Shown: one piece after another, positions 1-64,000 of the stretch
How the letters are laid out: each line of letters opens with the position of its first letter
Numbering within the stretch: position 1 is the stretch's first letter
Assembly (NCBI GenBank): GCA_002269645.1
Contig: NIVC01002748.1
Location: 16,418 to 80,417 of the forward strand
Reading direction: 5' to 3'
Origin: Macrostomum lignano
Lineage: Eukaryota
DNA length: 64,000 nt
Notes under the pieces: generated by a model
The model's database searches: none
Seen by the model: only the letters and a program-made list of their open reading frames with translations
Told to the model about the DNA's origin: nothing
Program-made: the position numbers and the translations under genes

Positions 1-368
1 GCACTGAAGTAGCACGGAGGGTATTGCTGCAGGGGCACTGAAGTAGCTCAGAGGGTATTGCTGCAGGGGCACTGAAGTATCACGGAGGGTATTGCTGCAG
101 GGGCACTGAAGTATCACGGAAAGTATTGCTGCAGGGGCACTGAAGTATCACGGAAAGTATTGCTGCAGGGGCACTGAAGTATCACGGAAAGTATTGCTGC
201 AGGGGCACTGAAGTATCACGGAAAGTATTGCTGCAGGGGCACTGAAGTATCACGGAAAGTATTGCTGCAGGGGCACTGAAGTATCACGGAGGGTAGCAGC
301 AGGGGCACTGAAGTAGCACGGAGGGTAGCAGCAGGGGCACTGAAGTATCACGGAGGGTAGCAGCAGGA
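1..368. repeat. 34-bp minisatellite (31-bp variants)
   Basis: Unit GCACTGAAGTATCACGGAAAGTATTGCTGCAGGG, about 11 copies; intronic in the FERM gene. Confidence 0.95.
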
Positions 369-449
369 CCCACGAGTTAAGACCCACACTATGTCATCAA
401 GCATTCCAGTTGATTCGATATCTCTTTTTCTCAAATTTGTTTCCGCCAG

Positions 450-3400
450 AGAACGAGTGGAAGCTGGAGTTCATGGTGAAGTTCTACCCGCCCGACCCGG
501 AGAATCTGCGGGAGAATCTCACCCGCTACTACATGGCGCTGCAGATTCGGCAGAACCTCATGGCCGAGCTGCTGCCTTGCAGTTTCATCACCTACATCAT
601 CCTGGGCAGCTACGTGCTGCAGTCTGAAGTTGGCGATTTCGATCCGTTGGACGAGAAGATGAACTCGCTGATGTACTTGAATGTAAGTCTGTAAGCGCAG
701 AGCTGACGATGAGAAAGTCAGGGCTCGCTTGATTGACTTTTTATCGAATTGCTACAGCTCATGTAGTACCTCGACATGTCAATAAACAAAGGCTCAATAA
801 GGATCTAGAACAGGGGTCAGGTAGAGAACATAGCGGATGACTGCGGGACAGAGATTTGAGAGAAGACAGCTGAGAAGAGACACAAACCCTGGGCAGACCG
901 GATTGCTATCGTGAAGTTTCCGAGGACCCAATGGCCGGATAGAGAGGCTTCGCCAACCCCTGATCTAGAATATCCCCATTTATCCGGTATTATCCCTCTC
1001 AAGATGGAAAGAGTTGGCAATTGATTTTCCTAGTTTAAACTTCGCCGCCCAGGACTGCCCGTTCTGTCCGGAGGAGTACCGAAACAACGCCGAGCTGGCC
1101 GAGCGAGTCAGCGAGCTGCACCGCACGCACCAGCGCATGACTCCGGAGGAGGCCGACCTGCACTTCCTGCGGAACGCCAAGAAGCTCGCCATGTACGGCG
1201 TCGATTTGCACGAGTCTAAGGACGCCTCTGGCGAGGAGGTCCTCCTTGGAGTTTACCACGGCGGCGTTCTGGTGTACCGCAACAACCTCCGGATTAACCG
1301 CTTCTCCTGGCCGAAGATTCTCAAAGTGTCCTACAAGGGCAGCACGCTCAAGGTGTCGATTCGCACCGGGGATAACGAGCGCGACCCCAAGTCGGAGACT
1401 CTGTTTGAGTTCAAGTGCGCCTCATCGAAGCTGGCTAAGCGACTCTGGCGGGCTGTGGTTGAGCATCACGGATTCTTCAGGTTAGCTTATTGTGCTCATG
1501 AACACAAGTTCCTACTAGTCTATTTATATCACTCTTTTTTAGAAACAATTCAATTATTGATTTAATCTTCTAATAGTATTTTTGTTTTCGAGTTGAAAAC
1601 GCATTTAACCTACTTATAGTAAGCAAGTAGCAAATAATGTTAGCAAAATTGAATGATCTTCAGATTGAAGTCCGCCGAGAAACCGCAGAAGCCGCACATT
1701 CCCGGCACCTTCAAGGGCAAGTGGGGCACCGGCATCCGGGACTCGCAGAACGACCAGTCGGGCGCCTACCAGGAGGTGCAAGTTACCCCTGACATGCGCA
1801 AGAGCTTCAAGAAGAAGGGTACGCATTGCTGCTTTTGCCGATGTTCATATCTGTCGCATTTTCAGCTCCTACGCTGACCATCAAGCAAATACATGGTAAT
1901 CTTTCTGACAAGGCAGCTACTTTTAGAGTTGGATTGGCAGAGCATCAGAGCCGGGGTGTCAGAGAGCTAGAGTGTCAGAGAGCCAGGGTGCCAGGGAGCC
2001 AGGGTGTCAGGGAGCCAGGGTGTCAGAGAGCCAGGGTGTCAGAGAGCCAGGGTGTCAGGGAGCCAGGGTGTCAGAGCCAGGGTGTCAGAGCCAGGGTGCC
2101 AGGGAGCCAGGGTATCAAAGAGCCAGGGTGTCAGAGAGCCAGGGTGCCAGGGAGCCAGAGTGTCAGGGAGCCAGGGTGTCAGAGAGCCAGGGTGTCAGAG
2201 AGCCAGGGTGTCAGAGAGCCAGGGTGTCAGAGAGCCAGGGTGTCAGAGAGCCAGAGTGTCAGAGAGCCAGGGTGTCAGAGAGCCAGGGTGTCAGAGCCAG
2301 GGTGTCAGAGCCAGGGTGTCAGAGAGCCAGGGTGTCAGAGAGCCAGGGTGTCAGGGAGCCAGGGTGTCAGAGAGCCAGGGTGTCAGAAAGCTAGAGTGTC
2401 AGAGAGCCAGGGTGCCAGGGAGCCAGGGTATCAAAGAGCCAGGGTGTCAGAGCCAGGGTGTCAAAGAGCCAGGGTGTCAGAGCCAGGGTGTCAGAGCCAG
2501 GGTGTCAGAGCCAGGGTGTCAAAGAGCCAGGGTGTCAGAGCCAGGGTGTCAGAGAGCCAGGGTGTCAGAGAGCCAGGGTGTCAGAGCCAGGGTGTCAGAG
2601 CCAGGGTGTCAAAGAGCCAGGGTGTCAAAGAGCCAGGGTGTCAGAGCCAGGGTGTCAGAGCCAGGGTGTCAAAGAGCCAGGGTGTCAGAGCCAGGGTGTC
2701 AGAGCCAGGGTGTCAAAGAGCCAGGGTGTCAGAGCCAGGGTGTCAGAGAGCCAGGGTGTCAGAGAGCCAGGATGTCAGAGAGCCAGGGTGTCAGAGAGCC
2801 AGGGTGTCAGAGCCAGGGTGTCAGAGCCAGGGTGTCAGAGCCAGGGTGTCAGAGCCAGGGTGTCAAAGAGCCAGGGTGTCAGAGCCAGGGTGTCAGAGCC
2901 AGGGTGTCAGAGAGCCAGGGTGTCAGAGCCAGGGTGTCAGAGCCAGGGTGTCAGAGCCAGGGTGTCAAAGAGCCAGGGTGTCAGAGCCAGGGTGTCAGAG
3001 CCAGGGTGTCAGAGAGCCAGGGTGTCAGAGAGCCAGGGTGTCAGCCATCAGCACTATGCAAATAGTCTAATTCTAGTAACTAACAAGTAATTTCTAAATA
3101 GCATGTGTAACGTTAAAAGCATCGATTTAAAAAGTTCTTTACGTACTTTAAAAGCACTATTTATTAATTAACTTTGATCAGCAGGCCCAGTGAATCGCTG
3201 GCACATCCACACAATTGTACTATTATTATTGCAATGCACTTTTAATTTCACTGCAGGCGGCCCTACAAAAGCTAAAGTAGACGAAGGATTCGACGGTCTG
3301 TTGATAGTTTTTAATTTAAAAAACTTGTAGAATATATTTGTAATATATTTGGATATTGCTAACCAATGCCTAACTCTGGTACTTTAATGTTTTTTTCTGT

Positions 3401-6400
3401 CTAACACACTCGCAATGGCGGTGTGGCATAATATCAATTTGGGCAATACAATTCAAGCCAGTAGTGCGAACGTCTGGACTGTTTAGTCCAGATGCTCTGT
3501 TCAAAGGTCTATGATTCTAAAAAAAGGAGAAATAGAAGTACAAACTGGTCACTTTAATTGTCATTTAAATATTTGATGTGGCATGAATTTAACTGCTATA
3601 ATATTAAGATCTGCTTGCTTCAGTAGACGAATAAATTATTAATGCCCATTGAAATTTTTTACGATAGAAGCATACGAATATTCCACAGCCTGCTATTTGT
3701 GCGATGAATTCTTTGTAAGAAACGCTTGACTGCCGTGCTTATAATTTTCAGCTTAGGCGACTACGCTATTACAAATCCGATTGATGCACTTTTCAGCCTG
3801 TGATTCTCTGCAATATATCAAGCAGTTTAGTAAGGGAGGGGTCGATTGAGGTCACACAGTGCGGGACTGTGGAGAACAGGGGTCGATTGAGGTCACACAG
3901 TGCGGGACTGAGGAGAACAGGGGTCGATTGAGGTCACACAAATGCGGGACTGAGGAGAACAGGGATCGATTGAGGTCACACAAGTGCGGGACTGAGGAGA
4001 ACAGGGGTCGATTGAGGTCACACAAGTGCGGGACGCAAAGGGTTTAACTAAGGTCACGTAGTGCGGAATGGACCAAAAGAAAAACGAAAAGGTCAGCCAA
4101 GGTCAACTCGGTGCGAAATCTTTAAGAGAGAAAGGTCAATCAGTTCGGCGTTCGGATATCCGGGGACTAATGAATGAGCTTTAGTTTAACTGTCTCAAAC
4201 AGTTTCTATTAAAATTGTTAAAACAAAATCAAAACATTTTCAAATCATCATTCGCGCAGACGACGCCTACAACCGTGAGGCTCGAACGGGCGCCGGCGGC
4301 GCTGGCACCTCGGGCTTGACCAACGACGACACCTACGCGATGTCCAACCGACAGGGCGCCGGCATGGGCGCGCCGCTGCTGCCGCCGGTGAACCGACGAG
4401 AGCAGTACGACCGCCGGCCCGAGCTGGACGTTGACAGACCGATTCGCTGGCAGATGAATCCATCAGACGCCGACCCCTACCTGGCCGCTGGCATGGACCC
4501 CGTGCGCTGCGCCGGCGCCTGCCCGGCCGGGGTTCGCGACTGGCAGGGCTGCCGGGCGGACCGCGGCATCCGGGCCTCGGCTGGCGGCAAGTGGTACTAC
4601 GAGACCGCTGTGCGGGGAGACGGGCCCTCCGACCAGCCGGTGGAGGCGCGGGTCGGCTGGGCGGACGGCAACGCCGATCTCAACCTCGGACGGGTGAGAC
4701 GAGCAGCCAGGATGGGATGAGAGGAACCAATTAGGGGACTACAAGGGTGTGGAGGGATGTACTCGTAGATAGGAGCGGAGAGGTGTAGATAGGAGCGGGG
4801 AGGTGTAGATAGGAGCGGGGAGGTGTAGATAGGAGCGGGGAGGTGTAGATAGGAGCGGGGAGGTGTAGATAGGAGCGGGGAGGTGTAGATAGGAGCGGAG
4901 AGGTGTAGATAGGAGCGAGAGGAGAGGTGTAGAGAAGAGTGGATAATAGAAAATCAGCCAATGCCTTCCTCCCGCCCCCGCCCCCAGGACAACCACGGCT
5001 GCGGTTTTGGCACCGACCCGGCCGGCCGACACGCCCAGAAGATGCTAGATGGAGTCTCCGAGCAATACGGCGTCCAGCTGATGACTGGTGACATAGTCGG
5101 TGCCTACCTGGACCTCGACAACGGCACCGTCACCTACGCGGTCAACGGCAAAGAGCTAGGGCCCGCGCACCAGCTGCCAGCCGACTTCTTTACTCCGACA
5201 GGCACTGCTGGCGGTAACAGGAAGTCCCGTGGTGGCGACGGTCCCCCCGGCGGCCCGCAGGCTGTTTATCCGGCCGCCTGCCTTCGCGATGGCGCCGCAG
5301 CTGACTGGAACTTTGGCGACGATCCGTCCAGACCGCTCGCCTATCCGCCCGGCGGAGCCTGGCGTCCGGTGGGCCTGGCGCTCGCCAACCAGACTTCGGA
5401 AAATCCACGCAGCTGGCGGTTAAACCCGCACGACACCAGCGGGCCGGGCCTGCAACTGGGACCCGACCAGCTGTCCGCGCAGGGCCAGCTGGGCTTTGGT
5501 TGGCAGGGCGTTCGGGCCAACAAGGTGAGTACAGCTTCCTGTGATAATGTGTGCGCTTCTGTATCCTTTAGGAGTAGCGGCTGTCTGTGGAAGAATCCAT
5601 TGGAAGTAGCGGCTGTCTGTGGAAGAATCCATTGGAAGTAGCGGCTGTTTGTGGAAGAATCCATTGGAAGTAGCGGCTGTCTGTGGAAGAATCCATTGGA
5701 AGTAGCGGCTGTTTGTGGAAGAATCCATTGGAAGTAGCGGTTGCCTGTGGAAGAATCCATTGGAAGTAGCGGCTGTTTGTGGAAGAATCCATTGGAAGTA
5801 GCGGTTGCCTGTGGAAGAATCCATTGGAAGTAGCGGTTGCCTGTGGAAGAATCCATTGGAAGTAGTGGCTGCCTGTGGAAGAATCCATTGGAAGTAGCGG
5901 CTGCCTGTGGAAGAATCCATTGGAAGTAGCGGCTGCCTGTGGAAGAATCCATTGGAAGTAGCGGCTGCCTGTGGAAGAATCCATTGGAAGGAGCGGTTGC
6001 CTGTGGAAGAATCCATTGGAAGTAGCGGCTGTCTGTGGAAGAATCCATTGGAAGGAGCGGCTGCCTGTGGAAGAATCCATTGGAAGTAACGGCTGCCTGT
6101 GGAAGAATCCACTGGAAGTAGCGGCTGCCTGTGGAAGAATCCATTGGAAGTAGCGGCTGCCTGTGGAAGAATCCATTGGAAGTAGCGGCTGCCTGTGGAA
6201 GAATCCATTGGAAGTAGCGGCTGCCTAAGATTAAAAACCCAGGCAGTGCCTAAGGCACTTGGCCCAAAACAAGTTTATTTGTTTAAAATCAATTACGGGT
6301 TCGGCGTAGATAAGAAAGGAGGGGTGGAGTGCGGGACTGAGAAAGGGGGTAAAATTGAAGAGCCAATCAGAAAGCTGCGCAAGAGAGAGAGAACCAGATT

Positions 6401-9400
6401 GAACTAGACTAAGAGAGAACAGTAAACGAGTTGAATAGATGACTAAGAAAGTCGCTGCAACACCAACACTTCCAGGGCCTGAAAGGCAGCGAGGGCGGCC
6501 GGTTCTACTGGGAGGCGGAGCCCCTGGAGTCCGGCGGCCTCGGCCGTGTCGGCTGGACCACCGAGTCCGGCTTGCTGGACGTCGGGCGCGACGCCAACGG
6601 CTGGGGCTACGGCGCCGACCACGAAGGCTTCGGCCTGGCCGGCAACCAGGGCAAGAAGCTATTCGACGACGAGATCGAAGCCTACGGCGAGCCCTACGCC
6701 AAAGGCGACGTCATTGGCTGTTTTTTCGATTTCAACAATGGCGAACTGCAGTTCGCTAAGAACGGCCAGCCGTTCGGACCGGCCTACAGTCTGCAGCAGG
6801 ACATGCTCGAGCGCGAGTCCTTCTTCCCAACTGTTGCCATGCGAGACCAGACGTTGGACGTGAATCTTGGACAGCGGCCGTTCCGTTATCCACCTGGTCC
6901 GGACTGGACGCCTGTCTGCCTGGCGCCCGAGTCTTCCATCCAGCCGAGTAGCAGGGCCGGCATTATGGAGGTTCGGATGATGCAACATCATTTTCTTGCA
7001 TTCTCGCTCATAGCAGGGGCCGGCGTAGCTAGAGAGGGGCAGGGGACGGCACCCCCTCTTCTAATAGGCTGACAAAATCTGGGGCGCCCCCTTTACAGTA
7101 GCTGTGGCGCCACTGGTGCTGCTGGCGCGCCTGGTGCTGCTGGCGCCACTGGAGGTGCTGGCGCCCCTGGTGCTGCTGGCGCCACTGGTGCTTCTGGCGC
7201 CACTGGTGCTGCTGGCGCGCCTGGTGCTGCTGGCGCCACTGGAGGTGCTGGCGCCCCTGGTGCTGCTGGCGCTACTGGTGCTGCTGGCGCGCCTAGTGCT
7301 GCTGGCGCCACTGGTGCTCTGGTGCTAGCCTCATCGATGACACCCCCTCCCCAATGATTGCGCCCTAAAGATGCACCTCACAGAAGCGATCCAATGAAGA
7401 AAACGTGACTACGCCCGTAACTCGTATTAGAGCAGAAGCATAACATTGATCTCGCAAGCAGTTCAATATTAATTTGATTCAAGCTAGGGGACGAATTCAC
7501 AATTCACTCAATGGCATAACGATTTTCCAGCGCAAGCCAAAAAAACGAGGCTTCAAATACGCCGACCCGAACTCGATCCGGGACAGCCTCGCCAAACGGG
7601 TTTGGGGCGCGAATTGTTTTTTAGACTCCTTTCTAAATCTAAGCACAGAACTGCATGCTTAATAATTGTTGCACTTTCTTTTCGGTTGCTTTACTGTTTT
7701 TTACTCGGAGTACGTCTGGAATTATAGCTTATTGGCTTCAAGCTCGACATCGGTTTGCATTTTATCAAATATTTATCCTTGTCGCCGCCTTTTGTCCCCC
7801 TGCATGCCAATCGTTGCCTCTTATGCTAGCTTGTAATGAAACTATTTCCACATTTTTTCCACTAGTTGGTGCAAACATAGAAAAAACACAGTAACAGTAT
7901 ACATGCAAACAGGCACTGGTTAGCTCGTAAAGAAAATCAAGAAAGCTCAAAGAAAACTACTGAAAAAATGATTTAGTGATTGATTAATCGAACACGCACA
8001 CTGCTAACTAGTGGTGAACTAGCCTGATCCAACATCATTTCCCTACTCAAGTCTCGCTGAAACACCAACCCATCTTTATGTAAGGTAACTTCCTCACTTC
8101 CAAGGCTCGCTATGACACCCACCCCACTCCATTTCCTTACCCCTCGACTCGCTTTAACAAACACCTCACTCCCCCCAAGCCTCGCTGAGACACCCACCCC
8201 ACTCCATTTCCTTACCCCTCGACTCGCTTTAACAAACACCTCACTCCCCCAAGCCTCGCTGAGACACCCACCCCACTCCATTTCCTTACCCCTCGACTCG
8301 CTTTAACAAACACCTCACTCCGCCCAAGCCTCGCTGAGACACCCACCCCACTCCATTTCCTTACCCCTCGACTCGCTTTAACAAACACCGCACTCCGCCC
8401 AAGCCTCGCTGAGACACCCACCCCACTCCATTTCCTTACCCCTCGACTCGCTTTAACAAACACCGCACTCCGCCCAAGCCTCGCTGAGACACCCACCCCA
8501 CTCCATTTCCTTACCCCTCAAGACTGGCTATGACACACATGATTTCTTTAGCACTTCATTTCACGTATGCTTTTATGCTTTTCATTTTCTTTGTTTTCTT
8601 TGAACTGCACAATAATTTATCCAACTCTATTGTATTTTTAAAATATGCTGACTACTCACTCTTCTTGCTCAATTTTTCAACTATTGCGCAGGCCTCCAAC
8701 CTACCGGCGGTTGACCAGAAATACGACATGATCAGGGAGAACAAGCCCCAGATCCGAGCTCCCAGCCCCAAGCCAAGGGGCAACGCTGGCGGCCCAGAGG
8801 GTCAGTCGGTCACGGTTCTGGAGAGTCGCACCGAGGTCAGTTGCTTTGAATTTCCCTATTTAAATTCCATTTAGGAAAACTAAGGTTAGTTCTGAGTTAG
8901 CTATTCTGTTGTTCAACTATGATTGTCTTTATATTCACCGAAAGGACGTTGAAAAAGTTGAATCTCAGCGGCGGCAGCAACAAGCGGATGCGACTCGGAA
9001 GCAGCAGAATGAGGAGCTTAGTGTCACTACTGTAAATAGGCGATTGTGAATTTTGAAATCTTCTTTAAAAAAAACGTATAAAACAGAAAATTCTTATTAA
9101 TATTTATGTTTACACGAGTATGACATGCATGTTTTTGCATGCATTTGATATATGACCATAAACATAAACATAAACTTAAGTATGCCATTGCAACACGGAT
9201 ATAGATTACAGTTAACGAAATGGCAGTGTTAATCAATATTTTTAACTGAAAGAAATGGGCAGTTCTATCAATTCAGATATTCTCATCTGGTTTACAGCTA
9301 GATATTCTCATGCTGCCTTTGACCAAGCATTAAGTTTTTTACACCAGTGCATTATGCTGTAAACCAAATAGCAATATCCTTTTCTAAATGGAGATTCGAT

Positions 9401-10997
9401 AAAATGCATGTCACTGGTTTTGTAGTGGCGCATATGTTCCATATTATCTTACTCATTCTGTTTTTTTATCCATATTGGCTAGAAACCTGTCTATCGGTTC
9501 GTCCATGTTGACTAGATTAGCAATCCATTCTATTCCTGCACCCATGTATTGGCTAGATTAGCAATCCACTGCCATCCTATCGCAGAGCGAGCAAGTCGGC
9601 GAGCCCGAGGAGGAAATAGTGACGTACGTTGACGAGCACGGCAACACTGTCACGAAGAAGATTGTGCGCAGCAAGAAGACCCGCCAGGTGATCACCAGCA
9701 AGGTGATTGAGACGCGCGGCCCGGCAGTGCCGGAAGGCGACGCCGCCTCGTCTGAGCATTTGGAGAAGTCGGTGAGTGCAGTAAGATACTGTAAACGTGA
9801 GTGAGTCCGGTTAAGTGTTCAGGTGATAGAAGCCGCCTTCTAAACGGCGCAGGTGATAAGACCCATTTACCGAATGGCCCAGGTGATGATAAATGCCTTC
9901 AAATGGCCCAGGCGATAAGAGTCACCCATCAGGTGGCCCAGACCCCAGGTGACAAAGGAGCCTTGAAACTTGCTCGAAATTAAGCTTTTTAAATTGGCTT
10001 CAACTCATCGCAAATCTCCAATTCGGCAGATCAAGTCTGGCGCATCCAAGCTGACCCGCAAGGAGACTCGCACAGGCCGGCGCAATCCGGCCATCTACGA
10101 GGAGGGCGGCGAAGAGGACGATGTAAGATTTCATGCGCGGATACGTGGGGCAACCGTGTTCAACCCCTCCTTCACAAGCGGGTCAATCCAGGGCTTCAGG
10201 CTGTTCATTGTTGATTGAATAGCTTAACAGACTGACCTTAATAAATTTCTAGGTATCTTAAGAGTAGTACAAAATATTCTTTACTGTGTTCTTATCCTTT
10301 ATAACACCACAATACACCACGATTCGCTCCAAGACTAAAGATTCTTTATCTGTCTTGATTGTGGCTCGACGAGGGTGAGAAAAGTGGAGCGTCTCCGCAC
10401 GGCTAGTGGGTTGGAAAATGGAGTGAGGTGGGTATTGCAGCGCGGCTAGTGGGTTAAAAAATGGAGTGAGGTGGGTGTCGCAGCGCGGCTAGTAGGTGTA
10501 GGAAATGGAGTGAGGTGGGTGTCGCAGCGCGGCTAGTGGGTGTAGGAAATGGAGTGAGGTGGGTGTCGCGGCGCGGCTAGTGGGTTAGAAAATGGAGTGA
10601 GGGAGGCGTCGCTGCGCGGCAAAGCTTTTTATGTCTGCTAGACTGTTGTCTTTATTTAATCAAATCATTGCTGATTGGTAAGAATCCAAGGCAATATGAA
10701 TAGCTTTTGTATTGGTCTTTCTACGAGCTATGTCTAGAAGGGGACCTACATGAACTTAGTTAAATGACTATGAATGGTAGATTTTTTTAAAGGATTTGAG
10801 AAAGCTAATTTATTAGTTCCACTTCTATTGAAACTCATCCACTTTAACTCATTTTTTTCCAGATTCTAAACGACATTATCTTCGAGCAGACCGGCCTAAG
10901 CCGAAAAGACAAAATCATGGACGAGAATGTGAACGATTTCAGCATGTCCACCATCGATTCCAGGAAATCGCCTCCGAAGCATGAGAGCGAAATCTAG
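450..10997 (+). CDS. EPB41L: Band 4.1/coracle-like FERM protein with two tandem DDX1-type SPRY domains (5'-partial, multi-exon)
   Basis: Phase-compatible GT-AG exons: 450-682, 1053-1480, 1664-1818, 3257-3295, 4260-4693, 4988-5524, 6476-6970, 8692-8835, 8945-9031, 9586-9771, 10030-10122, 10863-10997 (TAG); about 987 aa visible. FERM motifs VKFYPPDP..L....[66 protein letters not shown] match the protein 4.1 subfamily. SPRY1 spans exons 4260-5524 and SPRY2 spans 5400-6970. The C-terminus ends ..HESEI*, loosely like the 4.1 ..HQETEI end. The small exons at 3257 and 8945 are less certain. Confidence 0.9.
1946..3044. repeat. 14/16-bp minisatellite
   Basis: (GA)GAGCCAGGGTGTCA units; FERM intron. 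Confidence 0.95.
3833..4033. repeat. 41-42-bp minisatellite
   Basis: GGGGTCGATTGAGGTCACACA(A)GTGCGGGACTGAGGAGAACA, about 5 copies. Confidence 0.9.
4763..4935. repeat. 20-bp minisatellite
   Basis: AGGTGTAGATAGGAGCGGGG, about 8 copies, in the intron that splits SPRY1. Confidence 0.9.
5572..6225. repeat. 32-bp minisatellite
   Basis: GTGGAAGAATCCATTGGAAGTAGCGGCTGCCT, about 20 copies, in the intron that splits SPRY2. Confidence 0.95.
7020..7416. mobile_element. Possible GC-rich MITE hosting an 18-bp minisatellite
   Basis: GGCGTAG at 7022 is the inverse of CTACGCC at about 7409-7415. Internal GGGGCGCCCC motifs. TIR match is short and no TSD was confirmed. Confidence 0.3.
7105..7325. repeat. 18-bp GC-rich minisatellite
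   Basis: GGCGCCACTGGTGCTGCT, about 12 copies. Confidence 0.9.
8112..8520. repeat. 75-bp minisatellite
   Basis: Contains GACACCCACCCCACTCCATTTCCTTACCC; about 5.5 copies; reverse-complement relative of the 10395 and 11281 arrays. Confidence 0.9.
10395..10620. repeat. 43-44-bp minisatellite (last FERM intron)
   Basis: AAATGGAGTGAGGTGGGTGTCGCAGCGCGGCTAGTGGGTGTAGG, about 5 copies. Confidence 0.9.
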
Positions 10998-11280
10998 AAG
11001 CGGTTCTTGCTCTCCCCCTTTGTCCGGTCCTAAATGCGTGTCGCACTAGTTACGAAATATTAACAAAAAGATTTCTTGCAGCCATTGAATACTTCTGACC
11101 AGCCATTGACAACTGCCTTTTTATATTTCTATGGATTAGTAATATATAGGCTGCGGTTACTCTAACTAGCTCGTGTATTTTGGGAATGAAGGCCAGGATT
11201 ATTTGAGCTCAAACGTGTAGTAAATTTAAAAGCCTGCAAAAATGAAGTATATGTCATATAATGGCTAGATGCGAGTGAGA

Positions 11281-11820
11281 CAAATGGAGTGAGGTAGGTG
11301 TCGCAACGCGGCTACTGGATAAGGAAATGGAGTGAGGTAGGTGTCGCAACGCGGCTACTGGATAAGGAAATGGAGTGAGGTGGGTGTCGCAGCGCGGCTA
11401 GTGGGTAAGGAAATGGAGTGAGGTGGGTGTCGCAGCGCGGCTAGTGGGTGTAGGAAAATGAGTGAGGTGGGTGTCGCAACGCGGCTACTGGATAAGGAAA
11501 TGGAGTGAGGTGGGTGTCGCAGCGCGGCTAGTGGGTGTAGGAAAAGGAGTGAGGTGGGTGTCGCAACGCGGCTACTGGATAAGGAAATGGAGTGAGGTGG
11601 GTGTCGCAGCGCGGCTAGTGGGTGTAGGAAAATGAGTGAGGTGGGTGTCGCAACGCGGCTACTGGATAAGGAAATGGAGTGAGGTGGGTGTCGCAGCGCG
11701 GCTAGTGGGTGTAGGAAATGGAGTGAGGTGGGTGTCGCAGCGCGGCTAGTGGGTGTAGGAAATGGAGTGAGGTGGGTGTCGCAGCGCGGCTAGTGGGTAA
11801 GGATATGGATTGAGGAGGGT
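11281..11820. repeat. 43-44-bp minisatellite (same family, downstream of the FERM stop)
   Basis: Same unit as 10395-10620, about 12 copies. Confidence 0.9.
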
Positions 11821-12824
11821 GTAACCATTTAATGACTGTTGTTCAACACTGTAAATTAGAAATATCATCGTCAAGCCCTTTTATCTAGTGTTTTATTCAT
11901 CAGCCAAACATTCTCTTCCCAAAGCGTGCCTCTGTTTCCCTATTGCCTTTTTAGTGCTAATTTTTTTAGAATTTTGGATAAAAGCCTTCGATGCACCTGC
12001 TTGTATCCATCAAGATTTTGTAAGAACATCCTGCCCGCTGAATATGAGCTAGAAAAGCTATTTTGCGTGCTTGGTTAGAAATTTTTGCCCAATATTTACT
12101 GCAGCCATTTTTGCATGCTTTTAAATTAATTGAAAACGGAACGGCCTTTTGTTGAATCGATTTAAGTTTTATTTCGACTGTATTTTTGTGATTGTTAAAA
12201 GTTAAAACAATTTTTATTATTATTTAACATTTCCATTACTGTACACTCATTACAAGGTGCTAAATTTATTCTAAAGGTGATTTTAAAGTCATATAAAACG
12301 AAAAGCTTATTTAAGTGATCTTCTAATTCGTCGCTATCGTTCTGATCTATGTAGTAATAATAAATGCTAAACATAGGCTGCCAGTAGTGTATGACGGCAC
12401 TATAAGCAGTGTGACTTTTTTAGTCATGCAGCCCGACCGCTGATCAATGCTGCTTGTAAATTGCTGCCTAATTTAACAGTTACTCTATTGATTCAATACA
12501 GACCCTCATATCATGGCGTTGAAAAAAGCTGAAATTCTTATAATTGTTTTAATTGCAAATTTCATCTTTGTGTCACTAGCCGCGATTTTTCTGAAAATGC
12601 CTGCTTACTGAGTGAGAAATACACTACTACTGCTACTATTAGTAACTGAGCGTGTATGCATACTGTATGTCTAAAGAATTAAGTTAAATAAATTACAACC
12701 GAAAAATAGCAGGCAATACACCCTATGCTTTTTTGCCTGGAGCTCAGCTTTGCTACCCGGTCGCGGGACTGCGCGCCTCCGTGCTGATGCAAATATAATT
12801 AACCCGGCCTCTGTTTTTCTTATT

Positions 12825-13800
<976 letters not shown>

Positions 13801-14283
13801 TTACTGCTTGTCTACGTAGTAATTTGAAGTTCAGCCAAATTCTACTACTCCTCTTTCTCTACTTAGCTTGTCTGTCTTCTACGCTCGTAATTGCAGGGAA
13901 ATTTCTAGAAGCTTTCAGTAGGATGTCGATTGGTTTTTAAAGCTGGTGAGGCTGTCAGATAGCCAAGGTAGTCCGGGAGTGAGACTGCTTTTCTCCCAAA
14001 GCTAACAAGTCAGTTCAAACAAGTCTTTTACATCGGTATTCGTCTTTTAACCCGTGGTCCCCATGATTTCAACTCGCGTTCTCACACCCGACAGCAATTT
14101 CCTGCTGTTCCGGTTGCCAGGAGCAACAACAGCTCAAAAATAGAGAAGATTGCAAAGTCAATAAGCAGGCAAATCAGCAGCAATGATCTTACACTAGTTT
14201 CATGGACGCAGCTATAAATGAAAGCCACCCTGAAAATCAAATACACCTCTGGCTTGCGCGGTAATTGTGACTCTGCATGCAAA

Positions 14284-17075
14284 ATGCTGGCCCTATTCTC
14301 TGCTCTGCTGCTCATCCACTGCATCTCTGGTAAGTTGAGAAGTCTTCATTTGTCATAAAAATAGCTAAAAAAGAACGATTGTAGAACGGCAACGCTTAGA
14401 ATACGCGCACTTGCGTGTTTCTGAACGAATTTCGCAAGGCTTTGCGTTTTGTGCGTTATGTGAATGTGGTTTGGCCATAGACAAGCTGAGTCGAGAAATC
14501 TATAAAATCCGTCTAGACAAAGACACACTACAGAGACGGGCTCAGCTAAAATCTCGTCACAACTTTGCTTGCTTATCAGTCTCAGGTAGCATTCGATGAA
14601 AAATAGCTTGATGAACTTTTATTGTCCATGGCACTTGGGGTGAACTGAAGAATGTGCAGAGTTACTTGGCTTGCTCAGTGACACAAATTGTTCTGAGTGA
14701 GTCGAGAATCGAACCCCCGACTGCATAGAATAATACCGGTGCATGTGCGCAACTGTGATATACCAATCCTGAAGCAGAAAATTAAAACAAAAAATTACCC
14801 GAAATTCGCCACTTTGAATTTTGAAATTTTATTGAAAACTAAAATTTGCTTCAACTACCTTTAGGAATTTCTCTGTTTCTTAAGAAAGGCATCGACTTTT
14901 TGTTCCTAAGCAGCATTGGTGGGCCTTTCCGTCGTTTCCACGCTTAACGACTTCGAATTCGCATATTTAAACTACGCTCACTTTTCCGCAGCCTCGGCCG
15001 ATTTCGAAGCTGTGCCGCAGACAACCTGCGCCTGCGTGGACTCCCGCTCTTCCATCACCGTCTCAAAGTCCGACTGCGTGTTGCAATGCCTGGCCAGTCC
15101 GACCTGCCGCTCGTTTCGATTCAACGACTCCACATCGGAGTGCGAGATGTCAACTAGCCGGGATGGCTGCTTCAACTACCTACCGGAGAATTCCACCTTG
15201 TACCGAAAATTTGGTAAAATTGTTTACACTTGTACATTTATACTTTGAACTCGTGAATGGCTGAAGCAGCAGGACGTCGAAATACAACTCCAAATAAATA
15301 GGTTTCTGTAGTCTATGGCCCGGGTCCAAGTGGGGAATAAATAGGTTTCTGTAGTCTATGGCCCGAGTCCCAGTGGGGAATAAATAGGTTTCTGTAGTCT
15401 ATGGCCCGGGTCCCAGTGGGGAATAAATAGGTTTCTGTAGTCTATGGACGGGCCCGAATAAATAGGTTTCTGTAGTCTATGGCCGGGTCCAAGTGGGGAA
15501 TAAATAGGTTTCTGTAGTCTATGGCCGGGTCCAAGTGGGGAATAAATAGGTTTCTGTAGTCTATGGCCGGGTCCAAGTGGGGAATAAATAGGTTTCTGTA
15601 GTCTATGGCCGGGTCCAAGTGGGGAATAAATAGGTTTCTGTAGTCTATGGCCCGGGTCCCAGTGGGGAATAAATAGGTTTCTGTAGTCTATGGCCGGGCC
15701 CAAATGTTCCTTGGAAAAGTGCGCAAATTTCTCCGAAAAACACTAGCAGACGGCCAAATGAATTTAGTGCCACTCACTATTGAAGCGGGTCATCCGTGTG
15801 CTTTATTCTGTTTCCATCTATGATTTAAAAATCTATTTTCTCAGGATCCGAGCCCACGAATTCGACCAAGTGCTTGGTGCAGAAACGCTATAATAGCGCC
15901 GTGAGCTTCGAGCGAAGCTGGTCTGACTACGTCAATGGATTCGGCGACAAAACGAATTTCTGGCTAGGTGAGAGTTGTCACGAGGAATTGCTCTTCTCTT
16001 CTTATTGCCTCGAGATTTGAAATTGTCTGTATAGATTTTCAAAGTATTTGTAGTTACATCGCAAGCAATGTAAGAAGCTTCATCACAGACCAATGAACCA
16101 CATTTATTGCGTCCAACAGCATGCTTTAACTGCCTTAAATGGATAAATTTGGATGTTGGGTACCGGTTATCAGGTATCGGGTATTGGGCATCGGGAATCG
16201 GGTACAGGGAATCGGGTACAGGGTATCCGGTACAGGGTATCGGATACAGGGTATCGGCCGGGTATCAAGTATCGAGTAAAAAGTATTGGGTATCGGGTTT
16301 TTGGTATCGGGTGTTGGGTATCGCCGGTATCGGGTTTTAGGTATCGGGTGTTGGGTATTGGGTATTGAGTATCGAATAAAGGGTATTGGGTATCGGGTTT
16401 TAGGTATCGGGTATCGAGTACAGTGTATCGGGTATCGGGTACAGAGTATTGGGTATCGGGTACCGCGTTTTAGGTATCGGGTATCGGGTATCGGGTATCG
16501 AGTGCAGGGTATCGGGTATCGGGTATCGGGTATCGGGTATCGAGTGCAGGGTATCGGGTATCGGGTATCGGGTATCGGGTATCGGGTATCGGGTATCGGG
16601 TACTCAGTAGCAGCAATTCAGCATGGCCGATCGCCGCACCGCAGGGCTGGACAGACTCCATCTGCTGACAAGTGGAAATGTGAGCGTGACGATGTCCGTT
16701 CAGAGCGGTATTGACGGAAAATATTACAAATGCAAGTACCTCGACTTCACCGTGAAGGGCCCAACTGAAGGGTACGCCATGAACTACTCCAAGTACCAAA
16801 AGGGCTCCGTCAATTTCGGAGACTCAATGCTGGCCAGCCGAGGTGCCGAGTTCGCCACCTTCGATTTTCCAGTGGGCTCGCCAGGCCAGGCCTGCTCGCA
16901 GGCTTACGGCAACAGCGGCTGGTGGTTCGGCACCGGAGACAACTGCAGCGAGGCCAATCCCAATGGCATTTTCGATCGTAATGGCGATATTGGCGACATC
17001 CAGTACATGGGCTGGTTCGGCGCCACGGGCCAGTGGGAGCCGCTGCAAATGTCCCAGATCTATCTACACTTTTAA
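14284..17075 (+). CDS. Secreted PAN/apple + fibrinogen-related domain (FReD) protein, about 299 aa
   Basis: Exons 14284-14329 (signal peptide MLALFSALLLIHCIS), 14914-15213 (PAN-like CVLQCLASPTCRSFRFN..SECEMS), 15845-15967 (VQKRYNSAVSFERSWSDYVNGFG...NFWLG), 16645-17075 (GLDRLHLLT ... GWWF...CSEANPNG). Total 900 nt, all phases compatible. Confidence 0.9.
14640..14760 (-). mobile_element. Possible relic of a different tRNA-SINE
   Basis: GAGAATCGAACC at 14704-14715 reads as a B box (GGTTCGATTCTC) on the minus strand, inside intron 1 of the FReD gene. No second copy in the window. Confidence 0.3.
15295..15702. repeat. 42-43-bp minisatellite
   Basis: ATAAATAGGTTTCTGTAGTCTATGGCCGGGTCCAAGTGGGGA; FReD intron 2. 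Confidence 0.93.
16155..16600. repeat. 7-bp G-rich repeat (GGGTATC)n
   Basis: FReD intron 3; degenerate at the 5' end and purer at the 3' end. Confidence 0.93.
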
Positions 17076-17414
17076 TTCACTTTTAGCTTAAAGCCATCGC
17101 GGCCGATTTCGGCAGAAGGATTGGAAAATCCGTTTCTAAGAAAATTAATCAAAAATTTGCATGTAAACTACTTCTGTTCAGTAGAAAGTTGAAGTGAAGA
17201 ATTTTTTATGTATTTCACGAGCTGGGACAAAACTCGCCGTTAAGTATACATAATCTAGGATATTCGAAACTTCTTGTGAACTATAAGATATTATATGACT
17301 TCTGTATTGCTAATAAGATAACCCTGAAAAATCTATGAATCTAAAAATCTAAAATATTTGGAGTTCCTATCTCGGTAAATGTTTTTTGGGCAAAGTCTAC
17401 TGTCGCAATGTGAT

Positions 17415-18165
17415 TTGAGCACACTAAATGATACTCTATGTTATTTTGAGCACACTAAATGATACTCTCATGTTATTTTGAGCACACTAAATGATACTCT
17501 CATGTTATTTTGAGCACACTAAATGATACTCTCATGTTATTTTGAGCACATTAAATGATACTCTATGTTATTTTGAGCACACTAAATGATACTTTCATGT
17601 TATTTTGAGCCCACTAAATGATACTCTCATGTTATTTTGAGCACACTAAATGATACTCTCATGTTATTTTGAGCACACTAAATGATACTCTATGTTATTT
17701 TGAGCACACTAAATGATACTTTATGTTATTTTGAGCACACTAAATGATACTCTCATGTTATTTTGAGCACACTAAATGATACTTTCATGTTATTTTGAGC
17801 ACACTAAATGATACTCTCATGTTATTTTGAGCACACTAAATGATACTCTCATGTTATTTTGAGCCCACTAAATGATACTCTCATGTTATTTTGAGCACAC
17901 TAAATGATACTCTCATGTTATTTTGAGCACACTAAATGATACTCTATGTTATTTTGAGCACACTAAATGATACTCTCATGTTATTTTGAGCACACTAAAT
18001 AATACTCTCATGTTATTTTGAGCACACTAAATGATACTCTTATGTTGCTATTTTGAGCACACTAAATGATACTCTCATGTTATTTTGAGCACACTAAATG
18101 ATACTCTCATGTTATTTTGAGCACACTAAATGATACTCTTATGTTGCTATTTTGAGCACACCAAA
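17415..18165. repeat. 32-bp AT-rich minisatellite
   Basis: TTATTTTGAGCACACTAAATGATACTCTCATG, about 23 copies, between the convergent FReD and minus-strand genes. Confidence 0.95.
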
Positions 18166-18455
18166 TGGTTAATAAGATAATTAAAGGTGGGCAGTCAACC
18201 CGGGTCCAGAGATGAGGCAAGCAGCCATGGCCATTCCCCTGACCCCTGAGCATGCACAAGCATGACTCATAATCAGCGGCTTCTCATAATCAGTCAGCTC
18301 AGATACGTACACACTCAAAAAATTTAATTGCAAATTGCCTTCTGGACTTTGAAACCGAGTGCAAATAAGAGCTCCCGAATGGGTTTGTGTATGTATTTTT
18401 CACTTCAAGACGCAACTGAAATCCAATTCAAAAAGAGATGCAAAGTAAAACAAAA

Positions 18456-25077
<6,622 letters not shown>

Positions 25078-25324
25078 CTGACTAGCTGACTAGCTGACTA
25101 GATGCTTAGCGCCGCGCTCGAACGGAATGAAAACTCGAACTCAGCTTAGCGAACTGAGCTGCCGTAGCTCCGTTGGACCCCAGGGACCATAGACACAGAA
25201 GTTTCTAAAAATAGAGCTTTTGCAAGTAACTACTTCTCTGAAGTAGCAATCAGCGCACACCCCCTTCGAGAAGCCAACAAAGAATGGAATAATTTTTTTG
25301 AATAAACTACATGTAGCTTCTGAC

Positions 25325-26385
25325 GTCAGCCTTGGCATCTCAGCAACTCTCTCATCAGCCTTGGCATCTCAGCAACTCTCTCATCAGCCTTGGCATCTCA
25401 GCAACTCTCTCATCAGCCTTGGCATCTCAGCAACTCCCTCATCAGCCTTGGCATCTCAGCAACTCTCTCATCAGCCTTGGCATCTCAGCAACTCTCTCAT
25501 CAGCCTTGGCATCTCAGCAACTCTCTCATCAGCCTTGGCATCTCAGCAACTCTCTCATCAGCCTTGGCATCTCAGCAACTCCCTCATCAGCCTTGGCATC
25601 TCAGCAACTCTCTCATCAGCCTTGGCATCTCAGCAACTCTCTCATCAGCCTTGGCATCTCAGCAACTCTCTCATCAGCCTTGGCATCTCAGCAACTCTCT
25701 CATCAGCCTTGGCATCTCAGCAACTCCCTCTCATCAGCCTTGGCATCTCAGCAACTCTCTCTCATCAGCCTTGGCATCTCAGCAACTCCCTCTCATCAGC
25801 CTTGGCATCTCAGCAACTCTCTCTCATCAGCCTTGGCATCTCAGCAACTCCCTCATCAGCCTTGGCATCTCAGCAACTCTCTCATCAGCCTTGGCATCTC
25901 AGCAACTCTCTCTCATCAGCCTTGGCATCTCAGCAACTCCCTCATCAGCCTTGGAATCTCAGCAACTCCCTCATCAGCCTTGGCATCTCAGCAACTCCCT
26001 CATCAGCCTTGGCATCTCAGCAACTCTCTCATCAGCCTTGGCATCTCAGCAACTCCCTCATCAGCCTTGGCATCTCAGCAACTCTCTCTCATCTGCCTTG
26101 GCATCTCAGCAACTCCCTCATCAGCCTTGGAATCTCAGCAACTCCCTCATCAGCCTTGGCATCTCAGCAACTCCCTCATCAGCCTTGGCATCTCAGCAAC
26201 TCTCTCATCAGCCTTGGCATCTCAGCAACTCCCTCATCAGCCTTGGCATCTCAGCAACTCTCTCTCATCTGCCTTGGCATCTCAGCAATTCCCTCATCAG
26301 CCTTGGCATCTCAGCAATTCCCTCATCAGCCTTGGCATCTCAGCAATTCCCTCATAAGCCTTGGCATCTCAGCAACTCCCCCTGC
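25325..26385. repeat. 29/31-bp minisatellite
   Basis: CAGCCTTGGCATCTCAGCAACTCTCTCAT, about 36 copies. Confidence 0.95.
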
Positions 26386-26391
26386 AAGCAA

Positions 26392-26660
26392 TTCCGCCCA
26401 TTCCGCTGACTCGTGAGCGCAAAGAAGCCCGCCAATACTGTACACATGGACTTGACACACACGCTCACACAGGGTGTACAGCGGCCCTGACTTCCTAATC
26501 ATCCGGTATGTACACTCTCTGTGACTTTGGGGTTGATCCTCATGGGCGGTGAATCGCAAGACATCCCCCAGGGGCCAACTTTCGTGCACACACAGCCCCG
26601 AATGAGTGCTGCCGCTCACGGAATCGAACCAGGGGTCTTGGCGCGGTAGTTTTCCGCTCT
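26392..26660 (-). mobile_element. tRNA-derived SINE, second diverged copy
   Basis: Shares GCCCATTCCGCYGACTC, CTCACACAGGRTGTACAGCGGCCCTRACTT, GGYATGTACACT and CTTTGGGGTTG with the 20441 copy. B box GGTTCGATTCC on the minus strand near 26620-26630. Confidence 0.65.
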
Positions 26661-28127
26661 GCAATTTTTGGTTTCCGCAAATAAATAAGTGCGATTTACT
26701 CCTGAATACTACTAGTTGTAAGTAGCTCAAATGCATACAGTCCGATTCGTTCCTGCCCTGTCAATCAAGCTGCAGTATCATCATCAAGTGCCAGATGACA
26801 GTGCCAGCTTCTGCAGCAACCACTCACCGATGCGGATGCGCCCTGCCGGAATTGGTAATCAGATCAGAGCGCACGCGAATAAACAAACCTGCCGCCGACA
26901 CATTGATAATTCCGCGCGCTGCACGCATCGAAAGTGCTGCTGACAGAAAGACAACGGAAAGGAATGCCCGGAATGCGGATGGAAGCAGCTTCTGCTTCTT
27001 TCTTCTTTGCTTGTTGCAGAAATTCTTTTGCGGAATTCCTTTACGCTCGCAGTTCGGGTCGAAGCGAGAGAGAACGAGTCCCACCCCAAAGCTCTTTAGT
27101 GTCCTTTTTCTGTCCTCCCACATCCGCCACTCTGTATAGCCAGACAAATCGCCGTTACTGCGGAAAATATGTTTTTTCGCCTGTTTTTTTGCCCGCCACC
27201 AGCCCGCTCTCTACAGCCTGTTGACGGCTTCAATGATCGATGCCGCCCTCTCTGCCGGGAGAGGTCGCCAACATTGCAGATTGAAGTGATCTGGACTGTG
27301 CTGTCCTGCCGGCCCTCCTAAACAGAAACCAAGCACTCTAGCGTGCCTGGAATGCGGGGCGGGGGTTGGGGCGCATCGGGTTTGACCCTCGCTGACTTCG
27401 GCCTGAGGTCAGGACCTTGGCTGGCATGCCTTTTCGCCGAATTTTTTTTAGGCGAGAATTTGGCAATAGGGAAATGCAAGACGGAAATCCGAAAGAGGGG
27501 GAGGGAGAAGTGGCGCTTCACTGATGCCGAACACACGCGCACCTCGCCGGGATTCCTGGGGCCAGGCTGGCCTTGTTAATCCGGCCATCCCAATGGACAC
27601 CTGATCGCGCGGCTACCTCAAGCAAAAACAACACTTTCAGCGGCTGAGGCGTTTAAATTGCCACCCATCGAGGCCCGCGAAGGAGTGGGCGGCGGAGGTG
27701 GGAGGTGGGAGGAGGTGGGCCTGGCCTGGATAGCTCGTACTCTCCGCTTGTTGCTTCCCTCTTGCTTGCTAATCTTGTGGATGTGCAGGATTTGTTTTTG
27801 ACAAACTGGCTTATTTTGAGTGCTGCAGGAGCGACCCAGCGCTCGCTTGCTTTTAAAAAATTCAGCAGGTATTCGTTCGATGGAGTAAAGTTCCTTGTTA
27901 AGAACAAAATTTATTCCCCATTTCCGAAGCGAATATTCACTCAATTCCAGTGGGACTTGGCTGAAAAATATTATTGCCGTTCGGTCTGCCTCGGAGTCCC
28001 GCTTGATGAGCTGCAACTTGCTTCCGAAAATTCTACCCCACTGGGCGCTTCATCCTTCTTAACTGCTACTTGATTATTTCAGTAAATTCTAGGGATTTAG
28101 TTTGTACTTTCACTTAATAGTGTTACT

Positions 28128-28850
28128 GCAGCTAGCACCTGTGCCACTCCAGACAGCACCTGTGCCACTCCAGCTAGCACCTGTGCCACTCCAGCTAGCA
28201 CCTGTGTCACTACAGCTAGCACCTGTGTCACTCCAGCTAGCACCTGTGTCACTCCAGCTAGCACCTGTGTCACTCCAGCTAGCCCCTGTGCCACTCCAGC
28301 TAGCCCCTGTGCCACTCCAGCTAGCACCTGTGCCACTCCAGCTAGCACCTGTGTCACTCCAGCTAGCCCCTGTGTCACTCCAGCTAGCCCCTGTGCCACT
28401 CCAGCTAGCCCCTGTGCCACTCCAGCTAGCACCTGTGTCACTCCAGCTAGCACCTGTGCCACTCCAGCTAGCACCTGTGTCACTCCAGCTAGCCCCTGTG
28501 TCACTCCAGCTAGCACCTGTGTCACTCCAGCTAGCACCTGTGTCACTCCAGCTAGCACCTGTGTCACTCCAGACAGCACCTGTGCCACTCCAACCAGCAC
28601 CTGTGCCACTCCAACCAGCACCTGTGCCACTCCAACCAGCACCTGTGCCACTCCAGACAGCACCTGTGTCACTCCAGCTAGCACTTGTGCCACTCCAGCT
28701 AGCACCTGTGCCACTCCAACCAGCACCTGTGCCACTCCAACCAGCACCTGTGCCACTCCAACCAGCACCTGTGCCACTCCAGACAGCACCTGTGCCACTC
28801 CAGACAGCACCTGTGCCACTCCAACCAGCACCTGTGCCACTCCAGCCAAC
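28128..28850. repeat. 21-bp minisatellite
   Basis: CAGCTAGCACCTGTGCCACTC, about 34 copies. Confidence 0.95.
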
Positions 28851-29167
28851 AACTGCAACCTACATTTTTCCAATTTTTTTCCGCACAGACTTCAGGAATC
28901 CTTTCAAAATATTTCAAAATCGCTCCAATCATGAACAATTTAAGCACCTGTTGATTAGCAATTTGGGAAAAGTAATTAGCCAGCCCGGGATTAGAGCGGA
29001 CTCAGATGCTTGAACACGAAGACACAAGAGCTCTATAGATAAATTAGCACGCAACAGCATTTCCAAGGCTTCACAGATTACCAAAAAAATTTCTTCAGCA
29101 AAAAGACGCAGAAAATGAGAAAGCAAATCAATGGAAGCCATCTCTAAGGTAATTAAGGGTGTCCCAG

Positions 29168-29175
29168 TATAAAAG
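29168..29175 (+). promoter_or_regulatory. TATA box of the secreted peptide gene
   Basis: TATAAAAG about 90 nt upstream of the 5'UTR splice donor at 29258. Confidence 0.5.
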
Positions 29176-29345
29176 ATCGAACAGCCGGGCAATCATCGAT
29201 GCCACACATTCCTCCTTCCGTTGCACAGACGAATTTCAAAACTCAAGCAATACTCGGGTAAGTAAAGGAAACGATATTAACTTTTATTCTGCTGTCTGTC
29301 AAGTTGCACAATAATTCTTGGATTTATGCTTTTCAGTAGTCGCCA

Positions 29346-29669
29346 ATGTCGAAGGCTTGCCAACTTCTCCTAGCGGTCAGCTGCTGCGTGGCCGCCTGCC
29401 TGCTGACGGACAGCCGGGCCGATGGCTTCATCGTGTCCTCGCCGAGCGGCAACAGCAACGGCGGGCATCGGTACCAGCGGCCGAGGAAGTCCTTCGAGCA
29501 GCCGGCGGCGGCGGCCGAGTGCAAAGCCGCCCGCTTCGGCCAACTGGTGGCCGAGTTCCGGACTGTCCGAGAGGCCTACCTGAGCCTGCTGGCCGAGTTG
29601 ACTGCCTGCACGGAGGAGCTGCGGTACAAACTGGTGGCAGCCCCGCCAGGGAGCTCCAACATGGACTGA
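29346..29669 (+). CDS. Small secreted protein / putative neuropeptide or hormone precursor, 107 aa
   Basis: ATG ORF with an N-terminal hydrophobic signal (LLLAVSCCVAACLL) and GC-rich coding style. A 5'UTR GT-AG intron lies at 29258-29336, TATAAAAG at 29168 and AATAAA at 29736. Confidence 0.75.
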   Translation: MSKACQLLLAVSCCVAACLLTDSRADGFIVSSPSGNSNGGHRYQRPRKSFEQPAAAAECKAARFGQLVAEFRTVREAYLSLLAELTACTEELRYKLVAAPPGSSNMD

Positions 29670-29735
29670 CTGGACAGTTGAGCTGACCTGATAGGGATGG
29701 CTCCCAGTTGGCGAAATTCAACACTGATCAGTTAA

Positions 29736-29741
29736 AATAAA
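29736..29741 (+). terminator. Polyadenylation signal AATAAA
   Basis: AATAAA 67 nt after the TGA of ORF 29346-29669. Confidence 0.5.
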
Positions 29742-30054
29742 GCTACTACTTATGACGCATACTACTACTCGTTGGCTTGTTTATTTCGCTGGGATTATGT
29801 TATTGAGGCTGTGGGCTTGTTTTACCTGAAGGAAAGGATCTTCGCTGGATTCAGTGGCAATTTCAGAATCTTCATTGGTCTTTCATGATCTGCAGTTACC
29901 TGTGCCTGATGGTCTCTAGGGCATGGCTACCTCATGCTCTTCATCCGGTGCCTCATGACCATTAGTGGTCCTTCATTTATCATCACTGGTTATTCTTGAT
30001 ATTTCGTGGTCCCTTGTAGTATGGTATTCATGATTCGTTTATTATCCAGAGTGG

Positions 30055-31955
30055 TAGATCATGATCCTCAGTGGTCTGTCATGATCCTCAGTGGTCTGTC
30101 ATGATCCTCAGTGGTCTGTCATGATCCTCAGTGGTCTGCCATGATCCTCAGTGGTCTGCCATGATCCTCAGTGGTCTGTCATGATCCTCAGTGGTCTGCC
30201 ATGATCCTCAGTGGTCTGTCATGATCCTCAGTGGTCTGTCATGATCCTCAGTGGTCTGTCATGATCCTTAGTGGTGTGTCATGATCCTCAGTGGTCTGTC
30301 ATGATCCTCAGTGGTCTGTCATGATCCTCAGTGGTCTGTCATGATCCTCAGTGGTCTGTCATGATCCTCAGTGGTCTGTCATGATCCTTAGTGGTCTGTC
30401 ATGATCCTTAGTGGTCTGTCATGATCATCAGTGGTCTGTCATGATCCTCAGTGGTCTGTCATGATCCTCAGTGGTCTGTCATGATCCTCAGTGGTCTGTC
30501 ATGATCCTCAGTGGTCTGTCATGATCCTCAGTGGTGTGTCATGATCCTCAGTGGTCTGTCATGATCCTCAGTGGTCTGTCATGATCCTCAGTGGTGTGTC
30601 ATGATCCTCAGTGGTCTGTCATGATCCTCAGTGGTCTGTCATGATCCTCAGTGGTCTGTCATGATCCTCAGTGGTCTGTCATGATCCTCAGTGGTCTGTC
30701 ATGATCCTCAGTGGTCTGTCATGATCCTCAGTGGTCTGTCATGATCCTCAGTGGTGTGTCATGATCCTCAGTGGTCTGTCATGATCCTCAGTGGTCTGTC
30801 ATGATCCTCAGTGGTCTGTCATGATCCTCAGTGGTCTGCCATGATCCTCAGTGGTCTGTCATGATCCTCAGTGGTCTGTCATGATCCTCAGTGGTCTGTC
30901 ATGATCCTCAGTGGTCTGTCATGATCCTCAGTGGTCTGTCATGATCCTCAGTGGTCTGTCATGATCCTCAGTGGTCTGTCATGATCCTCAGTGGTCTGTC
31001 ATGATCCTCAGTGGTCTGTCATGATCCTCAGTGGTCTGTCATGATCCTCAGTGGTCTGCCATGATCCTCAGTGGTCTGTCATGATCCTCAGTGGTCTGTC
31101 ATGATCCTCAGTGGTCTGTCATGATCCTTAGTGGTGTGTCATGATCCTCAGTGGTCTGTCATGATCCTCAGTGGTCTGTCATGATCCTCAGTGGTCTGTC
31201 ATGATCCTCAGTGGTCTGTCATGATCCTCAGTGGTCTGTCATGATCCTTAGTGGTCTGTCATGATCCTTAGTGGTCTGTCATGATCATCAGTGGTCTGTC
31301 ATGATCCTCAGTGGTCTGTCATGATCCTCAGTGGTCTGTCATGATCCTCAGTGGTCTGTCATGATCCTCAGTGGTCTGTCATGATCCTCAGTGGTGTGTC
31401 ATGATCCTCAGTGGTCTGTCATGATCCTCAGTGGTCTGTCATGATCCTCAGTGGTGTGTCATGATCCTCAGTGGTCTGTCATGATCCTCAGTGGTCTGTC
31501 ATGATCCTCAGTGGTCTGTCATGATCCTCAGTGGTCTGTCATGATCCTCAGTGGTGTGTCATGATCCTCAGTGGTCTGTCATGATCCTCAGTGGTCTGTC
31601 ATGATCCTCAGTGGTGTGTCATGATCCTCAGTGGTCTGTCATGATCCTCAGTGGTCTGTCATGATCCTCAGTGGTGTGTCATGATCCTCAGTGGTCTGTC
31701 ATGATCCTCAGTGGTCTGTCATGATCCTCAGTGGTCTGTCATGATCCTCAGTGGTCTGTCATGATCCTCAGTGGTCTGTCATGATCCTCAGTGGTCTGTC
31801 ATGATCCTCAGTGGTCTGTCATGATCCTCAGTGGTCTGTCATGATCCTCAGTGGTCTGTCATGATCCTCAGTGGTCTGTCATGATCCTCAGTGGTCTGTC
31901 ATGATCCTCAGTGGTCTGTCATGATCCTCAGTGGTCTGTCATGATCCTCAGTGGT
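30055..31955. repeat. 20-bp minisatellite with an 860-bp internal duplication
   Basis: ATGATCCTCAGTGGTCTGTC, about 95 copies; variants at 30261/31121, 30381/31241 and 30421/31281. Confidence 0.97.
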
Positions 31956-32524
31956 CGCTCATGCTCTTCAGTGATCCTCTAAAATCTCCGATGGCTCCAG
32001 GCTTCCGTCAAAACCCTGAGGATCCAAAAGTAGGTCGCAGCCTACTACAAGTACTTAATCTTCACCTATCGTGTAGGATCCTTATCTGGCTGCCGCAGGG
32101 CAATTGTTTCCGAGGGGGGGAGAAATCCCATGTGTCTTTGGCTGGGTTGATTGCTGTCATAGCCAATTCCACCAATTTGACTTCGACTTTGGTCGAATAT
32201 TGGATCCGAATGCCCAACCCCATCCCCCGCCCCTGCAGATGTTGCGCATCGCAGGGCAGCATCGTGGGGAATTTCAGCTATGCAAAAGTGCACACAGCTC
32301 TGGGTTGTCTTCGCTAGTCTAGGGGCCAGCCGACCAGATTCTGCAAAATTTGCATTCTAGGAAAACTACATTTCTATCCCGAACTGCTGGTTGACAGTGA
32401 AAACTGCAAATGCAGAATTCTACATCACTATATATAGAATGGCGACATCATAATTGCCTAGTTACTTCTGGGAGCCTTCGAGTCTTATAATCTAATCAAA
32501 TAAGGCTTCTTTATGGGACCTTAT

Positions 32525-32820
32525 CACATTCTGAAATTCCCTATCACATTCTGGGATTCCCTATGACATTCTAGGATTTCCTATGACATTCTGGGATTCC
32601 CTATCACATTCTGGGATTCCCTATCACATTCTGGGATTTCCTATGACATTCTAGGATTTCCCATCACATTCTGAGATTCCCCATCACATTCTGAGATTCC
32701 CCATCACATTCTGAGATTCCCCATCACATTCTGAGATTCCCCATCACATTCTGAGATTCCCCATCACATTCTGAGATTCCCCATCACATTCTGAGATTCC
32801 CCATCACATTCTGAGATTCC
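32525..32820. repeat. 20-bp minisatellite
   Basis: CCATCACATTCTGAGATTCC, about 15 copies. Confidence 0.92.
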
Positions 32821-33342
32821 CCTTTACCCTCAAGAATTCCCTCTTTACCTTCCAGGACAACCTGTTTCATAGTTTGCTTACTTTGTCAGCAGCTATACAA
32901 TTTAAGAGGGCAGCACTAAGTAGGATCCAGCAAATCTAAATATACTAGATCTCTAACCAATTACTAAATGTAAGCGCTATCCTTGATTGAAATCAGCGCT
33001 AAGAAGGTTAAAAAAGAGTTTAGCAAAATTTGACTAAAATCAAAAGCGTAAGATAAGGCGATCTGGATAATACAGTGCGCGATAATTCATTCTTGAGTAG
33101 TTAATCCTTGCTAAGTGCTATACGTGCCGCCAGAGCTGGTTGGTCAATATATACGAGTAGTTAGTGAGTGGGCGAGGCAGCCTTCTGCTCTCAAAGCAAT
33201 CGTTGATATTGTTTCTTTCAGCAATAATTTTCTGAGCCTTGAAAAGAGAAAATACTAATATAGAGTAAAGAGTTAACGTTTTGGTAACATCCGATAAACA
33301 TTCGCTCTAAGGTGTCTTAAATTTGGTCAACTTGAACGCTCC

Positions 33343-34480
33343 ATTAGCACCTCAGCTGGTTACCCCATTAGCACCTCAGCTGGTTACCCCATTAGCACTT
33401 CAGCTGGTCACCCCAATAGCATCTCATCTGTTTGCCCCAATAGCACCTCAGCTGCTTACCCCATTAGCACCTCAGCTGGTTACCCCATTAGCACCTCAGC
33501 TGGTTACCCCATTAGCACTTCAGCTGGTTACCCCATTAGCACCTCAGCTGGTTACCCCATTAGCACCTCAGCTGGTTACCCCATTAGCACCTCAGCTGGT
33601 TACCCCATTAGCACCTCAGCTGGTTACCCCATTAGCACTTCAGCTGGTTACCCCATTAGCGCTTCAGCTGGTTACCCCATTAGCGCTTCAGCTGGTTACC
33701 CCATTAGCGCTTCAGCTGGTTACCCCATTAGCGCTTCAGCTGGTCACCCCATTAGCGCTTCAGCTGGTTACCCCATTAGCACTTCATCTGGTCACCCCAT
33801 TAGCACTTCAGCTGGTCACCCCAATAGCATCTTATCTGTTTGCCCCATTAGCACCTCAGCTGGTTACCCCATTAGCACCTCAGCTGGTTACTCCAATAGC
33901 ATCTCAGCTGGTTACCCCATTAGCACCTCAGCTGGTTACCCCATTAGCACCTCAGCTGGTTACCCCATTAGCACCTCAGCTGGTTACCCCATTAGCACTT
34001 CAGCTGGTTACCCCATTAGCGCTTCAGCTGGTTACCCCATTAGCGCTTCAGCTGGTCACCCCATTAGCGCTTCAGCTGGTTACCCCATTAGCACTTCATC
34101 TGGTCACCCCATTAGCATCTCATCTGTTTGCCCCAATAGCACCTCAGCTGGTTAACCCATTAGCATCTCAGCTGGTTACCCCATTAGCACCTCAGCTGGT
34201 TACCCCATTAGCACCTCAGCTGGTTACCCCATTAGCACCTCAGCTGGTTACCCCATTAGCACCTCAGCTGGTTACCCCAATAACACCTCAGCTGGTTACC
34301 CCATTAGCACCTCAGCTGGTTACTCCATTAGCACCTCAGCTGGTTACCCCATTAGCACCTCAGCTGGTTACCCCATTAGCACCTCAGCTGGTTACTCCAT
34401 TAGCACCTCAGCTGGTTACCCCATTAGCACCTCAGCTGGTTACCCCATTAGCACTTAGTTACCATATTAGCACCTCAGCT
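33343..34480. repeat. 24-bp minisatellite
   Basis: CACCTCAGCTGGTTACCCCATTAG, about 47 copies. Confidence 0.95.
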
Positions 34481-34856
34481 CCTACCTATAAATTAGCAGG
34501 TAGGAAGACCGCAAAAGAGTATGTAGTTCTAGTATCTTCAGTGAAAAAGTACATTTATTAAGGTGCAATACTTACAGATAGGACGATGATGTATTTTAGA
34601 AGAAGTATTACACTAATTATTACAAATTAAATGGCGCTTAGGCTTGACATTGACAGGGCGAAAACTGCTGAAATAGAAATAGCTTTTGTCTATGGCAAAA
34701 TCTGATACATAGACTGTTCTCTTTGATTGCTAAGTAGTATATCCAAGCGGAGGCCGATCTACGGCTATTTAGATTTTAAAAAGCGACACAAAATAAACTA
34801 TAGAAACAGCCCTAATAGCTGGCCTATTCTGGCCGGCTGGCTCAGTATTTTAACAA

Positions 34857-34865
34857 CAGACAGGC

Positions 34866-34946
<81 letters not shown>

Positions 34947-34961
34947 CACAGACAGACACAC

Positions 34962-34992
<31 letters not shown>

Positions 34993-35068
34993 CACAGACA
35001 GACACACAGACAGACACACAGACACACAGACAGACACACAGACAGACACACAGACAGACACACAGACA
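34857..35068. repeat. (GACA)n / (GACACACA)n microsatellite
   Basis: Lies just 3' of the GPCR stop. Confidence 0.93.
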
Positions 35069-35281
35069 GAACTGCTAAACGGACAACAGTAAGTACTCGC
35101 AGAATAGATGTGTACAAAACTCATTAAGAAAACACATTGAAAGGGATGGGGAGTGTACAACGGTCCGGACTGGCAGCTCGCGCCAGGCCTCCACTAAACA
35201 ATAGTCACTGTTATTTATCTCCCCACTCATCAGCGAGGAAAAACAAAGCATTTTGCACGGCGACGAGCTCGAGTTTCAGCA

Positions 35282-36709
35282 TCAGAAGTCGAACCGCGGT
35301 CCTGCATCGGCCTCGTCCCCGCCGACGCAGCCACCGCGGCAGCAGCGGCAGCAGCAGGCTCGCAGGCGACCTCCGGCCGCTTCAAATCCGGCCCGAGTTC
35401 GCCGATGGCACAGCCGGTTGCCGCAGAACACGTAGGCGAATGGGTCCAGGACGCTATTGAGGTGCACCAGCAGCTCCAGGTAGAAGCTGCAGGGCCTGAA
35501 CAGCCCCGCTGGCAGCAGACCGAGCCACTCGGCGCCGGAAAGCGCCGCCCGCGGCGCCCGGCAGACGACGAAGAGCAGCACCAGCAGGACGAGGGTCCGC
35601 AGCGCCCGGCGGTGCTGCTTGGCCAGGATCTCGTTGATCACCTCCTCGGAGTCGCGCTGGCGAGCGTAGCGACGCGAATTGGCGTCCAGAGACAGTCGCT
35701 GCATGGACTGCAGGCTCAGGCGGGTGTCGCCGCGGTGCAACGGAGTCGCGGTTCCGCCGACCGGGCCGGCGCCTCCGGTGCAGCCAACAACGCCCAAATC
35801 GCAGAGGGTGTTCCTCCGCTGCGGCCTCTCCAGGAGTTTGGCGGCGCCGGCGGAGGCGGCAGCGGCGGCGGCTGTCTGTCCGACATTGACGGGGACGGAG
35901 CACTTCCTGGCGGCGGGGCCGCACGGCTTTCCTGTGGTTAGCAGCTGCCTGGTGGAGCCGCCGCCGCCGCCGCCGCCACCGCAGTCGGTTGAGTAGCCCG
36001 AGTGCCTGCGCAGGAACTTGAGCTTCCTGCTCCGTTCGATCTGCCGGCAGATGGTGAAGTTGCAGACGGCCAAGGCGCACAGGGCGGCGGCGAATTCGGC
36101 GACAATGTGCAGCCGCTGGAAGAGGCGACGGCCGTCCGGGCCCAGGCCGAGTCTGGGCGCCTGGCCGGCGGTGCACAGCACCCAGGCGAGGCCGGCCAGC
36201 AGCATCGGGGTGAGCCGGCGGTGGCTCAGGCGGTACTTGATCGGCCGGAACACCAGGCAGGTTCGGTCGATTGTCACGGCAACTACGGCGCAGACGGAGG
36301 CTGACTGGGCGGCCTGCACGGCGGCCTCGGTCCAGCGGGCCGCCCGAGAGTGGCCGGCGGCCGGCGGCCAGACGTAGAAATACCAGGCGGCCGGGGTGAG
36401 CAGTGTGACCAGCAGGTCGGCCAGCGCCAGGTTGCCAACAAAAATCGAGTGCAACTTCGACTGGGCGCCGCGGCGGAGGGTCAGCGCCAGGGCGACGGCG
36501 TTGGCGGCGGCGCCGGCCAGGAGAATGACGGCGACGCCAGATGCGCCGAGGGCCGTCTCCAGCTGGCGTGGCGGCCGGTTTTGCAAGTCGCTGGAATTGT
36601 CGGTGGCCATCAGACAGGCTGCGGTGGTGGATGCGTGGGTGGAGGCAGCGGGATAACAGAACAGCTGGGGCAGCGGCGGAGCGCCCCCGGTGCCGCTAAA
36701 ATAGTTCAT
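35282..36709 (-). CDS. Intronless class A (rhodopsin-like) orphan GPCR, 475 aa
   Basis: CCACCATG Kozak context. Seven hydrophobic segments: TM1 GAAANAV, TM2 FVGNLALADLLV, TM3 VTIDRT, TM4 AWVL, TM6 FVVCRAP, TM7 NSVLDPFAY. Long ICL3. Confidence 0.92.
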   Translation of the reverse strand: MNYFSGTGGAPPLPQLFCYPAASTHASTTAACLMATDNSSDLQNRPPRQLETALGASGVAVILLAGAAANAVALALTLRRGAQSKLHSIFVGNLALADLLVTLLTPAAWYFYVWPPAAGHSRAARWTEAAVQAAQSASVCAVVAVTIDRTCLVFRPIKYRLSHRRLTPMLLAGLAWVLCTAGQAPRLGLGPDGRRLFQRLHIVAEFAAALCALAVCNFTICRQIERSRKLKFLRRHSGYSTDCGGGGGGGGSTRQLLTTGKPCGPAARKCSVPVNVGQTAAAAAASAGAAKLLERPQRRNTLCDLGVVGCTGGAGPVGGTATPLHRGDTRLSLQSMQRLSLDANSRRYARQRDSEEVINEILAKQHRRALRTLVLLVLLFVVCRAPRAALSGAEWLGLLPAGLFRPCSFYLELLVHLNSVLDPFAYVFCGNRLCHRRTRAGFEAAGGRLRACCCRCCRGGCVGGDEADAGPRFDF

Positions 36710-37309
36710 GGTGGGGGTGCTGGCGAGGCACTCGGGGTTGGGGGGAGGGGCGGCCGGGGAGGGGACGCTGGGGATGGATTGGTGGTTGGGGAAGAAGGGA
36801 CGGCTGTGATGGAGGGTGTAGGGAGTGCTGAATTCGGTGGGTCGGGGAGGGGGTGAGGGGAATAGCAGGGGGCGGATAAAAGCCGGCCAGCTCTATAGCC
36901 GGCCCGATTCCCAATTGACAAGAAAGTCGCCCTGCGCTGCGCAATTGCAAACGTTGACGCCACGGGGTTGGGTCGCAACAAAGATGGAGGAATAAAAGAA
37001 GGAAGTGGAGAGTCAGCAGACTTGGCTTTTATCCAAGACTTTGTGGGCGGAGGCGAAAAAAATGAAATTTTCCTAATGCAACGATACAGTTGGGTCCATT
37101 AGCGAAGACAAAGGACAAGATTCTTGACTTCAGCGTGGGAGGCCGGCCTGACTACCCGGCTATCTGATTATATTCCAGATTCAAAGAGTTCAATTAAGAA
37201 TTCTTTTATTCGCATTGTGGCAGCGGCTTCTCGACAGTCATGCATTGCAGGCGGCATGACTGCCAAATTGAAAATTTCTCTTGTACTTTTCGGTTAGCGC
37301 CATTCATTT

Positions 37310-38220
37310 CGGTCATTGTTGATCACCAACTCGTATCTTCGGTCATTGTTGATCACTATTTTCAGTCATTGTTGATCACCATTTTCAGTCATTGTTGATC
37401 ACTATTTTCAGTCATTGTTGATCACTATTTTCAGTCATTGTTGCCCAATCTTTTCGGTCATTGTTGATCACTATTTTCAGTCATTGTTGATCACTATTTT
37501 CAGTCATTGTTGATCACTATTTTCAGTCATTGTTGATCACTATTTTCAGTCATTGTTGATCACTATTTTCAGTCATTGTTGATCACTATTTTCAGTCATT
37601 GTTGATCACTATTTTCAGTCATTGTTGATCACTATTTTCAGTCATTGTTGATCACTATTTTCAGTCATTGTTGATCACTATTATAAGTCATTGTTGATCA
37701 CTATTTTCAGTCATTGTTGATCACTATTTTCAGTCATTGTTGATCACTATTTTCAGTCATTGTTGATCACTATTTTCAGTCATTGTTGATCACTATTTTC
37801 AGTCATTGTTGATCACTATTTTAGTCATTGTTGATCACTATTTTCAGTCATTGTTGATCACTATTTTCAGTCATTGTTGCCCAATCTTTTCGGTCATTGT
37901 TGATCACTATTTTCAGTCATTGTTGATCACTATTTTCAGTCATTGTTGATCACTATTTTCAGTCATTGTTGATCACTATTTTCAGTCATTGTTGATCACT
38001 ATTTTCAGTCATTGTTGATCACTATTTTCAGTCATTGTTGATCACTATTTTCAGTCATTGTTGATCACTATTTTCAGTCATTGTTGATCACTATTTTCAG
38101 TCATTGTTGATCACTATTTTCAGTCATTTTTAATCACTATTATAAGTCATTGTTGATCACTATTTTCAGTCATTGTTGATCACTATTATAAGTCATTGTT
38201 GATCACTATTTTTAGTCATT
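37310..38220. repeat. 23-bp minisatellite
   Basis: CAGTCATTGTTGATCACTATTTT, about 39 copies; the TTGCCCAATC variant recurs at 37441 and 37877. Confidence 0.95.
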
Positions 38221-38826
38221 TTCTTCCTTCGCATCATTGTAGCTATGGTGCGCGGACATTGCTAAAATTGTAAAAAATTAGCAAAAACTGTATACTACTG
38301 CAATTTGCCACTCATGGCTGTTTTCAAAATGTATGCAGCACTGCCTGGGACATCTAAGAGATCTTGAAGAACCGAAGCCTCATAAAGCAAGAGTAATTAG
38401 AGAGCTTCCGTGTGAGGCGGGCGGTATCGCGGAGGCGTGCAAAAGCAAATTTAAGGCGAGAAGGAGAAAGGGGCTTTAATGGCAGCTCTTTAAAAGTAAG
38501 AAAAGTGAGCTCATCTCAACTGCGACTGCTTGGGAGGATTGGGAAAGTGATTGAGGGACAGAAGCTCAAACCCCAGGCAGAACCGCCCCCTCCCGATCCA
38601 GGCCAGCCCCAGCTGCTCATCCAGGGCTGAATAAGAGAAGGCGCGGCAAAGCTTGACCTGAGATGAACTCATCTCGCCGCCGCCCCCACGCCGCCCAGCC
38701 AACCAAACCAAAACGTGGCAGGAGTGAGGTGCGGAGTGCGGGGGCAGCAGCTGACTGAGTAGCGATGAGGCCAGGTTTAAGTAGGTGCCCTGGGAGGCTG
38801 AGGGGGACGAGCGGACAACAACGCAG

Positions 38827-40335
38827 CCCCCTCGTATGCGCCCTCACGCACGGACGTCCCGGCTCGAGTCAAAGAGAATCCAAGCCTCAGAGAATGAGCT
38901 GGCAATTTGGCTTTGGTTCTCACCCACTGGCTCACTCTCACCCAATGTCTCACTCTCACCCAATGTCTCACTCTCACCCAATGTCTCACTCTCACCCTCT
39001 GTCTCACTCTCACCCAATGTCTCACTCTCACCCTCTGTCTCACTCTCACCCAATGTCTCACTCTCACCCTCTGTCTCACTCTCACCCAATGTCTCACTCT
39101 CACTCACTGTCTCACTCTCACCCAATGTATCACTCTCACCCAATGTCTCACTCTCACCCTCTGTCTCACTCTCACCCAATGTCTCACTCTCCATCTCTGT
39201 CTCACTCTCACCCACTGTCTCACTCTCAACCAATGTCTCACTCTCCCCCTCTGTCTCACTCTCACCCAATGTCTCCCCCTCACCCACTGTCTCACTCTCC
39301 ACCTCTGTCTCACTCTCACCCACTGTCTCACTCTCACCCAATGTCTCACTCTGCCCCTCTGTCTCACTCTCACCCACTGTCTCACTCTCCCCCTCTGTCT
39401 CACTCTCCCCTCTGTCTTACTCTCACCCACTATCTAACTCTCACTCACTGTCTCACTCTCACCCAATGTCTCACTCTCACCCGCTGTCTCACTCTCACCC
39501 AATGTCTCACTCTCACCCGCTGTATCACTCTCACCCAATGTCTCACTCTCACCCAATGTCTCACTCTCACCCTCTGTCTCACTCTCACCCTCTGTCTCCC
39601 CCTCACCCACTGTCTCACTCTCCCCCTCTGTCTCACTCTCACCCACTGTCTCACTCTCCCCCTCTGTCTCACTCTCCCCTCTGTCTTACTCTCACCCACT
39701 ATCTAACTCTCACTCACTGTCTCACTCTCACCCACTGTCTCACTCTCACCCTCTGTCTCACTCTCCCCCTGTCTCACTCTCGCACACGTGACCTTGATTT
39801 ACTTCCTGTCAGTCCATCAAATGCTCTCGGTGTAAATCCGGGAGAATTTTTCTAAGCGCTTAAATCCAGGGAAGCGGCATCCCCGTCTGCGTGTATCTCC
39901 CGCAGGCAGGTATCGTTCGCAATAGGGTACACGCAAGCACCGAAATCCTGAGCAGAATTGCATAAGGCAAATTGGGCTCAGGCAGTTGAATAGCCTGGAG
40001 AGAGTCCTCAAACAGAAGCAGAGAGAGCTCCGCAGAGCAGCAGAAGGAGACTCTGATGAAGCCAGCGGGCGGCTTCTCGATTTCCTCGGCCGGAAGAGCG
40101 CACGCGCTCGGTGGGGTGGGGCAACAAGGAAAAAATATATAGATACATTTGAGAGGCCGAAGCGAGTCCAGAGCCCCACTTAACTTATTTTCATCCGCTG
40201 GTTTTATCCGCCATATCAGCCTTCTTCGAGAGACTGCTTTGCCCAGCAACGATTCTTAGCCGAAATCCGGTCAACCAGAGGGCGGAGCTGCAGATGAGAA
40301 AGATTTTGATGAGGGCCTTTCCTTGCTGGCTATAA
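38827..40335 (+). CDS. Possible small 3-exon gene (coiled-coil-like, uncharacterised)
   Basis: Candidate exons 38827-38915, 39982-40110 and 40260-40335 are phase compatible and give ..MRPHARTSRLESKRIQASENELAIWLWQLNSLERVLKQKQRELRR..RAFPCWL*. The first donor (GTTCTC) is weak and no homology is recognised. Confidence 0.3.
38917..39780. repeat. 18-bp minisatellite
   Basis: CTCTCACCCAATGTCTCA, about 47 copies. Confidence 0.94.
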
Positions 40336-40440
40336 AAAGAAAATGTCCTTGTTGCCAACGATAAAAGTGCAGCGTTCTGTTGCTTGTCATAAGAGAATGA
40401 TATAATTGATGGAAGATAACTATTCACAGGTGGCCTTCGT

Positions 40441-40571
40441 TGACATCGGTCCCACAACCAGCTCTGAGGCAGTTCTGCCCGTTCCACTGACTCCTGAGCA
40501 CTTTCAAGCGCACCAATACTGTACGCAAGCACTGCACTCATGCACACAGGCTGTACTGCAACCCTGACTTT
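40441..40571 (-). mobile_element. SINE 3' fragment, third copy
   Basis: TGACATCGGTCCCACAACC..GAGGCAGTTCTGCCCGTTCCACTGACTCCTGAGC..CCAATACTGTAC..CACACAGGCTGTACTGCAACCCTGACTT aligns by eye with both other copies. Confidence 0.6.
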
Positions 40572-41245
40572 CTGTCTCTGTCTCTGCCTCACTCTCTGTC
40601 TCACTCTCAATCTCTGCCTCACTCTCAATCTCTGACTCACTCTCAATCTCTGTCTCACTCTCAATCTCTGTCTCACTCTCAATCTCTGACTCACTCTCAA
40701 TCTCTGTCTCACTCTCAATCTCTGTTTCACTCTCAATCTCTGTCTCACTCTCAATCTCTGTCTCACTCTCAATCTCTGTCTCACTCTCAATCTCTGTCTC
40801 ACTCTCAATCTCTGTTTCACTCTCAATCTCTGTCTCACTCTCAATCTCTGTCTCACTCTCAATCTCTGTCTCACTCTCAATCTCTGTCTCACTCTCAATC
40901 TCTGTCTCACTCTCAATCTCTGTCTCACTCTCAATCTCTGTTTCACTCTCAATCTCTGTCTCACTCTCAATCCCTGTCTCATTTTCAATCTCTGTCTCAC
41001 TCTCAATCTCTGTCTCACTCTCAATCTCTGTCTCACTCTCAATCTCTGTCTCACTCTCAATCTCTGTTTCACTCTCAATCTCTGTCTCACTCTCAATCCC
41101 TGTCTCATTTTCAATCTCTGTCTCACTCTCACCCACTGTCTCACCCTCACCTACTGTCTCACTCTCACCCACTGTCTCACTCTCACCCACTGTCTCACTC
41201 TCACCCACTGTCTCACTCTCACCCACAGTCTCACTCTCAATCTCC
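40570..41245. repeat. 18-bp minisatellite (related to the 38917 array)
   Basis: CTCTCAATCTCTGTCTCA, grading into CTCTCACCCACTGTCTCA. Confidence 0.94.
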
Positions 41246-41679
41246 GTCTCACGCAAGTTATCCCAAGCAAAATTCAGATAGCTTTTAGAGTCGTTATTAA
41301 AAATCCTATAAGTCCTATTATGGCAACGAGATGAAATAACCACGACAGTGAATCACATAGACGAACCAGATACTAATGAATAAAAACGTTCGCTGATTGC
41401 AGCCTGGCTAAAGCGCTTTTTGGTTGCTGGGCCATCGTCTGCAAATTGAGACCTAAATTCTCTCTCTGAGCCATTCTCTAGACAATGAGTTAGTAAGAGA
41501 GGCCTGCGAATGCATTCAGGCCAGTCACGGGACGCTGATTAAAATGAATTGCAAGTGCCGACAGTCAGACTGGAGAGGCGTTTTTAACGCTAGGCTGAAC
41601 TGGAAGAAAGGTGGGGAGCGGGAAATAGCGGGAGTGGATGGGGGAAAAGAGATGCAGGATTACGCAGAGTGGAGAGCGG

Positions 41680-43000
41680 AGAGCGGAGAGTAGAGAGCGG
41701 ATAGTAGAGAGCGGATAGTAGAAAGCGGATAGTAGAGAGCGGAGAGTAGAGAGCAGACAGTATAAAGCGGATAGTAGAGAGCGGAGAGTAGAGAGCGGAT
41801 AGTAGAGAGCGGAGAGTAGAAAGCGGAGAGTAGAGAGCGGGTAGTAGAGAGCGGATAGTAGAGAGCGGATAGTAGAGAGCGGATAGTAGAGAGCGGATAG
41901 TAGAGAGCGGATAGTAGAGAGCGGATAGTAGAGAGCGGATAGTAGAGAGCGGATAGTAGAGAGCGGATAGTAGAGAGCGGTGAGTAGAGAGTGGATAGTA
42001 GAGAGCGGATAGTAGAGAGCGGAGAGTAGAGAGCGGGTAGTAGAGAGCGGGTAGTAGAGAGCGGGTAGTAGAGAGCGGAGAGTAGAGAGCGGGTAGTAGA
42101 GAGCAGAATGTAGAAAGCGGAGAGTAGAGAGCAGATAGTAGAGAGCGGAGAGTAGAGAGCGGATAGTAGATAGCGGAGAGTAGAGAGCGGTGCGTAGAGA
42201 GCAGAAGGTAGAAAGCGGAGAGTAGAGAGCAAATAGTAGAGAGCGGATAGTAGAGAGCGGATAGTAGATAGCGGAGAGTAGAGAGCGGGTAGTAGAGAGC
42301 GGATAGTAGAAAGCGGATAGTAGAGAGTGGATAGTAGAGAGTGGATAGTAGAGAGCGGAGAGTAGAGAGCGGATAGTAGAGAGTGGATAGTAGAGAGCGG
42401 ATAGTAGAAAGCGGATAGTAGAAAGCTATGAGTAGAGAGCAGAAAGTAGAAAGCGGAGAGTAGAGAGCGGATAGTAGAAAGCGGATAGTAGAGAGTGGAT
42501 AGTAGAGAGCGGATAGTAGAAAGCGGATAGTAGAAAGCTATGAGTAGAGAGCAGAAAGTAGAAAGCGGAGAGTAGAGAGCGGATAGTAGAGAGCGGATAG
42601 TAGAAAGCGGAGAGTAGAGAGCGGATAGTAGAGAGCGGATAGTAGAGAGCGGATAGTAGAGAGCAGACAGTAGAAAGCGGAGAGTAGAGAGCGGATAGTA
42701 GAGAGCGGATAGTAGAAAGCGGAGAGTAGAGAGCGGATAGTAGAGAGCGGATAGTAGAGAGCGGATAGTAGAGAGCAGACAGTAGAAAGCGGAGAGTAGA
42801 GAGCGGATAGTAGAGAGCGGATAGTAGAGAGCGGATAGTAGAGAGCGGATAGTACGCGTAGAGAGCGGGTAGTAGAGAGCGGGTAGTAGAGAACGGTGAG
42901 TAGAGAGCGGTGAGTAGAGAGCGGTGAATAGAGAGCGGATAGTAGAGAGCGGATAGTAGAGAGCGGATAGTAGAGAGCGGATAGTAGAGAGCGGGTAGTA
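41680..43000. repeat. 14-bp purine-rich minisatellite
   Basis: GGATAGTAGAGAGC, about 94 copies. Confidence 0.95.
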
Positions 43001-43648
43001 GTGTATAGTAGGAAGCTAAGATCGAATAGAAGGAGAGTGGCAGGATTCGATTTCACAAAATAGGCTGTCCAGAAAAAAGCAAACGACAGCTGGATTGTCT
43101 TTAAAAGAAAGCTACAATTTAATGTGGTGAAGGAAGCACAGACTGCAACATGAGCTCAGCAGCTACAAATGAAATTCTTGCCAGTTCAAAGCTGGCAAGA
43201 CGCCCAATCCACGGAGAAATGACTCAGTCGGATCTGCAGCTGTTTCTACGCATAATTTAGTCAGCAGTTTGAGGGAAAATGAAAGGGAACGGATCATGCA
43301 AAGGTCAAAAGCATCAATCACCTCTCAGAGGAGTAAATGATGAGAAGGCAGATGAGCCAGGACAAATAGGGCAGGCGGTGCCGACCTTGGGCGCTGGGCC
43401 ATCTGTTGCGGGGCTGAGGATTTCATATCGGACTTTTCTTCTGGCGCATATTGAAGAGACTTCTGTTGCTTAGGGGCCGACAACTTGAAGGGAGGTCAAC
43501 AGGTTTGTCGTGCGATTTACACCAATCCGGGCCACCTCTAATCATTCTTGATTAGAAAGTCAAGAGGGGCGGCTGTGCACCCTGTGTGCATGAGTGCGAG
43601 CCATGGGTTTGGCCATAGACAAATCCGTCGAGACATAACACTGCAGAG

Positions 43649-44266
43649 ACAGGAGCAGCTGGAAACTCGCCGCAACTTTGCTTGCTTGCCGGTCCCTGGC
43701 AGCAGTTCATGAAAAAGCAGCTTGATAAACTTGTGAGCGCAGCTCGGACAAAACACCTGCTGGCTGCATCTGCAATTCGGAAGTCCAGCAGGTGAGGCAT
43801 TGGAACGGTACCGGCGATAGGGCATAGCTCAAACAGATTCTAATAGAAAATGTTCTATTTTTATCCACGTATGTAACATTTTTAAAAGAAAGTCAACTTT
43901 TAAAAACCAAAAAAAGTTACAAGTTTGGCTTATGATCTAGCAAAACCCTGTAACCCTAATTCAAAGTTTCCCATTGAAAAACCACGTGAACAAGCGAACG
44001 AGTGCCAGCAGCCCCGCGTGACAAACGGGTAACCGGAAAAAAGTGGCCCTCCCATAACTTGTTGATTCCCCCCTACGCAGGAGGGGACAAATCCCTTTGG
44101 GAGGGAGTTCCCATTTCTTGCCGCTCTCGAAGATTTCATTCCAGAAATCTTGGAAAAATCTTCTTTTTTTGCATCTCAAACAAGTTACTCGTGCTGCAGC
44201 TCCCGCCAGCTCCCGCCAGCTCATGAGTTGAATCCCCTCCACAAGCCAAGATTTATCCCATTCTGA
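43649..44266 (+). other. Exon-like islands (possible part of an unresolved gene)
   Basis: 43649-43792 (cag| ... |gtgagg; PWQQFMKKQLDKLVSAARTKHLLAASAIRKS) joins in phase to 44200-44266 (..HELNPLHKPRFIPF*). No upstream exon could be linked. Confidence 0.2.
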
Positions 44267-44604
44267 TTCGCAATCTATCCAGCCACTGGGATCAATAATT
44301 AGTGTGGGCGTCAGTAGCAACCAAGCTTGACGAAAAGGCGAAATTTCCAATTATCACAACCCGGAGATGGGCACCGGCCTCCGCCAAAAAAAGTACGAAC
44401 AGATTTTTGTTGGACCGAAAAGACTGAACAAGTTGTCTATATATGTATATGAATAGTCGAAATATAAACACTTTATGGCCTCGCACCTAAAAGAACGAAA
44501 TAAAGCTACTAAAGAAACAAATTATTGTTGCATAATTTTGATGAATAAATTTCAACAGAAATCATAACCGGATCGCTATATAAGTGTCGGCGATCCTTTA
44601 GTAA

Positions 44605-45435
44605 AAGTTTGGCGCCCCTTACTAAAAGCTCGGCGCCCCTTACTTTACTAAGAGAGTTTGGCGCCCCTTACTTTACTAAGAGAGTTTGGCGCCCCTTACT
44701 TTACTAAGAGAGTTTGGCGCCCCTTACTTTACTAAGAGAGTTTGGCGCCCCTTACTTTACTAAGAGAGTTTGGCGCCCTTTACTTTACTAAGAGTTTGGC
44801 GCCCCTTACTTTACTAAGAGAGTTTGGCGCCCCTTACTTTACTAAGAGAGTTTGGCGCCCCTTACTTTACTAAGAGTTTGGCGCCCTTTACTTTACTAAG
44901 AGTTTGGCGCCCCTTACTTTACTAAGAGAGTTTGGCGCCCCTTACTTTACTAAGAGTTTGGCGCCCCTTACTTTACTAAGAGAGTTTGGCGCCCCTTACT
45001 TTACTAAGAGTTTGGCGCCCCTTACTTTACTAAGAGTTTGGCGCCCCTTACTTTACTAAGAGAGTTTGGCGCCCCTTACTTTACTAAGAGTTTGGCGCCC
45101 TTTACTTTACTAAGAGAGTTTGGCGCCCCTTACTTTACTAAGAGAGTTTGGCGCCCCTTACTTTACTAAGAGTTTGGCGCCCTTTACTTTACTAAGAGAG
45201 TTTGGCGCCCCTTACTTTACTAAGAGAGTTTGGCGCCCCTTACTTTACTAAGAGTTTGGCGCCCCTTACTTTACTAAGAGTTTGGCGCCCCTTACTTTAC
45301 TAAGAGAGTTTGGCGCCCCTTACTTTACTAAGAGTTTGGCGCCCTTTACTTTACTAAGAGAGTTTGGCGCACCTTACTAAGAGTTTGGCGCCCCTTACTT
45401 TACTAAGAGAGTTTGGCGCTACCCTAAGAGTTTGA
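44605..45435. repeat. 26/28-bp minisatellite
   Basis: GCCCCTTACTTTACTAAG(AG)AGTTTGGC, about 30 copies. Confidence 0.95.
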
Positions 45436-46509
45436 CGCTCATAGGGCGCTCTTTGACGCTCTTACAGAATCATATTTATATAAGCCATTATACTGTCTGT
45501 GATTATTAATAGCAATAAAACCGGCAGGTCGGTAAAAATTAAAAACTTTCTGTTTGCTCGGTAAACACTTGCGTAAATGAAAAGAAGGCAAAATATTGGC
45601 CGGGATCTGCAGCCCAACAAACAGCGTACAGCAAAAAGTACAAAACTTTTCTGGGCGACAATTCTTCCGCATACTGGCCCATGCCTCTGTATGGAATGGA
45701 GGATTAATAAAGGGTTGTGTTTGGATTGACACGACCTCGGGGAAAACATAACACGAAGAGTCTCGAACTGACGCCTACACACCCGCAACAGCTATACATA
45801 TCTCCGTTGCATTGCTGACAGTGCTATCGGACAGTATAACAAATGCGTTTTTCCAATTTTCGTGTGCTTATTAAAACAAAATTAGTCAGACTTCAGATAT
45901 GGAATTAGCCAGACCTCAGATGTGGGATTAGCCAGACCTCAGTTGTAGACAATGGGATTAGCCAGTCTACAAATCGGGAAAGTGCTCGACAAGTGTTGAT
46001 CAGTACTGGTGCACATGTACTTTATAGCGCTATTGCGCATCCGAAAAAATCGGCTATCTGGCAGGCTTGCATTTTCAGGAGGCCAAGCGGTTTGACTACT
46101 CATTCACCTGCATACGGGGTGCCTGGATAGGATTTTTTGCCGGCAACAATAAACTACAATTTTCCGACACAGAAAGAGTTGTTCAGCGCGCAGTTCAAGC
46201 ATCAAGTGATGCGACCTAGTTTACTTCTAAAAGGAAGCCTAGTCTGCTTGTTCAGAAAAAATCTGCACTTTTGTAGTGGCGGCAGGGTTATTGCGCACTA
46301 CAAGAAGAAGTGTATTGCTTGTTCAAAGTTAGGTAGATTTTGTATATTGCCGACATTTTTTAAGAAACTCGCCTTTTATGACGTATAAATACTAGTAATG
46401 GTCCCTGGTAAGGCTGACGCTTGTGTACAGGTGCTTGACTTGAATCATTCAATATGGCGAAAACTATAGTATTTCTATTGGACCAGTTATGTAATTACTC
46501 CTAACTAAA

Positions 46510-46950
46510 CTAGCACCTGTAATTATATAGACCGTACCCCTAATTACCTGAGCCGCACCTCTAATTATCAGAGCCGCATCTGTAATTATCAGAGCCACAC
46601 CTGTAACTACCTGAGCCGCACCTGTAATTATCTGAGCCACACCTGTAACTACCTGAGCCGCACCTGTAATTATCTGAGCCACACCTGTAATTATCTAACA
46701 CACATCTGTAATTGCCTGAGCCGCACCTGTAATTATCTGAGCCGCATCTGTAGTTATCTGAGCCACATCTGTAATTATCAGAGCCGCATCTGTACTTATC
46801 TGAGCCACACCTGGAATTATCTTAGCCATACCTGTAATTACCTGAGCCGCATCTGTAATTATCTGAGCCACACCTGTAATTATCTGAGCCACACTTGTAA
46901 TTATCTGAGTCGCAAATATAATTATCTAAGCCGCACCTGCAATTGCATTA
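46510..46950. repeat. 21-bp degenerate minisatellite
   Basis: CACCTGTAATTATCTGAGCCG. Confidence 0.88.
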
Positions 46951-47408
46951 ACTTCTGTGATTAACTTGAGCACAGACACTATTAAACATCCGACCACGAG
47001 AGAAGACAAATTATTAATAATTAAAGAACCACTGTTTTATTCAAATAATTTCACTATTTAAAACAAATAATCTGCATACACTTTTAATACGAAAACTAAT
47101 CAGTACTACTATAAATAGATCTGTTGCGTGCAAGAAACCAATTAAATTTTATTCTGATTTGAGAAAAGTAATGAGTGGCTAACCAACTCTCATATGCAGC
47201 CAGCTGTCTGGCTCACCATGACGGTGCAAATTGCAATGCGAAAATGTGCTACTGATATTAAAGCAGTAAGTAGCAAGCATTATGTATTAAAGTCATAAAA
47301 ATAGGATACAAACAAAACGCCAGAAAAATGCAAACAACGCGTTGCACAGAAAAAAACACAAACACCAGCTCGTGAGGAAACATTGGGAAATAAGTAAAGC
47401 TGAGGTCA

Positions 47409-50400
47409 TCAAGAAGAGGAGAATTTGCACTTTTTGAGATCCTCCGTCAGCTTGTAGAACATCAGCTCCATGCAGGCTTGAGCGTCCTCGCTGGAATCGT
47501 GGCCAGCATCTGCAGCGCAATGATAAGGTCAGTTGCATTGTAACGGCTTTTTTGCACACAGTTAATCTAGCAACTAAGATTTACCTTGGTTACAGCTATT
47601 TTAACAAGTAGGATTTCCCTTGGATACGGCCATTCTAGCTACAGGGATTTTTCTTGGATACAGTCATCCTAGCAACTGGGATTTTCCTAGGATACAGTCA
47701 TTCTAGCTGCTGGGATTTCCCTTGACTCATTTTAGCAACAGGGATTTCCCATGGATACATCATTCTAGCAACTGGGATTTCCCATGGATACAGTCATCCT
47801 AGCAACTGGGATTTTCCTAGGATACAGTCATTCTAGCTGCTGGGATTTCCCATGGATACAGTCATCCTAGCAACTGGGATTTCCTATGGATACGGTCATC
47901 CTAGCAACTGGGATTTCCCTAGGATACAGTCATTCTAGCTGCTGGGATTTCCCTTGACTCATTTTAGCAACTGGGATTTCCCTAGGATACAGACATTTTA
48001 GCAACTGGGATTTCCCTAGGATACATCATTCTAGCAACTGGGATTTCCCTAAGATACAGACATTTTAGCAACTGGGATTTCCCTAGGATACAGACATTTT
48101 AGCAACTTGGATTTCCCTAGGATACAGTCAATTTGGCAACAGGGATATTTCCCATGGATACATCATTCTAGCAACTGGGATTTCCCATGGATACAGTCAT
48201 CTTAGCAACTGGGATTTTCCTAGGATGCAGTCATTCTAGCTGCTGGGATTTCCCTTGACTCATTTTAGCAACAGGGATTTCCCATGGATACATCATTCTA
48301 GCAACTGGGATTTCTCATGGATACATCATTCTAGCAACTGGGATATCCCATGGATACAGTCATCCTAGCAACTGGGATTTCCTATGGATACATCATTCTA
48401 GCAACTGGGATATCCCATGGATACAGTCATCCTAGCAACTGGGATTTCCTATGGATACATCATTCTAGCAACTGGGATTTCCCATGGATACAGTCATTCT
48501 AGCTGCTGGGATTTCCCTTGACTCATTTTAGCAACAGGGATTTCCCATGGATACATCATTCTAGCAACTGGGATTTCCCATGGATACATCATTCTAGCAA
48601 CTGGGATTTCCCATGGATACAGTCATCCTAGCAACTGGGATTTTCCTAGGATGCAGTCATTCTAGCTGCTGGGATTTCCCTTGACTCATTTTAGCAACAG
48701 GGATTTCCCATGGATACATCATTCTAGCAACTGGGATTTCTCATGGATACATCATTCTAGCAACTGGGATATCCCATGGATACAGTCATCCTAGCAACTG
48801 GGATTTCCTATGGATACATCATTCTAGCAACTGGGATATCCCATGGATACAGTCATCCTAGCAACTGGGATTTCCTATGGATACATCATTCTAGCAACTG
48901 GGATTTCCCATGGATACAGTCATTCTAGCTGCTGGGATTTCCCTTGACTCATTTTAGCAACTGGGATTTCCCTAGGATACAGACATTTTAGCAACTGGGA
49001 TTTCCCTAGGATACATCATTCTAGCAACTGGGATTTCCCTAAGATACAGACATTTTAGCAACTGGGATTTCCCTAGGATACAGACATTTTAGCAACTTGG
49101 ATTTCCCTAGGATACAGACATTTTAGCAACGGGGATTTCCCATGAATACGGCTATTCTAATAACCCAACGAGAGTATTAAACATACAATATTTAGACTAT
49201 AGAATACTGAAACCCTCGCCCAACTCACCGCCGCCAGTCTGAATAATCTTATTAAGAATCTCGCTAGCCAGATTGCGCAATGCTCGCTTCTTGGGCAGGC
49301 CCTGCCGATGCGGAAACACGATGCTAGTATCCACAACAGTGCCGTGACGCAGCTTCAACACTTGGAGATCGCTTTCCAGACTGTGCCCAATGAGTATGCT
49401 AGTGGAATAGATCAGTTTCAGCAGTTCGTCTTGCACATCGGCTAGCCGGTGCTGGGCGCTGATCAGCTGCTCGGCTCGCAGCCCGGAGAAGCGAGTATTG
49501 CAGTCAACTATCGGAGCCGACGGGTGCACCAGGCGGTCGTAAACGACTGACAAACTGCGATCTATCACCGTGACTCGGGCCAGCTCTTTGCCGGCGTCTG
49601 TGTAGATCATCTCGCAGTCTAGGGCGTACACCCCGCGGCGTAGCTTCTTGGACACGGTCTGCGGTTTCATTGAGATTGACTAGGGATAATTACAAATTGA
49701 TCTGCTGCTCTTCTAACTTGAATCTGATGGGTGCCAATTTTCAATGTGATAGATGTCATTTTGAACCTGACAGGTGTCATTTTGCGTCTTATGGGTGCCA
49801 TTTTGATTATGGGTGCCACTTTGAATCCTATGGGTGCCATTTTGAAGCTTACGGATGCCATTCTGAATCCGATGGGTGCCATTTTGAAGCTTACGGATGC
49901 CATTCTGAATCCGATGGGTGCCATTTTGAATCTTATTGGTGCCATTTTGAATCCGATGGGTCCCTCTTTTGAATCTTTTTATAGGTGCCATTTCGAATGT
50001 TATGGGTGCCATATCGAATCTTATTGGTGCCATTTTGAATCCTATGGGTGCCATTTTGAATGTTATGGATGCCATTTTGAATGTTATGGGTGCCATTTTG
50101 AATCTTAATGGTGCCATTTTGAATCTTATTGGTGCCATTTTGAATGTTATGGGTGCCATTTTGAATCTGATCGGTGCCACTCGGTGCCGCGGTATCAAAA
50201 GGGATGCACAACCCCCCAGACGCTCACAGCTTTATCTGGCGCAACTGTGTCCCTGTAGCCCTCGGTATCGCAGTACACATTGTACTCGTGCACGTGCCGT
50301 TCGCCTAGCGAGCAACCTTTGGTTTGCAGGTCGCCACCGCAGCAGCTGTAGATCTGCTGTACACCGGCCCCCGGTACTCGCCGACTGTAGGCCCGGCCAT

Positions 50401-53400
50401 AGTGATAGCAGCACTGGCCTGGCGGGGTGGTCAAGTCGGGCTGCTGCAGCAGGAAGGCGGCGCCGCAGCGAACGCACAGCCGCTCCAACGGATTAGCCGG
50501 GGGCGCATAGGGCAGCGGCGGCAGATGCGGCGGATAGCGATTCTCGGCTAGCTGAGCAGGGGTCATCGCGTACTTTAATAAGTGCTTATAAAACCGCTTA
50601 TCGGATAGTTGACCAGCTTCTTCCGGTTGTTGCGGCCTCTTCTGCTGTTGCTGATTGGCGGAATTGCCAGCCGAGGCTCGAACCCGCTTAATAGCCAATA
50701 TGACCGCGTTTAAATACACGTTGCGGTTGGCGCTGCGCTCGTAGCATTCCAGTTCAAGCTGCTGGGCCCGCCGGCTGGCAGCTGAGCCGGGGTCCGGACC
50801 AGCCGAGGTGGCAGCGAGGCGGCACTCCTCGGCCAGACGATCCAGATAGCGCTGGCGAACCACATCCGGGATCTTGTTGGCAACGGTGCCAGGCAACGGG
50901 CTGGCAGGGACCGCTACGACTGGAGCTGAACCGGCAGCGGCTGTGGCAGCGACGGACGGGGCGCGAACTTTGCCTTGGCTGAGCAGGGCTGCAGGATTGG
51001 CAGCGACCTGTTGGGCCCGTCTGGCCACTTGCTCGGATGGCGTCAGTCTGCGGACGGCTGAGCCGGCTGGCGGAATGGGGCAAAACAATTTATGACTGCT
51101 AGCTTAATATTTGAGTCTTGCCCATAGACTATAAGCTCATCTTAGTCTTGCCCATAGACTATATGCTCATCTGAGTCTGCCCATAGACTATATACACATC
51201 TGAGTCTGGCCATAGACTATATGCTCATCTGAGTCTGCCCAAAGACTATATACACATCTGAGTCTGGCCATAGACTATAGGCTCATCTGAGTCTGGCTTT
51301 AGAGCATAAATACCGGTACTATGGTGATAGACTGATACTTATAAAATATAATTACATAATAGACTATAATCTGTATCTATAATCTGTATGGACAACATAT
51401 CTAGCCACAGAACAACACACGAACCTTTTCCAGACTGCAAAGATGACGCTGCAGTAGAAGACGCCGTAGCGGCAGGAGCAGAGCCGGTAACAGACTGCAC
51501 CGGCGGAGCTGCGATTGAAACAGACGCCGACTCTGATGAAGAACTCGGCGGCTCTTCGCCGAACAGATCGAGAAAAACTCGTTTGATCTCGCCGCCTTCT
51601 CCTCCTTTGGCAACATCATTGACCTTCTGTTGAGGCTCATCAACAGTCGCTGACGCCGATGCAACTGTCGGTACCGCAGTCGGGCAGTACTCGTCATCGT
51701 TACAGTCGTCCTCATTGTCTTCAGCTTCGTTCTCGCCATAGCAACCGCCTATTGGCGTTGGCTCGTAGCTCGGCTCGACAGTTGTCGGCGAAGCGGACGA
51801 GTCATATCGAATCCGTTTGGCCTCCGAGGAGTCGTCGACAGCCGGCTGTCGCTCCTCAGCCGGACTGTAGTCTTCGCCGGTAGACGATACTGTCGCCGAG
51901 GTTCGATTGGTGTCGGCGCCGACTTTGGGCGCCGGTAGTTGCAGAGGTCGCCGACGGACACTGGCTTTGGCAGCAGTGGCATCTGTCGATTTAGACGAGG
52001 ACGCCGGAGGCTGCTGCTGCTGCTGCACAGTCAGGGGAGTCGGCTCGTACGACGGCTGCTGCAACTGCGGGGCAGCTGGCGGAGCCTTGGCCCGACGCAG
52101 CACGCTCAGCGGTGTGGGCGTGTACTCGTCGCCCCCGACTGCTGACACTCCTTCAGTTCCGGTTTCGCCGCTGCAGCCGCCACCACCGCCACCGTCAGAG
52201 GATTCTGATTTAGATAAGGATTGACGCGACCGGTTGGACAACTGTCTGACTGGAGGCGCCGGGGGCTCCGCTGGTCGGGTCTGCAAATGATATGGTCAGC
52301 CAGCATTGCCTTGGAGTGATAGGCTAGCTTGAAATAATCACCGACATTCAAGCACATTCCCTGACATACTAACACATTCCCTAACATCTTAACACATTAC
52401 CTAACATCCTAGCACGTTCCCTGACATCCTAGCACATTCCCTGACATTCAAGCGCATTCCCAGACATCCTAGCACGTTCCCTGACATCCTGGCACGTTCC
52501 CTGACATCCTAGCACGTTCCCTGACATCCTAGCACGTTCCCAGACATCCTAGCACGTTCCCTGACATCCTAGCACGTTCCCTGACATCCTAGCACGTTCC
52601 CTGACATCCTAGCACGTTCCCTGACATCCTAGCACATTCCCTGACATCCTAACACACTGTCTAACATCCTAGCACATACCCTGACATCCAAGCACATTCC
52701 CTGACATCCTAACACACTCTGACATCCTAACACACTCTGACATCCTAGCAATACCCTGACACCCTAGCACATCTCTTGACACCCTAGCACATTCCCTGAC
52801 ATCCTAGCACATCTCTTGACACCCTAGCACATTCCCTGACATCCTAGCGTATCTCCTGACATCCTAGCACATTTTCTGACATCCTAGCACTCTACTTAAC
52901 ATCCTAGCACATTCCCTGATATTCTAACCCATTTCCTGACACCCAAACACATTCCCTGACATCCTAGCACATTCCTAACATCCTAGCACATTTTCTAACA
53001 TCCTAGCAAACTCCCTAACATCCCAGCACATCCCTTGATTTCCTAGCACATTTTCTGATATCCTAACACATATTGACATCCTAACACTTAACAAATAAAA
53101 CCTTAGGCTATTATAATATCAATAGAATAAAATTTAATACACCTGAACTTACAGATTTTGATAACTGTTGAACTGGTCTAACAGGTGCTGGTCTGTCTAA
53201 AAAGAAAAATTTTATTTTGGTAAAAGTAATTTTAGCAATATACAGAAATAAAATATATTTTATATACGATTATAAAACAAATTCATTTATTTATACAATG
53301 TTCTCTATATATAACATATATATTTATTTAAAGCATAAACAAGTTATTGAACTACAGGCATAGTTTTTATCAATCATTGCTTCAAATTATAATAAAAGCA

Positions 53401-54421
53401 ATTGGACTAATCTAATAGGTCTATAGTATTATTAAAAAAAATATATGATACTATTTAATAAAACTAATAATATTATAGGCCTACATAGCAAAAATACGAT
53501 TTTTATAACCAATTACTAAATATACTTTTTGCAATTAAATTTGTCCAAACTAAGAATACTGGCCTTAGTCTTAGACTAAATTAGTGGCATATCTAGGATT
53601 TTGAAATTGGGAGGGAAGATAACTAAAACAGTGAAAGGGACAAAGTTGCAATTAAATAAAAAAAGTTTTTTACATTTTTTGCCTTCTATTAAAAGAGTTA
53701 TTAAAAGAGTACCAATACTAGATTGTTAATTGTGTCTAATTGTCTAATTGATGTTAGGTGTCAGCTATATACAATTAGACTAAAAAAACTTTAATTTGCT
53801 CAAATAAAAAAATTAAATATTTATTTTGATGACTGCATATCTATCTTCTTTGCTGCAAATTTTTCCTAGTGTGATGGGCCTAGGGCATACTTATTAATTA
53901 AAGAGAATTAAATTCATAGCAAGATTTAAAAAATCTAGGCCTAATATTAATAAACATTTTGTTGTAAAAATACTAAAATTAAATGCTTAAAAATGAAAAA
54001 CAAGGCCAATATTTATAAATATAACATACCAATGATGAATGTGCTTGTTCAATTTCATGCAGGGGCCATTATTATAGAGCAACTGTTTAATTATATAATA
54101 TTACTGTAAAATTAACATTTCTAATACTGGGGGACTGGGTCAAAGATAAATAAATTAATTTGAAGGCCTTGTAGACTCTGACTCCCCCCTAGTCTCTAAA
54201 TTGATTATAAATTTATTAAGCAGTAATAAATTATAACGGCCCTAAGGCCTAAGCAAAGAGTCAGGAAGCAACCAATCATCTAGATAGCTAACAGTTATAA
54301 ATATTACTACTAGCTTACCTTCTTGTTTCATGTGACGAAAGTGGCAGTATGGGCGCTCACAGAGGCCAGAGAGATAATAAGGGCAATTGTGCGATCGAAA
54401 AAATCCAGAGGTAGGGAACAT
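47409..54421 (-). CDS. REXO1: RNA exonuclease 1 homolog (DEDDh 3'-5' exonuclease), 790 aa
   Basis: Exons (minus) 54421-54319, 53196-53153, 52280-51425, 51066-50228, 49658-49229, 47509-47409; 2373 nt in frame. N-terminal MFPTSGFF...CPY....C.RPYCHFRH. Central KIPDVVRQRYLDRLAEEC..YLN region, then CYHYGR and YSCCGG. Exo I YALDCEM, Exo II IGHSLESDL, Exo III GHDSSEDA. Confidence 0.95.
47620..49150. repeat. 34-bp minisatellite (last REXO1 intron)
   Basis: CTAGCAACTGGGATTTCCCATGGATACAGTCATC; a 426-bp block is duplicated (marks 48221/48647 and 48312/48738). Confidence 0.94.
49725..50180. repeat. 21-bp minisatellite (REXO1 intron)
   Basis: GGGTGCCATTTTGAATCTTAT. Confidence 0.92.
51115..51300. repeat. 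28-29-bp minisatellite (REXO1 intron)
   Basis: GCCCATAGACTATATGCTCATCTGAGTCT, about 6 copies. Confidence 0.9.
52345..53085. repeat. 20-bp minisatellite (REXO1 intron)
   Basis: CTGACATCCTAGCACGTTCC, decaying toward 53085. Confidence 0.92.
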
Positions 54422-55229
54422 TTTGATTTTCCTTTTAGAAACTTTGTGCTTAAGACAGCGAAAAATATAAAAGATCTACTCGAGCTCAACCAAACGACCA
54501 CACTGTAATTACGGGTAAGTGTAACTTTCTTTTTCACCTGAAAGGAGTGAAAGATACTTACTTCTTTGTACGATGACCACGAGCGTTCAATTGTAGAAGC
54601 TAAAATGTAATTTAAAACATTTCTAAGAAGCTGTTTGACGCGCTCGTCGTTATGTGTAGCTTATAGTCGTTTTTGTAGACCGTAGGAAGCTGTGAAAGTA
54701 AAATAAAAGTATGCATACCGCTAATTGCATAACCGCTGACATAACTCTTTTTTTAAAATTTTCGCTGAATTTTGATGCCTTCATAATTATTCTTGCCTCC
54801 TAATGGCTTGGGTCTATAATCGTGCAATGAATTTCTCTCGTCGTTCGACTCTTTGGATTGTTCATTGTTGGTTGTCGTTATCATCGCATGCTTGCATCAA
54901 TTGTATGCAAAATGACCACTAGTAATCATCGTTGCTTATTGTGATCCTATTTTAATGTTCTGGTTCAGAGAATGAAAGAAGATAAATATTTCGACTAGAT
55001 CCATTTTTGTAGAATTTGTATATGAATGCAATTTTCCCCGAATAGGAATTTATCCTACATATGAGTTCAGCTAGCCTTCTTAGGCCTTTCATCGAAATAT
55101 TTTCGAGTATAGAAATCCTGTATGGGCTCCCCATGCCAGCTGATAAGTATTTTGCCGAGAAATTTTGCTGATGCGGTAGCGAGACTCGCTCACTCCACGT
55201 CTTTTGCAGCATTTTATATCTGTCAATGG

Positions 55230-55280
<51 letters not shown>

Positions 55281-55292
55281 CAGAGAGAGAGA
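55230..55292. repeat. (GA)n microsatellite
   Basis: Dinucleotide run with short interruptions. Confidence 0.9.
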
Positions 55293-55957
55293 GAATTAAG
55301 TCTAGTGTCAAAACGCACAAACTCTCACCTCCAGACCGCAAGTCTAAGTTCTCCTGAGGCTGCTCCGAGTATGGGATTTCAGCTCGGATTTATACAAAAT
55401 TTGAGTCAAAATTGGCTTCCAATTCCTTCCAAACCAGTTTGAAACCGCGATGACCAGAAGGGCGGGTAGTCGCTATCAAATTGGTTTGCAGTGGTCGATT
55501 TGTTATAACCAGCGTCGAGTTTCCTGATTGGACGAGACCGGGATGACTAGCTAATTGACTCTGATTGGCGGAGCTCAAAACCATAAAAACACTTTTTACA
55601 GAGCAGCCTCTCACACCCTTTTCGAGACTTTTAAGGCCGAAATTAAAGACAGCAAGACGATCACAAATGATCACTTTCTCAGACTCTTTGTCGTCAAAAT
55701 ATGTTGACCTCTGAATGCAAGAAAATCTGAGAAAAGTAGATCTCAAAAGGTTAAGCAGAGTTCGAGAATATCGAAAAAACAAGGCCCGGATTAAATATAA
55801 ACGAAAAATCCCAAACTAACCTACTAAGAGTAAAAGAGAAGGAGGCGGGAACTCTGGGTGCGATTCTAGGGTTGAAATAATGCGCCCTTCATCAATACGA
55901 AAAAATAGAAGTCGAAAGTGAGCGATTTACTTGTAATACTTCGTAATAATAATTGTA

Positions 55958-56569
55958 CGAGGGGTGTCCGGAAAGTTCCTTACACTTTTAATCGCAGGGC
56001 AAAAACAGTAGCAGCTGCAAGCACCACTTTGGTGTCATTTTAAAGCGGTGCATCTCTTCTTTCCAATGAATTCAGTCGCGCGTATTTTGGCCATTTCATT
56101 AAAAAGTTATGCGTGAAAAACCATTGCAATGCCACTGATAGTCTTACAGTAAAAGGTGGAGTACATAACTTAGTTTTTTATGGACAATTGTTTGCAGCAC
56201 ACAAGTATACTAGCATACAAAACGGCTTTGATGTACAGTGCATCCTTCTCTTACCGTCCACCCCTTCTGTGTTGAGTGTTTTATACACTCCGTCACTTGT
56301 AAGCAAATCTCACTGTTTGAGTGTTTCGAGTGTGCAGTCGAAAGAAGGCCGAAAGGCACGGCCTTTTTCGTGTTCGTGAAAGGCAAGTGTGTTGCTACAG
56401 GTGGATACTATGTTGAGAAAGCGGTCTTGAAGGTTGATGATGGTGATGAATGACTACAATTTGTTTCTTTGTAGGACTATCAGTGGCATTGCGATGTTTT
56501 TTTCACGCACAACTTTTGAATGAAATGACCAAAATGCAAGCGACTGAATTCATTGGAAAGAAGAGATGC
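55958..56569. mobile_element. Tc1/mariner-type non-autonomous (MITE/fold-back) element
   Basis: TA|CGAGGGGTGTCCGGAAAGTTCC at 55956-55979 is a mariner-like terminus. A ~99-bp imperfect inverted repeat pairs 56050-56148 with 56470-56569. The outer ~90 bp of the right arm is not seen. Confidence 0.7.
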
Positions 56570-58084
56570 GTTGAGTAAACTCTCGACCAATCGATATTGT
56601 ATATCGATTATATTTGCATCGCGTCAGAGCTAATTAGTATTAGAACAACTGTCAACAAACTATAATGCCTGAAAAGGATTGAAAAATGACCCAACCGGCA
56701 ACAACTCAAGTTCGGACAGTCTACACCGGGTTCCATGAGAGTCCTTTGTATACGGATTTTAAATAGTTAAAATAAATAATATTGTATAAGGGCAGAATAC
56801 TGAAGAATTATTAAGAATTTCAAACTGTATTAACAGTTAAAATATAGATTTTTTAATTTTACTACCCAGTGGGAAGACTATTGACTCTTGGCTCAGCCAC
56901 GGGTAGGACGTTCCGAGCATCGCATCCGCTGAGGGTCGACTGGCCCAGAAGTTGCATCGGCAGCAATGCACAGCCAACAGAACACACTGAAGTCACGGAG
57001 CCGACTGGCTTTCGTGTTTTGCATTTCGGAATCTGCTCGGGGTGCCGAATAATTTAGTTTGGAACAGAACAACATGCCGGTTGGCACTTCCGCTTCACTT
57101 GCTCACTGGGGAGGGGGATTTTTAATAATAATTGACACTATACTCAGTCGCTTAAGGTGGCCTCCAAGGAATGCAGCTGCAGCTCCGCCGGCTTCCAATT
57201 TCGGAGGCAGGAACCCGTTGGAGTTGTTCAGAAGCAGGTGTGAAGAACAGGATGAGACCAGTTGGGAGTGCTGGGGCTCAGGAAGCAGCCGGCTTGCTGA
57301 CAGCAACGAATATGAACGGGTGGCCGAACAATATTGCTTTTTTTCTTTCTTCTCTTCCAACGCCCCAGTCTGCTTCTCGAACTCGAGGAAAACAGGAAGG
57401 GAGGGAGGGGCGTGGAGGGCAGTGAGCAGGGGATTTGAGCTGCAACCGAACGGTGCATGACTTCAATAAATAAAGACATACTCCAGGCTCCGAAAAAGGA
57501 AAGTAACAACGACAAAAAACACACACCAGGTCTTATTTATCCATCCTGTTCTGCCGGCCGGCCGTGATTAAAGGGTCGCGGCTGATTTAGGAGGCGGCCC
57601 TCACCTGAGCCCGAGAGAGCTAGTGTTTATGAAAGCCGAGCAGCATGGGGAGGGTCAGAACCCCCGCTGAGAGTCAAGGGGCTTGGCGCAGTTGCAGTGG
57701 TAGAATCCCAGGAATGCCCTTACCGACTGACTCCCATCACCCGGTTTCCTGTTTGGGCGCAATCGCAGGAATCTCACGCGCCCTCCCAAAACCTGGCGGG
57801 GAGTCGCAGACTGACAGACACGGATCGGCCAGGTTGCGAAACAAAAGTCGCTCACTTTCACCGCTTAATCCGCATTTTCACTTTTTTCTGCTTTCATCTT
57901 CGCTTGAAAGCCTCTCTCATTTCAGTGCGTGACTGTCTGAATGCAAAGAAACTCACAAGCTGACGCTTCCGACTCGGCCAATCTATCCTGAGCTCGCTTT
58001 ATACTGTGCTAATCTCAAGTCAAGCGTCTTCGAATTCAATCAACACAATTTGGAAGAAATAAGACAACAAAAAGATAGCAGTTA

Positions 58085-59172
58085 TTGAGGAACTAAGGAA
58101 TTGAGGAACTGAGGAACTGAGGAACTGAGGAACGGAGGAACTGAGGAATTGAGGAACTGAAGAATTAAGGAACTGAGGAACTGAGGAACTGTTGAATTGA
58201 GTAACTGAGGAATTGAGGAACTGAGGAACTGTTGAATTGAGTAACTGTTGAATTGAGGAACTGAGTAACTGAGGAATTGAGGAATTGAGGAACTGAGGAA
58301 TTGAGGAACTGAGGAACTGAGGAACTGAGGAACTGAGGAATTGAGGAACTGAGGAATTGAGGAACTGAGGAATTGAGGAACTGAGGAATTGAGGAACTGA
58401 GAAACTGAGGAATTGAGGAATTAAGGAACTGAGGAACTAAGGAATTGAGGAACAAAGGAACTGAGGAACGGAGGAATTGAGGAATTGAGGAACAAAGGAA
58501 TTGAGGAACAAAGGAATTGAGGAACTGAGGAACTGAGGAACTGAGGAACTGAGGAACTGAGGAACTGAGGAACTGAGGAACAAAGGAATTGAGGAACTGA
58601 GGAACTGAGGAACTGAGGAACTGAGGAACTGAGGAATTGAGGAACTGAGGAACGGAGGAACTGAGGAACTGAGGAACTGAGGAACTGAGGAACTGAGGAA
58701 CTGAGGAACTGAGGAACTGAGGAATTGAGGAACTGAGGAACTGAGGAACTGAGGAACTGAGGAACTGAGGAATTGAGGAACTGAGGAACTGAGGAACTGA
58801 GGAACGGAGGAACTGAGGAACTGAGGAACTGAGGAATTGAGGAACTGAGGAACTGAGGAACTGAGGAACTGAGGAACAAAGGAATTGAGGAACTGAGGAA
58901 CTGAGGAACTGAGGAACTGAGGAACTGAGGAATTGAGGAACTGAGGAACGGAGGAACTGAGGAACTGAGGAATTGAGGAACTGAGGAACTGAGGAATTGA
59001 GGAACTGAGGAACAAAGGAATTGAGGAACTGAGGAACTGAGGAACTGAGGAACTGAGGAACGGAGGAACTGAGGAACTGAGGAACTGAGGAACTGAGGAA
59101 CGGAGGAACTGAGGAACTGAGGAACTGAGGAATTGAGGAACTGAGGAATTGAGGAACAAAGGAATTGAGGAG
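58085..59172. repeat. 8-bp repeat (GAGGAACT/GAGGAATT)n
   Basis: About 135 copies. Confidence 0.95.
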
Positions 59173-60579
59173 TTTTAATAATCTACGTTGAAAGGATCAA
59201 AATTAATGAAAGAATGGAATTCCAGTTCTGAAAATTTTCTCACCGAATTCGAGCAATTGAAAAAAATAGTTTAAAGCTGTTTTTCAATTTCATTTTAGCT
59301 TAACAACAGACAGGACATCACCTGTGGAGTTTTCGTAACACGAAGGACGTAACCAAAATGATATCGAATATTTAATTAACTTTTTCTGGGCCGAAATCGA
59401 GAGTCATCAAAGCGATGCGCCTCCAGTCTAGAAATATTATGCAACTCAAAGTATAGATGTCTCAATTTGAGTTTATGAAATCCTCGAACAGGCTTTCGTT
59501 TTGACACAAAAAAGTATATTCCGAGTTTTAGTTATTACTTGAGTCTGGGCCCTCTATTATCATTATAGAATCGCTCCATCCACCGCGGGGGCGCACAAAG
59601 GGCTGCCGAGTTGCACACGTCATTTTAATATTCTCCTTATTAGAGTGGAGCACAGGCTCTGCTCTCCCGCAAGCAACAGGCGCTACGCAAGGCCTCGCGG
59701 GATTGAGGCCGAAGGGACTTGTCGGCCCCCGTGGGGTGCGAGAGGCGAAGCGCGAGTTTCGTAGAGATGGAGGGCAAGCGGGCGGATGAACAGGAAGGAA
59801 CTATAGGGAGAGATCCCCCCCCGGTGGGTGATGTCACACTGGCATTGTCCCCTGATTTCCCCCTCTGCTCTATTCTCTATTGAGTTCCTCCATTGACCGG
59901 GCACGGCTGGGCGGATAAATGCCCTTGGACCAAAGGGTTGGGCCGTCAAGAAACTGCTGATGATGGAGATGCCAAGCGGAAGCTGGAGTATAGCTGATGA
60001 GTTTTAGCACAGGAAGTGGACTGTCCCGCGCGATCTGCGTGAGCTCTTTGATCTTTCCTACCCTGAGCTTTCTAAGAACCAGTAACAATAATAATATATG
60101 AAAATTTAGTATTATATAACATATATCAGGCGATAATATCTATAACAGTTTTTTAATAAATGAATCAGTAACATGATCGCCAAATTAAGCTTTAAATACT
60201 ATTTATTATTAACTTTTGATAGTACGCACTCCTCCTAAATGAATAAACTGCTCATTGTCTGACAGAGAATACATGGATAGCATATTTATGTACAGTAGCA
60301 AGAACAACAATAGATGAGTGCCATATAGCAGAGTTTAAGGTTCATTCTAAACGCATTGTGTCATTCAGTCGAAGCTCATTGCACTATATATGTATCTATG
60401 GCATTATGGCATGGATAAAAGCGAAGCGACCACCTTGCTCAGCTAAGGGGGAAAGAGAGAAATATGCGCGACAGTTGGGAAGAAGGGCTTGATAGTAGTT
60501 GGCAAGTAACACTGATCAGGTGGGGGATTAGGTTGATAACATGGATATGATAGGATAAGGAGAGAGTGAGAGAATGAGA

Positions 60580-61200
60580 TAATGAGAGATAGGGATAAGG
60601 AGAGAGGGGGTAAGGGGAAATGAGAGAGGGAGAGAGATAAGAAGAGAGGGAGAGAGATAAGGAGAGAGGGAGAGAGATAAGGAGAGAGGGAGAGAGATAA
60701 GGAGAGAGGGAGAGAGATAAGGAGAGAGGGAGAGAGATAAGGAGAGAGGGAGAGAGATAAGGAGGGAGAGAGATAAAGAGGGAGAAAGATAAGGAGGGAG
60801 AGAGATAAGGAGGGAGAAAGATAAGGAGGGAGAGAGATAAGGAGGGAGAAAGATAAGGAGGGAGAGAGATAAGGAGAGAGGGAGAGAGATAAGGAGAGAG
60901 GGAGAGAGATAAGGAGGGAGAGAGATAAGGAGGGAGAGAGATAAGGAGAGAGGGAGAGAGATAAGGAGAGAGGGAGAGAGATAAGGAGGGAGGGGGAGAG
61001 ATAAGGAGAAAGGGAGAGAGATAAGGAGAGAGGGAGAGAGATAAGGAGAGAGGGAGAGAGATAAGGAGGGAGGGGGAGAGATAAGGAGAAAGGGAGAGAG
61101 ATAAGGAGAGAGGGAGAGAGATAAGGAGGGAGAGAGATAAGGAGAGAGGGAGAGAGATAAGGAGGGAGGGGGAGAGATAAGGAGAAAGGGAGAGAGATGA
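60580..61200. repeat. Purine-rich ~20-bp repeat
   Basis: GGAGAGAGGGAGAGAGATAA with 16- and 24-bp variants, downstream of Lmx1. Confidence 0.92.
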
Positions 61201-61470
61201 GGAAAGAAGCGGGAGATCGGGAGAGAAGGCTGAGAATCTGATTCACGGGAGGAAAAAGCCGATGCAAATACAGGTGGCAAACGCAAGCAGACAGCTCAAC
61301 ACTGGACAGGTAAGCATTAAGAAGATCGAATCAGCAGAAGAAAACAGAAACAAAAGCTGTGGCCAATAAAGACGGCGAATGATTAAAACAAAAATTTTTG
61401 TTCATAATCATAATTTGTGTATAATAACTTGGTATGGTTTTCATTCTTAACGACAGTGTTCAGCGAGCTC

Positions 61471-62397
61471 TCAGGTGAAGTAGGTGGTCTGCATTGAGTA
61501 GAGCTTGTCCATGGGATCATCGGACTTGGTTAAGCTGTCCAGCATGCCTAGGCTGCTGCTGCTGTGGTTGTGGTTGATGCTGCTATTGTTGTTATTATTG
61601 TTGCTGCCCTGGTGATGCAGCATGATGTCACCGCCGCCGTTCAACCCAATGTCCAGCGGTCCCACGGACAGGCCGTCGTCGCCCATGACAATGGAATGAG
61701 CGGCCGCAACGGCGGCGGCTGCGGCGACAACGGAATCCGCTGTCGCGAGTCGCCAGTCGTGTCGGAGATTCCGCCACCAGCCGAAGCGGCAGCGGCTGAG
61801 GCTGCATTCGCCGCTGCTGCGGTCTGTCGCCTGGCCAGCTTCTTCACTTTGGCGCGCTGATTCTGAAACCAGACCTGCACCACGCGGACGCTCAGGCCGG
61901 TCTCCGCGGCCAGCGATTCTCGAACTTTCCTCGACGGCTTCGGGTTGACTTCGAAGGCCGATTTGAACTTTCGTCGCTGCCCGGTGCTCAGGATCGTCCG
62001 CGGCCGCTTGGCTCCGCCTCGGCCGCCCTGCTCGCTGTCCGAGTCGTCCAGCTCGTCCAGATCTTCGCTGCGGGGCGAGCGCGACGGCTGCCCAGTTGAC
62101 TGTGGCTGCTGCGGCTGCTGCGGCTGCTGCTGCTGCTGCTGACTCGACGCCTGCTGCACCGTCTGGTGCGCCGGTGGCTGCGGCTGCTGCTGCAGAGCGG
62201 CGGCCAGCTCTCTCTCGTAGTCAAATCGGCAGAACAGCCGGCCGTCCCGCACCACAAACTGGTCGCCTTTGCGCAGCGGCAGTCCGCAGGCGATGCAAGC
62301 GAAGCAGGGCAGGTGATAGGCGTGCTGATTGGCTCGCATCACCAGCTCCTTGGCGCCGATGGGCTGGCCGCAGCTGCTGCAGCGGGTGCCGAATTTT
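61471..62397 (-). CDS. LMX1: LIM-homeobox transcription factor Lmx1 (LIM2 + homeodomain + C-terminal tail; 5' exons outside the window)
   Basis: The exon starts at 62397 after an acceptor. LIM2: CSSCGQPI...MRANQHAYHLPCFACIAC...GDQFVVRDGRLFCRFDYE. Homeodomain: KRPRTILSTGQRRKFKSAFEVNPKPSRKVRESLAAETGLSVRVVQVWFQNQRAKVKKLARR. The Lmx1-specific tail DKLYSMQTTYF lies in a second frame, which needs a 38-nt intron at 61777-61740 or a 1-nt frameshift. Confidence 0.95.
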
Positions 62398-62529
62398 CTG
62401 GATAATGACGTTTGTTGGATAAGTACATGGTGAACTCCCGGCTTTGGCTGGGGTTAAATTCAGACAAATGTGAACAGACTTCAAAAAAAGCACTCTAAGT
62501 GGTGGTTGGACGTTTTTTATAAGGCTCTA

Positions 62530-63510
62530 CCCCTCAGTCTACCCGAGCATTGATAAGCTACTACCCCTCAGTCTACCCGAGCATTGATAAGCTACTACCT
62601 CTCAGTCTACCTGAGCATTGATAAGCTACTACCCCTCAGTCTACCTGAGCATTGATAAGCTACTACCCATCAGTCTACCTGAGCATTGATAAGCCACTAC
62701 CCTCAGTCTACCTGAGCATTGATAAGCTACTACCCCTCAGTCTACCCGAGCATTGATAAGCTACTACCCCTCAGTCTACCCGAGCATTGATAAGCTACTA
62801 CCTCTCAGTCTACCTGAGCATTGATAAGCTACTACCCATCAGTCTACCCGAGCATTGATAAGCCACTACCCTCAGTCTACCTGAGCGTTGATAAGCTACT
62901 ACCCCCAGTTACCCAGTCTCTACCTGAGCATTGATAAAGGCTACCACCACAGACTACCTGAACATTGATACTACCCCTTAGTTTACCTAAGCATTGATAA
63001 GCTACTACCCCTCAGTCTACCTGAGCTTGGATAAGCTGCTACCCCTCAGTCTACCTGAGCTTGGATAAGCTGCTACCCCTCAGTCTACCTGAGCTTTGAT
63101 AAGCTGCTACCCCTCAGTCTACCTGAGCTTGATAAGCTGCTACCCCTCAGTCTACCTGAGTTTTGATAAGCTGCTACCCCTCAGTCTACCTGAGCTTTGA
63201 TAAGCTGCTACCCTCAGTCTACCTGAGCTTGATAAGCTGCTACCCTCAGTCTACCTGAGCTTTGATAAGCTGCTACCCCTCAGTCTACCTGAGCTTGATA
63301 AGCTGCTACCCCTCAGTCTACCTGAGTTTGATAAGCTGCTACCCCTCAGTCTACCTGAGCTTTGATAAGCTGCTACCCCTCAGTCTACCTGAGCTTGGAT
63401 AAGCTACTACCCCTCAGTCTACCTGAGCATTGATAAGCTGCTACCCTCAGTCTACCTGAGCGTGATAAGCTACTACCCTCAGTCTACCTGAGCTTTGATA
63501 AGCTACTACA
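62530..63510. repeat. 34-bp minisatellite (Lmx1 intron)
   Basis: CTACCCCTCAGTCTACCTGAGCATTGATAAGCTA, about 29 copies. Confidence 0.94.
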
Positions 63511-64000
63511 GTAATGAAGAGAATCGGCTTCTCTATAAAATATTCGATGCCCTTAAGATTGAGGCTTAGAAACTCGCTCACATAAGGACTCATTTTCGGT
63601 TCGCTCTTCTCAGTCAATCGCTCAAGACGCGGCACGCTTGTTGACTCTAGGCATTAACTATCCGATCTTTGCTTGACCATTTGACAAGCAAAAATCAGTC
63701 GAGCATTTTAGTTGCCATGGCTTATTTTATTAGTCTCAAAACTGAAGATTTTCTGCTCAAAGTTCCCAACTCATCCGCGGGGCCTGACATGAAACACAAT
63801 GTTAAGCGGCTGGGAGTTGAGCGCGTCGAACTCTCGGTAGCCAGATTACGAATAGCTCTAGGCCTCAAGATCAGGCCGAGCTGTGTGCTCAAGGATTAAG
63901 CAAATTCGGAGTTGGCAAACAAGCTCAAGAGGCCGGCATGGGATTTCGTGAACGCACGCCTGGCTACGGGCACTCCACCCCCCTCTTCCTTGGCTGGCAA

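What the first reader, a model, noticed from the sequence alone, without database searches (positions are those of the whole stretch)
450..10997. Band 4.1-type FERM adaptor carrying two tandem DDX1-like SPRY domains
Seen in sequence: twelve GT-AG exons join in one frame from a protein 4.1-subfamily FERM domain through two SPRY domains to a 4.1-like acidic tail. SPRY1 reads [67 protein letters not shown]2 reads [55 protein letters not shown]. Established: the DDX1 helicase SPRY insert begins WQMNPYD..EWHGCRATKG..HYYE..CRVGW, which these match better than generic B30.2 domains. Canonical 4.1/coracle proteins have FERM-FA-(spectrin/actin-binding)-CTD and no SPRY. Inference: a DDX1-derived SPRY was captured and duplicated, giving a membrane-cortex scaffold with two new protein-docking surfaces, possibly linking junction or cytoskeleton sites to RNP partners. 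I do not know whether this architecture is already annotated in flatworms.
Basis: partly seen in the sequence, partly recalled or inferred. Interest (0 to 1): 0.75.

Follow-up and report, generated by a model that had tools for sequence, protein, structure and literature searches.

The report
Flatworm protein 4.1 with two SPRY domains
This is a real, intact Macrostomum lignano gene for a protein 4.1-type membrane-skeleton adaptor carrying two DDX1-like SPRY domains; the layout is conserved across flatworms and already sits, unstudied and sometimes misnamed, in public databases.

Summary
Window 450-10997 (+) carries the 3' five-sixths of one GT-AG spliced gene. Its product is 99.6% identical to the annotated Macrostomum lignano protein BOX15_Mlig026758g1, a "hypothetical protein". 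The protein has a 4.1-subfamily FERM domain (E 8e-72 to EPB41L3) and a weak FA-like remnant. Two adjacent SPRY domains follow, then a tail with a weak 4.1 CTD-like remnant.

For both SPRYs the best solved relative is the human DDX1 SPRY, by sequence (85 and 106 bits; next family 46) and by fold (TM 0.91-0.93).

Uninterrupted 3.5-4 kb transcript contigs from two flatworm lineages join the FERM and SPRY parts. Three intron positions are shared with Taenia. So this is one gene, not a fusion artefact.

FERM+SPRY proteins turned up in flatworms only: Macrostomum, flukes, monogeneans and tapeworms. Several are mislabelled "DDX1".

- that the SPRY came from DDX1 itself and was then duplicated (tree support is weak; SPRY1, SPRY2 and DDX1 are about equidistant);
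- any link to RNP partners (the DDX1 SPRY has no known partner);
- that the architecture is new to databases.

It is a conserved, unstudied variant of protein 4.1, of moderate interest.

The parts
450..682 (+). Exon: FERM central (alpha) lobe. It is the first exon inside the window; the gene continues upstream of base 1.
   Evidence: AG|exon|GT boundaries. Pfam FERM_M covers aa 15-130, i.e. 494-1211. The tblastn junction of transcript protein P0002 ends at 679-682.
1053..1480 (+). Exon: end of the FERM alpha lobe and most of the FERM C (PH-like) lobe. It holds [17 protein letters not shown] and most of [17 protein letters not shown], which spans the 1480/1664 junction. Both peptides are near-identical to the aligned 4.1R segments.
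   Evidence: The phase-2 intron after HHGFF is shared with Taenia crassiceps.
1664..1818 (+). Exon: end of FERM_C and a degenerate FERM-adjacent (FA)-like segment ([20 protein letters not shown]...).
   Evidence: hhalign of the flatworm post-FERM profile against the canonical 4.1 post-FERM profile gives probability 56%, E 1.1e-4. Pfam FA is not detected.
3257..3295 (+). 39-nt mini-exon ([13 protein letters not shown]).
   Evidence: It has an AG/GT frame, is present in P0001 and in transcript protein P0002, and is 100% identical in L003.
4260..4693 (+). Exon: low-complexity linker and the N-terminal half of SPRY1. SPRY1 as a whole is 4439-4693 plus 4988-5383.
   Evidence: The PDB search with SPRY1 gives DDX1 SPRY at 85 bits, E 6.8e-23.
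4988..5524 (+). Exon: C-terminal half of SPRY1, a 7-residue junction, and the start of SPRY2 (from 5405).
   Evidence: The Gly-rich loop [20 protein letters not shown] is specific to Macrostomum and is modelled with low confidence.
6476..6970 (+). Exon: the rest of SPRY2 (to 6928).
   Evidence: The PDB search with SPRY2 gives DDX1 SPRY at 105.7 bits, E 2.6e-29. The phase-0 intron RANK|GLKG before this exon matches Taenia RANR|GVKG in position and phase.
7531..7599 (+). Probable cassette exon ([23 protein letters not shown]), 69 nt.
   Evidence: AG/GT and in frame. It is absent from P0001 and P0002. Homologous peptides sit at the same place in P0003 (RKSKGFTYVDPRMLQESLTKR), P0004 and P0006. It differs from L003 at 1 of 73 bases.
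8692..8835 (+). Exon: tail ([18 protein letters not shown]...).
8945..9031 (+). Doubtful 87-nt cassette exon ([29 protein letters not shown]).
   Evidence: It is in frame with AG/GT in both genome copies. No homologue or transcript contains it, and it has 3 mismatches in 91 bases, an intron-like rate.
9586..9771 (+). Exon: conserved tail motif A ([38 protein letters not shown]; 9607-9720).
   Evidence: The motif is conserved in all flatworm orthologues. It resembles the 4.1 CTD segment TYKTEKDGVVETRIERK by eye only.
10030..10122 (+). Exon: basic/acidic tail segment ending in EEGGEEDD.
   Evidence: It is 100% identical in L003.
10863..10997 (+). Last exon: tail motif B ([13 protein letters not shown]...NDFSMSTID) and the TAG stop at 10995-10997.
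   Evidence: A CTD HMM matches the homologous place in the fluke, tapeworm and monogenean orthologues. hhalign gives E 1.4e-4, probability 53%.

Best explanation
SHOWN. Window 450-10997 is the 3' part of an expressed, selectively constrained Macrostomum lignano gene. It is a second haplotype or homeologue copy of BOX15_Mlig026758g1. It encodes a protein of about 1100 aa with this layout: a 4.1-subfamily FERM domain, a degenerate FA-like stretch, a disordered linker, two directly abutting DDX1-type SPRY beta-sandwiches, and a tail with two conserved motifs, the second resembling the core helix of the 4.1 C-terminal domain. The same layout is conserved in flukes, monogeneans and tapeworms, with shared intron positions. 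It was therefore present in the common ancestor of Macrostomum and the parasitic flatworms.

INFERRED MECHANISM. This is a flatworm version of protein 4.1/coracle and works as a membrane-cortex adaptor.
- The FERM domain docks on cytoplasmic tails of membrane proteins, on MAGUKs and on phosphoinositides, most likely at basolateral or septate-junction membranes.
- The two segments that I recall, from the literature and not checked here, as the calmodulin-binding peptides of 4.1R are almost unchanged.
- The SPRY pair sits where vertebrate 4.1 carries its spectrin-actin-binding domain.
- It is predicted to form one fairly rigid two-lobed module and serves as a protein-docking platform for partners that are still unknown.
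- SPRY2 is as conserved as the FERM domain, so it probably makes the key contact.
- One probable and one doubtful cassette exon, on the C-terminal side of the SPRY module, may tune the tail.

Origin: the SPRY module is of the DDX1 type. It was probably acquired once and duplicated in tandem before the flatworm radiation, but neither the order of events nor the donor gene is resolved.
For: Gene model and identity:
- The exons join in frame.
- The product differs at 4 of 958 residues from P0001.
- The window is collinear with NIVC01001965.1 at 95-98% identity.

Constraint: the exons in the annotated model are 99.5% identical between the two copies (14 differences in 2879 nt), against 95-97% for the surrounding DNA. 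Ten codon differences are synonymous and 4 are non-synonymous.

One mRNA:
- L001 and L002, from two sequencing runs, are 3.5-kb contigs with an uninterrupted 1088-aa FERM+SPRY ORF.
- Their tblastn junctions coincide with my exon ends.
- L004 is a 3975-nt contig with an uninterrupted 1105-aa ORF from the Dicrocoelium cluster.

Orthology: FERM+SPRY proteins occur in Calicophoron, Mesocestoides, Taenia, Dicrocoelium, Echinostoma, Clonorchis, Cichlidogyrus, Schistocephalus and Rodentolepis. Intron positions and phases are shared between M. lignano and T. crassiceps in the FERM N-lobe, at the end of FERM_C and in SPRY2.

4.1 identity:
- EPB41L3 scores 245 bits and 4.1R 242 bits, against 146 for FARP and 118 for PTPN3.
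- All non-flatworm top hits are canonical 4.1 with FA and CTD.
- FA-like remnant: hhalign E 1.1e-4.
- CTD-like remnant: 11.3 and 7.8 bits, against at most 7.3 and 1.9 in 200 shuffles, at the same HMM positions in five orthologues; hhalign E 1.4e-4.

DDX1-type SPRY:
- PDB sequence search.
- The exhaustive search ranks DEAD-box DDX1 proteins immediately after the flatworm orthologues; 24 of the 50 top hits scanned carry DEAD.
- The AlphaFold model has pLDDT 84.8 and pTM 0.78, and its best Foldseek match is 4xw3 with TM 0.91-0.93 and rmsd 1.4-1.6 A.
- The N-terminal motif W-x-[MLIV]-[NS]-x-D is in 41 of 43 flatworm SPRYs, 12 of 73 DDX1 and 2 of 62 others.

Conservation between Macrostomum and the parasites: SPRY2 41-56%, FERM 43-50%, SPRY1 33-39%.
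Against: - No expression, localisation or interaction data exist for this protein in any flatworm. No paper was found.
- Pfam's curated FA, SAB and 4_1_CTD models detect nothing in any flatworm orthologue, even at E up to 10. My first profile comparison of the tail was negative, at probability 0.5%.
- I could not test whether flatworms also keep a canonical 4.1 without SPRY, so calling this 'the' flatworm 4.1 is unproven.
- The function of the donor-type SPRY in DDX1 is itself unknown, so partner identity cannot be inferred.
- The full-length AlphaFold model is poor (pLDDT 58) and says nothing reliable about contacts between FERM, SPRY and tail.
- Single capture followed by duplication has only 36% bootstrap support.
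Confidence: 0.72

Rival explanations
1. The SPRY pair does not descend from the DDX1 gene. It comes from another DDX1-like SPRY lineage, or the two SPRYs were acquired separately, and the resemblance to DDX1 only reflects a shared slow-evolving SPRY subtype.
For: In the NJ tree the flatworm clade is sister to a mixed DDX1-rich clade that includes protist DDX1s, not nested among animal DDX1s. The best DDX1 matches come from nematodes, red and green algae and a pelagophyte alike. Profile scores are SPRY1-SPRY2 354, SPRY1-DDX1 354 and SPRY2-DDX1 374. Bootstrap support is weak. Multi-SPRY proteins of unknown origin, such as P0161, score nearly as well.
Against: DDX1 is by a wide margin the best solved relative of both domains (85 and 106 bits, against 46 or less) and the best fold match. 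No SAP/AAA-type (hnRNP U) architecture was among the 50 top hits scanned. The best tree does unite SPRY1 and SPRY2.
Confidence: 0.3
2. FERM and SPRY parts are two neighbouring genes fused by gene prediction or by the reader's exon joining.
For: The two parts are separated by 2.4 kb of repeat-rich intron (1819-4259, interrupted only by the 39-nt exon 3257-3295). Several database entries hold only the SPRY half (P0121-P0125).
Against: Uninterrupted ORFs span both halves on short transcript-like contigs from three sequencing runs and two lineages. Their junctions match my exon ends exactly. The reading frame is continuous with no stop. The same order is found in ten or more species. The SPRY-only entries lie on short contigs or are fragments.
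Confidence: 0.03
3. The window copy is a decaying duplicate (pseudogene) of the annotated gene.
For: M. lignano carries many duplicated regions. The window differs from NIVC01001965.1 by 3-5% in introns.
Against: There is no frameshift or stop. All splice sites are intact in both copies. The exons are about ten times less diverged than the introns, with 10 synonymous against 4 non-synonymous codon changes.
Confidence: 0.03

Closest known systems
Protein 4.1 family (EPB41, EPB41L1-3; Drosophila coracle)
   Same: The FERM domain is 49-56% identical to canonical invertebrate and vertebrate 4.1 and scores 242-245 bits to the 4.1R and 4.1B structures. The order is FERM, then a post-FERM segment, then a variable centre, then a conserved C-terminal motif. 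The segments aligned to 4.1R AKKLSMYGVDLHKAKDL and AKKLWKVCVEHHTFFR are nearly unchanged.
   Different: Two SPRY domains occupy the centre, and none of the canonical 4.1 proteins listed has SPRY. FA and CTD have degenerated below Pfam detection. No SAB domain is present.
SPRY insertion domain of the DEAD-box helicase DDX1 (PDB 4xw3; Kellner & Meinhart 2015, PMC4555926)
   Same: It is the best sequence and fold match for both SPRYs, at 32% identity, TM 0.91-0.93 and rmsd about 1.5 A. Both share the N-terminal strand motif W-x-M/L-N-P-x-D and the core motifs W-x-G-x-R-A, Y-Y-E, R-V-G-W, D-V-I-G-C and F-P.
   Different: It is not inserted in a RecA domain, and there are no helicase motifs at all. 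It is present as a tandem pair. SPRY2 has a 10-residue insertion (aligned to a gap in DDX1) after the G-Y-G motif, and Macrostomum SPRY1 has a Gly-rich loop.
Other FERM proteins that carry an added effector module (MYLIP/IDOL FERM-RING, FARP FERM-RhoGEF, PTPN3/4 FERM-PDZ-phosphatase)
   Same: The general principle is the same: a FERM membrane anchor fused to a second functional module. All of these appear as weaker FERM hits.
   Different: The FERM here belongs to the 4.1 branch proper, not to those branches (245 bits against 118-147). The added module is a non-catalytic SPRY pair.
Multi-SPRY proteins such as ryanodine receptors
   Same: Several SPRY domains lie in one chain, and these are the second-best PDB family.
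   Different: The sequence scores are much lower (35-46 bits). Superposition over both domains gives rmsd 18-20 A, so the arrangement of the two domains is different.

Membership tests
Protein 4.1 family | FERM domain of the 4.1 subtype (closer to EPB41/EPB41L than to ERM, FARP, PTPN or MYLIP) | tested here: met
   EPB41L3 scores 245 bits, 4.1R 242, FARP 142-147, PTPN3 118 and merlin/ERM about 70. All non-flatworm top hits are canonical 4.1. The N-lobe is outside the window but present in P0001.
Protein 4.1 family | FERM-adjacent (FA) region directly after the FERM domain (Pfam PF08736) | tested here: inconclusive
   Pfam gives no hit, even at E up to 10. A profile-profile comparison of the 65 residues after FERM gives probability 56% and E 1.1e-4, aligning flatworm PGF-x-x-RKY-x-Y with canonical FGSKFRYSGRT.
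Protein 4.1 family | Spectrin-actin-binding domain (Pfam PF04382) | tested here: not met
   It is absent from the window protein and from all flatworm orthologues. In one search it is listed only for fish 4.1 proteins, the only vertebrates among the hits, so its absence does not exclude 4.1 membership for an invertebrate.
Protein 4.1 family | C-terminal domain (Pfam PF05902) | tested here: inconclusive
   Pfam finds none, phmmer finds none, and the first hhalign gave probability 0.5%. A CTD HMM built from 109 canonical proteins hits the same 21-28 residues at the C-terminus of five parasite orthologues (11.3 and 7.8 bits, above all 200 shuffles). hhalign with a 9-sequence tail profile gives E 1.4e-4 and probability 53%. 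The Macrostomum tail on its own is not significant.
SPRY domain (Pfam PF00622) | Match above the curated threshold, and a beta-sandwich fold | tested here: met
   106.9 bits against a cut-off of 26.3, in two stretches. Two full-length domains were found at model residues 345-561 and 569-759. AlphaFold gives pLDDT 84.8 with all-beta domains.
DDX1-type SPRY subfamily | Closest sequence and structural relative is the DDX1 SPRY | tested here: met
DDX1-type SPRY subfamily | Forms a supported clade with DDX1 SPRY domains in a phylogeny | tested here: inconclusive
   In the best NJ tree the flatworm clade is sister to a DDX1-rich clade. The flatworm clade is recovered in 36% of bootstraps. Of those trees, 76% have a DDX1-majority sister.
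DDX1 helicase (the name some databases give the orthologues) | DEAD/RecA1, Helicase_C/RecA2 and the C-terminal helix that recruits DDX1 to the tRNA ligase complex | tested here: not met
   There is no DEAD or Helicase_C domain in the window protein or in any FERM+SPRY orthologue. The 'DDX1' labels on the Clonorchis, S. japonicum and Cichlidogyrus entries are misannotations driven by the SPRY match.

The most novel reading that the evidence does not exclude
The FERM-SPRY-SPRY protein is the only protein 4.1/coracle orthologue that flatworms have. If so, a tandem DDX1-type SPRY module was built into the core membrane-skeleton and septate-junction adaptor in the flatworm stem lineage and has been kept ever since. 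Cortex or junction organisation in flatworms, including the tegument-bearing parasites, would then depend on a SPRY-mediated contact that their vertebrate hosts lack.
Probability: 0.25. Interest if true: 0.6.

Novelty: new variant of a known kind. Interest (0 to 1): 0.36.

Why it matters
Protein 4.1 and coracle are core organisers of the membrane skeleton and of septate and paranodal junctions. Their variable central region is where lineage-specific functions sit, such as spectrin-actin binding in vertebrates.

A phylum-wide replacement of that region by a conserved SPRY pair would give flatworms a different set of cortical partners. It would also offer a clean natural experiment on what a DDX1-type SPRY can bind, which is still unknown even for DDX1.

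Practically, several parasite genome annotations call fragments of this gene 'DDX1 helicase'. That is wrong and should be corrected.

None of this changes a general principle, because domain shuffling onto FERM scaffolds is common. The gene models are already public.

Tried and rejected
1. A direct phmmer search of the tail against 114 canonical 4.1 proteins found nothing below E 0.4. A first hhalign of a 5-sequence tail alignment against the CTD gave probability 0.5%. Only a CTD HMM tested on parasite orthologues, and a richer 9-sequence alignment, gave weak positive signals.

2. The NJ bootstrap phylogeny of 128 SPRY domains was too weak to fix the order of events. Group profile scores were about equidistant.

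3. Intron-position comparison with DDX1 genes was uninformative. The wasp DDX1 SPRY lies in one exon, the mite model could not be mapped, and the green-alga introns lie elsewhere. One alga intron is 2 nt away from a Taenia SPRY2 intron, which I do not count as shared.

4. Word-indexed homologue searches with the SPRY pair, as a single sequence and as a profile, missed the full-length orthologues and returned mainly fragments. The exhaustive search was needed.

5. Full-length AlphaFold gave pLDDT 58 and pTM 0.44, so no inference on inter-domain contacts or tail fold is possible.

6. Genomic loci for the Dicrocoelium and Calicophoron proteins were not on record.

7. Five literature searches for FERM+SPRY, protein 4.1 or coracle in flatworms found no relevant paper.

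8. Rfam and tRNA scans of the window found nothing.

9. I rejected the fused-gene artefact and the pseudogene readings; see the rival explanations.

Full report
**What is in the sequence.**
The + strand of window 450-10997 holds GC-rich exons (52-73% G+C) separated by introns, nearly all of which carry minisatellites. Joining GT-AG exons in one frame gives an open reading frame that ends at the TAG at 10995-10997.

Comparison with homologues corrected the model. A 39-nt exon at 3257-3295 belongs to it. The 87-nt exon at 8945-9031 is in no homologue. The eleven supported exons encode 958 aa. These differ at only four residues from residues 141-1098 of P0001, the GenBank protein BOX15_Mlig026758g1 of Macrostomum lignano.

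The window is collinear with that gene's scaffold, NIVC01001965.1, at 95-98% identity. It is therefore another haplotype, homeologue or assembly copy of an already annotated gene. The exons for the first 140 residues, which include the FERM N-lobe, lie upstream of the window.

**Is it one gene, and is it alive?**
P0002 is 78% identical and comes from two independent sequencing runs. It is encoded as an uninterrupted 1088-codon ORF on 3.5-kb contigs with short flanks. The M. lignano gene spans 18 kb and the Taenia gene 31.5 kb, so these contigs must be spliced transcripts. When P0002 is laid on the window, its alignment blocks end at my exon ends. A second contig of this kind, 3975 nt with 1105 codons, belongs to the Dicrocoelium cluster.

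Between the two M. lignano copies the exons in the annotated model differ at 14 of 2879 bases, with 10 synonymous and 4 non-synonymous codon changes. The surrounding DNA differs by 3-5%. All splice sites are intact.

M. lignano and Taenia crassiceps share intron positions and phases in the FERM N-lobe, at the end of FERM_C and inside SPRY2 (RANK|GLKG against RANR|GVKG, both phase 0). A fused-gene artefact and a pseudogene are both excluded for practical purposes.

**Domains.**
Pfam finds FERM_M, FERM_C and two SPRY stretches.

The FERM part scores 245 bits to EPB41L3 and 242 to 4.1R. That compares with 142-147 for FARP, 118 for PTPN3 and about 70 for merlin and ERM proteins. Every non-flatworm protein among the 120 best hits is a canonical 4.1 with FA and usually CTD, and none has SPRY. 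The segments aligned to 4.1R AKKLSMYGVDLHKAKDL and AKKLWKVCVEHHTFFR read [17 protein letters not shown] and [16 protein letters not shown]. I recall these as the calmodulin-binding peptides of 4.1R. That is from memory of the literature and was not tested here.

The two SPRY domains (model residues 345-561 and 569-759) are separated by only seven residues. Searched separately against all solved structures, each has the human DDX1 SPRY (4xw3) as its best match:
- SPRY1 scores 85 bits; the next family is a ryanodine receptor at 46.
- SPRY2 scores 106 bits; the next family is RanBP10 at 39.

An AlphaFold model of the pair, built on eleven flatworm sequences, has pLDDT 84.8 and pTM 0.78. Only two lineage-specific loops have low confidence. 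Its best Foldseek match in the PDB is again 4xw3, with TM 0.91-0.93, rmsd 1.4-1.6 A and 32% identity. Ryanodine receptors align over both domains only at rmsd 18-20 A.

**Remnants of the other 4.1 modules.**
Pfam's FA, SAB and CTD models find nothing in the window protein or in six orthologues, even at E up to 10. Targeted tests give weak positive signals.
- The 65 residues after the FERM domain, taken as a flatworm profile, align to the canonical FA start with probability 56% and E 1.1e-4.
- A CTD HMM built from 109 canonical proteins hits the same 21-28 positions (..D-x-D-x-a-L-A-x-A-I-x-e-x-t-x-l-n-P-d..V) near the C-terminus of five fluke, tapeworm and monogenean orthologues.
- Two of those CTD hits lie above all 200 shuffled controls.
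- A nine-sequence tail profile aligns to the CTD profile with E 1.4e-4 and probability 53%.
- The Macrostomum tail alone is not significant, and an earlier, poorer alignment was negative.

I read this as degenerate FA and CTD. It is likely but not proven.

**Distribution.**
An exhaustive HMMER scan of 1.84 billion cluster representatives with the SPRY pair returned 2276 hits. Among the best 150, every protein that also has a FERM domain is from a flatworm. These are:
- Macrostomum, with two paralogue groups (P0001 and P0003, 58% identical);
- the flukes Dicrocoelium, Clonorchis, Echinostoma and Calicophoron;
- the monogenean Cichlidogyrus;
- the tapeworms Schistocephalus, Mesocestoides, Taenia and Rodentolepis.

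SPRY-pair fragments also exist for Schistosoma japonicum, S. curassoni, Heterobilharzia, Paragonimus, Protopolystoma and Dibothriocephalus.

Directly below these come DDX1 helicases from nematodes, algae and other eukaryotes. Several flatworm entries are named 'ATP-dependent RNA helicase DDX1' although they contain no helicase domain. That is a misannotation. I found no planarian sequence, and I do not know whether that reflects true absence or database content.

**Origin of the SPRY pair.**
In an NJ tree of 128 SPRY domains, SPRY1 and SPRY2 of all flatworms form one clade, with SPRY2 monophyletic. That clade sits beside a DDX1-rich clade. Support is weak, however:
- the flatworm clade appears in 36% of 200 bootstraps;
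- SPRY2 is monophyletic in 58%;
- among trees that recover the flatworm clade, 76% have a DDX1-majority sister.

Profile-profile scores are 354 for SPRY1-SPRY2, 354 for SPRY1-DDX1 and 374 for SPRY2-DDX1, against 283-300 to the remaining SPRYs. The N-terminal motif W-x-[MLIV]-[NS]-x-D is in 41 of 43 flatworm SPRYs, 12 of 73 DDX1 SPRYs and 2 of 62 others.

So 'DDX1-type' is well supported. 'Copied from DDX1 once and then duplicated' is the simplest story but is not demonstrated. Intron comparison with three DDX1 genes did not help.

**How it probably works.**
What is shown is the anatomy and its conservation. Between Macrostomum and the parasites, SPRY2 is 41-56% identical and is as conserved as the FERM domain (43-50%). 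SPRY1 is 33-39% identical, and the linkers are hardly alignable.

From what is established for 4.1 proteins, I infer that the FERM domain anchors the protein to membrane-protein tails, MAGUKs and lipids. I also infer that the rigid SPRY pair is a docking platform placed where vertebrate 4.1 binds spectrin and actin.

The partner cannot be guessed from DDX1. Its SPRY has a conserved basic patch proposed as an interaction surface (PMC4555926). But its function is stated to be unknown, and it is dispensable for recruiting DDX1 to the tRNA ligase complex (PMC8668186, PMC13586351).

The exon 7531-7599 encodes a basic K-K-R-G-F-K-Y-x-D-P peptide that is conserved from Macrostomum to tapeworms but skipped in two models. 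It is a good candidate for a regulated cassette next to the SPRY module.

**Verdict.**
The gene is an ordinary, intact, already annotated but uncharacterised flatworm gene. Its architecture is a lineage-specific variant of protein 4.1 that I could not find described in the literature. It deserves a note and a corrected annotation rather than a headline.

Noticed in passing
window 1-359, 1947-3044, 3837-4034, 4765-4917, 5573-6226, 7101-7322, 8100-8519, 10400-10620, 11282-11822: Most introns of the gene, and its 3' flank, hold a minisatellite with units of 16-75 nt and up to 72 copies. The 43-44-nt family at 10400-10620 (intron) recurs at 11282-11822 (3' flank). The array at 8100-8519 contains the reverse complement of its GGAAATGGAGTGGGGTGGGTGTC core.
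   Followed up: partly
window 1-22300 against L003 (NIVC01001965.1): The window is a second copy of an assembled M. lignano region, at 95-98% identity with repeat-array length differences. Exons are about ten-fold better conserved than introns. This fits a haplotype or homeologue pair in this duplicated genome.
   Followed up: partly
public entries P0122 (S. japonicum), P0143 (Clonorchis GAA30691.2), P0145 (Cichlidogyrus KAL3319268.1): Orthologues or fragments of this FERM-SPRY gene are named 'ATP-dependent RNA helicase DDX1' or 'DEAD box helicase 1' although they have no helicase domain. The names appear to come from the SPRY match.
   Followed up: yes
window 14916-15248 (+) and 16623-17075 (+): ORF pieces with a PAN_1 domain (E 2e-8) and a Fibrinogen_C domain (E 6e-12). 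They are probably exons of one secreted fibrinogen-related protein gene downstream of the 4.1-SPRY gene.
   Followed up: partly
window 35282-36709 (-): An uninterrupted 475-codon ORF for a rhodopsin-family GPCR (7tm_1, E 4e-18) with a long, Gly/Ala-rich third intracellular loop.
   Followed up: partly
window 49197-52286 (-): Exons of a gene that looks like RNA exonuclease 1 (REXO1). An EloA-BP1 domain lies at 50195-51088 (E 3e-20), and 49197-49670 looks by eye like an exonuclease-type exon, though Pfam found no domain there. An acidic/Ser-rich ORF lies at 51339-52286.
   Followed up: partly
window 61641-62342 (-): An exon encoding part of a LIM domain and a homeodomain (E 2e-18), i.e. a LIM-homeobox transcription factor gene at the window's end.
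   Followed up: partly
P0126 (M. lignano A0A1I8FE87, 544 aa): A further M. lignano protein, labelled 'SH2 domain-containing', aligns to 81-87% of the SPRY pair at 31% identity but has no Pfam hit at E up to 0.01. It may be a divergent SPRY-pair paralogue without FERM.
   Followed up: partly
window 12750-13940, 18824-20551, 25298-26416, 28097-29013, 33323-34561, 38765-41343, 58421-61286: Long 'ORFs' in several frames are translations of satellite arrays. They are not genes, and they account for the strong local GC and AT skews.
   Followed up: no
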